Assembly (NCBI RefSeq): GCF_963676685.1
Contig: NC_092350.1
Location: 61,442,001 to 61,506,000 of the forward strand
Reading direction: 5' to 3'
Length of the DNA stretch: 64,000 nucleotides
Source of the DNA: Mytilus edulis
Lineage: Eukaryota
Part shown: piece by piece, positions 1 through 64,000 of the stretch
How the letters are laid out: every line of letters starts with the position of its first letter
Numbering within the stretch: position 1 is the stretch's first letter
Notes under the pieces: model-generated
Database searches by the model: none
The model's input: the letters and a program-made list of their open reading frames with translations, nothing else
What the model was told of the DNA's origin: nothing
Made by a program: the position numbers and the translations under genes

Positions 1-112
1 TATTGTATTGATCGTACCTTGTGCAGGGGTTTAACTCTGACATAAGATATGTTTAACTTACATTTTATCTTTTTCAATGGCTGTACTGAGAAACACACCT
101 TACTTATTCCAA

Positions 113-177
113 ATAGTTACACAAGTAAAAACATTCAATCTGGTGAACAAGAAGAAATTGAATATTTCAAATTAAAG
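113..177 (+). other. Putative 5' non-coding exon 1 of the truncated B-box gene (intron 178-1231)
   Basis: GAATATTTCAAATTAAAG|GTAAC resembles the exon-1 donor region of the intact paralogues (GAATGTTTCAAAGTAAAAG|GTAGG at 27074); acceptor TTTATTTGTAG ends at 1231. Confidence 0.5.
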
Positions 178-309
178 GTAACTTTTACATTTCATTTAGT
201 ATTTCAAAACTCAGTTATCTTTCAGATTAAATTAATAATTAGTTCTTTTTGATATAAAAATTAACAAAATGGCTCGAAAATTTTTAATGGTTTATTAAAA
301 AAAAATGAA

Positions 310-480
310 TACATTGTAACCTGTGTAATCCGACAAAATGGGGAACCAGAAAAATGTTGGATTAAGCAGGGTGTCGGAATATTCATGTTTTTTTTTCCTG
401 CAAGAATAGGCATAATATTGGACAAAGTCGGTTAAAGCAGGATGTTGGAATACTCAGTGTCGGATTAGGCAGGAAATGTG
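310..480. mobile_element. Degenerate Tc1/mariner-pogo-like MITE
   Basis: Inverted ends CCTGTGTAATCCGACA ... TGTCGGATTAGGCAGG with internal GTCGGA repeats; superfamily assignment is tentative. Confidence 0.5.
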
Positions 481-1241
481 AAACTGTTAAGGGGTATAAA
501 CCATTTGTACATTGTGAAAAACTCTATAGAACTTAGAAATAGTATATCTCGAGCATTCTCTCAAACTAATTCTTTCAAACCTTTTCATTTTCAACCCTGT
601 ATACAATTTACAATCTACAATTTACAAACTTTTCTGATTGGGTTCCATCCTCCAGAAACTAGAATATAGAGAAACAACAGAAATGATTCCCTTTGTCTAA
701 TTTTTAGGCTTGTACCTCGAATAAGACATATCAGTCATCTATAAGTACTAGAATATATGACAAAGAAGACGATTTCCACTCGTGTACATTTACATTTGTT
801 CCAGTTAAATATGGTACGCATACATATAAACCTTTGTGACAAATCAAGAAAGTGAATATATCTGCGTGTAATAATTCCATTTTTAAATGATGGTAACATG
901 AAGTTGGAATATTTCAATAAATACAAATAAAATTGTTCGAAAAAAAACATGTATATCTATTTCCTTTACACTATTTAAAACTATAAATAAAACAAATTTT
1001 CTGATAACTATAGACAAAGTTGAGAAAGAGTGACTTCGTGGTTGACAAGTCTGATTTATCAAATAAAGTAGACTTTCACTCACACCACATCTTCCAATAT
1101 CTATTTCAAAACACTGCGATTTAACCGTTTGCAGCCTTCAAAAAATAAAGAGTAAGCGATAAGGTAATAAATGGCAACTGCAACAATATAAACTTTAATT
1201 CATGAACATAAGTACACATTTTTATTTGTAGTTTGAGATAA

Positions 1242-1781
1242 AAGGTGACAACTTCTAGGAGCTGTGGTATTTGTGAACTCCGTCACATCAAAAACCCATC
1301 CATTGTCTGGTGTACAGAATGTGACGAGAGTCTGTGTAAAGAATGCGAAGAGCATCATAGTTTGTCTAAGGTATTCCGAATTCATGCTGTGACGGATATT
1401 GCAAAATTTAAGAATTCATCAATTGATGTACTAAATATTTCTCAATACTGTACCAAACACAATGAAAAGTATCTAGTTTATTGCCAGAAACATGAATGTC
1501 CATGCTGCGACAAATGCATCGTGGAAAGCCACAATGAATGCGAAAATATCGTCAAATTAGATGACTTCACTCATAATGTCAAAACCTCTTATACCCAGCG
1601 CGAGATGGAGAAAACATTATTTGAACTAGCAGCTAATATACAGAAAATTCGCCAACATCAACAGGAAAATCTGACGTCATTTAATGAAAGGAGAAAGGAT
1701 ATTGAAGAAGTATTGAAGACCAGAACAAACGGCAACAACTATAATGTCTATTTTTCAAGATTTTCGAACATTTTATATTAA
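1242..1781 (+). pseudogene. Truncated RING-less TRIM-like (B-box) pseudogene
   Basis: Encodes both B-boxes and the start of the coiled coil. The paralogous ATG (TTTGTGTTTA-ATG) reads TTTGAGATAA-AAG at 1242-1244. Similarity to paralogues stops near 1739 and there is no propeller. Confidence 0.85.
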
Positions 1782-2219
1782 TCGATATTATTGGAAAAAA
1801 CATCGATAAACTTATTAGACTAATGAATACAAACAATGTAGAAGGGGTGTTATTTAGGTTAACTTATATTTAGATCTTTTAAGCTTAGAATCGATATGTT
1901 ATTATAGTATGTATTTATAATTACAACACCTTCTTCTATTCTGTCACATAGTTTGTGTTTAAGTATGTATTTTAGGTATGATTGATGTAATTCAAATGTG
2001 TACCTATAATTTATATAATCTTTGGTAATAAAGTATATACTATAATAAATAGATATTAAAGATATTTATTGCTTTGTAAAAACATAAAGCTAAAATAATT
2101 ATGACATATTTTCACATTAAAAAACGTCCATTATTCTGGGATTTGTGTCTTCAGAAAAAAAAATTAAGCATATTCCACTTTATTTTTGCAAAATTCATGT
2201 ATAGATAACTTATGTAAAT

Positions 2220-2450
2220 TTTTGTCGACATAAAAGCGAGACATAGCGATTCTAAAATTCGCCGTCAGCGTCCGTGGCGTTAACATTTAGATTCAGTCTG
2301 GTTGAAGTTTTTCTTACATCTATAACTCTATCAAACCTACATGGAATTAGATGAAATATAGACTGAGTTTGCCTATGACCAAAATGCTGTCTTCAGTTTT
2401 GAAACTTTTTTTAAGGTAAGCAGATAATGTCTGTGGTGCAATTTGAAAAT
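2220..2450 (+). mobile_element. Degenerate Helentron-associated (HINE/pearl-like) element fragment
   Basis: TTTTGTCGAC...GCGAGACATAGCGAT head followed by a CGTC-rich tract; recognised from memory of bivalve repeats. Confidence 0.35.
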
Positions 2451-2699
2451 ATATTTTTCTTTTACGTATTTTTCTGATAGATAAATGAACTAAAATTTAA
2501 AAAAAAACATACAAGACTAACAAATACTAGAAGCTCCTGACTTTGGACGCATTGGTGGCCATGAGCTGTTTTCTGCCTTTTGGCCGAGTCGATCCACAGG
2601 CCTGTATGCCCATAAAAACGTAAATCAAAACATAGATTTAGAAATTTCATTCTCTTTTTCTCGTATTTGACGTATCAAATTAGACTCAAATTAGACTTA

Positions 2700-2870
2700 T
2701 CGCTGGGTTTGTACTAATATTAGCACCGCGACGGGTGCCATATGTGGAACAGGATCTGCTCACCCTTCTGGAGAACCTAATATCACCCCCAGTTTTTGAT
2801 GGAGTTCGTGTGGTTTGGTTTTCTGTGTTGTTCTATGTGTTATTATGTGTCCTTGATAGTCATTGGACCC
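2700..2870 (+). repeat. Interspersed repeat family D (CAGGATCTGCT-ACCCTTC-GGAG-ACCT core)
   Basis: Same family in reverse at ~4000-4175, 6260-6440, 24190-24280, 35335-35660 and 43840-43950. Confidence 0.75.
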
Positions 2871-4375
2871 AAATCATATTTCCATTTTCACATTCCCTTT
2901 CCATTACACATGGTTCTAAACAAAATAACCTTAAATCTGAGAGTAAAAATTGTTATTTAAGAAAAAAGGAATTGGAAGAAGCTATATGTGTATGTCTAGT
3001 AGGCAATATTTAATAGAGTACGTAAATTTGTTATACAAAATACTTTAAAAGGTTGGAATACATCAGTTTCCTCCAAATGGACCAAGGACTTCATATGAAA
3101 AAATAGGTCTATAAGACTTATGCTGTACGAATGATTTCAATACATATAAACAGTGTTAAATTCGAAAGATTGCATTGAATATCTTTTATGATACGATATA
3201 TATGATGGTCACGTGTCCTTAAAAAAAACAAATGTCGAACCCTGCATAATGCAAATTTTCATTTTTTTCTCATCGGGAACACAGTTTGACAGAACCCTAT
3301 CAGAAAAATGTTTATAAAATATCTGGTTGAAGCACAACTAACATACATATTTCTGCAGAGAAAACACTGTCAAACATACTATTAGTATAACAATAATTTG
3401 ACAATTACTATCCACACTGATCTGTGTCCACACTTGTTACATTAGTTCTTGTCATAAAATCTTTCACTGTGTAAGAAAGATTATAGAGTTATTCCTCTTT
3501 ATATTAGATATAATGTTTATAATAGTGATGCTATTAATCAATAAGTAGTGTGAAATGCCGAATTTAGGTTTTTATATTATATATCTGTATTAAATTTGCT
3601 ATGAGTTTATTCACCTGTGTTTGGGTACTGTACTTATAAAAAATGAATTTGAAGTTGAGTCAAACTTTTAGGTCATATAAAAAGCATCAATTGGTACGAA
3701 TTGAAAACGTATAAATTAAAAAGGCGAGACAACCATCTTAGTCGCTATAAGGTTTTGGCCTAACCAGACACATATGATAAACACTGACCCCAATTTTGAA
3801 ACTATATTGACGGCCTTTCAAAAATAAACCCTTCTAGATCTTTTCCAATAGCAGTCAATAACAGTACTTTTCACTAGACTAGTGTACATATTTTTTTTTA
3901 TTGTTTTATCTTATTGAAGGGTAACGTTAGAGAACATTTGATTTATCCCCTTCCTATCCCTTTTCTTTGTAGCGTTGTGTCTTTTGAAATTCAGTGTCGA
4001 TTCAAGAAAGGCGAATGATATCAAATGGAAATGCAAGCCATAGCCATAGCAAAAAAAAAAAAAGACATCAGTATAAAAAAAACCACAACATCGAATAATA
4101 AAGACTGAGCAACACGAACTTCATAAAAAAAACTGGGGTTGGTATCAGGCGCAGATGGATGAGCAGATCCTGCACCGTGATAAGTTACCAATATCAAATT
4201 AATATCAATCTTTTTATGATTATCTCTTGTTTAAGCCTTGCATGTACTATACAGCTTACATTGATTTAAGATAAACTCGATTCTTTAGACACTCAGACTG
4301 TTTCCCTCTTATCGTTCCAGTGTAAAACTAAATTATAAATTTTAATTGTAATTCAACCCTTTTTTGTCACTTCCA

Positions 4376-4538
4376 ATCAATATCAATAACATGCTGTTTA
4401 GGGGCCAGCTAAATCACGCCTCCGTTGCGGGAATTTCTCGCTGCATTAAAGACCCATTGGTGGCTTTCGGATGTTATCTGGTCTTTGGTCGGGTTGTTGT
4501 CTCGTTAACACATTCCCCATTTCCATTCTCAATTTTAT
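4376..4538 (+). repeat. SINE-like family B 3' fragment
   Basis: Matches 13495-13634; further fragments at 5060-5162, 38780-38945(-) and 44223-44315(-). Confidence 0.75.
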
Positions 4539-5715
4539 GTTTATCTAGTTTTGGTATATCTGTTAATCATCAAAATGATAATATATAACAAACATAAAAA
4601 AGCAGACTTTTAAATTGTAGCTGGTAAAAGCTTTAAATTCTAAATTGGGTATTTTTCTTGACGTTCCAAAATCTCTCTATATATATTTTTTAAACCGTAG
4701 AAATAAAATTATTTTATTTTGTCGTTCCACGAAATAGGTGTAATCCATAGCTCTGGGTGTAATCTATCTTTACTACTTATTTCATTACTATTTATGCAGA
4801 AAAATCAAGAAAGATTGAAAGCACAGAATACTTAAAAGCGTCACAAATTACGAAATAAGCTCTTGAAAATGCTAATTGAGAACCATTGCAGAAACATATA
4901 ACATGTTTTAATGTTCGGTCTTTTATTTTGAAAGAGGTACAGCAATGATGAGAAACTTACATAAATTAAAACATGGACATATATGTCCCTCCGGCACAGT
5001 CGATATGAACATGTGTGTCCCTCAGGCAACAAGAGGGTTAAAAAGATTATGTTGGCTTCTATTTCGCTGCATTGAAGACCTGTTGGTGACCATCTGCTGT
5101 TGTCTATTCTATAGTCGGGTTGGTGTCTCTTTGACACATTTTCAATTTCCATTCTCAATTTTTCTCAATAAATAAATAATAAAGTTGTATTTGATGAAAT
5201 GTATTGTATTTCGTTTTCCTACTGGGAATTATTGTCATCAAATTTTACGCGCTTTTTTTCTTATTGGTCCCTAGCTATAAATTGGTAGCCATCTTGATAT
5301 TCTTATTTTCTGCTAGCTTGGGAGCTCAGCTTGGTACGTATTATTTTTTGCTTACTTGATGCGTCTTATTGTTCACTGGATGGCTTCAATTTGACAATTT
5401 ATAGAAAAATGCAAAAATAGATTAAAAACAAATTTTTTTTACCGGTAAGTCTGTATTTTATCTATTGTTTCTTTTTGTAGGTAACAAGTGTATCTAACTG
5501 GAAGTTAGCTCCCTTCGTGAAATATTCAGTACACCGTCGTAATATACAAATATTAACAAAGGTACTGTCAAACTTATCATAAACACTCGGGAACCAGTCT
5601 TATGTAACAGGCAGACGAAAAGCGCGCTAATATCCGCATGCTGTACATAACGTAATTTCGCGTATTTTTAACATAATAAACAGCGGTGTGTAGATTTTTG
5701 CCAGCCTAAATAAAT

Positions 5716-8700
5716 ATGTCTCACGATTATTCACAAAACAGTGTGCAACAAGACTGTGAATACGACGGTAAGTGCATTTGGTCAATTTGAGAACTTTCTT
5801 GTTTGAAGGTTTTAAGTACACATTTCAGCATTCTTTCACTTGGTTCTGTGGGTTAACATATATATAAATCAAAGAATAACTTAAACTTACCCTAACACAA
5901 ACACTAACTCTAAACTGAAAAAAGAGTCCCCCCCCTCCACACACACTGTAAACAAAAACAGATTAAATAATGGCGAGAACTATCACATGTATGAATATTG
6001 AGGTCAATAGAGAAAAATTGGACCAATATTACAGAAAATAAGGCAAAAAATATAATAATGGCATGCTACAATACATAAGATAGAGAGTAATAGACAAAAT
6101 GAGAGAAAAGATAACATAATTATATATACATACGTTTCGCATTTCAGTGGAAGAACCAACCAGAATTGAGTACCAGTAAGTTACTTTATGTAAAGAAGGC
6201 AGGGAGTAATCCACTATCTTGAATATCAATGCAAAGCACCGCGTCTAAACATTTACCGAAGAGAGGCGAAAGATACCAAAGCGGCTTTCAAACTCATAAG
6301 TCGGAAATGATAAATTGGAAATGACCAAAATACAAACAACAATATTCAAAACACGACATAGAAAACTAAATCCACGAATCCACACGGATGTGATTTCTTT
6401 TGCACCGGAAAGGTAAGTATATCTTGCTCCATATATACGGCATCATTTACTAGAAATTACAGAAGAAACGCGGTTTAATTACGACGATTCAAGGGTCTTT
6501 TTTATTTGTATTGTGGTTATCACTTTTTTTTAAAGATGATAACTTGTTTGGTCGACTGATAAAATAGTACGCTTTGATTTTTAAAGGGAATATCATTTAT
6601 ATAGTTTAGTCTTTTGAAATAACATACTCGAAATACTCTAAAAGTAAACCTAACTAGAAAATAAGAACTGAGGCCCCCTGTTTTTCTTTTGATTGTCTGA
6701 AAGCAAACTCCAAGATCTATATCTACGAATGGTTGGAAATCATATCGGCAATTTTCTTTCTAATGATATAAAATTGCAGTACATTTCCCATAATATAATC
6801 CTAAATATATGATATAAAATAAGACGATGTGGTACCATTGCCAAAAAGACAAGTGTCCTCCGGAGACAAAATGGCATAGACTTCTACGACTGATAATTTC
6901 AAAAGTGTACACCAAAACGTCGTGATCGCGGTTAAAAGTGTCATAATCATTGGAAAATTACTTGGGGTTATTTTCATTTTGGGGTACGAACAATGAAATT
7001 AACCGTGGTTCTTCGGATTAATACGTTTATTTTTCTATAATATTAATTTAGAGTTATTCATTTCAGATTTCTCTTGTATTGGAAAAAGCTATGTGAGCAA
7101 AATGTTCAAGACATTAACAAGGAAATAGAACTTATGAACCAGGGAGAAAACAGGCTCGTCGAGTTGACAAAGAAAGACAGCAAAGTTTGTCCTCGCTATC
7201 GGGCTAAAATAAATCAGCTTCAAAATTGTAAAAGTGACGTTGAATCACTTGCAAAGATTCCCAAATTGTATACAGAGGGACTGTAACGTGTTCCTCCCAG
7301 TATGCAGACAAGAATGTCTTAACAAACTGTACTACTGCCTTCGAAAACGCTTCAGCAAAACACGAAAAAATGATTTTTTTAAGCATATGTTAGGAGTCCC
7401 AATATTGAGCCGAATAAACGAAGCTCAAGAAATTCTAAGACCTCGTTCATCACTGTCATTGCTTACACAAAGTCGCAGACTTTCAACAAATGTTATCAGG
7501 AAGACTTATAAAGTTTCAAAATCCGGATTGATATGTAAATCTAATGGTGATATAACTAATACTGGACATTCTGAAAAGTCACCAGCTTCCAATAGTTTTG
7601 AAGTTAAGAGGAATCCATCTTATATAATAATTGATAATTTTGTAAACAGAAAATTAACCCCGTACGAAAGTTACGCGCAATCCGTGGAGGACTCCGACCC
7701 TTGTTTGCAAAAAGAAATATCAATAACGAAAAACATGTGTCGCTCTTTGTCGGCTCCAGACGAAGCTAATTGTAAACAGAAGGTACCAGAAGAGACCCTC
7801 AACGATGAGCAATGTATAGTGAAAAGGCAAACAGAGACAGAATGTCCATTTGATCCTGTTTCTATTGTAGATAACACACTATTTACAACATTCGTCGGAA
7901 AATCTGAGCCAAAATGTCCTGCTCAATCAGAACCCATTGCCAGGGACAATAGGTTTACGCAGAAGGAATCGTCCAAATTAGAAACTTCTTGCAATACAAC
8001 TTCTGTTGCAGTTGATATCGATTCCCTACCAAACAAACAAAACAAACCGAAAATCAAAATACCTCAAGCTGAATCAAACATATTGGAAAATCCATGTTCG
8101 CTGACCTCATATTCAGTCAAGACTAGCGACCTTATTAAACAACCAACCCGAACCTCAAAGAAATTCCTTGTCGTCCGAAGTCTACTGAAATTGGCACTAT
8201 TTTTGCAATTCAGAGACGAATCGAGCCAGAAAGTCTGAGTCTCGAGATGCATGAAATTGACAATTCAACACAATTAAAAAAATCCTGACCACAAGATGTC
8301 TTACGATCATTGCCTTGTTGAAAACTCAACCAATCATGTGATTTATTGTAACGAGACTATAGCTACACTGGAAACTCGTCTTATAACCGATTGGGGAAAA
8401 CTTAAAGATCAGAAATCTGCTGCTGTTGTATTTTCTGAAAATCCTACTAAACAAATCAAACCGGAAGGTAATTGTCGTCTGCTATTTCCACGTGGTGCTC
8501 CGCTACCTAGAATATCGTCGACTCCCAGTCAGAAAAGCACAGAAGAAATTCATTGTAAGATTGAAGGTCATGCAATAAAGAAAAGGCCACAATCAGGTCT
8601 GGAAGCCAAATATAATAAAAATTATGTTTCATCGCTGTTGAAAATGACACGGGAGCTGCCACCCATGGTTGATACCCAAAAAGTAATGAAACCAGTCAAA

Positions 8701-8952
8701 ACTTGTTGTTATCAACGCAGATTCCATTTTGAAAAGAAACCGTCAAAAGATCACATTGCGCGTAAGAACCGTACAAAGACAAAACCAAATAGTCCTGTAA
8801 AAAGGGTAAGAAGAATCTCCCGCACTCCCCATCATGTTGACATCATGTACAGTGCTGAGGGCAAAGGTGATAGTTCCATTCGAGAAACGCACAATCCGCC
8901 ATTACCTCCGATAAAAGACCAAAAATAAATTAAGCAAAATAGGAATGACTGA
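5716..8952 (+). pseudogene. Disabled paralogue of the 738-aa orphan gene (exons 5716-5767, 6148-6175, 7067-8952)
   Basis: Splice sites conserved with the 45324-48880 gene. Lesions: 2-nt deletion ~7256, 1-nt deletion ~8150, +1 in an A-run ~8280, premature TAA at 8926. In-frame deletions of 51 nt (exon 2) and ~204 nt (~7373). Confidence 0.85.
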
Positions 8953-9093
8953 AAACCATTTTATATGGATTGTTTTATACCTAAAATTTATAAAATAAAT
9001 AATTAAAGTATAGGTTTATACTTATCATTATTAAAAACAACACCATCGGTTTGAATGGAAACCAATAATATTCTTTATAGAACAATGGTTTCA

Positions 9094-9210
9094 GGTGATG
9101 ATGATGAAGTCGACGTCGTGACGATGATGAAATCGACATCGACGAAGACGATGATGACAACGATGACGACAACAAGAAAATGACGATGACTGTGACGATG
9201 ACAATGACGA
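9094..9210. repeat. Imperfect (GAT/GAC)n microsatellite
   Basis: Visible trinucleotide tract; paralogous tract at 49038-49160. Confidence 0.85.
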
Positions 9211-9397
9211 TTTTATATCCGGAATTATTTTGTTTAAAATGATAAAGACAACAATCTTTGCAAGGGTTACTGAAAAAAACAAACATGATGATACTTCAAC
9301 AATTATTGTTGTTGTGATTTGTCGAAAGCAGTTGTCATTCCTTTCATTGGAAATATACTTTATAAATGTTGTTAGACTTGAGTTATTAATTGAACCT

Positions 9398-9515
9398 CAG
9401 GGGCGGATCCAGCCATTTTTAAAAGAAGGGTTTCTATCAAAGGAGAAAAGGGGGTTCTAAACATACGTACCCATTCAGCATTGAACGCAAAAAGAGGGGA
9501 ACTCAAACCCTGCAA

Positions 9516-9563
<48 letters not shown>

Positions 9564-9577
9564 TTGATCCGCCACTG
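9398..9577. mobile_element. MITE with CAG...CTG ends and 5-bp TSD (AACCT), containing a (CT)n(CA)n tract
   Basis: CAGGGGCGGATC...GATCCGCCACTG flanked on both sides by AACCT. Confidence 0.85.
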
Positions 9578-9785
9578 AACCTTTCCAGAATTACTTCGTT
9601 TCAACGTAAGTAAAGTTCTCCGTCATTTCCCGGTGCATCATCTTATTTATTTATATATAAATACTTTTATACACATTAACAGCTAGAATATATATACCTT
9701 AATAATTCTTTAATCAGCCGTAAGAGCTTTTTTCCTGATAATTATAGCAAACTTTCAGACAGGATCTTGAAAATCTTGATACATT

Positions 9786-9930
9786 AATCTTTTGAAATCT
9801 ACATATATCAATCTTTTGAAATTCTTAATTTATCAATCTTTTGAAATTCCTAATTTATCAATCTTTTGAAATTCTTAATTTATCAATCTTTTGAAATTCT
9901 TAATTTATCAATTTTTAATTTATCAATTTT
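9786..9930. repeat. 25-bp tandem minisatellite (TATCAATCTTTTGAAATTCTTAATT), ~5 copies
   Basis: Units start at 9806, 9831, 9856, 9881 and 9906; not expanded in duplication copy B. Confidence 0.9.
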
Positions 9931-11795
9931 GTGTTTGAGTAAACCGGCAATGAACACATATAAATTACAAACAGTTAAAAATAATTGACTAACGGACAGA
10001 AATATTGGTAAAGGTAAAATTCCTTTTTACAAATTACCTGCTAATCAAAAATGTCCACATTAAATGTGAGTGGGTGGTCGTACAAAGCGTTTCTTCAAAA
10101 GAGAGGTTAAGCTAGTGTTTTTCGTTTTTTATTAATATAAATGTGTGACAATTCTTAATGTTAGCATTCGAGGAAGACACCGTTCGATTCCATCGTCTGT
10201 TCAGACGTGATCAACGCCTGCGAATGGACCCCCTTTTTCTGAATATTTATTTTTGAGTCTTGTACTTTTTTCACTTATTTAATGTGTCGTCTTCTCTTAT
10301 CCTTACGATAACAGTCTTTATAGATGTTGACCCGCACTAATGAAAAATGATAATAGTGGGTCAAAATTTATATAGCAACAACACATTTATTACATGTAGG
10401 TTAAAATATTCAAAGATTTTACACACACAAAAATAAAAAAAAAATGGCCATCTTTGAAAAGAAACCGAGCTCCAAACAATCGCGTAGTGCAAATGATACT
10501 TTTGTTAATTCGGAACTGTATGCACCTTCTTGAAAAAGGATGTGATGTATTAACTCTAAAATAAACTCCCAAAGTGAACCAAACAAAGTTTAAAGCAAAG
10601 GAATATCATCTCTTTATACTATTGCTGTTCTTGATCTCAATGTCACAGTGATGCCATCAATGCGGTTCAAAGTCTTAATTTCAGTTAAGAATCTACCCAC
10701 AGAGCACTATTGCAGGGAAACGTCAGCAAATCAAATTTCTTAATTTTCTTTTATTAGTACTGGAAATGTAATACAACATAATGCAGCCGCTGATTCAGAT
10801 GGGGACACCCCCCGCCCCTAGAATAATGAAAAAATCTAATTTCTAGCAAAAATAACATAATATATGGGCTTTATATAGTTCCTAATTCTTAGAGGCGCCG
10901 ATCCCTTAATCATCAAATACTGGATTCGAACCTCTCACAAATGCACGAGTTTATTAACCACAGAAAAAACGTCTTAGTCTTTTATCTCGGGAATTTAAAG
11001 AAGATTGTGATCTCTTCGGTCATTTTGGTGCAGTCTTCTGCATTTGACGGTCTTTTCAAACTTATACTAAGACAGTCATATTGATTTGAAAGACTGCACT
11101 TCATTTTGTGGTATTAAGTTTGCGATAACGATTGAAATATTACATTTGTGAGACATTGTTCAAATAAAATGATATATGCAGCCTTTTTGTAATTTCATTT
11201 TACGCCGTTATCTACGATAGAAACAGAGTTATGAGGAAAACAAACAAATATCGTATCCCGCTTGGAATTATTTAAGGTTTATAAGTACACGAACCAGATA
11301 AATGCATTAACATGTTGCAACCATGATATGCGTGCACCACCCCTATCTGATAATGTGCAGTCAAAACATATTGATCGTACCTGGAATATATATAAGATAT
11401 AAGGGTTTGGGGATGGGGGCTTTTGTTCTTTAGACCATTTTTCCATATTCTTTATATTTTAGCACCCCAGTTTTCTCAATTTTTTTTTTATTTTTTTGTC
11501 AATTCATTCTATACTTTTAGCCCAAGATTCTCTATTCTGTGACCAATCTCCATTTAAGTCCTGATGCAGAGACCCTCTTTCGTGGTTGTATCGATATATA
11601 AACCTTGTTTGTGACGCTCTTTGTCTAAAATACACAAAGTTTACTGAAAATGTTACATGAAAGGGAAATACTGTATTGATAGAATATTGTACACATATTT
11701 CGAAATGTACTAAGTATAAACTTTTTCCGGGGCTTATCCAAAGTTCACAATGTTAACTGGAATTGTGTATTGTTAAAGGAGAATAATTAGATATA

Positions 11796-12190
11796 GGAAG
11801 ATGTGGTGTGAGTGCCAATGAGACAACTCTCCATACAAATAACAATTTAAAAAGTAAACCATTATAGGTTAAAGTACGGCCTTCAACACGGAGCCTTGGC
11901 TCACACCGAACAACAAGCTATAAAGGGCCCCAAAATTACTAGTGTAAAACCATTCAAACGGGAAAACCAACGGTCTAATCTATATAAACAAAACGAGAAA
12001 CGAGAAACACGTATATATTACATAAACAAACGACAACTACTGTACATCAGATTCCTGACTTAGGACAGGTGCAAACATTTGCAGCGGGATTAAACGTTTT
12101 AATGGATCCAAACCTTCTCCCTTTTTCTGAAACAATAGCATAACATCACAACAAAGAAAAACATACGATAAAATATCAATTGGCAGACTT
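11796..12190 (-). repeat. SINE-like family A copy
   Basis: Matches 14038-14352, 53908-54262 and 54558-54690, and reverse copies at 39100-39378, 59570-59830 and 60440-60575; absent from duplication copy B. Confidence 0.8.
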
Positions 12191-13002
12191 AAGCATACAT
12201 TGCTTTATTGATCGTACTAAGTACATACAGCAATGCAATTTCGAAATATAACACATAAATATTTCATGTATATGTTCAGGAGCTTCATATTCAAATTCAC
12301 AATGTTCACATATTATCCTTTCAACGCTTTTAAAAGAGAATAAGCATATATTATTTTAGTATATGTTAAATGTAAAGTATTCGGAGGTTATTTATGATAA
12401 CCCATACACCGATACCTCTATAGAATGCTCACCATTGATTGGTTGGGGTTTGCTTGGCGTCCAGTGGCAATTACGTCATGCTTAACATGCTCAATAAGGA
12501 CTCAATGCTTAATAATGTGTTTCCGTATGTAGTCATCAAATACAAACCTCTCCCTTAAGCTTCCTCTCCAAAAAAAATCGCACGACAAATGACCTGAAGT
12601 CTCTGTATCCATAGATCTCAGGAACATCTCTTCGAAAGTTGTGTGATCCCCCTTTTTAATAGTTTTTTCTAGTTCCCCCCCCCCCCCCCTTAATCGTTTT
12701 GATGAAACCTTGCTATTTCTCGTTTCCCATGCGACATTAATTTTGAATGCTAAATTACCTTTATAGTTTCATAATTTTAATTAATGGTATGTCATTGTCA
12801 ATTTCAACTTTGACCCTGCAGGTTACATGTACAATTTGCTATTACTTTGGTTAAATTTTACTTTAAGCGTAGGTCATATACGAGGTTAGAAAATACTTTG
12901 AAAAGTAACATTATCCCACTGTCCTTGTCGATAAAAAAAAAGTAAATTGAATAGGATGCGTGACGCTGAGAAAAGGCTTTCTGAACTAAACACATGTATT
13001 CT

Positions 13003-13634
13003 AAAACCAGTTGTTGGCATGACGCGGGTTATGTTCTTCTCATATATCCTATGATGGTATGATACTAAACACTTAACGGGAGGGATTGTGCCTGATATTC
13101 ATATGATGAAGACATAATCGTTCAATCAGTTTAATTGAGGTCTGGAGCTGGCATGTCAGTTAACTGCTAGTAGTCTGTGGTTATTTATGTATTATTGTCA
13201 TTTTGTTTATTTTCTTTTGTTACATCTTCTGACATCGGACTCGGACTTCTCTTGAACTGAATTTTAATGTGCGTATTGTTATGCGTTTACTTTTGTACAT
13301 TGGGTAGAGCTATATATAGGGGGAGGGTTGAGATCTCATAAACATGTGTAACCCCACCGCATTCTTGCGCCTGTCCCAAGTCAGGACCCTCTGGCCTTTG
13401 TTAGTCTTGTATTATTTTTAATTTTAGTTTCTTATGTATAATTTGGAGTGTAATATGACGTCCATTATCACTGAACTAGTATATATATTTGTTTAAGAGG
13501 CCAGCTGAAGGACGCCTCCGGAAGCGGGAATTTTTGCTGCATTGAAGACCTATTGGTGACATTCGGCTGTTGGATATTCTATGGTTGGGTTGTTGTCTCT
13601 TTGACACATTGCCCATTTTCATTCTCAATTTTAT
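13003..13634 (+). repeat. SINE-like family B, near full-length copy
   Basis: Contains the shared core AACCCCACCGCATTCTTGCGCCTGTCCCAAGTCAGGA; reverse copy at 56010-56395. Confidence 0.75.
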
Positions 13635-13659
13635 TGGAACACCTGACTGTTTCTTTTCA

Positions 13660-13939
13660 ATAAAGTTTTCATTGTAAATTTTAGAAATTATTTAGATAAA
13701 ACAGTGCCCAGTAGTCAGCACTTCTGTGTTGATTTGAGTTATCATTGATTTGTTCATAATTATAAATTAACTGTTAACAAGACTTTGAATTTTTGAAATA
13801 CTAAGGCTTCTCTACTTCAGGAATAGATTACCTTAGATGTATTTGGCAAAACTTTTAGGAATTTTCGGTCCTCAATGCCCTTCAAATTCGTACTTTATTT
13901 GGCCTTTTAACATTTTTTTATTCGAGCGTCACTAATGAG
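13660..13939 (+). mobile_element. Retrozyme-like repeat relic, truncated inside the hammerhead core
   Basis: Homologous to 32513-32593(-); ends TTCGAGCGTCACTAATGAG (mutated CUGAUGA box) and then breaks off. Confidence 0.7.
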
Positions 13940-14037
13940 AAGCACATACAACTGAAAGATATTGTGTTATACAAGTTATTATATTTTTCTCAACAAAAAT
14001 TTAACAAGTAATTTTTCGTATTGTCGTTGCAAATATA

Positions 14038-14352
14038 AAAAATAAGATGTGGTATGATTGCCAATGAGACAACTATCCACAAAAGAACAAAATGACACAG
14101 ACATTGACAACTATAGGTCGCCGTACGGCCTTCAACAATGAGCAAAGCCCATACCGCATAGTCAGCTATAATAGGCCCCGATAAGACAATATAAAACAAT
14201 TCAAACGAGAAAACTAACGGCCTCATTTATGTAAAAAAATGAATGAAAATCAAATATGTAACACATAAACAAACGACAACCACTGAATTACAGGCTCCTG
14301 ACTTGGGGCAGGCACATACATAAATAATGTGGCGGGGTTAAACATGTTAGCA
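14038..14352 (-). repeat. SINE-like family A copy
   Basis: Close match to 53908-54262. Confidence 0.85.
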
Positions 14353-15516
14353 AGCTTATTTTTATACTCCTTTTTTCAGAAGCATCCAAACGATTACTCC
14401 TTCAGGGACTAAATTAACAATTCTTTCGTCTGTATCTCGTTTTTCTCATGTTACATAATTCTGTTTACAATTTCTTAACATCTATAATGTCTATAATGCA
14501 AGTTTGTTCTGGTATAGTTTTCATGAAAATTAGAAAGAATGCAAAAAATACATGAACATTGTCATGCATGTGTTATTAATCCTTTTGTGATAGTCCATAT
14601 ATTTAGAAAGAAAAATAATTTGAAAAAAAACTGCAATGAAAATTTAAAACGGAAAGTCCTTTGCCAAAGGCAAAATCAATAGCTCAAAAACATAAAACTA
14701 ACATGACTAATGGAACAAAAATGTCTTATTCCTTGATAATCGTCATAAAAGTTAAGAACTTCTAATAAGGAATCAATTTTTTTTTCGATTTATTTCTTCG
14801 TCTAACTTGCCTTATTATGATTGCTGTCTTGTTTCTCTACATCCGCTAATGTTTTCAAGATTTTAAGCGAAAACTAGCAAAAACATGTCCTTAACAAACA
14901 ATCGAAAAAAGGGAAAAACATAGGGGTAATCTTTTTCCAAGGGGATTATTTCTATTATTTTGACTGATGGTTTCAGTCATTTTTTTATTTTCTCATAGAT
15001 CTAATTATGCTATCTATAATCGCTCTGTCTACTTAGTTTCTGTATCCACTTTTTTGTTTTTTGTTCAAATATTATATAATCTTTCTTGACGATAAACATT
15101 TCTCCTGTCACTAATTAGTGAAACCGGACTTGCTTGTAGATCTTGTTTTACTGATCAATTTTTCTACTCATATTACCTTCGCTACTAGTTTTCAAGATAA
15201 TAAACAAAACAAACTTTAAATGTTAATGTTTTTAACTTGCTCATCATTTTCAACCTGTTACTTAACTGGGTAAGGTTTTTACATAAAAGGAAAACATTAC
15301 GGTGGTTTTCTCCGGCAAAGCTTCTGTGTTTTTTTTTTTTTTTTTGGTATCCTGAAATAATGATATAAATAGAAAATTGAATTACAAAAGCAAATTCGAA
15401 TGAAAATTATAAATGTTCAAAATGATAACGTTTGTCTTAAAAATGTTAAATACACCAATATCGAAACTGACAAGTCTGTAGATAACATGCCGACGTCGAT
15501 CCGTAACTAAATCAGT

Positions 15517-16464
15517 TAGCATATTAATCTATTGTAATTAAATTCATAGTATCTAATAAAATTTGTAGATTTAGCTAACAAGGTCCTTATATTTATATAT
15601 GGTAACATTTGTGTATAGTGGAAAGTTATTTTAACGTTAAATAAGCTAAAATTAAACATTTCCCAATCTTTTTCTTTTCATTAAAATAAGACTAGTGCGG
15701 GTGGGGTACGACCCAATCAATCTATCACGAAGGGAAGATAAATAATGTAAATTTCAATCATAGTTTTTTTCAAAAATGATGAACGGTTCTTTATATTGGT
15801 ATGTAATCTTTTTAAACGTTTCAAATTTATGAAATTATATTCGTACATCAATGTTTTTGATACACCAATAACAAAAACTGAAATATATTGAATTGATACA
15901 TTTTGTAACTATTCAAATTTATATCAGAAACCTAAACTTAATTATAAAATAATGAACATGTTAAAGGGAGACAATACTCGCATAACTTTTTCGAATTGGA
16001 ACATAATATAACGGAATGTCACTCTTGCATACAAATGGCACATCAATATAATTAATTAACTGTGCAATCGCGCTCCACCTTCAATGATGATTCTAAATTA
16101 TAAATATAACCAAAAGTTGTTAATCTATAGATAGTGAAGGCTAATGAAATCTAACCCATTGTTAAAATATTTCTTTGCATTTTTTTAAAACTTCCTCAGG
16201 AAAATGCTCGAGCCACTTGATTTTCATAGCTCATAAATAATGTTTTTACACAATATTTAAATAAAGTAGCTAAAGATTATTCGCTTCTCGAAGTGTAAGA
16301 CGCAATAAAAATCGTATGCTTGCACCATCTTACCCAAAAACAGATTTAATTAAGTTCTGAACATTTCGACATTTCTTCGTTAAAACCGGTTTTAAACAAA
16401 TCACAAGTACGTGTTAAGATCCGACTAAATACCCATATTCAGATATCGTCAGGTAAATTTGCTA
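15517..16464. mobile_element. 948-bp TIR insertion at the putative TSS of TRIM-like copy 2
   Basis: Absent from the paralogous site (26995-27020). Ends TAGCATATTAATCT / AGGTAAATTTGCTA are inverted at 11/14 positions; AATCAGT is duplicated on both sides. Confidence 0.8.
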
Positions 16465-16466
16465 AA

Positions 16467-16532
16467 TCAGTCACGTTAGGATGACATTCTCGATAAAGTA
16501 GACGGTAGGGGCTGGATATTTTAAAGTAAACG
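16467..16532 (+). other. Putative 5' non-coding exon 1 of TRIM-like copy 2 (intron 16533-17492)
   Basis: TCAGTC initiator-like start and G|GTAGG donor conserved in copies 3 and 4; AG acceptor 10 nt before the ATG. Confidence 0.6.
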
Positions 16533-17502
16533 GTAGGTTTTCAGGATTTATCTATTCATTCCAAAATTAATTCTTCTATTTTTTCGTTTTGTATTCTTTG
16601 GAAAATATGCATATGGTCAAAACTCGTAAAATTTATATAGCTCATCATTTTTACTTTTGTTCGTAAACTAGTTCGAAAACGTTAAATATATATTTGTCAA
16701 AATGATAACGTTCATTTCTAATACACCACTTTCGAATTTGTTTGGTATTAAGATAAGGATTATTTATCAGTTGATTAATTAGTTAACGTATTCATATATC
16801 CCTTTAAAACCTGTCTGGAATGATTTCATTTTAAGGTAATTTTAGGAATTTATATGATATTTCAAATATAATTTCTATGTGTTTTTCATCCTTTCTAGTA
16901 AAATTATCGACTTAATACGAGACATTTGCAAATTTATATAACTTTCGTGCTGGTCAGGGACATTATAATATACTTATTTTCATTTATGATTTTTGTCCCA
17001 TTTCTTGGGCAAGTTATTGTCTTCGTTCATAATGTATTCAAACCCCGTGAAGATTAACTCCATATTTAAGGGACGTCTGAAATTCTTCATATGTATTTCC
17101 ACTATATTTTTATTTTTAAATTAATTGACCGATGTTTTCACTCTAAAATACGTGACAATGGACACTACACAAGCTGAAATCTTTTAAATTCATTTTTATT
17201 TCGGGCGATTAAATAACTGTATACACGGAATGTGAAATGAGATAAATGAGAATTATTCCGATTTTGTAATATATATCTTCTATTGATTGGTTGATCATTT
17301 GTACTAGACGTCATTTTCAGGAATCAGGGCTATATTTTGAAACAAGCTTTTTATTGACGTATGAAAGCGGTGTGCATTGAGAGAAGTAACGCAATTCGAC
17401 AATGAAACTAAATTAAGCCTTTATTTTCTGTTGCGTTCGTGGTTGATGTTGTTACTGTTGTAAACTTTTAAATCAGCTATTGTTATTTGTAGTTTGTGTT
17501 TA

Positions 17503-19194
17503 ATGGCGACAGCTACTAAGACCTGTGGTGTTTGTGAACTACGTAACATCACTAAACCATCCATAGTCTGGTGTACAGAATGCTACAAGGGACTATGTAC
17601 AGAATGCAAGGATCGTCATAGCTTGTCTAAGGCATTGCAAAGCCATAGTGTTATACATATAGCCGAAAACCGGAAAATACCAGCTGATATTCTTCAAATT
17701 ACTCAGTACTGCATCAAACACGATAAAAAGTATCAAATGTATTGTCAGAAGCATGAATGTCCTTGCTGCAGCAAATGTATCGTGGAATGTCATAAAGATT
17801 GCCAAGATTTCGTCAAATTAGATGACGCCATTCACAATGTCAAAACCTCCAATGCCATGTGCGAGCTAGAAGAAACGTTAGTTGAAGTAGCAGGAAATCT
17901 ACAGAAAATTCGTCAGCATCAACAAAAAAATCTAACGACATTGAAAGAAAGTACAAAGAAAATAGAAAAAGAAATAAAGACAACGAAAATAAAGATAAAC
18001 AATCATCTTGACAAACTACAAGAGGATTTAATGAAAGAACTCTATGCGATAGAAGAAAAAGAAAACCCGAAAATTCTTCTGTTATTGTCATCACTAGAAC
18101 AGAAAGAAAAGGAAATAGCAGATTGTCAAAGAAACATTATGAACGTCAAGCAACATGCAACAGATCTTCAAGTGTTTCTTTCAATGAAAAAAATAGAGAA
18201 GGACGTCTATAGCAAAAATCAATTTCTTCAGTCGATTCAAGAAGACAAAAATTTCAAACAAATTTCTCTTTCATATAAGATCAGCAACTCTATCCAGAAT
18301 ATCATGTCTGACATCATAAGTTTTGGAGAAGTGAGTATTGAGGCTAAATCTTGTGATATTGTCTTAATGAGGAAAAAGGCCAAAGAAGCCCAAATGCTGG
18401 TACCGACCATTCAATCAAGATCCATTGAAAATATAAAGGTAGCGACACAAATGAGCATCAACACTCAAGTGGTGTCAACCTACGGTTGTAGCATGATATC
18501 GAATGATAGATTGGCATTTAACTCCTATTGGGAATTTAAGGTCATTATATTCAACATTAACGGATTAAAAGAATTTGAGGTGAAGATGCCTTGTCAAGCT
18601 TATGATATAGTGTACATCAGTGAGTACAATGAATTGGCTGTCACATCTGGTGCTTCAGCGAAAACATGCATTTATATTATAGATCTTGAGAGGAAACAAA
18701 TAAAGAAAACCATTCCACTAGATTCCAAAAATTATGGCATAGCACTGAAAAATAATCAATTGATTTATTCTGGTCACGACAAAGGTATACGAATGATTAA
18801 TCTGCGCGACAATTCGATAAGTGACATAGTCCGAGACGCAATGCCCAGTGACTGTTACACTGCAACAGTTAGGGACAAAATATATCATACAAACAGAGAA
18901 ACAAGCACTGTGACATGTTATAATCTACAAGGTAAAATACAATGGACATTCTTAAATGAAAGCGTTCTGAAGAATCCCCGAGGTATAGATGTGGATAATG
19001 ATGGCAATGTGTTCGTGGTGGGGTTCTCGTCAAACAATCTGGTAGTTATCTCCCCTGATGGACAACGACATAGAGAGGTCTTGACAACAGATGATGGTCT
19101 AAGTCATCCTGTCTCACTTCGTTATAGTGGATCAAAGAAACAGCTGCTTATCGCGAACTTCAATAACAAGGCTCATTTGTTTAATGTTATTTGA
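17503..19194 (+). CDS. RING-less TRIM-like protein: two B-boxes, coiled coil, NHL-type six-bladed propeller (563 aa)
   Basis: Intact ORF with CxxC..CxxC..CxxC..H and CxxH..C..H..C..C motifs, a heptad-rich middle and a C-terminal PRGIDVDNDGNVFVV NHL motif; the likely start is the ATG after the TTTGTAG acceptor. Confidence 0.92.
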   Translation: MATATKTCGVCELRNITKPSIVWCTECYKGLCTECKDRHSLSKALQSHSVIHIAENRKIPADILQITQYCIKHDKKYQMYCQKHECPCCSKCIVECHKDCQDFVKLDDAIHNVKTSNAMCELEETLVEVAGNLQKIRQHQQKNLTTLKESTKKIEKEIKTTKIKINNHLDKLQEDLMKELYAIEEKENPKILLLLSSLEQKEKEIADCQRNIMNVKQHATDLQVFLSMKKIEKDVYSKNQFLQSIQEDKNFKQISLSYKISNSIQNIMSDIISFGEVSIEAKSCDIVLMRKKAKEAQMLVPTIQSRSIENIKVATQMSINTQVVSTYGCSMISNDRLAFNSYWEFKVIIFNINGLKEFEVKMPCQAYDIVYISEYNELAVTSGASAKTCIYIIDLERKQIKKTIPLDSKNYGIALKNNQLIYSGHDKGIRMINLRDNSISDIVRDAMPSDCYTATVRDKIYHTNRETSTVTCYNLQGKIQWTFLNESVLKNPRGIDVDNDGNVFVVGFSSNNLVVISPDGQRHREVLTTDDGLSHPVSLRYSGSKKQLLIANFNNKAHLFNVI

Positions 19195-19762
19195 AAGTGT
19201 ATACAGTTTAAACTCTTTCTTTGTGTCATTCTGTTTGGTGTTTAGAATAACTGGATTTCTTGAACATATTATATTAATTTTTCAGTTGTTTAACATGTAG
19301 CATTTGTTTGAGAAAAATCATGCATTCGTAAACATTTAGATTTTAAGAGTTTACCATCAAATTTGTACTTTTAAGTCACAGCTTCAAGAGTTTTAAACGA
19401 AGTATTGCTCTCTAAGTATAACAATAATTCTTAGTTAAGCAAAACAAATTCATGTTAGTTCGTAGATGGAATTATGATTTACTGGTGGTTGATTATCCTT
19501 CTCGGTATCTGCTAATTTTTTACACGAATTTAAATAAAATGACATGTAAAAAATATTCATAATCTATTTAACATTACTACGTGTATTACTAAGCCCATAG
19601 TGTATTTCACTAAAAACTACATGTATGGTTTTAAAAAAAAGTATTGTGGAGTCAATTCAGTTTTGATTTTAATCAATTTGGTACGAAGATCTATGAACAG
19701 AAGCATTGCATAATTGTCCATCATGGTTTATTTATTTATTTGGTTAAACTTTTATTGTCAAA

Positions 19763-20192
19763 GGAAGCTACCGTTTGAGGAGGGAGGTGTGGATGAAATT
19801 TGAAAAAAAGGCAAGAAGGCTCTTGAGCCAACAAAGGCAGGAACAGCAATTTGGCATACCAAGCAGAATAACAATTTATGTAGACAATTTCAAGGATGAA
19901 CGAATGAAAATTGACGGTCACTAAAGAATGAAAAATAAAAATGGAGGACAATGATGTCACATGAGGGAGGATAGGAGGGGTCCTGATCCAAGGCTTAAAA
20001 ACACGAAATCCCGAGTTTAAATGATTTAAATCCAAACATCCCAAAATTCGAAAAAAGTATTCCCGGATTCCGAAATCCCGGGCTTAAAAACACCCGATCC
20101 CGGTCCGATCTCCCAATCCCCAATGATTACAACTACAGGACATCATTTTTAACTCTTGCCATTCCCCCCACTAAAATCAAATGGTAGCATCC
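19763..20192. mobile_element. Harbinger-like MITE with a nested repeat fragment (~19965-20120)
   Basis: Inverted ends GGAAGCTACCGTTTGA / TCAAATGGTAGCATCC with AAA/TAA flanks. Confidence 0.55.
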
Positions 20193-20861
20193 TAAGACTT
20201 TTGACTTTTTATACTTTATTTCATTTTATGTAAGACCTAGGCATTGGCAAGTAAAAAACGAAAACAGTTTTGATCCATTCTGTTTCCCACCTTTTAAAAC
20301 GTCCTGGTTTTCTTTTGTTACATCTATTTCACTCTGAAATTTACCTATTACTGGTACGTCTGTTTGAAGATTCATTTATTGAAAATGAGTAAAATTTAAA
20401 TGGATTAAAAGATTAAATGAATAACAATAGGTGTACAGCTGCTCTTAGCAATAATGTAAACATATTGATCATGATCTTTTAAAAGCTTGCATATTGCAAA
20501 TGATTTTAAAACGTAGCAATGAATCAGACTATGAGTAGGAGTTATATTTTCTTAGGTGGTCTGTACCCCCTTAAATGGCCGTTTAGTATCGTTCGACTGT
20601 TTTATATAGTATTTAAAGCCATATTAGACTGTTAGTGTCGTGCTGCTATTGAACATGTTCACCATAAGCCGATACCGAAACCGAAAGAGATACAGAGACC
20701 GAAACCACAAATAGAAGTAAGGTAAATGGTAAATGTTTATAATGATTAATTAACTCAACCCGTTTACTCTAATATATTGTTGAAAATTTGAATACACTAG
20801 ATGGAGTATTAATTCAATTCAACAATTACACGAGTCTATCATAAAAGCAAAGCACTTAAAT

Positions 20862-22732
20862 TTCTACATTTGAAAATGCCTGTACAAAGTCAGAAATATG
20901 ACAGTTCTTGTCCATTCGTTTTTGATGTGTATTGTTGTTTGATTTTGCCATGTGGTTATGGACTTTCCGATTGGATTTTCCTCAAAGTTCTTTTTAACAC
21001 TCTAATTGATTCTTTATTGCACATATTGCGTTTTAACAATTAAACTTGGTTTACAGCATTTCATCAAGTTTCCCTGTTGGATTACAACTGAATACTCAGG
21101 GATAATATTCAGTAAATTAACTAATAAATTACAATGGTTTAATTCACACATTAAACTATTATAATTATAGTTGTTACAAATAGTCTTTGCTACATCACTA
21201 AAAGTATTTTCATCCGGAATGACTTTTTGGGTTCTTTTATTATTTAATCAAAAAAAATTGCGGTCAAGTGACCTTACACGACTTTTCTGTCCCTCGTGTT
21301 TGGACAATATTTTTTGAAGTGTTTCGAGAATTTGGATTTATTAATTTCTATATGGTTTTAAAATCTTGGAATAATATTGCGTAAAGGTAAGTTGGAGTGT
21401 AAATATATTTTTCACAGTTGTTCACCTGCCCAAGTTTGTAAACAATACACACAGATGTAGTGTACACGTGTCGAAGTACCAATATTGACAAAGACACACA
21501 CACACACACCTTCGTATACTAATATATCTGATTTACCCATATTATCATTCATACCTTATAGTAATAATTACTGTACAAACAAACTTCTGCACTTACAGTC
21601 ATACTTGTTCAGTGCCTCATGATACATTTTACAAAAAAATGTCTTTCCATACCTTTCACACATACTCATACCTTAGGCATGGCACTTACAGATAGTTACT
21701 TGCATAGTACATTTATAATAAATGAGAAAAAAACACACATACAATTGCTCATAATCTAGATCAATAGCATGTGTTTTTTTTCTTTACATGTAGCTTAAGT
21801 TGACTATAAAATGACTTCATTATTATACTTCAAAATATTCAACGCCTTTGTAAATAAACAACTGATCTCTGTATTGGTCATACTATATAATTCTACAGTA
21901 TTTTCTACCTCATATTCAAAAAAATTTAAGGTGTCTACTGCTTTGGTTTTTTTATTGGAAACATAATGTATTTTATAGACTGAAAAGAACATTAAGCTAA
22001 GCAAATGATTTAGCGCATAGTATACATCGTCATGAATTTTGTGTCCTATAACCAACGAATGAAGACTTATTACATGTTCGCCTATGAAGACTTTTTTAAG
22101 TATACTTACATTGATTTCCAGAATGTTTTATGATATAAACATGTAATGAAAAAATGATTATAATTATCTATTTCATTGCAATATGAACACAAATTGTTTT
22201 GTGAAATTTTCCACTGAGAAAGCAACACCTCATTTGGCAAAATAAAGTGCATTAATTTCCACCTAAACATTTTTATTTTATTATCTTTAAGATATTCAAA
22301 ATTAAATTTAATAGAGTCTTTTTAAATTCATTTATTAGTCTCCCTTTGCTTAAAACTCTTTCCCATTTCAAAAATCCTACTGGTATTTCTGTTTTTGACA
22401 CACTTAATACTAAGTTGTATATGTTTTTAGCATTAATAGTAAGAACATCATTACAATCTCTAAGTTTAGTTTTTGTTCGGTTGATATGGACTTTGGTTTT
22501 GAGTGATTCTTCTGATTTTAATTTGTCTGTCCATTGCTTTGGTATAGATTTTTTTAGTTTTGAGAATTCGGAAATCCAATTCCTTTTATTTCTTAATTTT
22601 GAAGTAATCATTTCTTCTGATAAATTTCCTCTTTTATCTATTATGTCATTTATATATAACATGTTACTATTAATCAAGTCACCAAAGAACAGATTTTCCT
22701 CAAAGTTTAGTATTTTTCTGATTTTACTTTTT
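20862..22732 (-). repeat. SINE-like family C copy split by a LINE
   Basis: 20862-20989 and 22692-22732 join into the reverse complement of the family seen at 28276-28550. Confidence 0.8.
20990..22691 (-). mobile_element. 5'-truncated L1/Tx1-type LINE
   Basis: Frameshifted ORF2 C-terminus (22273-22677, then a CSYC...H....C zinc knuckle at ~22140-22195, then 21804-22055). Minus-strand AATAAA at ~21013-21018. 16-bp TSD GATTTTCCTCAAAGTT at 20974-20989 and 22692-22707. Confidence 0.85.
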
Positions 22733-25030
22733 AAGCAAGTAATGTACCATTAAGATTTGGATATCATTTTATTGATTATGTACATTAATCAGGCAGCAAG
22801 TTTCGTTAAAGGGAAATAACTGTTCATAGTTCTACAATATGTGCAATATCGTTCCAAGTATATATAAAGAAAACCTTCAATTTACATATGACCCAAAACA
22901 AATACTTATGAAGGCAAACATTTATATTTGAGTATAATTGTATGACTACATAGGGGATCCACATACCTTGAGTGTTTTCGGCAAAAATATTTTAAACAGT
23001 TCTGTTTACATTTTTTATGTTTTCTCTCTAAATTTCCTTTTCTTTTTCTGGAAAACCTTTGATTGTCCCTCTGAATGTGTTAGGTACCTCATTAATCATT
23101 CTCAATTATTTAGCAAATCATTTCATAGCTTCAATTGTTATTAAGAAAAAGCAAACTGACTTTAACACATTTGTGATGAACATACTATATACAGTAGCCT
23201 TTTATATTTTTCAAAGAATGGCTAGTTATCTATTTGTTCTTGGTGTTAGTAATACTTTTATTTATTTTATCAAGCTATCCATAAAATTTGCCCGATTCTT
23301 CGTCAAGTTTTCAGATTAATGTTAACTTGGCCTTCAGCTGAAGAATGGGAATCTAAGAAGGATGATCGGACAGAATTGGAAGAAACAGTTGGATATATAG
23401 AAGGCACCTCCCATACTAGAATAAAGAGTTTAACCGAAAACAAGGCATTGTTTTATAGTGAACATCATATATATACTATATTCATATGCAAGTCATAAGA
23501 GACAGATTAAATCAAATAAGATACATCAAATATGGTTTCCTAGGTCATAACAATGACACAATGACTTACAGATTGATGGTTGCGATCGATCCACACGATA
23601 TTTCACCGTTTCCTCGTGACGGTTACTTACTTGGCGATACCATATATCATCATATTGCAACACTATATACTGTCAGACAGCTATGTTAGCGAAATTTAAT
23701 AACACACTATCAACGCATATTTGTCAATGAAAAGATTCGTGCAGAAAAGTTTATGAAGATCATTCAATAAGACGAAATAACATTTATAAAGTACTAGGTT
23801 CTCTTTATAGACAAATCGGAACGGTATTGCACATGTTGTAGAACTATGGGCAACTAATACCCTTCGACGAAACCTGCTTAATGTATATCATAAATAAATT
23901 ATATATACATCTTAAATTGATTATTACTTGTATTGGTATATTGAAATAATGGTTTAATTATTAAACTTTGCTTGTTTTAAAGATTCATGTGTATTATTGA
24001 ATTGTAGTAATAATCCGTATTGTGTATTCAAATTTCAAGCAATATAATGAGTAAAAAGTAAAAAGGTTGAATTAATTATCATTTTAAACATGTTTCATTC
24101 ACCTCACTTCTTATTTTGGTTTCGGTGTCGGTTTCGGTTTTGGTTTCGATATCAGCTGATGGTGAACATGTCTTTTAGCAGCATCACGAAACCCACCAAC
24201 ACTGGGTTGATCTAAGGTACGCTAGGAGAATAAGCAGGTTCTGCTCCACATGCGGCACCCGTCGTCTTGTTTATGTTAGCAAAAAACACAATTCAAGCTA
24301 TTGTAAACCGTATCTGGATGCACGTGTTGTTTGAATGTAACTACATAGAAATGAAAAGTCAACAACTAGGAAGTTGAATTCATCTCACTTGTCATCATTT
24401 TTAACTGAACCTTAAGCTTATTGTCAATTTCTAGATGTAAAGTAAAATAAAAGTCAGACTCAATTGTATCTGATGTATTCGATATCAAAAAATGGATAGA
24501 GTTATATATCTAGGTGAAAGACTAATAACAACAAAAAGTAATTTTGCCCTTATTTAACAATTAATTGTTAATGCAATATGCGGGCAAAATGATCAGGAAG
24601 TCACAAGTTTTTATGGGAATTTGTTTAAATTGCGACATAAATAAATACGTTTTCTATCAATTGTTACTTCCAATATTATTTTAAAGATCATATATGTCAT
24701 AGAAACCCAGTTTTGATATACAATGACTTTTCATAGTTTCTAAAACTGACAGCAAACACATATTCAGAAAGGTGTCACTTAACATAATTTAATGGACAGA
24801 CCGTGCTGTAACTATCTGACGACAGTCTTCAGACAATTAGCTTCAAAATGTCGGCTTCTTTTTTAGGTATGTATGAAAGCGTATATTGTTTTGTGATGTG
24901 GCTATCAAGGCATAATGACTACTTACAAAAGTATTAGCTTCCATCAAAACATTGTTGTAATTGGACATGTTATGGCTTTTCTTTTTAAAACAAATCCATT
25001 TTATAGATAAGTAGTAGCTATTCTCTAATG

Positions 25031-25906
25031 CAGGGTTTCCGCTGGCGGTCGCCATTTCGCAATTTGCGAAAAAATAATAATTTTGGCGATTAAAATTTGT
25101 CATTGGCGAAAGAATTTGGTGAAAGAAATATATATCACGATTTATTTTCCGCCATTTTGTTTATTTACTTTTTTCGGGTTTCTCTGACTTTACCGATCAG
25201 ACAATACTCAGAATTCACCTTGAACTCGTTAAAATTTTGACAGAAAATCAATAATCAGCTGATTGCATTTATAGGTATGGTCAGCTATCGACATCAAAGG
25301 ACTAATCAATAAAGGTGTTGATTGTTGATTGAATGAAAAAGTTAAATGGCTTCTGTCACATGTCACAAAAGGCATCTATTAACCACGTTGCGACGCACGT
25401 GTTAGAAACAAAGCTTTTACGCTTCCTCTCCTTCTTTTAATGATAGCCCAGAAGAGAAAACTGTTGTAATGACGAAAAATGTTTAAAAGCAAGAAAGGTC
25501 TCTGATTTAAAATTTTATCATTTAACTTTTATAAAGATCGTTGATTTGAGTGTGCAATTCGTTTCAGTGACACACGTGATTCAAGTATATAGTTTTACTT
25601 ATTTACGACAGTCTAGTAGTAGAAAAGAAAAATCGTTATGAAGAAATCTATTCAAAAGGTTGGCATGAGAGTAACCCTTCAATGTAATGACTACACCTTA
25701 CACGAGGGATCAATTCCAAGTGATAAGATGCTTTGTTTTGTTGTAAAAACACTTCGTATTTAGGTAGGGGGCCTGGAAAAAAAAGTATTTTTTTTAAATA
25801 AAAATATATTTGTGTTACTTGGCGAAAAAAATAATAAAGTGGCGAAAAATATATTGTTTTGGCAAAGGAGGTGGCGAAAAAAATAATTGACCCAGGGGAA
25901 ACCCTG
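25031..25906. mobile_element. Non-autonomous hAT element (876 bp)
   Basis: TIR CAGGGTTTCC(G/C)CTGG, perfect 8-bp TSD CTCTAATG, subterminal TGGCGAAA repeats. Confidence 0.92.
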
Positions 25907-27008
25907 CTCTAATGTATATAATAACAAAAGTTAAACAAAAATTTAAAAACGTGATACACCAATATGAAGAAAGTATAATAATTACAATAACGAACCCCTA
26001 TGAAAATTCAAGATGGGAAGTCCTTTCTCAAATGGTAAAATCAATAGCTCAAAAACATGAAACTTACATGTCAATGTCTTATTCCTAACTTGGGACATGC
26101 CTTTCCTCTTATTGAAAAGCGTAGATTAAACCTTGTTTTATAGCTTTTTTTAGACATGCTTTGCTGCATGTTTTCGCAGTTTACAGATTATCTCTAGTTT
26201 GCATATAAAACACCCACACAACTTGATAATCGTCATAAAAGTTAATACCTTCTAATAAAAACCAATTGGTGGTTTCGATTTCTTTCGATTATTTTCTTCA
26301 TCAACTTGGCTAATTATGAATGCTGCCTTGTTTCCAAAACCTATCAAAACAATTCCTTTACAAACAATCGAATCATAGAGAAAAAAACATAGGGTAAACT
26401 TTTTTCAAGGGCAATAATTTGAACTAGTTTGATTGTTGGTTACTGTCATTTTTATTCTCTCATAGATCTGTTTGTTCTTGCTATCAATAATCGCTCTGTC
26501 TATTTCAGTTAATTTCTATATCCACTTGATTTTTTTGCAACAATATCCAAATTTAAAAAAAAAACTTAAATGTCTTTGAGTTTTCATTTTTAAACCTTTT
26601 ATAAGCAGTAAGCTGACTTTTGAATTATTAACTTAAAACTGTACACAACTAAAACTCAACTGTCATTAATAGACTTTGGCTCTTTTGTTAAAATATTAAA
26701 TAATCTTTCTTGACGATAAACATTTTACTAGTTTTCAAGATGTTAGCAAACAAAACAAAATTTAAATGTTAATGTATTTAACTTGCTAATCACTTAACTG
26801 AGAAAGGTTTTGAGATACATGGCAAACATTACGCGTGTTTTTTTTATATCCTGAATAATGATAGAAAAAGAAAATTGAATCAAAAAAGCAAACTCGAATG
26901 AAAACTAGAAATGTTCAAAATGATAACGTTTGTCTAAAACATTTTAAAACACCACGATCAAAACTGATAAGTCTGTAGATAACATGCCGACGTCGATCCG
27001 TTTCTAAA

Positions 27009-27074
27009 TCAGTCACGTTAAGATAACATTTTCGATAAACTAGACGGTCGGGAATGAATGTTTCAAAGTAAAAG
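27009..27074 (+). other. Putative exon 1 of TRIM-like copy 3 (intron 27075-28679)
   Basis: TCAGTC start and AAG|GTAGG donor, conserved with paralogues. Confidence 0.6.
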
Positions 27075-28275
27075 GTAGGATTTATCACTTTATTCCAAAA
27101 TTACTTCTTCTATTTTTTGGTTTTGTTTTCATTGAAAAATATGCATATGGTCTAAACTCGTGAAATTTATAAAACCGTATCATTTTTACTTTTGTGCGGA
27201 AACTAGTTCGGACACATTATATATATATTTGTCAAAATGATAACGTCTATTTCTAATACACCACTTTCGAATTTGTTAAGTATTAAGATAGGAATTTTTT
27301 ATCAGTTTAAAAATAGTTAACTGATTTATATATCCTTTAAAAACCTGTCTGGAATTATCTCACATTATAATGTAATTTTGGGAATTTATAGGATATTTTC
27401 AATACAACTTTTATTTTAGCTACGTTTTTCATTCTTTTTAATATAGTTTTGACCTTCATACGAGATATTTGTAAAATTGCATTCTTTCGTTCTGGGCAAG
27501 AACATTATATATGTTATGTCCCTTTTCTAGGCAAAGTTATTGTCTTCGGTCATAATGTCTTTGTCATCTTCGAGGATTTGTATAGTACTATATGGAAATT
27601 ATATTTATAAACGTTCACGGGCAAATTCAGTTAACAGGGTCAAGAAACGAAACTGCATTTTGTGTAATGTTTGACAGAAGTGACATGATTCAATAATTTA
27701 TTTATTTGTGTACTTCATCAACATTCGTTTGAATATCGTTGTCAAGCTGAATTGAACTGTAACATGCGATTAAGTTTGGTGGTGTTTTCAGTTTATGATT
27801 ATATAATTTTATCTTATTGATAAACAATAAGTATATCAACATACTTCAACAATACTGTCAATCAGATGGTCAATGAAAATGGGTCTAAAATCAAAATTGA
27901 TTATGTTTAGCCGCTTACCGAACAAGACAAATAAATATGTCTCATACGAATAATCGGTGTATTTGAGCCCCTTGAAGGTTAACATCATATTTAAGGCCAA
28001 TCTAAATTCCTTTATATAATATATTATATTTCCACTTATGAAAAAGTTAACTGCCCGATGTTGTCAATTTAAGATACGTGACTCTGGACGCTACAATCGT
28101 TTAAATTTACTTTCATTTCGGGAGATTTCATAACTGTTCATGCGGAATGTGGAATAATATAAATGAGAATTATTCCGATTTTGTAATTTACTATTGATTG
28201 GTTGATTATTTGTATGAAACGTAATTTTCAGGAATCATGGCTATATTGGAAACCATCTTTTTATTGACGTATGAA

Positions 28276-28550
28276 AAAAGTAAAATCACAAAAAAACTGA
28301 ACTCAGAGGAAAATCAATTTGGAAAGTCCATAATCACATGGCAAAATCAAAAAACAAAACGCATCAAAAACGAATGGACAAGAACTGTCATATTCCTGAC
28401 TTGGTACAGGCATTTTCAAATGTAGAAAATGGTGGATTAAACCTGGTTCTATAGCACTAACCCTCTCACTTTAATAACAGTCTCATCAAATTCCGCTACA
28501 TTTACACGATGCGTTAAATAAACAGTCACAATTGATAAAATAGTCAAAAA
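28276..28550 (+). repeat. SINE-like family C insertion in the intron of TRIM-like copy 3
   Basis: Absent at the paralogous site (~17365); other copies at 42558-42648, 61198-61420 and 54320-54432(-). Confidence 0.85.
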
Positions 28551-28689
28551 TAAAACTGGATGCCTGGAGAGAATCAACCCAATTCGACAAGAAATCAGAA
28601 TTAAGATATTATTTCTTTTATGTTGGTGTTTGATGGTGGTACTGATGTTAACTTTTAAATAACCTATTGTTATTTGTAGTTTGTGTTTA

Positions 28690-30381
28690 ATGGCGACAGC
28701 TGCTAAGACCTGTGGTGTTTGTGAACTACGTCACATTACTAAACCATCAATAGTCTGGTGTAGAGAATGCGACGAGGGACTATGTACAAAATGCAAGGAA
28801 CACCATAGCGTGTCAAAGGCATCGCAAAGCCATAGTGTAATTCATATAGCCGACAACCGAAAAATACCAGCTGATAAACTTAAAATTACTCAGTACTGTT
28901 CCAAACACAATAAAAAGTATAAAATGTATTGCCAGAAGCATGAATTCCTCTGCTGTAGAAAATGTATCACGGAAAGTCATAAAGAATGCCTTGATTTCAT
29001 CGAATTAGGTGACGTCATTCACAATGTCAAAACCTCCAATGCCATGTGCGAGCTAGAGGAAACATTAGTGGAAGTAGCACAAAATCTACAGAACATTCGT
29101 CAGCATCAACAGGTTAATCTGAAGACATTTATAGATAGTAGAAAGAAAATAGAAAAAGAAATAAAGACGACAAAAAAAAAGATCAACAAACATCTTGACA
29201 AACTACAAGAGGATTTAATGAAAGAACTCTATGCAATAGAAGAAAAAGAAAACCCAAAAATTCTTCTGTTATTGTCATCATTAGAACAGAAAGAAAAGGA
29301 AATAGCAGATTGTCAAAGAAACATTATGAACATCAAGCAACATGCAACCGATCTTCAAGTGTTTCTTTCAATGAAAAAAATAGAGAAGGACGTCTATAGC
29401 AAAAATCAATTTCTGCAGTCGATTGAAGAAGACAAGAATTTCAAACAAACTTTTCTTTCATGCAAGATCAACACATCTATCCAAAAAATCATATCCGACG
29501 TCAAAAGTTTTGGAGAAGTGAATATTGAGGCTAAATCTTGCGATATTGTTTTGGTAAGGAAAAAGGCCAAAGAAGCCCAAATGTTGGTACCGACCATTCA
29601 ATCAAGATCCATTGAAAATATAAACCTGACGCTACAAAAGACCTGCGACACTCAAGGAAACCACACCTATGGATGTTGCATTCTGTCGGATGGTAGATTT
29701 GCCTTTACTTACTACTATTATTGTAAGGTAACTGTATTTAACATGAAAGGATTAAATGATTTTGAAGTGAATTTGCCGTGTAATGCGTTTGATGTAGCGT
29801 ACATAAGTGAGGATAATGCATTGGCTGTCACATCTGGTAGTTCGGTGAATCCGTTAATCACCATTATAGACTTGGAGAAGAAACAAATCAAGAAAACAAT
29901 GTCACTAGATTCCCAAAGTTATGGTATATCATGGAACAATAATCAATTGATTTATTCCGGTTGCGACAAAGGAATACGAATGATCGACCTCAACGACGAG
30001 TCGATAAGTGACATAGTCCGAGACAAAATGCCAAGTGACTGTTACACTGCAACAGTTATGGACAAAATATATCATACACACAGAGAAACAAGCACTGTGA
30101 CATGTTATAATCGACAAGGTAAAATACAATGGATATTCTCAAATGAAAGTGTTCTGAAGAATCCCCGAGGTATAGATGTGGATAATTACGGCAATGTGTT
30201 CGTGGTGGGGTTCTCGTCGAACAATTTGGTAGTTATCTCCCCTGATGGACAACGACATAGAGAGGTCTTGACAACAGATGATGGTCTAAGTCATCCTGTC
30301 TCACTTAATTATAGTGGATCAAAGAACCAGTTGCTAGTCGCGAACTTGAGTGGCAAGGCTCATTTGTTTAATATTTATTAG
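28690..30381 (+). CDS. RING-less TRIM-like B-box/coiled-coil/NHL protein (563 aa)
   Basis: Intact ORF; closest paralogue of 17503-19194, with the same length and motifs. Confidence 0.92.
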   Translation: MATAAKTCGVCELRHITKPSIVWCRECDEGLCTKCKEHHSVSKASQSHSVIHIADNRKIPADKLKITQYCSKHNKKYKMYCQKHEFLCCRKCITESHKECLDFIELGDVIHNVKTSNAMCELEETLVEVAQNLQNIRQHQQVNLKTFIDSRKKIEKEIKTTKKKINKHLDKLQEDLMKELYAIEEKENPKILLLLSSLEQKEKEIADCQRNIMNIKQHATDLQVFLSMKKIEKDVYSKNQFLQSIEEDKNFKQTFLSCKINTSIQKIISDVKSFGEVNIEAKSCDIVLVRKKAKEAQMLVPTIQSRSIENINLTLQKTCDTQGNHTYGCCILSDGRFAFTYYYYCKVTVFNMKGLNDFEVNLPCNAFDVAYISEDNALAVTSGSSVNPLITIIDLEKKQIKKTMSLDSQSYGISWNNNQLIYSGCDKGIRMIDLNDESISDIVRDKMPSDCYTATVMDKIYHTHRETSTVTCYNRQGKIQWIFSNESVLKNPRGIDVDNYGNVFVVGFSSNNLVVISPDGQRHREVLTTDDGLSHPVSLNYSGSKNQLLVANLSGKAHLFNIY

Positions 30382-30596
30382 ACAAAGTTCACAGTTAAAA
30401 CTTCTCTCCCTTTAGGTCATTCTGTACAGTGTTTATAACAACTGGATTTCGGAAACCTATTTTGTAAATATCAGCTGTTATATAATATTTAGTGTTCATT
30501 TGAAACAAAATAAAGTATTCAGTGAATTATAGTTTTTGGGCTAATAACAACAGTGCCTCATATGCCTGAAGAGTATACTTACGCTAATATTAATTG

Positions 30597-30673
30597 ATAT
30601 TTCTTTGTTTACCCCTGCGCGTATCGTTGGATATAATATATAACGATACGCGCTGCGGTAAAGACAGAAATAT
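30597..30673. repeat. Short inverted repeat (~32-bp arms)
   Basis: GCGCGTATCGTT...AACGATACGCGC core with imperfect extensions. Confidence 0.75.
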
Positions 30674-31232
30674 TATATGTCTCTCCGTCTGTGCATCCGT
30701 CCAATCGTCCTTTTGTTCTTATTAGCGCTGTCACATAAACAATTCTGGCCAGATTTTAATAAATCTACATCAGTAATATTTTGACATGTTCAAAAATTAG
30801 TGCTGATGAACTGTTTGATAAGGAGTTTTTTTCAAATAAAAATCATATTTGAAATGATAAACGCTCTCTTGCCTACTTATCTTATAGGATTTTTATCAAG
30901 TAGATATATTAGCAATGTCTAAGACGAGTCCTTAAAGACGGGTAGATCAACTTTAAAAAAGAAAGTATGTCCTTATATTGAAAGTTGTATTGTAAGCGCT
31001 CTCAAATCTACATGTGTTGTCATAATTTAAGGAAATGTATATCATGTATATGAAAGGTAATTCTGCATCATTTTGGACAAACGCCAAACTTATTTTTTAC
31101 AGGAATTATTACCCTTCAATATGTAAATTCTTTGAAAAATTATATTGTTAACACTCTTATGTCTCCTTTTCTTGTTAATTTTGTTTTGCAATTCAGAGTA
31201 AAGCTTTATATTAGCAAGCAATAATTGTTTCA

Positions 31233-31951
31233 ATCTGGTTAAAATACAAATCCGGTCTGTCCAAGCTTTGCTTGCAAGGATCGGATACGCTTCACTCTAC
31301 GTTCTGTAGACGTTCCGGGATCCTCTAGTTTTGTCGGATTAATACACACCTTCAAAAATTTAAGGCTAAAATTTTATTGGCTGATGTAATAATTACCAGA
31401 ACAGAAAGTTAAACGGATTGTTTTCAGATCCTTGTACGCAAAGCTAAGACACATGAGTCTGATCCTTGTTAGCAAAGCTAAGACACATGAGTCAGATCCT
31501 TGTTCGTAAAGCTAAGACACATGAGTCAGATCCTTGTTAGCAAAGCTAAAACACATGAGTCAGATCCTTATTAGCAAAGCTAAGACACACGAGTCAGATC
31601 CTTGTTCGCATAGCTAAGACACAGGATTCAAATCCTTGTTCGCAAATCTAAGACACATGAGTCAGATCCTTGTTAGCAAAGCTAAGACACAGGATTCAGA
31701 TCTTGTTCGCAAAGCTAAGACACAGGAGTCAGATCCTTGTTCGCAAAGCTAAGACACAGGAGGCAGATCCTTGTTAGCAAAGCTAAGACACAGGAGTCAG
31801 ATCCTTGTTCGCAAAGCTAAGACACAGAAGTCAGATCCTTGTTAGCAAAGGCTTAGACACATGAGTCAGATCCTTGTTAGCAAATCTAAGACACAGGAGT
31901 CAGATCCTTGTAAGCAAAGCTAAGACACAGGATCTGTATTTTTAATCAGAA
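31233..31951. mobile_element. TIR element (~50-bp TIRs) carrying a minisatellite
   Basis: 31233-31285 is an imperfect reverse complement of 31899-31951. Confidence 0.7.
31425..31932. repeat. 34-bp minisatellite, ~15 copies
   Basis: Unit CAGATCCTTGTT(A/C)GCAAAGCTAAGACACA(T/G)GAGT. Confidence 0.95.
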
Positions 31952-32483
31952 TACTCTGTGTCGATAATCTTTTCTTACAGGAGTTATGGCCCTCTTGAAA
32001 TTTAAAATTCTGTAGAAAATTGCATCATAAGTGATCCCATGCCTTCATTTCTTGTATGATATTATGAAAAAAATATAAAATACCCAAAGAAATATATTAT
32101 TATAGTACCCCTATTTCTATGTTTCATTGTCCGTCCTTCAGTGCTACTAAACAGAATTACTTCATATTTGGTCAGCAGCTTTGCAGTAATGAGTTGTAAT
32201 TATTGGATCTGTCAGACACATTCTTGCTGTTTTTCCAAACTTTATAATTCGACTGTAGATATGCTTAGAGAGATCTGCGTGCCTGTTATTTTATTTTTTA
32301 TTATTTCCATTAACATATACTATATCGATCGATCGAAACGTGCTGTTCTTTTATTGCGATATATTTATGTTACAAATTACATTAGACATGAATTTATAAA
32401 AAGATTAGTCGTTGGCAACATTCTTCTCTGAAATATATTATGGTTGCGACAGGTCTAATATATACATAGTATGGGAAATATGA

Positions 32484-32530
32484 AAGCAAGACACGCGTTT
32501 CGTCTACATAAGACTCATCAGTCACGCTCG
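32484..32530 (-). ncRNA. Type I minimal hammerhead ribozyme motif within a retrozyme-like relic (32484-32593)
   Basis: Minus strand reads GAGCGUGA-CUGAUGA-GUCU(UAUGU)AGAC-GAAA-CGCGU-GUC^UUGCU: complete catalytic core, perfect stem II, minimal stem III. Confidence 0.85.
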
Positions 32531-32923
32531 AATCAAAACAATTACACGACCAAATCAAGTAGGAAGTTGAAAGCATTGATGACCCAAAATTTCGCAGGTC
32601 TTACATTATTATATCACATTTAAGAAACATAGCATTTTTGAATATGTAGAAACAGTAATTTTGTGTACGTTCTTTAATCGTTGACATACACATTCAAACG
32701 TAAGTACGAATTGATATTAAAACTTGATGATGTATTTCAAAGGAATGCATGCCAAACATTTTATAACTATTTAATTACAAAAATATACAAGAACATGACA
32801 AAGTTAGTCTTTATTTTTACGAGAGAAAAAAAGATTAGAGAATAACGGGGTGTTAAAAATATAAAGAATAGGAAATAATGGGCAACAAAGATAAAACCAT
32901 GAGAAAAAGTTCTAAATATAAAG

Positions 32924-33402
32924 GAAGTACACCACTAAGTCATGGCCCATTGCTTTCTATGTTACAGCAAACACAGTTCTTTTGTTTTAAGTTCAAATAA
33001 AGTGACAATCATTGCATGTCAAAGCAACACTTTATGGTGTCTTGTACTGAAAAAAATCAACATACCTTTAATGGCATATAAGAAAGAACTAGTTCCCGGA
33101 ACTACGGATGTACCAAAACAGGTACTTCAGATCTGACAAACAGGAAAAATGTACCATCTTTATAAAATTTGGTGCAGTTATTTTAATATTCCAAATTATA
33201 AGTCAAAAACTGTTCTACAACAATCACCAGTCATTCAGTTTGCATTTGATACAAACAATACCTAAATATTCTACATATTTTTAAAGTTACACTCATGCGT
33301 AGGAACTATTTTGTGTTAAATATGTACTTCTTTCGTATGTGCTTTCTGGCCGGGCCGAATTGTATGTGCTTTCTGGCCGGGCCGAATTAGTGGTGTTACA
33401 CC
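32924..33402. mobile_element. Degenerate TIR element with a 27-bp tandem duplication (33335-33388)
   Basis: GTACACCACTAAGTCATGGCCC vs GGGCCGAATTAGTGGTGTTAC; TIR related to the 34206-34664 element. Confidence 0.5.
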
Positions 33403-34205
33403 TAAAGAACAAAGAAATAAACTACAACCTTTCTAGACCCCATATATGACAAAAACAACCACTAACGTGATTCGTGACTTGAAACAGGCACATGAAAAAA
33501 TCGAGGTTATTAATATATATCTCAACCTTTAAATGGAGCCTAATGGAATAAACAATACGCACATGTAAACATAAAATCAGTACAGTCATGAGAAAAGGAC
33601 GTAAATCGATGATAACGGTAGTATAAAACAACATGTAATAGATATCAAAAGCTCACGTAAAAATAATACAGTAATACACTATATCGTATCAAAGAATGAT
33701 CACAGTAACCTGTTTAAAAACCGTTAAAATATTTTCTAGTTTTCATGATTAAAACTCCTATAAGCACCTGACTATTCCAGTTATTGACTTGAAACTTTAT
33801 ACAGCAAATAATTAACTGTCATTTTAGACTTTGGCTCTTCCTTTTTTGTTTAAATAGTATATAAACTTTCTTGGCCTTAAATTTGTCTTGTAAGTTATGT
33901 TTTCTTCTTGTCACTAATTAAAAGACCGGACTTGTTTGTAGATCTTGTCTAGCTGATAATTTTTTTACTTAAATTTTCTTTCTGTCTACTAGTTTTGAAG
34001 ATGATAACAAACAAAAAACAACTGCGAAATTTGCTAAGAATTGAAATATTCAGAGGCAATAACCACAAAATGAGTTTTCCTTTGAAACTTTCAATGTCAA
34101 TGTATCTTGTCTCGCTAATCATTTTCACCTGGTTATTTGACTGGTTAAGATCGAGATACAAGGCAAACCTAGCACGTGGTTTTCACCGGAAAACGTTTGG
34201 TTTGT

Positions 34206-34664
34206 GGTGTCACACCACCAATTACTCCCTTAAATTTAGAACGTAGGCCTACTCGGACAAAAAATAGAGCATTTGATGTCATTGTTTACTTAAACTACCC
34301 AACAAATTTGCAGAAATGAAACTTTTGGTGAAAGAGAAATATATTAAGACCATTTTGAGCCCAAATTTACTTGTCTATGAGTTGACATTAAAAATTGAGG
34401 ATTAATGCGCTCCATAGTATATTAATTTAAAATTTCAAGAAAACCAGGGGTTATTTTTAGTGGTACATCCATTCGGAAGGTCTCTTCTTTCTTATATGGC
34501 TTTAAAGGTATGCTGAAAATTGACATGAAGAAAGGTGATACATGTACGATTCAGGACATACCTGGTTTGTAAGATGTTGAACTGAAGATAAAAAATTTAG
34601 AAAGCTATGAAAGTTGCAAAATTTGGTTGAACAGATAGGGACTTTTAATTGGTGGTCTGACATC
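34206..34664. mobile_element. TIR element inserted upstream of TRIM-like copy 4
   Basis: GGTGTCACACCACCAATT / AATTGGTGGTCTGACATC with TTTGT on both sides; absent from the paralogous regions of copies 2 and 3. Confidence 0.75.
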
Positions 34665-34822
34665 TTTGTTGTATCCAGAAATAATGAAATAGACGAAAAC
34701 ATGAATGAAAAAGCAAAGTCGAAGAAATTTAAAAATATGCAGAATGATTACGTTTATTTTTAATACACCCCTATCTAACATGTAGATTAAATTTAAACAT
34801 TCCAGCATTTATCAATTTCAAA

Positions 34823-34898
34823 TCAGTCACTTTATTGATAACCTTCTTGATAAATCAGGCGGTCGGGAATGAATATTGAATATTGCATGTATTGCAAG
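34823..34898 (+). other. Putative exon 1 of TRIM-like copy 4 (intron 34899-36335)
   Basis: AAATCAGTCAC start and AAG|GTAAT donor, homologous to copies 2 and 3. Confidence 0.6.
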
Positions 34899-35334
34899 GT
34901 AATTTTTAAAGATTCAATCGATACTACCTATATTAATTCTTTAGTTACGTTTTCTATTTTTTCAAATATACGTATGAACTAAATTCTTGAAATTTGTAAA
35001 AGTTTATTATTTTATGGTTCGTTCTAGGCTGGGAATATTTATGTATCTTCATTTATGTTATGTACCTGTTATAGGACAATATATTATCTTTATTTGTAAT
35101 GTCTTTGATACTTACAAGGATTTGTTTAGTACTATACCAATTGTAGGAGCTATATATATATATATTATATATGTACATGTTCATGTCAGGAAACGATACT
35201 GTATTTGGTATATACAACTCTGCTATCAATAAACAAGTAAATTGGCTCACAGACACCCCACCACCGCCCACCACCCCCCAAAAAATAAAACACATCAAAA
35301 TACTACAAAAACACAAAATGGCGTAGGTATAACC

Positions 35335-35660
35335 ATTTAAAAGAGGGACGAAAGATACCAAAGGGACAGTGAAACTCATAAATCAAAAACAAACTGACAA
35401 CGCCATGGCTAAAAATGAAAAAGACAAACAGAAAAACAAAAGCACACATGACACAACATAGAAAACTAAAGAATAAACAACACGAACCCCACCAAAAACT
35501 AGGAGTGATCTCAGGTGCTCCGGAAGGGTAAGCAGATCCTGCTCCACATGTGGTACCCGTCGTGTTGCTTATGTGATTACAAATCCGGTAAATAGTCTAA
35601 TTCGGTAGGTCACATTCATGAAAGGGAAGTGGATTGTAGTTACGACGTAAGGAACATTTA
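35335..35660 (-). repeat. Interspersed repeat family D, best-preserved copy
   Basis: GATCTCAGGTGCTCCGGAAGGGTAAGCAGATCCTGCTCCACATG core shared with 2700-2870 and other copies. Confidence 0.8.
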
Positions 35661-36104
35661 ACATATTCGTTCAACCGATTTTTTTCCTTTTTGTTAAAAG
35701 AAAATAAGAAAATTAAAAGTATTTAATGTATAAAATTGTACTTTGTCATGCGATTCCGTTTGGTGTGAAATAATTGGGTAATTATATTTTTCGTCTAAAG
35801 AATTTACAAGAAATATATCAACATAATCCAACTAACACTACAATTTATATGATCAATGGAAATGACTGGCTTGTTGTAGTCAACAGTCATGATTAATTAG
35901 ATTTATCCTCTAACCCAATATGATAAATAGCTGCTCGTTTCAAAAGAACAATTGATGTTTGTAAAACCTAAAGATAATGTACTTTATGTTTAAAGCAAAT
36001 CGAAAGTGAATTTCTTGATTTAATATAAATTTCAATTGTCCTATTTTACAATTTCGATTATATGACTATGGGAACGGTTTCCATTAGGGAATATGTACTG
36101 TTGG

Positions 36105-36228
36105 TTGATTGATTGATTATTGGTGTTTAACGCCACTTTCGCCACTCGGCTAACTTATAGCGATCAGTTTTTATTGGTAAAGGAGACCGGAGTGCCCGGT
36201 TATAACCAACGACCTCCGGCAGGCAAAA
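36105..36228 (-). repeat. Degenerate SINE 3' fragment (V/CORE-like)
   Basis: (TTGA/TTGG)n tail, then GGTGTTTAACGCCACTTTC...ACCGGAGTGCCCGG; recognised from memory of mollusc SINEs. Confidence 0.5.
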
Positions 36229-36345
36229 TAAATTAAGCCATGCAGGTTGTGTTGGTGGTTGATAGGTTGCTGTTGTTTTAAACTTTTACATAAAACTATT
36301 GTTATGACTAATCTTTTTTTTATATTAATTTTAAGCTTGTGTTTA

Positions 36346-38043
36346 ATGGCGACGTCTTTTCAAAACTGTGGTGTATGTGAACTCCGTCACATCACAAATC
36401 CATCCATTGTCTGGTGTACAGAATGTGACGAGGGACTATGTACAGAATGCCAGGAACATCATAGTTTATCTAAGACATCTAGGAGGCACAGTGTGATACC
36501 GATTACCGGTTACCAGAAATTACCAACTAATCTTCTTAAAGTTACTCAATACTGTAGCAAACACAATGAAAAGTATCAAATTTATTGCCAGAGGCATGAA
36601 AGTCCCTGCTGCAGCAAGTGTATTGTTGAGGACCATAAAGATTGCCAGGATATCGTCCATTTAGATGACGTCGTTCATAATGTCAAAACCTCCAATGCCC
36701 TACTCGAGATAGAGGACACATTAGTTGAAGCAGCAGAAAATATACAGAAAATTCGTCAGCACCAACAGGACAATCTGTCGACTTTATATGAAAAGAGAAA
36801 GGAAATTGAAAATGAAATAAAGAATATTAGAAAAAAGATCAACAGTCATCTCGATAAACTACAAGAAGATTTATTGAAACAACTCTATTCGATCGAAGAA
36901 AAAGAAAACTTGAAAATTTGTCAGTTATTGTCAACATTAGAAAACAAAGAAAAAGAAATAAAAGAATACCAAAGAAATATTATGAACATCAAGCAACAAG
37001 CAACAGACCTTCAGGTGTTTCTTTCCATGAAGCAAATAAAAGAAGGCGTCTATAGCAAAGGTATATTTCTGCACTCGATTATAGAAGGCGAGGGGGGACA
37101 TTGTTTTTCATATGAGATCAATCCCTCTATCCAGAATATCATGTCCGATATCGAAAGTTTCGGAGAGGTGAATATTGAAGCTAAACCTTGCGATATAGTT
37201 CTGACCAAAAAAAAAGCCAAACAAGCCCAAGTGATGGTACCAAAATTTACCGTTCAATCAAGATCCATTAGAAATATAAAGCTAACGATACACAAGATCA
37301 TTAACACTAAAGAAAATGTCTTCAGCTGTTGCATACTACCGGATGATAGAACGGTGTTTACTTTCTTCATTGAATCGACAGTAAAGGTATTCAACAATAA
37401 AGGATTAAAAGGCTTTAAGGTGAAGATGCCGTGTGAACCTTTTGATATAGTGTACATCAGTCAGGATAATACATTGGCTGTTACATCTGGAGGTTCAGCG
37501 AAAAATTGTATTACCATTATAGACTTGGCGAGAAAAAAAATCAAGAAGATAATTACACTGGATTCGCATAATTATGGAATAGCACTGAAAGATAATCGAT
37601 TGATTTATTCCGGTTACGACAAAGGTATATGCATGATCAATATGTACGACGAGTCAACGCGTGACATACATGACATAGTTCAAGATGCAATGCCAAGTGA
37701 AAGTTACATTGCAACATTAAGGGACAATATATATTACACTAACAACGTCACAAACGTTGTAACGTGTTGTAATCTAAAAGGTGAAATACAATGGACATTC
37801 CAAAATGAAAGCGTTCTGAAGAGTCCTCGGGGTATAGATGTAGATAGTAATGGTAATGTGTACGTGGTAGGGATGTTATCAAACAATGTTGTAGTTATCT
37901 CCCCTGACGGACAACTACATAGTGAAATATTGACAGCAGCAGATGGTCTAAATAGACCTTCCTCGCTTCATTATAGTGAAACAAGGAACCAGTTGCTAGT
38001 TGCAGGGTACAATGACAAGGCACATTTGTTTGATTTTATTTGA
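36346..38043 (+). CDS. RING-less TRIM-like B-box/coiled-coil/NHL protein (565 aa), divergent subtype
   Basis: Intact ORF with the same architecture; ATG lies 10 nt after the TTTTAAG acceptor, so the ORF-track N-terminal extension is likely intronic. Confidence 0.92.
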   Translation: MATSFQNCGVCELRHITNPSIVWCTECDEGLCTECQEHHSLSKTSRRHSVIPITGYQKLPTNLLKVTQYCSKHNEKYQIYCQRHESPCCSKCIVEDHKDCQDIVHLDDVVHNVKTSNALLEIEDTLVEAAENIQKIRQHQQDNLSTLYEKRKEIENEIKNIRKKINSHLDKLQEDLLKQLYSIEEKENLKICQLLSTLENKEKEIKEYQRNIMNIKQQATDLQVFLSMKQIKEGVYSKGIFLHSIIEGEGGHCFSYEINPSIQNIMSDIESFGEVNIEAKPCDIVLTKKKAKQAQVMVPKFTVQSRSIRNIKLTIHKIINTKENVFSCCILPDDRTVFTFFIESTVKVFNNKGLKGFKVKMPCEPFDIVYISQDNTLAVTSGGSAKNCITIIDLARKKIKKIITLDSHNYGIALKDNRLIYSGYDKGICMINMYDESTRDIHDIVQDAMPSESYIATLRDNIYYTNNVTNVVTCCNLKGEIQWTFQNESVLKSPRGIDVDSNGNVYVVGMLSNNVVVISPDGQLHSEILTAADGLNRPSSLHYSETRNQLLVAGYNDKAHLFDFI

Positions 38044-39412
38044 GGTCTTTCTTGGCAATATTTTGAATTAATCAGTTTCCGCAACATGTTTCGTTTATTT
38101 TGTCAGCTATAAAATATTTAGTGATTGTTTGAAAAACAATTATGCAGTCAATTATTGAGCTGTGTACTACATAGACACGATGAGCCGGATTTTAACGTGA
38201 CCGATCACAAGGTAACCGACCTTATGGAGACATGTCACCCTTTAAGTACAAATAATTCTGACTCCGAGCAGACTTCATATTTCAATGAATGTAATCTATG
38301 AATTACTGGTAAATGTTTAAGTCAGGGATTTCGTTACCACAAATTACTTTAAACCTTTACTAAATTCTTCCATAGATATAAAGATTAGTTTTTGAAGTTT
38401 GGTTGTTTCCGATGAAAACTTAATTCAAACGGGATAGCACCCGCTCATTTGTACGGAGATGTTGTATATCGAGCCTGGAAACTTGGAAACGATCCGGGTA
38501 AACTTATCGATTTTTTGATAATCTCATTCTAAAATGTTATTAATTCAACACTAGTATTTCAATATTGTTTTTATTGGTATTTATACTGATTTTGTTATCA
38601 GTAAATTGAGATCAAACTTTAAATATTATTTATATATATATGCACACCATGGCTCTACAATCTGCCGATACCTTTATCTTGTCATTGCACAAGGTCATGT
38701 TTTTCTCAGACTGTTTATGACGTCTTTACACTTAAACCATCGGAGGTTGGATGCGTACTAATTGATATGTTTGTCTTAGATAAAATTGATAATGGAAATG
38801 GGGAATGTGCCAAGAGGCAACAACCCGACCAAAGGACAGAAAAACAGCAGAATGACACCAATGGGTCTTAAACACGGCGAAAAAATCCCACACCCAGGGT
38901 CGGGCTTCAGCTGTTCCCCAAACAAAATGTGAACTTGTTCAGTGAATGTGCATAATTTTTTTCATTAGTTGTTTTTGGCTTTGAATTAGCTGCCAGTAAC
39001 TGCAAGTACTCTCAGATACGTACTACTGTTTTTCTGTTGTGTGGATGTCTAAGTAACCGTCTAAAACTCTGTGTTTTTGTTAGATGTATTTCTATGTGTA
39101 TCCATCTGATAAGTTAAGCCTTTTTCAACTTATTTTTATGTTTGTTCTTATGTTGTACTGTTACACCACTGTCCCAGGTTAGGGAAGGGTTGGCGCCTTC
39201 AAATGAATTTAGCCCCGCCACATTCTGTATGTGCCTGTCCCAAGTCAGGAGCATGTAATTCAGTGTGTAATATATTTGTTTTTCGTTCATTATTTTGTAC
39301 ATAAATTAGGCCGTTAGTTTTCCCGTTTGAACTGTTTTACACTTGTCATTTTGGGGCCTTTTATAGCTGACTATGCGTGATGTTGTTCCGTTCCATTACG
39401 TTTAGTGCCTTA

Positions 39413-39656
39413 GGGACGACATCAAAAGTTCAATGTAGGATAAAAAACTTCATTCACATAGTTTTTTCACTGACCCCCCCCCCCCCCCCTCCCTCCACCC
39501 CTCTTCTTAACTTAATTTGGGAAAAATTGATTTACCAATAGGGATATATGTAAAAATCGATTTTAGATATATAAAACTTGCAGAGTTTTAACCCCCCCCA
39601 CCCCAAACTATTTGATTTAAGTTTTTTACCCTACATCGATCTTTTGATGTCGTCCC
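39413..39656. mobile_element. PIF/Harbinger-type MITE (244 bp)
   Basis: ~50-bp TIR GGGACGACATCAAAAG..., TTA target duplication on both sides. Confidence 0.88.
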
Positions 39657-40111
39657 TTATCTGGATGATTATTGGTATTTGTGGAACTGAACGGGTCAAA
39701 GCAAACTTTACATATTTGATGATTTTTTTATTTATCTTCATTTTTTGTGTACTTAATCATTATTTGTGACATGTTGTGCCATAAATTAAGTATGGATGTA
39801 TTCCTTAACAGAGAAATTTCATAGATTGTTGAACTTTGTGAAAGTAAATATATGATACCAATCGATTTTGAAAATTTCTGACCTGTCTTTCCAGAGATAT
39901 CGGACTTTGGACCATCAAATAAATTAAGGGTAATAGTTTATAAGTTATGCAATAAATCTTGTATGATGCAGCATATAGCAATGCTATCCAGAGAAGGCAA
40001 AATTATGCATTATTCCGATATTGAATACCCGGTGGAATACTCCTATTTTTACAAGTATATACAATATTGATCATGTCTCGAGGCTTTCATACACATTGGT
40101 GACCATATATC

Positions 40112-41448
40112 TGTTACAGTGAATTTACATAATCAGTGATTATGCAGAATCACTGAAATTTTCAGGGATTATGTAAAATCAATGGCTAGTTTAGAGATTA
40201 TATATAATCACTAAAATTTTCAGGGATTATGTATAATCACTGAAAAAAACGCCAGGGATTATACATAATAACTGAAATGAAGAAATAGTATTATTTATAA
40301 AGAAAATTAATATAAGTCAAATATTTTTTTCTATCAAATCATATTAAAACCTCATTATGACATTAAATTGTAAAATGTTAAGCACAATATATTAAAGTGA
40401 TGACCCAATTTTTTTTAATGTTAGGCACAATATATTAAAATGTTAAACACAATATATTGAAATAATATGCTTCACATCTGTTTTTACCACAATATCCACA
40501 TTTTAAAAAACCTGTTCCTTCACATATCGATTTTAGATTTTACGACACGCCTAAGAGAAATAAACAGTTCAGTAAAAACATCTGAAGGTATCCACACCAC
40601 CCCCCCCCACCCCCCCCCCCCCCACCCCCCAAAAAAAAGAGAATTAGCAACCTCGAACTGGTTCAAGCAAGATACCATATTTTGTGGCCGGGCGATATCC
40701 TTTTTCAGACTTTTTGTAAACAATCCCCTTTATGATTTGGGGATTCCCTTTCCTTTTTTACCCTGGGAAATTGCTATGGGAATATTACACCAAATACTAG
40801 CTTCCTCTAAAATTTTGTTCTATTTGTCAATCCTTAGGCCTGTTTTTTCTATACATTTAGATGCGTTAGTTCTCTCAATTTGAATTTCTTGTTAAAAAAA
40901 TATTAAAAAAAAAAACCAACTCACAAAACAGATATTCCATAATCTTCTTCACCTTTATTTTACATGTACCACAAATAACATGCTCTGTGGATTTTTAAAT
41001 AGTACATGAATATCCATTTGCATGACGCTGGCTTTTTAATAATAAACAAACAATACATGTACAGATATCGCTATAAAGGGAATGATGATATTATTAATTT
41101 TGAAGTCTCCAATTTTATCTCGAAACCCTGTGTTGTTTAAATCTTTAAGATCATCCTCTGTGTTCAAAAAGAAAATTATTTCATCTGGCAAGGAATATGA
41201 AAGAAAAAAAGATAATTTGTCTTTGTTTATTTTTTTTTTATCAAACGAAGGATCCTTAAATTATTGTTATTCCCTGAAATCATATTAGGGAATTTGTTGA
41301 ATAATTATTAAAATATTCAGTGATTATGTAAAATCACTGGTCATTTTCAGGGATTATATATAACTACTAATGAGTTTAGTTATTCTACATATTCCCTGAA
41401 AAATCAGGGATTCTACATAATCCCTGATTATACAAATTCACTGTAACA
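40112..41448. mobile_element. Non-autonomous DNA transposon with TGTTACAGTGAATTT TIRs and palindromic subterminal repeats
   Basis: More than 45 bp of inverted ends and repeated CAGGGATTATGTATAATCACTG motifs; no clear TSD; a related left end lies at ~63750. Confidence 0.8.
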
Positions 41449-41608
41449 TACTACTATTTCATGCTGAGCAATATAACCTTAGCCAAATCACAAGGAAACA
41501 ATATGAACCGATATTTAATAGCTAATGCACGGCTAAAAATCTAGATCGTGCACCTAAAGTGTTCCTCTACTAATTTTGAGTTCTAGTGCCTATCCGAAAA
41601 CAAATGTT

Positions 41609-41888
41609 TTTACTAGAGTGGAATAGTAGCTTTCCTAAGGTGTATTTGGCAAAGCCTTTCCTATTTTTAGGTCCTCAATGCGCTTCAGCTTTGCACTTTA
41701 TTTGGTCTTGTAACCATATAACAAAAAAATTGTAGCTTCTCAAAATCTTTACTAGAGTGGAATAGTAGCTTTCCTAAGGTGTATTTGGCAAAGCCTTTCC
41801 TATTTTCAGGTCCTCAATGCGCTTAAGCTTTGCAATTTATTTGGTCTTGTAACCATTTAACAAAAAGAATGTAGCTTCTCAAAATCTT
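41609..41888 (+). repeat. 139-bp tandem duplication derived from the retrozyme-like repeat
   Basis: Two near-identical units; the internal part matches 13820-13910; no hammerhead core. Confidence 0.85.
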
Positions 41889-44800
41889 GAATATTATAAA
41901 TAAATATTTAATACATGCACTATCATTGTAAGCCATTCACATCTGTTCAAATTTCCCTGGACTAATAAAATCTTAAGTTGAAAAATACAGAATCTATTCT
42001 AAATTAATTCTTTTTTAAACAAATAAATCATTATATCAATAATCCCTGATAGAAGTGACAAATCTAATATATTTTTGATATTTTCCTTTCTAAATATAGA
42101 CGTCAAAATTAAACTCATTAAAGTAAGAATCAGTTGTTGACGCATTGTATGATCAACCATTCAGATTGGGCCAGAATATTTAATGAAAACTATCAGATAC
42201 ACAATTATAAATTGGAGATAGCCTTATGTTGATATTGATGATTTATGGTAAACCTAGAACAAATGTGAAATAAATGAAAATAAGAAAATATATATACATG
42301 TATGTATAAACATAAATGTTAACCTGATAATTATGTTTGAGCTTTCTTAAAGTTCAGCACTACTTTATTTAAGTAAAAGGTTTCTGCGGGTGAGCATATA
42401 CCAGAGTCGCATCAGTATCTATCCCAGATAAAGAGATAAAGCATATGGGCCTTAGAAAATTGTTTAATTCCAAGTGTTTTTGTTTGATAGAGAACATTAA
42501 TGTTCCTAAATAGCAATCCTGAGCTGTTTTATAGGATGGCACGGCAACTGACTCTAGGAAAAAGTAAAATCACAAAAATACTGAACTTAGAAGAAAATCA
42601 ATTCGGAAAATCCATAATCACATGGCAAAATCAAATAACATAACGCAAAGTTTTTTTCAGTATAAAAACAGACAGCTATTTCTACATCATTTTATGTCTG
42701 TAAATGCTATTATAGAAATATCTTAAGTAAGTACAAAATTTCGGCAAATTGTTGTCTCTTTCACATAAGATTGATATGATAGTCACTTTTCCTTAAAAAC
42801 AACTAATGCTGAACCTTGCATTTGCCAATTTGGAGCTTTTTCTTCATTTCAGAAAATGCAAGATGACCGTCACCGTGGAACACAGTTTAACATAGAACCC
42901 TATGAGAAAAAGACATAGAAAATCCTAATAAAATATCTGGTTGGGGGGGGGGGGGGGGGTAACCGATACATAATTTCTGTAGAGAAGACACTGTCAAGCA
43001 TACTAACAAAAATTTAACAATTACTATCCACACTAATCTGTGTCCACACTTGTTATATTTGAATAAAATGCATTTTTTGCCATTAAATCTTTCATGATTG
43101 TAAAAAAGTAGATATAGTATGGAAGAAAGATTAGAGTTATCCCTCTTTATCTCTTTATATTAGACATTATGTTTATGATAGTGATGTTATCAATCAATGA
43201 GTCGTGTGAAAGAATGAATTTAAGTATTCATATTATTTATCTGTATTTGCTTTGATTTATATACCTGTATTTTGGCACTGTGATTAGGTTTATAAAAAAA
43301 TTAATTTGAACTTGAATTTATACCCGAGACAAACTTTTAGGTTCGTGAAACAATGAATAATGATATGACCGTATATTACCTTTCTAACGTAACAATACCC
43401 AAATTGTACCTATTTAGCAAACAAAGCAGCGAAAATCTTACAAGTTATCTTAGGGACTAAACAATGGTTTTTTCTTATAATTTGACATTATGCCCGTCTT
43501 TCAAGTAAGTAAATATATCTATTCACAAAACGTTCAACAGATGGTGTATTCACTGGGAAAAGTAAAATCTACGGAAACGTCGCCATGCGATATCCACAAA
43601 ATATTTAACAAGCACCCATTTCTTTAAAAAAAATGAATAGTTAGCATAGAGTAATGACAAATTGTTCGAAATATTTGAAGAAAAAAAACATGATCTGTTA
43701 TTCGATTTATAAGGTTCTGAATTTAAGCATGGATGATATTAGGTACTCTTCATTACAAAATCATGGAAAGTTTTGTCTGGGTCATAAATAAATGTGGTGA
43801 AAAAACTGTCAAAATAAGTCAATTTGATCAAAATTAAATGAAAAACATCAGTTTACAAAACACAACATTGAACAATAAAAGACTACAAGCAATACGATCC
43901 AAATCAAAACGATATGGTTGATATCATGTGCTCCGGAAGGGTAAGCGCATATCAAGACCAATTTCCCCGGTTACCTAAGGGCACCGGTTACCCCAGGGCC
44001 TACATCAGCGGACCTTTCTTCCACCTGCATATCATGCGCCTTAATGAATTACCATTATCAAATCAATATCAATCCTTTTGTGATTATCTTTTTGAGAGCC
44101 TCACATGTATATAATATAACCTATATTGCGATTTAAGTTAAAACGCGATTCCTTAGACGTACAACCTGTTTCTCGCTTTTCGTTCCACTGTAAAACTAAA
44201 ATACTATTTGTTATTGTAAAGCAATAAAATTGAAAATGGAAATGAGGAATGTGTCAAAGAGACAACAACCCGACCAAAGAGAAGACAACAGCCGAATGCC
44301 AACAATGGGTCTTTTTTCTGTTTACTCCTTTACTATATCAATAACATACTGTTTGTCAGGTTTTTGTATTCCCATTCATCGCCAAAATGGTAAAGTATAA
44401 CAAACAAATTAAAAATGCGGACTTTTAAATTGTAGCAGGTAAAAGCTTTTACCTCAAATTAACAAATCTAACTTGAATATTCTGCTTGACTTTCCAAAAT
44501 CTATTCTTTTTAAATTTTAAACCATCCAAGCATGTGTATTTTATTTTGTCGTTACACAAGTTATGTGTGATCTATTTTTATTACTTATTTCATTATTATA
44601 AAAAAAAAATGCAGAAAGATTCAAATAAAAGAATAATAGAAAGTGTGTGGATTAACGAAGAAGACTCTTGACAATCAGATAAGACATACCCGAGTTTCAA
44701 AAAGTATCATGTTGGCTTCAATAAATAAATAAATAATAAATTCGTATTTGTGAAAAAATATTGTATTTCGTCTTTCTACTGGGAATGATTGTTGTCAGAT

Positions 44801-45323
44801 TTCAAACGTTTAATGTTACCTCACTTCTACGGTTTTTAGGCATGATTAAATTAATTGGCGCTATTTTCTAATTATTTTCTAGCTTGATCGTCTTAATATT
44901 GTTCCCTAGCTAATTTGTTAGCTAGCTTGATACGTCTTATTTTTAGCTATAGCTTTATACGTCTTATTTTTTTCTACATTATAGATATAGTAAAATGCAA
45001 ACATCGTTAAAAAAATATCAGGGAAAACAGTCCGCATAGTTAAATTGTTTTTGTTGGTTTTTTTTACCGGTATTTTATCTATTGTTTCTTTTTTGTAGGT
45101 AACAAGTGTGTCAAACTGGAAGTTGGCTCCATCCGTAAAATATTCAGTATGTCGTCGGAATATACAAATATAATAACAATAGTACTGTAAAACTTGTCAA
45201 AAACAGCCGGGTACCAGTTTTTTGTAACAGGCAGACAAAAAGCGCGTTAATATCCGCATGCCGTACATCACGTTATTTCGCGTATTTTCAACATAATAAA
45301 CAACGGTGCCAGCCTAAATAAAT

Positions 45324-45375
45324 ATGTCTCAAGATTATTCACACAACCGTGTGCAACAAGACTCTGAATACGGCG
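45324..45375 (+). CDS. Orphan gene coding exon 1 (MSQDYSHNRVQQDSEYG)
   Basis: ATG and G|GTAAGT donor conserved in the paralogue (5716-5767); exon acceptor at 45097-45098. Confidence 0.75.
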
Positions 45376-46189
45376 GTAAGTGCATTTGGCCAATTTGAGA
45401 ACTTATTGAAGTTAAGTACGAAATTTGGCATTCTTTACCTGGTCCCGGAACTATGGGTTCACATTTTAGCCTTTATTTTTAGATTCTGTTTTTTTTTTCT
45501 TTATTATTTTTTTTTACAAGAGAAGATGATTTACATGAGAGATTACCCTGTCATCACGACAAAGTTTGAAGATTGAAGAGTTTAGGGGACCAAACCCGTG
45601 TCCCCATAAAGTAAATAAAAAACCGACCAAACAATGGCCTGATCTGTCACGTGTGTGAGGGTCTGGGCGGGGTTAACAAAAATAGAGAAGAATTTACCAA
45701 TAATACAGAAAAATAGGCAAAATAAATATAATAATGACATGTTCCCATAGAGAATAATGGTCAAGAATAGAAGAAAGATGAGAAAAATAACTTAAAATAT
45801 AGAAATCAAGAATTAGTCAAATACATGTATCTCAGTGAGTTGCAATAAGAAAAAGACCAGCACTGGTCTCGGTGTTTATTATCTTATATACTGTGACAAC
45901 TACAATCAGTACATTACAAATAATAATTCCCGCAAACATATATCATGCAAAGTTCGAGATTTAGAGCTCATTTATTTCATGTGCGAGTCCTCTTATTTTT
46001 ATTTTTTTCTTATTTATTTTTTTTGGGGGGGGGGGGGGGTAAAGGGGGGAGGTGTTGACCTAACAGTTGTCTTAATAATGACGTTATTACTATAATTTAT
46101 TGTATCTATTGACGAAAAATAGTTTATATCAAAGTGGTGTACTTTGATATACATGTAGAACATATATATACATACGTATTGCATTTCAG

Positions 46190-46268
46190 CGGAAGAACCA
46201 ACCACCCATGACGAGACATGCGAGACAAACATACCATACGTTAGAGTGCAAGATGAAATTGAGTATCA
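46190..46268 (+). CDS. Orphan gene coding exon 2
   Basis: TTTCAG acceptor and GTAAGT donor; phases 1 and 2 join exons 1 and 3 in frame. Confidence 0.8.
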
Positions 46269-46794
46269 GTAAGTTACTTTATGTAAAGAAGGTAGGGAGT
46301 AATCCACCGTCTTGAATATCAAAGCAAAGCACCGTAATCACTTGGTTTAAAAAATTACCGAAAAGAGGTGAAAGATAACAAAGTGGCTTTCAAACTCATA
46401 AGTCGAAAATAATAATAAAATTAACGGTACCAATTTATTGGCATAGATATGGCATCATTTACTGAAATTGAAGTCTTTTGAAATAACATACTCGAAATAC
46501 TTTGATAAAAAAACTAACAAGAAAATAAGAACGGAGGCCCCCATTTTATCTTTTGGTTGTCTGAAAGCAAATTCCGAGATCTATTTCTATGAATGGTTGA
46601 AAATCATATCAGCAATTTTCTTTTCTTATCATATACCATTGCATTACATTTTCCATATTGGTTTAAAATGTCATAATCATTGGAAAATAAACCAATGACT
46701 TGGCGTCATTTTCATTTTGGGGTACGAACAATGAAATCAACCATGGGTCTTCAGATTAGTACGTTAATTTTTCTTGAATTTTAATTCATTCCAG

Positions 46795-48880
46795 ACTTCT
46801 CTTGCATTGGAAAAAGCTATGTGAGGAAAATGTTCAAGACATTAACAAGGAAATAGAACTTATTCGCCAGGGAGAAAACAGGCTCGTCGAGTTAACAAAA
46901 AAGGACAGCAAAGTTTATCCTCGCTATCGAGCTAAAATAAAGCAGCTTCAAAATTATAAAAGTGACGTTGAAACCCTTGCAAAGAAATTCCCAAATTGTA
47001 TACAGAGGGACTGTAACGTGTTTATTCCACTCAGCAGACAAAAATGTCTTAATAAACTGTACTGCTGCCTACGAAAACGCTTTAGAAAAACACGAAAAAA
47101 TGAAAAGTTCGACTTGACTACCGACATTCGAAGACGCTTTGGAGACTCTTTCGAAAAAACTGTCTTTTCCGAAATGAAGCGGAAATACTTTCAGAAATAT
47201 TTCCGAAAGTTGGGAATTGAAAGGGAAAATTTGACACCAGCATTAATGGCGACGGATAAGAAACACCGTGCGAAGACCATCAAAATTGTTATTTATGATC
47301 GCATTTTTGCTTTTAAGCATATGTTAGGAGTCCCACTATTGAGCCGAATAAAAGAAGTTCAAGAAATTATAAGACCTCGTTCATCACTGTCATTGCTTAC
47401 ACGCAGTCGCAGACTTTCAACAAATATTCTCAGAAAGACTTACACCGTTTCCAAATCCGGATTAATATGTAAACCTGATGGCAATATGACTAATATTGAA
47501 CGTTCGGAGTCACCAGCTTCTAAAAGTCTTGAAGTTAACAGGCATCCACCTAATACAATAATCGATTATTTTGTAAACAGGAAATTAACGCCGTACGAAA
47601 GTTGTGCCGAATCCGCGGAGGATTCCGACCCTTGTTCGCAGAACGAAACTTCAATGACGAAAAGCTTTAGTAGCTCTTTGTCTGCTCAAGACGACACTAA
47701 TGGTAAACAGAAAGTTTCAGAAGAATTCAACGATGATCACTGTACGCGTAGTAAACAAATGCAGCCAGAATGTCCTTTTAGTCCTGTTTCTATTATAGAA
47801 AACAAACCATTTACAGAATTCGTCGGCAAAATTGAGCCAAAATGTCCTGCTCAATCAGAACCCATTGCCAGGAACAATAGTTTTACGCAGAAGGAATCAT
47901 CCAAGTTAGACAGTTCTTGCAATACAGCAGTTGTTGCAGTTGATATTGATTCCCTACCAAACCAACAAAACAAACCAATAATCCATATACCTCAAGCCGA
48001 ATCAACCATATTGGAAAATCCCTGTTCGCTGACCTCATACACTGACAACACTAGCAGTCTTATTAAACGACCAACCCGGAACCTCATAGAAATTCCTTGT
48101 CGATCGACGTCTATTGAAATTGACACTACTTTTGCAAGTCAAAAACGAACCAAGCCGGAATTTCTGAGTCTCTCGACGCATGAAATTGACAATTCAATAC
48201 AATTGAAAAATGCTGACCACAAGATGTCTGACGATCATTGCCTTGTTGAAAACTCAACCAATCATGAGACCTCAGCTACATTGGACACTCGTCTTATAAC
48301 CGATTGGGGAAAACTTAAAGATCGGAAATCTACTACTATTGTAATTTCTGAAAATCCTACTGAGCAAATCAAACCGGAAGGTAATTGTCGTCTGCTTTTT
48401 CCACGTGGTGCTGCGCTACCTAGAATATCGTCGACTCCCAGTCAGAAAAGCACAGAAGAAATTCATTGTAAGATTGAAGGTCATGCAATAACGAAAAGGC
48501 CACAATCAGGTCTGGAAGCCAAATGTAATAAAAATTATGTTTCATCTTTGTTGAAAATAAGACGGAAGCTGCCTCCCATGGTTAATACCCAAAATGTAAT
48601 AAAACCAGTCAAAACTTATTGTAAACAACGCGGATTCGATCTCGAAACTTCACATATTGAAAATAAACCGTCAAAAGACCACATTGTGCATAAGAATCGT
48701 ACGAAGACAAAACCAAATAGTCCAGTCAAAAGGGTTAGAAGAATCTCCCGCACTCCTCATCATGTCGACATCATGTACAGTGCTGAGGAAAAAGATGATG
48801 GTACCATTAGAGAAACGCCTAATCGTCCGTTACCTCCGATAAAAGACCAAAAACAAACTACACAAAAGTGGAATGACTGA
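46795..48880 (+). CDS. Orphan gene coding exon 3 (whole protein 738 aa: basic helical N-terminal domain plus long low-complexity tail)
   Basis: 2.08-kb open frame starting right after a TTCCAG acceptor; 52+79+2086=2217 nt; no domain recognised. Confidence 0.85.
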
Positions 48881-50662
48881 AAATTATTTCATATGGATTG
48901 TTTTATACCTAAAATCTATGAGACTCATTCACGAAATAAATAATTAAAATAAAGGTAAATACTTATCATTGTAGAAAATAAATCTACCATCAGTTTGAAT
49001 GAAAACCAACTATTTTCTCTATAGAACAAATGTTTGAGATGATGATGTCGAAGTCGAAGTGGTGACGATGATGAAGTCGACATCGCGACGACGATAATGA
49101 CGATGACAACTAGAAAATGACGATAAATGTGATGACAATGACGATGACTACGATGATGATGTGCTTTCTTGAAGCATTTTTAGGGATAAGATCACACGTA
49201 TTGCAAAAGCTACTTAAAAACACACTAGCAGTAGATGATACTTCAACAATTAAAGAATTTATTGAAAGCAAACTTAAATTACTCCATCTGTCGACTCAGC
49301 CTTCATACCTTTCATTGGTAATACCTTATAGATATCAGTCCTAGACTTGAGTTATAAATTTTACCTCAGGACCGGATCCCGCAATTTTTGAAAGAGGGGG
49401 TTACAACCCAGGATAACTGAATCTATCCATAATTATTTCTTATTCAACGTTAGTAAAGTTCTATCATTTCCCGGGTTTATCTTCTTTTTTTATTTCATTT
49501 TTGTTTTTGTTTGTTTATGTAACACTTCTTCTGATTTGCTGATTTGTCTATCGGATAATGTTCACCACATTTAATTTATGTCATTTCTTCAATATAGATA
49601 TACAACACTTTCAGCTAGAATATTTAAAACAAAATAATGAATTAATCATCCGTAAGAGCTTTTTCCGATAACTATAGCAAACTTTGAGACGGAATCTTGA
49701 AAATCTTAATTCATTAATATTTTCCTTAAGGTAAACAATGACCACATAATTATTACAAACAGTTTAGAAATAATTGACTAACGTACAGAAATATTGGTCA
49801 TGGTAAAATTCATGTTTAATGTTTTATTTTTACAAATTGCCTGCCAAACAAAAATGTTCATATTAAATGTGAGTGGGTGGTCGTACAAGGAGTTTCTTCA
49901 AAAGAGAGGTTAAACTGTATTCAATTTTTTTTAAATAAAATGTGTGACAAAAATAATACACTTGGTTTGAATGTTGGCATTCGAGGAAGACGCAGTTTGA
50001 TTCCATCGTCTGTTTATCCAGACGTACCCACAGGTGCCTGCGAATTGACCCCCTATTTCTGGCATTTTATTTTTGTGTCTTGTACTATTTTTAGAAAACA
50101 TTCTTTTAAATAATAACTTTTTTTTCACTTATTTAATGTGTTCTTCATGTTATCCATGCGATTACAGTCTTTATAGATTTTGACTGTCTTATATGGAAAA
50201 GAATACCAATAATAGTGGTTCAAACTTTATATAGTATAACAACATGTTAAATAGGCGACAATAAGTTAAAATATTCAAAGTTTTTACACACACAGACATA
50301 AAACAGAATGGCCATCTATGAGAGAAAACAAAGTTCAAGCGATCGCGTAGTGTAAAATGATACTGTTTAGTTAATTCGGAACATTATGCTACGTTACGGT
50401 ATTGGAAGAGGTGGTTACATTGTATGTATTAACCTTTAAAACAAAATCCAAAAGTCAACAAATCAAAAGTCAAAAACAAGGAATATATCTCCATAGCTGT
50501 TCTTGATCTCAATGTCACAGTGATGCCATCAATGCGGTTCAAAGTCTTACATCTTACTTCAAGTTAAGAACCTACCCACAGAACACTGTTGCGGAGAAAC
50601 ATCCGAAAATCAAATTTCTTAACTTTTCATTATTAGTACTGGAAATTTAATACAACATAATG

Positions 50663-50823
50663 CAGGCGCTGATTCAGATAGGACACACCTATAAAATAAT
50701 GGGAAAATGTATTTTTTTAATAAAAAGTACACATGCATTTGTCAAAATTTAATCTCATTATTCTAACTCCTAATGCGCAGGGATGCCCATCCCTAAAACA
50801 TCAAAATGCTGGATCCGCGCCTG
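50663..50823. mobile_element. MITE with CAG...CTG ends and 5-bp TSD (TAATG)
   Basis: CAGGCGCTGATTCAG / CTGGATCCGCGCCTG; older paralogous copy at ~10784-10935. Confidence 0.8.
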
Positions 50824-52551
50824 TAATGCACGAGTTCATTAACCACAGAAAGATCTTATTTTATTACACTATAGGGAATTTGTAGAAGATTGTGATCTCT
50901 TCGGTGTTATTGGTCCAGTCTATCGTGGTGTATTTGACGGTCTATTTAAACTTATACTAAAGCAGTCGTATTGATTTGATTAAAATATAACAAGACTGCA
51001 CTTCATTTTGTGGTATTAAATTTGAGATAACGATTGAAATATTACATTTGGTGAGACGTTGTTCAAATAAAATGATATATGCAGCCTTTTGGTAATTTCC
51101 TTTTACGCCGTTATCTACGATAGAAACCGAGTTATGGGGAAAACAAACAAATATCGTATCCCGCTTGGAATTATTTAAGGTTTATTAGTACACGAACCAG
51201 ATAAATGCATTAACATGTTGCAACCATGAGATGCGTGCACCACCCTTATCTGCTAATGTGCAGTCAAAACATATTGATCGTACCTTGCCCATATTGAAGA
51301 TATAAGGGTATGGAAAAAAGGGGGGCTTTTGTGTTTAAGACAATTTATCTCTATTTTCTTTTTATTTTATGTCTATTATTCTCTACTATTTATCTAGTGT
51401 TTCTCTATTCTTTATTTTTTCGTCAATTTATTCTATACTTTTAGCCAAACATTCTCTATTCTGTAATCAATCACCATTGGAGCCCTAGCTGATGCAGGGA
51501 CCCTCTTTCGTGGTTGTATCGATATATAAACCTTATGTGTGTGGCGCTCTTTGTCTCAAATACGCAATGTTTACCGAAAAGGTTACATGAAAGGGAAATA
51601 TTGTATTGATAGTATATTGTACACATATATAAATGTATTTCGAACTGTACTAAGTATAACTTTTTTTCGGGGCTTATCCAAAGTTCACGAGGTTTACTGT
51701 AATTGTGTATTGTTAAAGGAAAATAAGCATAATTATATCGTTTAATTGATAATGCTTAGTACATATAGTAATTGCAATTTCGAGATAAAAAACATAAATA
51801 TTTCATGCATATGTTCAGGAGCTACATATTCAAATTCACAATATTCACAGATTATTTTTTATACTTTTATAAAGCAGAATAAGAATACGTTGCTTTAGTA
51901 TATGTTTAATAGTAGAGTACATGTATTTAAATGATATCCATGATAATCCATACACCGGTGCCTCGATAGAATGCTCTACATTGATTGGTGGTTGATTGCT
52001 TGATGTCCAGTGGCAATTATTTCATGCAAATTATTCAGGACTCATGCTTAGTAATGTGTAACAATCTGTAGTCATCAAATACAAGCCGCTCCCTCCCTCT
52101 GCAAAAAAAAAAATGCATAACAACTGCCTGGAGTCTCTGTATCAATAGCCGGTCTCAGGGTTATCACTTTTCGAAAGTTGTGGGCCCCCACCCCCTTTAA
52201 TCTTTTTGTTGAGACCCTGCTATGTCTCTTCCCCACCCTTTCAATCGTTTTGATAAATCCTTGCTATTTCTCGTTTCCCATGCGACCTTAATTTTAATGC
52301 TGAACTACCTTTATACTTTCATAATTTTTATTAATGATATGTCATTGTCAATTTCAACTTTGACCCTGTAGGTCACATGTACAATTAGCTATTAGTTTGG
52401 TTAAACTTTACTTTAAGCGTAAGTCATATACGATGTTTAAAAATAGCTTAAAAAGTAACATTAATTCACTGTCCTTGTCGTTAAAAAAAACCTTAATTGA
52501 ATACAGATGCGTGACGTCGAGGAAATGCATATTATACCGGGGTGGGGGAGC

Positions 52552-52641
52552 ACAGGCACTTGTCTCAGACATTTTTCCCCTATATACCTTTATGTGTTAT
52601 ATAAAGGTATATAGGGGGGAAATTACGAGACAAGTGCCTGT
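52552..52641. repeat. 90-bp near-perfect hairpin
   Basis: 15-bp outer stem ACAGGCACTTGTCTC and 17-bp inner stem CCCCTATATACCTTTAT, both perfect. Confidence 0.9.
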
Positions 52642-53703
52642 TTGAGGATGGCGTTCTGGTTATTCAGCTTACCCTAACAAAGAATTGGAGCCCATTTCAG
52701 AATAGCAAATCATATTTAAAAAATATTCGATCCATTTTACAACACTCGTTTAATTACATCAAAGTCGCCCAGTTTTATTTGGATTTTTAGACTTTATTTC
52801 GTTTTCTCTCCCTTCCGACACTTTCGATAAGTAATTGAAAGTATTCAATGTTGGTAGACCAATAAGGGGTCTGAAATTTGGAACAATCATTCTATATTGG
52901 CTATTTCCTTTGGTCAATAAGGCGCCTATCGAGTACAGCCTTGTTTTATTTCTTCAAACACAGCTCAGATTCAGTTCTTATGTATAGATATGGTGGGATA
53001 CATCATTTAATAGAAGGTTTAATGGTTTTATATCATCGCTCAACTTAAGAATATGTTTACTAGTTTATTTACTGAAAAGTAACAGTTTTACGGTATTTTT
53101 AAACTAGTCGTACTTTATAGTAACCTCGCTTGATGTATAGGTATTCACTTTATCTACCCTTTAAGCGTATTTAAGATACAAAAAAAGTAGTGATAAAGTT
53201 CGATTAAAGTGTGGAAAGGATTTTAGAAAATATAAATAATGAAGCTAATTTTCATAATCTTTTCAGCTCAAATACAAATATTGTCCTAAAATCAAACAGA
53301 TCGATGAATTACGCATGTGTTTGAAATCTAGAGTATGCGCAGTGACGTCCACTAAGAAAATCAAAGGCGGGTTTTAGCAGGGATGTCATTTTCAACATTT
53401 TTAGTCGGAATAATTTTTAAAATATACTTTTGTGTTTTTATCATACTTTCTTTGTTGTCCACAGCAGGTAAGATTTTTATACGAAATTAACCGAAAAAAT
53501 ATTTACAAAATTAACTTACAAATATGCAATATATTATATAGACATTTTGTTTACTTAAAACTTATCTTCCGTCATCAAAATTTAAAATTTGTGCGTAAAT
53601 CATGAAAGTGAAATATTGCTCGACCAGTGCATTTGTTTAATATACTGCATTAATGTCATTAATGGCAAAAAATTTAATTTATCGAAATGTTATGCACACT
53701 TCA

Positions 53704-53872
53704 CAGTGGCGGATCCAGGGGGGGGGGGGGGGGGGTTCCGGGGGTGCGCACCCCCCTTTATTTTTGCCGATCAATGCATTTGTATCGGGACATATGTTTT
53801 GCACCCCCCCTGCACCCCCCCTTTGCCCTGGGTTAGCACCCCCCCTTTCGAAAATTCCTGCATCCGCCCCTG
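53704..53872. mobile_element. MITE with CAG...CTG ends and 5-bp TSD (CTTCA)
   Basis: CAGTGGCGGATCCAGG / CCTGCATCCGCCCCTG. Confidence 0.88.
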
Positions 53873-53907
53873 CTTCATTTTAAACAATGTGCACTAGTTA
53901 TTATAAA

Positions 53908-54262
53908 AAAAGAAGATGTGGTAGGATTACCGATGAAACAACTGTCCACAAGAGACCAAAATGACACAGACATTAACAACTACATTATATGTCACCGTAC
54001 GGCCTTCAACAATGAGCAAAGCCCATACCGCATAGTCAGCTATAAAAGGCCCCGAAATGACCAATGTAAAACAATTCAAATGAGAAAACTAACGGCCTTA
54101 TTTGTATAAAAAAAATGAACGAAAAACAAATATGTAACACATAAAAAAAAAAAAGTCAAACACTGAATTACAGGCTCCTGACTTAAATAATGTGGCGAAG
54201 TTAAAGATGTTCGCGGGATCCCAACCCTCCCCTAACCTGGGACAGTGGTAAAACAGTACAAA
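53908..54262 (-). repeat. SINE-like family A copy
   Basis: Matches 14038-14352. Confidence 0.85.
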
Positions 54263-54689
54263 TAAGTGTTGATTAAAAGAAAAACTGAAACAAATTTGAA
54301 AAAGGCAGGCGTTTTGAGTCGCTGTCCATTCGTTTAATGTGTTGGAACTTTTGATTTTACCCTTTGATTATAAAAGGGATTTTTTTTTTAATTTTCCTCA
54401 GAGTTCAGTATCTTTGTGATTTTACTTTTTAATGAGAGATTTTATCGTTGTTCAGTTGTTGGGTAGATAAAATCATTTTAGGAATAAAAGGCGTGTTTTT
54501 GTTCTCTTTCACAGCGGAAATCTTAAATTTTTACTTTATTTTTTCTAAAACATAAAAAAAGGAAGATGTGATATGATTGTAAATGAGACAACTCTCCATG
54601 GAGACCAACTGACATAGAATTTAACTACTATATGTACCCGTACGGCTTACAACAATGAGCAACGTCCCCAGTCCGAAGTAGCTGTAACA

Positions 54690-54960
54690 AATTGTACGCT
54701 CCTCGTCCAACGTTATAAGCTCTTCGACAATAATTGTATGCTCATCGTCAAAATGTGTACGTAATCATCTAAATGTGTGCACTTCTCGTCAAAGTTGTTC
54801 ACTCATCGTCAAATATTGACCGCTCCTAGTCAAAACTTGTACGCTGCAAGTCAAAAGTTGTTTCCTCCTCGTCCTCGTCAAGAATTTAACGCTCTTTGTC
54901 AAAAGATGTATAATGTTCATCAAGTTGTTACCTATTCGTCAAAGTTGTACGCTTCTTTCC
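54690..54960. repeat. Degenerate ~21-bp tandem repeat (TTGTACGCTCCTCGTCAAAA-like)
   Basis: Recurrent TCGTCAAA/TTGTAC motifs; related units at 56895-56965. Confidence 0.7.
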
Positions 54961-55099
54961 AAAAGACGAGAACGACTACAGTCGCTATCAAATTACATTT
55001 TGTACCTGGTACTAGTATGGTAAAATGTGACAGAAAAAAAAATTAAAGTATACAAAAAGACTGCTTATAAATCAATAAACGAAAACCCGTAATGAAAGC

Positions 55100-55885
55100 C
55101 AGTATATCCAATAAACAACAGCCACATGGTTGTATGCTCCTAGCTTGTGAAGTGGACGACAATCACCATCGACAACTGGATAACATGCTTTTGGTAACAC
55201 ACGAAACAACTGGATTACTTAGTATTATGCTCCTTGTATGGTTAACAGCAATCCACGGCACCATTGTAATACATGCTACAGGTACGGTTTGCAGCAACCC
55301 ACGAAACCACTGGATTACACACTGCTGGTACGGTTGACAGCATCCCCCCCCCAAAAAAAAACACACTGAAGCCAAATTTACCGGTACTACTGTTATGGTT
55401 GACGGAAACTCACGAAACCACTGGATTACATGCTCCTGGGACGGTTTATAACAACCCACGATATCATTGGATAATATTCTCCTTTACGGTGGACAGCAAC
55501 TTACCTAACCAATGGATTGCATGCCTCTTGTACAGTTGACAGCAACCAACGAACCAACTGGATAACATGATTCTGTTGCAGTTGACGACAGCATTCAAAA
55601 CCCCTGGATTGCATGCTCCTGGTTTGGTTGATATTAACTGAAGAATTCACTGGACAGCATGGTTCTGCTAGGTTTCAGCAAATCAATTCACGAAACAACT
55701 GAATTACATGCTCCTTGAACGGTAAATAGCATCACACGAAAACCTTGGATTACATGCCTAAGGTTCGATTTAACCACAGGATTACGTGATCCTGGTACGG
55801 TTGACAGCAACCCTCGAACGCACTGGATTATATTATATTGCAATTGTTTACAGCAACCAACGAAACAATCGGATTACATGCTCCT
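55100..55885. repeat. Degenerate 46-bp tandem repeat, ~16 copies
   Basis: Unit CACGAAACCACTGGATTACATGCTCCTGGTACGGTTGACAGCAACC. Confidence 0.85.
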
Positions 55886-56009
55886 ATATCTAGTACCATT
55901 GTAAACTGTAATAATAAAAAAAAAAACGACGATGTCAGACATATTCAGCATTGAGTGAAATTTGAATGAATGTCAAATAATTTCTGAGGGAACAATTAAC
56001 AAACAACAC

Positions 56010-56395
56010 TGGAAATGAAAATGAAAATGGGGAATGTATCGAAGAGACAACAACCCGACCAAAAAGCAGACAACCGCCGAAGTCCACCAATGGGTCTTCA
56101 ATGCAGCGGAAAACTCCCCCACCCGGAGGCGTGCTACAGCTGGCCCCTAAACAAAAATGTATACTTGTTCAGTGATAACGAACGTCATATTAAACATACA
56201 CAAGAAACTAAAATTAAAAATCATACCAGACTAACAAAGACAAGGGGCGCCTAACTTGGGACAGGCGCAAAAATGCGGCGGTGTTAAACATGTTTTGTGA
56301 GATCTCAACCCTCCCCTATACATTTTGTACCTCTGGCCAATGCAGAAAAAACAGACACGCAACAATTCGCACAGTTAAAGTCAGTTCAAAAGAGG
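56010..56395 (-). repeat. SINE-like family B copy
   Basis: Reverse complement of 13245-13630. Confidence 0.8.
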
Positions 56396-58561
56396 TCTTG
56401 AATTTCTAGGATTTACAACAGAATGCATATCATTGGAAAACAGTATCACAAATTAGTGAAATTACGCATCACGCCATTGAAAGATCCAAATAGAACGGAA
56501 ATGGGGGAGGGGGGGGCAGACGTTAGGGGACAAAATAGGTTCAGCACCTAAACTCAAATGAAATCATAGTATTTTCTTGGGAAGTGAATGAGCGACAGAA
56601 AATGATATTCAAAACCAAATACAACAGTTTTTTTTTTAAGTTCGGCTTAATGCTTTTAACATTTTGACTTTGTATGCTAGTAATTCTTCAATTATTTAAG
56701 TTAAAATGCTGTTATTCAAGACTGAATAACAATTTTTTTCAAGACTGAATAACAATTTACTGTTTGTGGTAACTTTTACTGAAATTGTCCCGTTTCTGGA
56801 CACTAAGAGGGTTAAGAAGACCAAACAAATAGCAACTTATGTTTTATTTTATTTCTCAACGGCATTAAAAAAAATGAAAGGGGAAGTCTTAGTTCAAAAG
56901 TTGTACGTGCATCGTAAAAACCTGTTCGCCTTTCCACACACTGTAAGTTCCTCGTCAAAGGTTGTATATATCAATGGCTCTTTTGCGCCAAGAGATTGGG
57001 CCAAACGCCCCAACACTTCGATATACCTTCTATCATTTACAATCATACCACATCTTCCCATCACAATTTTAGATTTTCATCCCCAATAATTATATTAGTT
57101 AAACTTCGAGTCGGGATTGTCGGTTAGAAGTTTCGTGTACTCAATTTTCATATAAGAAACGGCAACAATTACAACAATTTTTTTTTAGTAAACATGATTT
57201 CAAAGTGGTTAAAGATCGTTAATCAATTCAATAGCAGTAAACATGGAGGTTTAAATTTTTTTTTTGATATGGTAACAAACAGAGAAACAGAGGAACTGAA
57301 TTAATTATGATGAGTACAATGCCAGTTGAGTTTCGGATTCCGATTAAGGGGAAAGGGGGAATGAACCATCGTTTTTGCTTGACAACTAACAATTTTGAAT
57401 GGTGACCACCTGTTCATATGACTTACATGTACATTGTCCCCCTTTTTTAATGGCTAGATCTCCTAACAACAAGCAGGGGATAACATATTTTTGAGATGTG
57501 GCAACGGTTATAAAGAGTGAAAATGTGGGGATGTGGGATACTGAGAGGGGTCGGGTGTAAAAAATGGGTTCTTTGAAAATAATAAGGGAAAAGGTTGGGA
57601 TTACAACAAAAGTCGGATTTCGGAAATGACCACCCCAGTGTCTCGAGGTCTCTCACCTCAAACATGGTATAAATTCAACTTGATATGGTCTAGAGACTAG
57701 ATATACACTCAAGAAAATTCTGAATTGACGTTAGTCCATCAATTCGTTTACCTTTAACTCCTGTTTCGAATGCTATTGATCTTAAGAGAAATTATTAGCA
57801 TAAAGTTATCTGAAACTGATGACATAAATAAGTTTCATACCACGGTAGTAGAAATTAGGAGTAAGGTCATTGGTACAAAGGGTCCTCTAAATACCAAAGG
57901 GTTATAAAGGACTATTTCAATTTTCAATATTGGGAATCAAAAAGATACTGTTGATTACTAGTATATAATGTTTTGCTAAGCGTCCAGTAGCAAATATTTC
58001 ATGCTTGTTCATAACGATTGAATGCAATTGTGATTTTATAATATATTATACCGATATATAGAATTCAATCTTTTTATTGATTTCTATTTCACGTCATTTT
58101 ATGTAATTTTTGCCATTTGCATCAAAATATGCAAAAGAAAAACTAGTTTTAACCCCGCCATACTATCTATGTTCGTATTCTTATCCCAAGCCAGGGACAT
58201 GTTTATAAAGCGCAAAACGTATTTGATAAAACAACTACTTCATTATGCTTTCAGATAGGTTCTGAGCATTTAATTATAAAATGAAATAACTTAAGTTAGT
58301 TTAAATTGAATGTCAGTATTATAGTACAGTTGAGAATATGAAAATCTTTCTGTTTATGTAGCTACGACTATTTCTTTTAACACTTATTCGACCATAACAA
58401 ATTACTTACCGAAAATGTTAATTGCGTTCTGTCATCTCTGATGACTTTTCTCAAACTGTTGAAACTTAGACAAGGCCTATAACCTAAAAATGCATTAGTC
58501 CTCTTTATAGTTAGACCTATATTGTTAAAACATAGCATCCCTCTAGAGTCCTTGTCTTTAA

Positions 58562-58867
58562 AGTCTTCTCGGAAAAAAAATATATCAGCATACTGCATGG
58601 ACTGTACTCGTGTTTTCTGTGTCGGCTGATGCAGAGGACCATAATATCCACGTGTCAAGTCAGATATTCTTGTTATTTTGCCGGTTTCTGCTACAAAGAA
58701 GTATACTTTTGCATGATGGTGTTATTTCAGTGTCTTTTCGGAAAAAATAACTTCAGCGTGCTGCCTAAACTGCATTCGCGTTTTCTGTGTCGGCTGCTTA
58801 AAAGGTTCCTGTTATTTTGTCGGTCTCTGTTACAAGGAAGTGTACTTTAGCATGATGGTGTTATTTT
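58562..58867. repeat. Imperfect tandem duplication (period ~169 bp)
   Basis: GTTTTCTGTGTCGGCTG and GCATGATGGTGTTATTT each occur twice, in order. Confidence 0.75.
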
Positions 58868-59229
58868 TATATTATAAGTTGAACATCAAAGATTGCGTAA
58901 TACTGTTTCATAAATCGTCTGTTTCACTTCTTGAAGTACCTACTTATAAATCATATATTCTAATATGTCAATAATGAACGCGATTGTTCTAGACCCTGCC
59001 GACTAAAACTGGTTGAATTCAGTAAATCAAATATGTTGCGCAAACAGTGCTCGAGTTATATAGCTGTTCTCAAACCGTGTATTTCAGCAAAAGCATGTAC
59101 TTTTAAAGTTTTTAAAATGAGTCTAGTATTATATCGAATGTATGTATGAAAAAAAGTATTCATCTAAAAAAATATAAAGCATGTACCAAATGACAACAAT
59201 TAAAGTTGTAATCATGAGTATTATCCCAA

Positions 59230-59406
59230 CCAGGCATAGATTGCCTTAGTCGTATTTGGAACAACTTTTTGGAATTTCTGTTTTTAACCAATCGGCTTAC
59301 TTGAATACTTGAATTTGCCTTTCGACTGTTTTGATTCTAGAATATGCAGACGAAATCCGTGACTGCTGTATCAAATTTTAATCCTGGTATGTTTGACAAG
59401 TTTTAT
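59230..59406 (+). mobile_element. Degenerate retrozyme-like relic with the 5' half of the hammerhead deleted
   Basis: CAGGCATAGATTGCCTTAG..GTATTTGG matches 13818-13850; keeps AGACGAAA but lacks CUGAUGA. Confidence 0.6.
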
Positions 59407-61531
59407 AGATTTGGGTTAGTAAAGAAAGAAATCTTCAGTCCATTAGTCTGTATTGGGTTGATCAAGACCTTTCACCAAGATCTCAGAAGTTACTTTACAT
59501 TTGACGCTAGAAATCAACAACAATAATATAAGAAGAAGAAGCTTGGCTAATTATTTATCATTTGTTCTCGACTTGTCCTAAGTTAGGAGTCTGTGATTGT
59601 CGTGTGTTGCTGTATATTACATTTGTTTGTCGTTTATTGTTTTGTACATAAATCAGGCCGTTAGTTTTCTCGTTTGGATTGTTTTACATTTGTTATTTCT
59701 AGAACTTGCATAGCTTACTTTATATGTTTTGCTAATAGTAAAGTGACAAATAGTTGACTTTAGTTAACTTCATTGTCATTATTGTCTCTTTTGAAGTGTT
59801 ATCTCATTAGCAATCGTACCACATCTTATTGTATTTTTACAAATTAGCAATTTTTGTTTATAAATGCGTTCAACAGAAACACACCGTACTTAAAAACTTT
59901 TTTTTCATTGAACACGAAAATGTGTAAAATTTCTGTTTACGATTTTAGGTATATAACGAAGCCTCTCTTATATGGACATGTATTCTTTTCAAGTAAAATT
60001 TGTCCATTTTTAGAGTGTGGCCCTGACATGGTAAAATAAATACAATACACATATTTCATTATACATTCTAATACAGTGAATCTATAGAACATGAAATTAA
60101 CACGTTGCCTGCAACTTTATCCTAAATCACAAAAAAGCAAACAAACATAAAAAAAAGCCTCAAGGAGAATGCGGTCACGTACATATTGACCTGATTTTAG
60201 CCTCGCTTTGAGGACAAAGTTCCGTACTTTATTGCTAACGAGTTTTAACTAGCGACAAACTATTATGGTTAGTAGTATGTTAACTTGTCATAATATATCA
60301 TATTTCTTTTAAAAGTGAGGTGTTATAAAAGTGAAAGACAGGTTTCTCTATATCCCGTCGCATTAATCGTTTTAAAAATTGTTTCTATAACTGATTGCAA
60401 GTTGAGATTGAATAAAAAGGATGCGTTTATCTAGTCTACATTGTCATATTCGGCGGTATGGGCTTTGTTCACTATTGAAGGCTGTACGGTGACCTATAGT
60501 TTTTCATTTCTGTGTCATTTTGGTCTCTTGTGGAGAGTTGTCTCATTGACAATCATACCACATCTTCTTTTTTATATATTCTTTATGTGTATTGTTTCAA
60601 AATTTACAAATAACTTGTTGGGTAATGTTTCTGCATATGATAGGTCCATATCGAAATCAGTTTTTTCCTAAAATTCCTAAGCATTTTATAAGATAAAATT
60701 GATAAATTGATTTCATTTATTGTTAATTGCTTATTTTTGGACTTCTGTTTTTTCTTTTCTCCTTTAAGTTTATTTAAGTTGCCATACTATCGGTTATCAG
60801 TATTTCAATATCTCTCTTTTTTTATTTTTTAGATACTTTTTCTCTAGATATATTTTCTTTGAAAAATACCGTTATAAGTTTTGCAAAATGGTCCCCTGGC
60901 CAATTTATTTAATTTTAAACTTGTGACTCATTATTATTGATTTATCTTTACTAAACGTGTTATCTATGTTTGTTCTTTTCAGTTGCATTTTTACACACCC
61001 AGTACAGTCACCCGGACATTAATTTATAAACATGACAAACGCGTTGAAAGATTATCAGTTGAATAGGGTTTTAAAATACATGTACTTTATAGTTAGTACA
61101 AATGAGTTATAAATACAGAGATAAGTCGGGATCGATTTCCTTTGATACACATGTCTGTCTTGAAATATTTACCAATGTCAATGCCCTTTTAGTCGTCAAA
61201 AGTAAAATAAAAAAAATACTGAACTCCGGGGAAAACTGGCAAAATAAAATAATAAAACATATCAAACGAATGGACAACAACTGTCACATTCCTAACTTGG
61301 TACAGGCATTTTCAAATGTAGAAAATGGTCACGGATTGAACCTGGTTTTATAGCGCTTAACCTCTCACTTGTACGACAGTCGCATCAATTTCCATTATAT
61401 TGACAATGATACGTGAAAAAAATGTCACAACTAGGGGTACAAAAACAACAAGGACCCCAAGTGTCATTAGTTGGATCAGTAACTATTTGGATCAATAACT
61501 ATTTGGATCAATAACTGTCTGGATCAAAAAC

Positions 61532-61702
61532 CAGGGGCGGATCCAGCCATTTTAAAAAGGGGGGTCCTAACCCAGGACAAAGGGGGGGGGGGGGGGAGGG
61601 GGGTTCCAATTACATGTCCCCATTCAAATGCATTGATCGTCCAAAAAAAAAGGGGGGTTCCAACCCAAGGACCCCCCCCCCCCCCTCTGGATCCGCCGCC
61701 TG
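61532..61702. mobile_element. CAGGGGCGGATCCAG-family MITE inserted in a short TGGATCAATAACTATT tandem array (61470-61530)
   Basis: Same head as the 9398 copy; TSD AAAAC/ATAAC. Confidence 0.85.
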
Positions 61703-62096
61703 ATAACTATCCTTATCACATCTTTTGTACTAAAATGTACAATTTTGTATGTATGTACAATAATAGCCGGAAGTACTAGTCGATTATTTGCTCTTGAGAC
61801 CAATGTCGATATATGTCCTCAAATACCAATATTAAACAAACGGAACTAATTTCCGCGGAACATGTCAGTTTAAAACAATGAATAAAATATCTGATAAATC
61901 GATCTTTACTTGGCATTTTCCATATTGACCCTGGTACTAGCCCTTGTCTCATATCAGTCCTCTGGCTTGTTATGTGAATTTCTGGTGTATATCTGATTAA
62001 TGGAAGCGCGGGAAAACGTGCTTAGATCAATGCTTTAAAAATACCAATAACATTATAAAAAGAGGCATCCAAGTCTTATATGTCACTGTGTAGGAT

Positions 62097-62537
62097 CAGG
62101 GCCGTAACTACCTATGAGGCAGCCTGAATTTTCTACACCAAAATCTTTTTTGGAAGTAATAAAATAAAATATTGACAATATGTACACGGAGAACTTTAGT
62201 TTATATTATAAACAACACAAGTTTACAGTTTAAACAGTGTTATCATGATACGTGATATGTCTGTCATTTTTCGGATTTTTGATCGAAAGTGAACTGTTTT
62301 AGTATTTGTTTTTTGGGTTTTTTTTCGTGTGGCCGTCCGTCTGTTATTCAGTATTGAGGGGGGTCAGTATTCGTACGAGAACACATATGAAACGTTGCTT
62401 TCGATAATTTTGAATAAAAACTGTTCACATTTACTTGGGGGCTCAATTATGCAGCCCCAACCCCCTATCTTGGGGACCTCAATCGGTGGCCCACAAACCC
62501 CTGCCTCCCCTGAATTCGAACACTAGTTACGGCCCTG
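62097..62537. mobile_element. Non-autonomous element with perfect 14-bp TIR and 5-bp TSD (AGGAT)
   Basis: CAGGGCCGTAACTA / TAGTTACGGCCCTG. Confidence 0.9.
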
Positions 62538-62829
62538 AGGATGTTTGGTAAACGATAAAATGAGAAAGCAACACAATAAACAAACCTACTTGCATTACAG
62601 CTAATTTCGTAAAGCATGTAAATCAAAACTTTGGTTAGCTTGCTTGCTTTGTTTGTGTATTGTACAAACCAAAAAATGCGAAAATGTACAATGTCGTCAT
62701 AATACATGTTAATATAGTATGGTTAGAAACATTATGTTATTGACAATTTGTTGTTCTCTTTATAACTATCTATAAGAAGTACTTGCTTTTGGAATAAAGT
62801 ATTTTGATTTTAAAAATATTTTATTCATT

Positions 62830-63192
62830 AAGATATGATAACATTAGATGTATGTTTCATTATAATATTTTATTCTGATTGGCTAACTGCACATCACGTG
62901 TTATTCCTTAAGCAATTGCATTACTCAATAAAACCTACCATTCATGATAATACGTGGTCCCACAATAAAGTGCACAGGTGAATTAAATAAAAAAAATATT
63001 GTTTTCATGATCATAGCTAAAAAAAATGTAATTATAAGTATTGAATGCTTCTTTTTGTAACTTCATAGGGTTGTAAAAGCGTTGCCTGTGCGCACATTTT
63101 TAGAATGAAGCGCTTCCGCGCTTCATACAAAATGTACTTCGGTCAACGCTTTTACACCCAATGAAGTTACAAAAAGAAGCATTCAATTCTTA
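62830..63192. mobile_element. Non-autonomous element ending in a ~158-bp palindrome (63035-63192), possibly Crypton-like
   Basis: ~77-bp inverted arms around a TTCC loop with an ATTCTGATTGGCT head upstream; family call is tentative. Confidence 0.6.
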
Positions 63193-64000
63193 AATGAAAA
63201 GGATTGAGCATCAGGCACAGTCTATAAAAGCTCTCTTCATATTACATGTACAAGGTATAATTCAATTTTTAACAACTGTATTTACAAAAATATAATTTAG
63301 TGGAACATGCATGCTACTTATGAGCACACACGAGCAAATATGTCTACAGTGTTACTTACTAAATGTAAAGTATATTTTAAAGTTGGCAATTGCTCATCAT
63401 TTATTCAAGTACCTTGAAACATTCAAATATCGTTACAAGTCGTTAAAATATATATATATGGCTTGGAAGAGACACTTAGCTGGCATAGTGGAATAAATGA
63501 ATTGATGAAAGTATAATCATTATACATTACAGAGGCAATTGGCTGTTGGCAGTGTGGTGTCTTTTTTAGAGGTATAAGAGACGAGTGTAATCTAGCCGAC
63601 AGACAATATTTCAACTGTACTGCTTGCCTCAAGACATATACCAAAACACATCTTCATGATTCTTGGAATAAATTTCGATGTAAGTAGCTTATATTTGATC
63701 CAGTTAATTGTCATAAATGATATAGATAATAAATAAAAAGGTATGTATATGTTACAGTAAATAGGTGAAATTAGGAATTACACGTAATTACTAAACATTT
63801 CAGTAAATACCTGTAATTACTAGCCAATTTAGTATTTACATGTATTTACTAGTTGTTTCAGTGATTACTGGTATTCACTGATTTTTTTTGTCATTTTTAC
63901 AGCTATTTACTAACTTGATATTTTTGTTTAAAAATTAAAGATAAAATTAAAGATACCAAATAATAAAGTAAAAGGTTAGGTATTTTAGTGCTTACTTAAT

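What the first reader, a model, noticed from the sequence alone, without database searches (positions are those of the whole stretch)
32484..32530. Intact hammerhead ribozyme core inside the TRIM cluster
Seen (minus strand): CUGAUGA at 32521-32515, stem II GUCU/AGAC, GAAA, a 2-3 bp stem III and a GUC triplet, with predicted cleavage between 32490 and 32489. Stem I is weak here (several G-U pairs and a mismatch). Known: minimal type I hammerheads with near-palindromic stem III typify Penelope-like elements and non-LTR retrozymes, which can yield small circular RNAs and are reported in mussels; they often cleave as dimers. Inference: a solitary retrozyme remnant, invisible to ORF annotation, that might still cut antisense transcripts between TRIM3 and TRIM4.
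Basis: partly seen in the sequence, partly recalled or inferred. Interest (0 to 1): 0.7.

Follow-up and report, generated by a model that had tools for sequence, protein, structure and literature searches.

The report
Decayed mussel retrozyme copy with hammerhead
This is a real self-cutting RNA motif, but it lies in a clipped, damaged lone copy of a very common mussel repeat of a known kind and is likely an inert leftover; the repeat family shares a hairpin and an end point with Naiad jumping genes, which likely copy it around the genome.

Summary
The hammerhead core is real and correctly placed: minus strand, cut site 32490/32489. It belongs to one copy of a non-LTR retrozyme family with 355–367-nt units. 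Its 25-nt core occurs 16,422 times in this genome, about 0.8 per 64 kb, so its place among TRIM genes means nothing.

This copy keeps only 104 nt upstream of the cut and lacks the family's 40–50-nt 3' end. Private changes weaken stem I and favour an inactive pairing. RNA reads over the core come from other copies; the upstream flank has no coverage. It is most likely an inert fossil. It is a canonical, not a minimal, type I hammerhead and has no dimer partner in cis.

At family level, 50 of 57 terminal copies end 38–53 nt past the cut, just before a hairpin that this copy lacks. One Naiad family carries that hairpin at 55 of 63 identity, and 7 of 7 Naiad terminal repeats stop just before it. 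Naiad reverse transcriptase is therefore the likely helper. This scan reported that link before on other DNA; I re-tested it.

The parts
32522..32593 (-). 5'-truncated body of the retrozyme unit, ending in the 5' arm of stem I; carries a private C-to-G change at 32523
   Evidence: BLAST to family copies starts at 32593-32588. The 104 nt up to the cut site show 92 identities, 12 mismatches and 3 gap letters against the best copies. The 32523 variant is in 35 genomic copies against 16,422 cores.
32515..32521 (-). Hammerhead core strand C3-A9 (CUGAUGA), intact
   Evidence: Sequence; Rfam RF00163 alignment
32502..32514 (-). Stem II (4 bp) with 5-nt loop, identical to the family
32490..32501 (-). 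GAAA core, 2-bp stem III with a 4-nt loop (one C-to-U change at 32493 spoils the family's perfect palindrome), and the GUC triplet; cut site after 32490
   Evidence: Self-duplex -9.5 kcal/mol against -13.3 for the family 8-mer.
32477..32489 (-). Damaged 3' arm of stem I (+1 to +13); last recognisable part of the element
   Evidence: BLAST ends at 32486-32477. 6 and 7 of 13 letters match the two reference units, reached by 12% and 3% of random window pieces. Stem I register.
32440..32476 (-). Place where the family's 3' end (+14 to about +47) should lie; not recognisable, so lost or scrambled
   Evidence: Alignment to either reference tail is no better than random (40% and 52% of 2000 random continuations score as well). 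None of 57 terminal family copies ends before +23.

Best explanation
This is a lone, 5'-truncated and 3'-eroded copy of an abundant non-LTR retrozyme whose hammerhead core is intact but is predicted to misfold, and it is likely an inert fossil left by Naiad-driven retrotransposition. Family mechanism: tandem 355-367-nt units are transcribed (seen in reads). They self-cleave and circularise (shown for the mussel family in PMC7229834; here only suggested by read ends). A Naiad (Penelope-like) reverse transcriptase would bind a hairpin just downstream of the ribozyme and start copying there from nicked AT-rich DNA (inferred). Each insertion would then end 40-50 nt past a cut site, with a complete ribozyme at its 3' end and a random 5' truncation (pattern shown). 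This copy was such an insertion with 104 nt of 5' sequence. It has since lost its 3' end and gained stem I changes that create a competing helix burying C3 and the GUC triplet (changes shown; folding predicted). It points against the TRIM-like genes, so it cannot cut their mRNAs in cis.
For: Family size: 16,422 exact cores. Tandem spacings of 355-357 nt and a second 365-368-nt subfamily, against 350-390 bp published. Fixed 3' end in 50 of 57 terminal copies at +38 to +53, with 5' ends scattered from -37 to -331. Stem I: 53 of 81 family cores have a six-pair stem I without mismatch, while this copy has three G-U pairs and one mismatch in the first six positions. With 30-nt flanks its hammerhead-constrained fold is -2.7 kcal/mol against a family median of -8.2 (3 of 81 as weak). 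The cost of the active fold is 10.6 against 7.6 kcal/mol (8 of 81 as high). Its lowest-energy fold pairs C3 and the GUC triplet in a shifted helix. RNA: at 32523 only 23 of 2204 reads lack the family letter, loose ends are the family tail, and 32596-32807 has zero depth on both strands in 4 of 4 runs. Age: a contig of organism B is identical over 32425-32515, and contigs of organisms B and C cross the 5' junction. Naiad link: hairpin in 7 of 7 loci of one Naiad family and 18 of 30 of another; 55 of 63 identity; 7 of 7 terminal repeats end within about 10 nt before it; Naiad diagnostics met. Internal start of reverse transcription is shown in vitro for another Penelope-like element (PMC11167929).
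Against: All catalytic core letters, stem II and stem III are intact, and an eight-position stem I with one mismatch can still be drawn. ViennaRNA ignores tertiary contacts, and family copies also rarely show the hammerhead as their lowest-energy fold. With 9-nt and 60-nt flanks, 11 of 81 family copies cost as much as this one. The RNA test is shallow: 6-18% of each run was read, from two studies, and the neighbouring TRIM-like ORF itself reached only about 2-fold depth. A third Naiad family showed no hairpin in 4 of 4 loci. Hairpin covariation is thin (3 of 25 pairs, 6 sequences). This copy lacks both the hairpin and the fixed end, so the Naiad route is inferred for it from the family only. 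Identity with the published mussel sequence could not be checked, because the supplement was unreadable.
Confidence: 0.85

Rival explanations
1. The copy is still a weakly active cis-ribozyme that ends or destabilises rare minus-strand (antisense) transcripts between the two TRIM-like genes.
For: Core, stem II and stem III are intact. The insertion is present in three organism labels and unchanged over 32425-32515 in one of them. The published mussel monomer cleaves without a dimer.
Against: No reads upstream of it on either strand. Weak stem I and a competing helix. The intact core is explained by how it was found: at about 12% divergence some old copies keep the core by chance (inference), and 16,422 copies do.
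Confidence: 0.08
2. The copy was made from a self-cleaved linear RNA primed at its 3' end, so it ends at the cut site and the 'stem I 3' arm' is only flanking DNA that happens to pair.
For: Strong similarity ends within 4 nt of the cut in most alignments. The first 13 letters match the two references at only 6 and 7 of 13. Family RNA ends pile up next to the cut site in 2 of 4 runs.
Against: Alignments to L002, L005 and L006 run to +13. There is no clear excess of copies that break at the cut site: 41 there, against 21 and 25 at control positions +3 and -3. The test pattern passes more random flanks, and several of the 41 are tandem repeats of one variant.
Confidence: 0.06
3. The family is copied by a canonical hammerhead-bearing Penelope-like element (Penelope/Poseidon or Neptune type) or spreads by DNA-level duplication, and the Naiad hairpin is incidental.
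For: A 2026 preprint links vertebrate retrozymes to the pseudo-LTRs of Penelope-like elements (10.64898/2026.07.22.740005). Elements with a C-terminal GIY-YIG domain are abundant in this genome.
Against: The hairpin was found in 0 of the 29 other GIY-YIG loci (only 1.5 kb each side examined) and in the one locus with an N-terminal GIY-YIG. Retrozyme and Naiad copies end at the same point relative to the hairpin. Scattered 5' ends with a fixed 3' end do not fit DNA duplication.
Confidence: 0.15

Closest known systems
Mytilus galloprovincialis non-LTR retrozymes (Cervera and de la Pena 2020, PMC7229834; parts 2 and 3 of 6 and search passages read, supplement unreadable)
   Same: Type I hammerhead in AT-rich tandem units of 355-367 nt (published 350-390 bp), two related subfamilies, thousands of copies, abundant RNA.
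   Different: This copy is a lone 117-nt fragment with a damaged stem I and no 3' end. I found no general target-site duplication, whereas the paper mentions them 'when present'. The fixed 3' end and the Naiad hairpin are not in the parts read. Sequence identity with the published clone was not testable.
Minimal hammerheads of Penelope-like elements (Cervera and de la Pena 2014, PMC4209133; passages read)
   Same: Type I topology, palindromic stem III region, position near the end of a Penelope-type insertion.
   Different: The minimal motif needs no helix III or loop 3, and the Schistosoma examples have a 7-8-bp helix II and a 4-5-bp helix I. Here helix II is 4 bp and helix III is 2 bp with a tetraloop, which is the canonical layout.
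Naiad Penelope-like elements (Craig et al. 2021, PMC8557442; passages read)
   Same: Two Naiad families here share the retrozyme's hairpin and its end point; both give partial tandems and inverted pairs.
   Different: Naiads are autonomous, encode a 1000-aa endonuclease and reverse transcriptase, and lack canonical hammerheads. This window's copy does not contain the hairpin.
Anolis Poseidon element PAc (Frangieh et al. 2024, PMC11167929; parts 1 and 2 of 4 read)
   Same: Insertions end at an internal start site of reverse transcription downstream of a hammerhead, in AT-rich targets; ribozyme cleavage is not needed for insertion.
   Different: Different clade, autonomous, and tested in vitro; nothing comparable has been tested for this family.
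Vertebrate non-LTR retrozymes as non-autonomous Penelope-like sequences (Li et al. 2026, 10.64898/2026.07.22.740005; parts 1-3 of 5 read, supplements closed)
   Same: Same overall idea of a Penelope-like helper; 8 of 9 tested dimers did not cleave, so inactive copies are common.
   Different: It rests on pseudo-LTR homology in Xenopus. In the parts read there is no mussel, no Naiad helper and no recognition hairpin.

Membership tests
Type I hammerhead ribozyme (Rfam RF00163) | Conserved core C3-A9, G12-A15.1, U16.1-H17 around three helices, open at helix I | tested here: met
   all 45 model positions matched
Type I hammerhead ribozyme (Rfam RF00163) | Score at or above the gathering threshold (34 bits) | tested here: not met
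   21.9 bits, E 0.035; no hit at gathering
Type I hammerhead ribozyme (Rfam RF00163) | Stable helix I that allows the active fold | tested here: inconclusive
   Three G-U pairs and a mismatch in six positions; active fold costs 3-4 kcal/mol more than the family median; prediction only
Type I hammerhead ribozyme (Rfam RF00163) | Site-specific self-cleavage | not testable with these tools
   Needs an in vitro assay; no locus-specific reads to judge from
Minimal Penelope-type hammerhead (PMC4209133) | Helix III and loop 3 absent or reduced; long helix II; short helix I | tested here: not met
   Helix II 4 bp, helix III 2 bp with tetraloop, family helix I 6 bp
Metazoan non-LTR retrozyme (PMC7229834) | Type I hammerhead in 150-450-bp, low-GC, non-coding tandem units | tested here: met
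   Family unit 355 nt, 38% GC; second subfamily 367 nt; dimers and trimers. This copy is a fragment of that unit.
Metazoan non-LTR retrozyme (PMC7229834) | Two ribozymes in tandem, needed to release a monomer or circle (this locus) | tested here: not met
   One core only; 117 nt of a 355-367-nt unit
Metazoan non-LTR retrozyme (PMC7229834) | Expression as linear and circular RNA | tested here: inconclusive
   Family reads are abundant and mostly of the ribozyme strand in 3 of 4 runs if those libraries are stranded in the usual way; none assignable to this locus; circles not tested
Metazoan non-LTR retrozyme (PMC7229834) | Target-site duplication, when present | tested here: not met
   36 single copies: longest shared flank word 5.11 nt against 4.99 in 1260 mismatched pairs. 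The 7-nt repeat around this copy is at chance level (104 of 1260 controls reach 7).
Mytilus galloprovincialis retrozyme | Sequence identity with the published clones | not testable with these tools
   Supplementary file could not be read
Naiad (for the helper loci, not this copy) | N-terminal GIY-YIG, CxC linker, DKA motif, downstream RT | tested here: met
   4 of 4 loci examined, from three families: GIY-YIG at aa 112-179, CxC at 409-484, DKA at 538-611, YIDD at 825-898; PF01541 on L107; criteria from PMC8557442
Naiad-mobilised non-autonomous element | Shared recognition structure and shared insertion end point | tested here: met
   For the family. Absent from this copy and from the whole window.
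Naiad-mobilised non-autonomous element | Naiad protein binds and reverse-transcribes the retrozyme RNA | not testable with these tools
   Needs purified protein, as in PMC11167929

The most novel reading that the evidence does not exclude
Mussel retrozymes are non-autonomous passengers of hammerhead-free Naiad elements. They carry a 63-nt Naiad start hairpin placed just behind their ribozyme, so Naiad reverse transcriptase starts there and every new insertion ends with a complete ribozyme. This names the helper enzyme and its recognition signal. The copy in this window is a dead product of that route.
Probability: 0.65. Interest if true: 0.6.

Novelty: new member of a known kind. Interest (0 to 1): 0.3.

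Why it matters
The copy itself matters little: it is one damaged member of a family with more than 16,000 intact cores, and it shows no tie to TRIM regulation. The family-level result matters more. Which enzyme copies animal retrozymes into the genome, and what it recognises, is open: PMC8557442 and the 2026 preprint only propose a Penelope-like helper. A shared hairpin and a shared end point with Naiads make this directly testable with the in vitro system of PMC11167929. Two literature searches found no paper stating the Naiad link; most subscription papers and two supplements were not visible to me. Earlier notes of this scan reported it on other DNA of this genome.

Tried and rejected
1) Rfam at the gathering threshold: no hit in the window. 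2) Target-site duplication: a 7-nt direct repeat flanks this copy, but the family shows no excess over controls and 104 of 1260 control pairs reach 7 nt; rejected. 3) A separate subfamily with this copy's 3' arm: 19 genomic matches to the variant pattern. Of the 15 viewed, one is this copy, none of the other 14 shares its downstream sequence, and most keep the normal family tail; rejected. 4) A compensated stem I variant: the 32523 change is in only 35 copies; their 3' arms were not examined. 5) Insertions that end at the cut site as a separate route: no clear excess. 6) An empty paralogous site in the TRIM cluster: the flanks have no paralogue in the window. 7) An empty allele in other animals: none among the joints shown (29 rows not shown, and contigs of one run leave 32410-32600 open, which proves nothing). 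8) Free folding z-scores: uninformative, since family copies score no better than shuffles. 11) A genome count of copies with a fully intact core and 3' arm was not obtained. 12) No earlier notes near this place.

Full report
Observation. The motif is there as described: core 32521-32515, 4-bp stem II, GAAA, 2-bp stem III with a 4-nt loop, GUC at 32492-32490, cut site 32490/32489 on the minus strand. Rfam matches it to Hammerhead_1 over the whole model at 21.9 bits, E 0.035, below the gathering score of 34. Nothing in the window reaches gathering. A loose pattern is barely above chance (4 hits, 1.42 expected).

The family. A search of the genome with 301 bases around the site gave 53 matches from 40 of 1771 candidates scored. 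Apart from the window itself and one short piece, they lie on query positions 88-204, and several are in tandem at about 356 nt. The 25-nt core pattern occurs 16,422 times, the reversed control 0 times. That is one per 83 kb, or 0.77 per window. A natural unit cut from site to site is 355 nt and 38% GC; a second subfamily is 367 nt. This fits the Mytilus galloprovincialis non-LTR retrozymes of PMC7229834: about 5000 hammerheads in two families, 350-390-bp repeats, monomer cleavage at about 0.1 per min, abundant circular RNA (parts 2 and 3 and passages read). The mussel identity of this genome is my inference from that fit. The supplement with the sequences could not be read. By PMC4209133 (passages) the layout is the canonical metazoan type I, not the minimal Penelope type.

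Anatomy of family insertions. I mapped 81 cores from 69 loci: 19 picked by likeness to the window and 50 from the first listed on contig C1. 24 cores continue into another unit and 57 do not. Of the 57, 50 end at +38 to +53 after the cut site, 6 at +23 to +33 and 1 at +67. The 5' ends scatter from -37 to -331. There is no general target-site duplication: 36 single copies give 5.11 nt against 4.99 in 1260 control pairs. There is also no clear excess of copies that break at the cut site (41, against 21 and 25 at control positions). A fixed 3' end with random 5' truncation is the footprint of target-primed reverse transcription from an internal start. That mechanism is shown in vitro for the Anolis Poseidon element, where hammerhead cleavage is not needed for insertion (PMC11167929, parts 1-2).

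This copy. Homology runs from 32593 to 32486-32477, which is 104 nt upstream and at most 13 nt downstream of the cut. The upstream part has 92 identities, 12 mismatches and 3 gap letters against its best matches, while many family copies are 96-99% identical to the reference. Beyond +13 the family tail is not recognisable (40% and 52% of random continuations align as well). In stem I, 53 of 81 family cores have six pairs without a mismatch; this copy has three G-U pairs and a mismatch in those six positions. The change at 32523 is in only 35 copies. It allows a shifted helix that pairs C3 and the GUC triplet, which is the lowest-energy fold with 9-nt and 30-nt flanks. Forcing the hammerhead fold costs 9.9, 10.6 and 12.0 kcal/mol with 9-, 30- and 60-nt flanks, against family medians of 5.9, 7.6 and 8.4; 11, 8 and 11 of 81 copies cost as much. 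The loop III palindrome is weakened (-9.5 against -13.3 kcal/mol as a self-duplex). These are predictions without tertiary contacts.

Reads. In DNA contigs of 4 of 14 listed non-RNA runs, a contig of organism B is identical over 32425-32515, damaged arm included. Contigs of organisms B and C cross the 5' junction, and no empty allele appears among the joints shown. The insertion and its damage are therefore old (inference). In 4 raw RNA runs from two studies (6-18% of each read), the core is deeply covered, but by other copies. Only 23 of 2204 reads at 32523 lack the family letter, and the loose ends are the family tail. 32596-32807 has zero depth on both strands, and 32172-32383 has at most 0.47. 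The test is shallow, since the next TRIM-like ORF reached only about 2-fold. In 2 of 4 runs many molecules begin at 32494 (121 beside a depth of 459; 231 beside 814). I read this as family RNA ending at the cut site, clipped by the mismatch at 32493; that is an inference.

Setting. The neighbours are plus-strand ORFs at 28663-30381 and 36232-38043 with B-box and beta-propeller matches and no RING hit. The ribozyme is on the opposite strand, 2.1 kb after the first and 3.6 kb before the second. An AATAAA lies 129 nt after the first stop, so the site is probably outside that 3' UTR. Whether it lies in a 5' intron of the second gene is not known. Either way it cannot cut these mRNAs in cis. Three more fragments of the same family lie in the window, none with a working core.

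Helper element. Earlier notes of this scan proposed Naiad as helper, and I tested that. Of 30 GIY-YIG loci, the one with an N-terminal GIY-YIG carries the hairpin that follows the retrozyme's fixed end; the other 29 do not within 1.5 kb. A search with that protein showed three families, all with N-terminal GIY-YIG, CxC, DKA and YIDD motifs (4 loci; criteria from PMC8557442, passages). The hairpin is in 18 of 30 loci of the first family, 0 of 4 of the second and 7 of 7 of the third. The third matches the retrozyme at 55 of 63 letters. In 7 of 8 long loci examined a downstream terminal repeat was present, and all 7 stop within about 10 nt before the hairpin, as retrozyme copies do. A consensus fold of 6 sequences gives 25 pairs, 3 with changes on both sides, which is thin. 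The window has no copy of the hairpin.

What is in print. A Penelope-like helper is proposed in PMC8557442 and argued for vertebrates in 10.64898/2026.07.22.740005 (parts 1-3 of 5; 8 of 9 tested dimers did not cleave). Searches for retrozyme with Naiad and retrozyme with insertion and target-site duplication listed no paper with the Naiad hairpin. Unseen supplements may bear on this.

Verdict. Shown: the motif, the family, the truncation, the private changes, the fixed end and the shared hairpin. Predicted: misfolding. Inferred: inertness of this copy (0.85) and Naiad as helper (0.65). The copy is ordinary. The family-level link is the only part worth following, and this copy adds nothing to it beyond being a product. 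Interest 0.3.

Noticed in passing
window 13706-13939 (+): 234-nt fragment of the second retrozyme subfamily (87-90% to L002 and L005), broken off inside the core, with a change at core position 5.
   Followed up: partly
window 41609-41923 (+): 139-nt tandem duplication holding an older retrozyme fragment without ribozyme.
   Followed up: partly
window 59206-59406 (+): Degenerate retrozyme copy with the first core strand deleted but the family's normal 3' end kept.
   Followed up: partly
window 31424-31932: Minisatellite of 15 copies of 34 nt, 90% alike, 550 nt from the ribozyme.
   Followed up: no
window 1242-1781, 17464-19194, 28663-30381, 36232-38043: TRIM-like single-frame genes; the three scanned have beta-propeller matches, two a B-box hit, none a RING hit; the second and third are 86% identical in DNA.
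   Followed up: partly
window 7213-8928 and 46778-48880: Two related ORFs of an unexamined protein; the first is split by a stop.
   Followed up: no
window 22273-22749 (-): 158-aa frame that resembles the end of a LINE protein (recalled, not tested); no Pfam hit.
   Followed up: partly
window 35338-35657: A repeat heavily covered by RNA reads of other copies on both strands in 4 of 4 runs; related pieces at 2689-2854, 24182-24276 and 43840-43946.
   Followed up: no
window 30597-30673: Imperfect palindrome of 77 nt, 83% self-complementary.
   Followed up: no
G000:C8:58725491-58726197 and C14:36945903-36946607: Two three-unit arrays of about 341 nt on different contigs share the same four non-family letters right after the cut site, so units with an altered stem I arm may still have spread.
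   Followed up: no
L009:1246-1642: An insertion whose 5' end falls at a cut site and whose 3' end is at +40, as expected if a once-cleaved linear RNA was the template.
   Followed up: no
L030 and L074: Retrozyme copies in inverted pairs, as described for Penelope-like insertions.
   Followed up: no
L182:4609-4680: A further variant of the hairpin in a different sequence context, perhaps another Naiad-dependent element.
   Followed up: no
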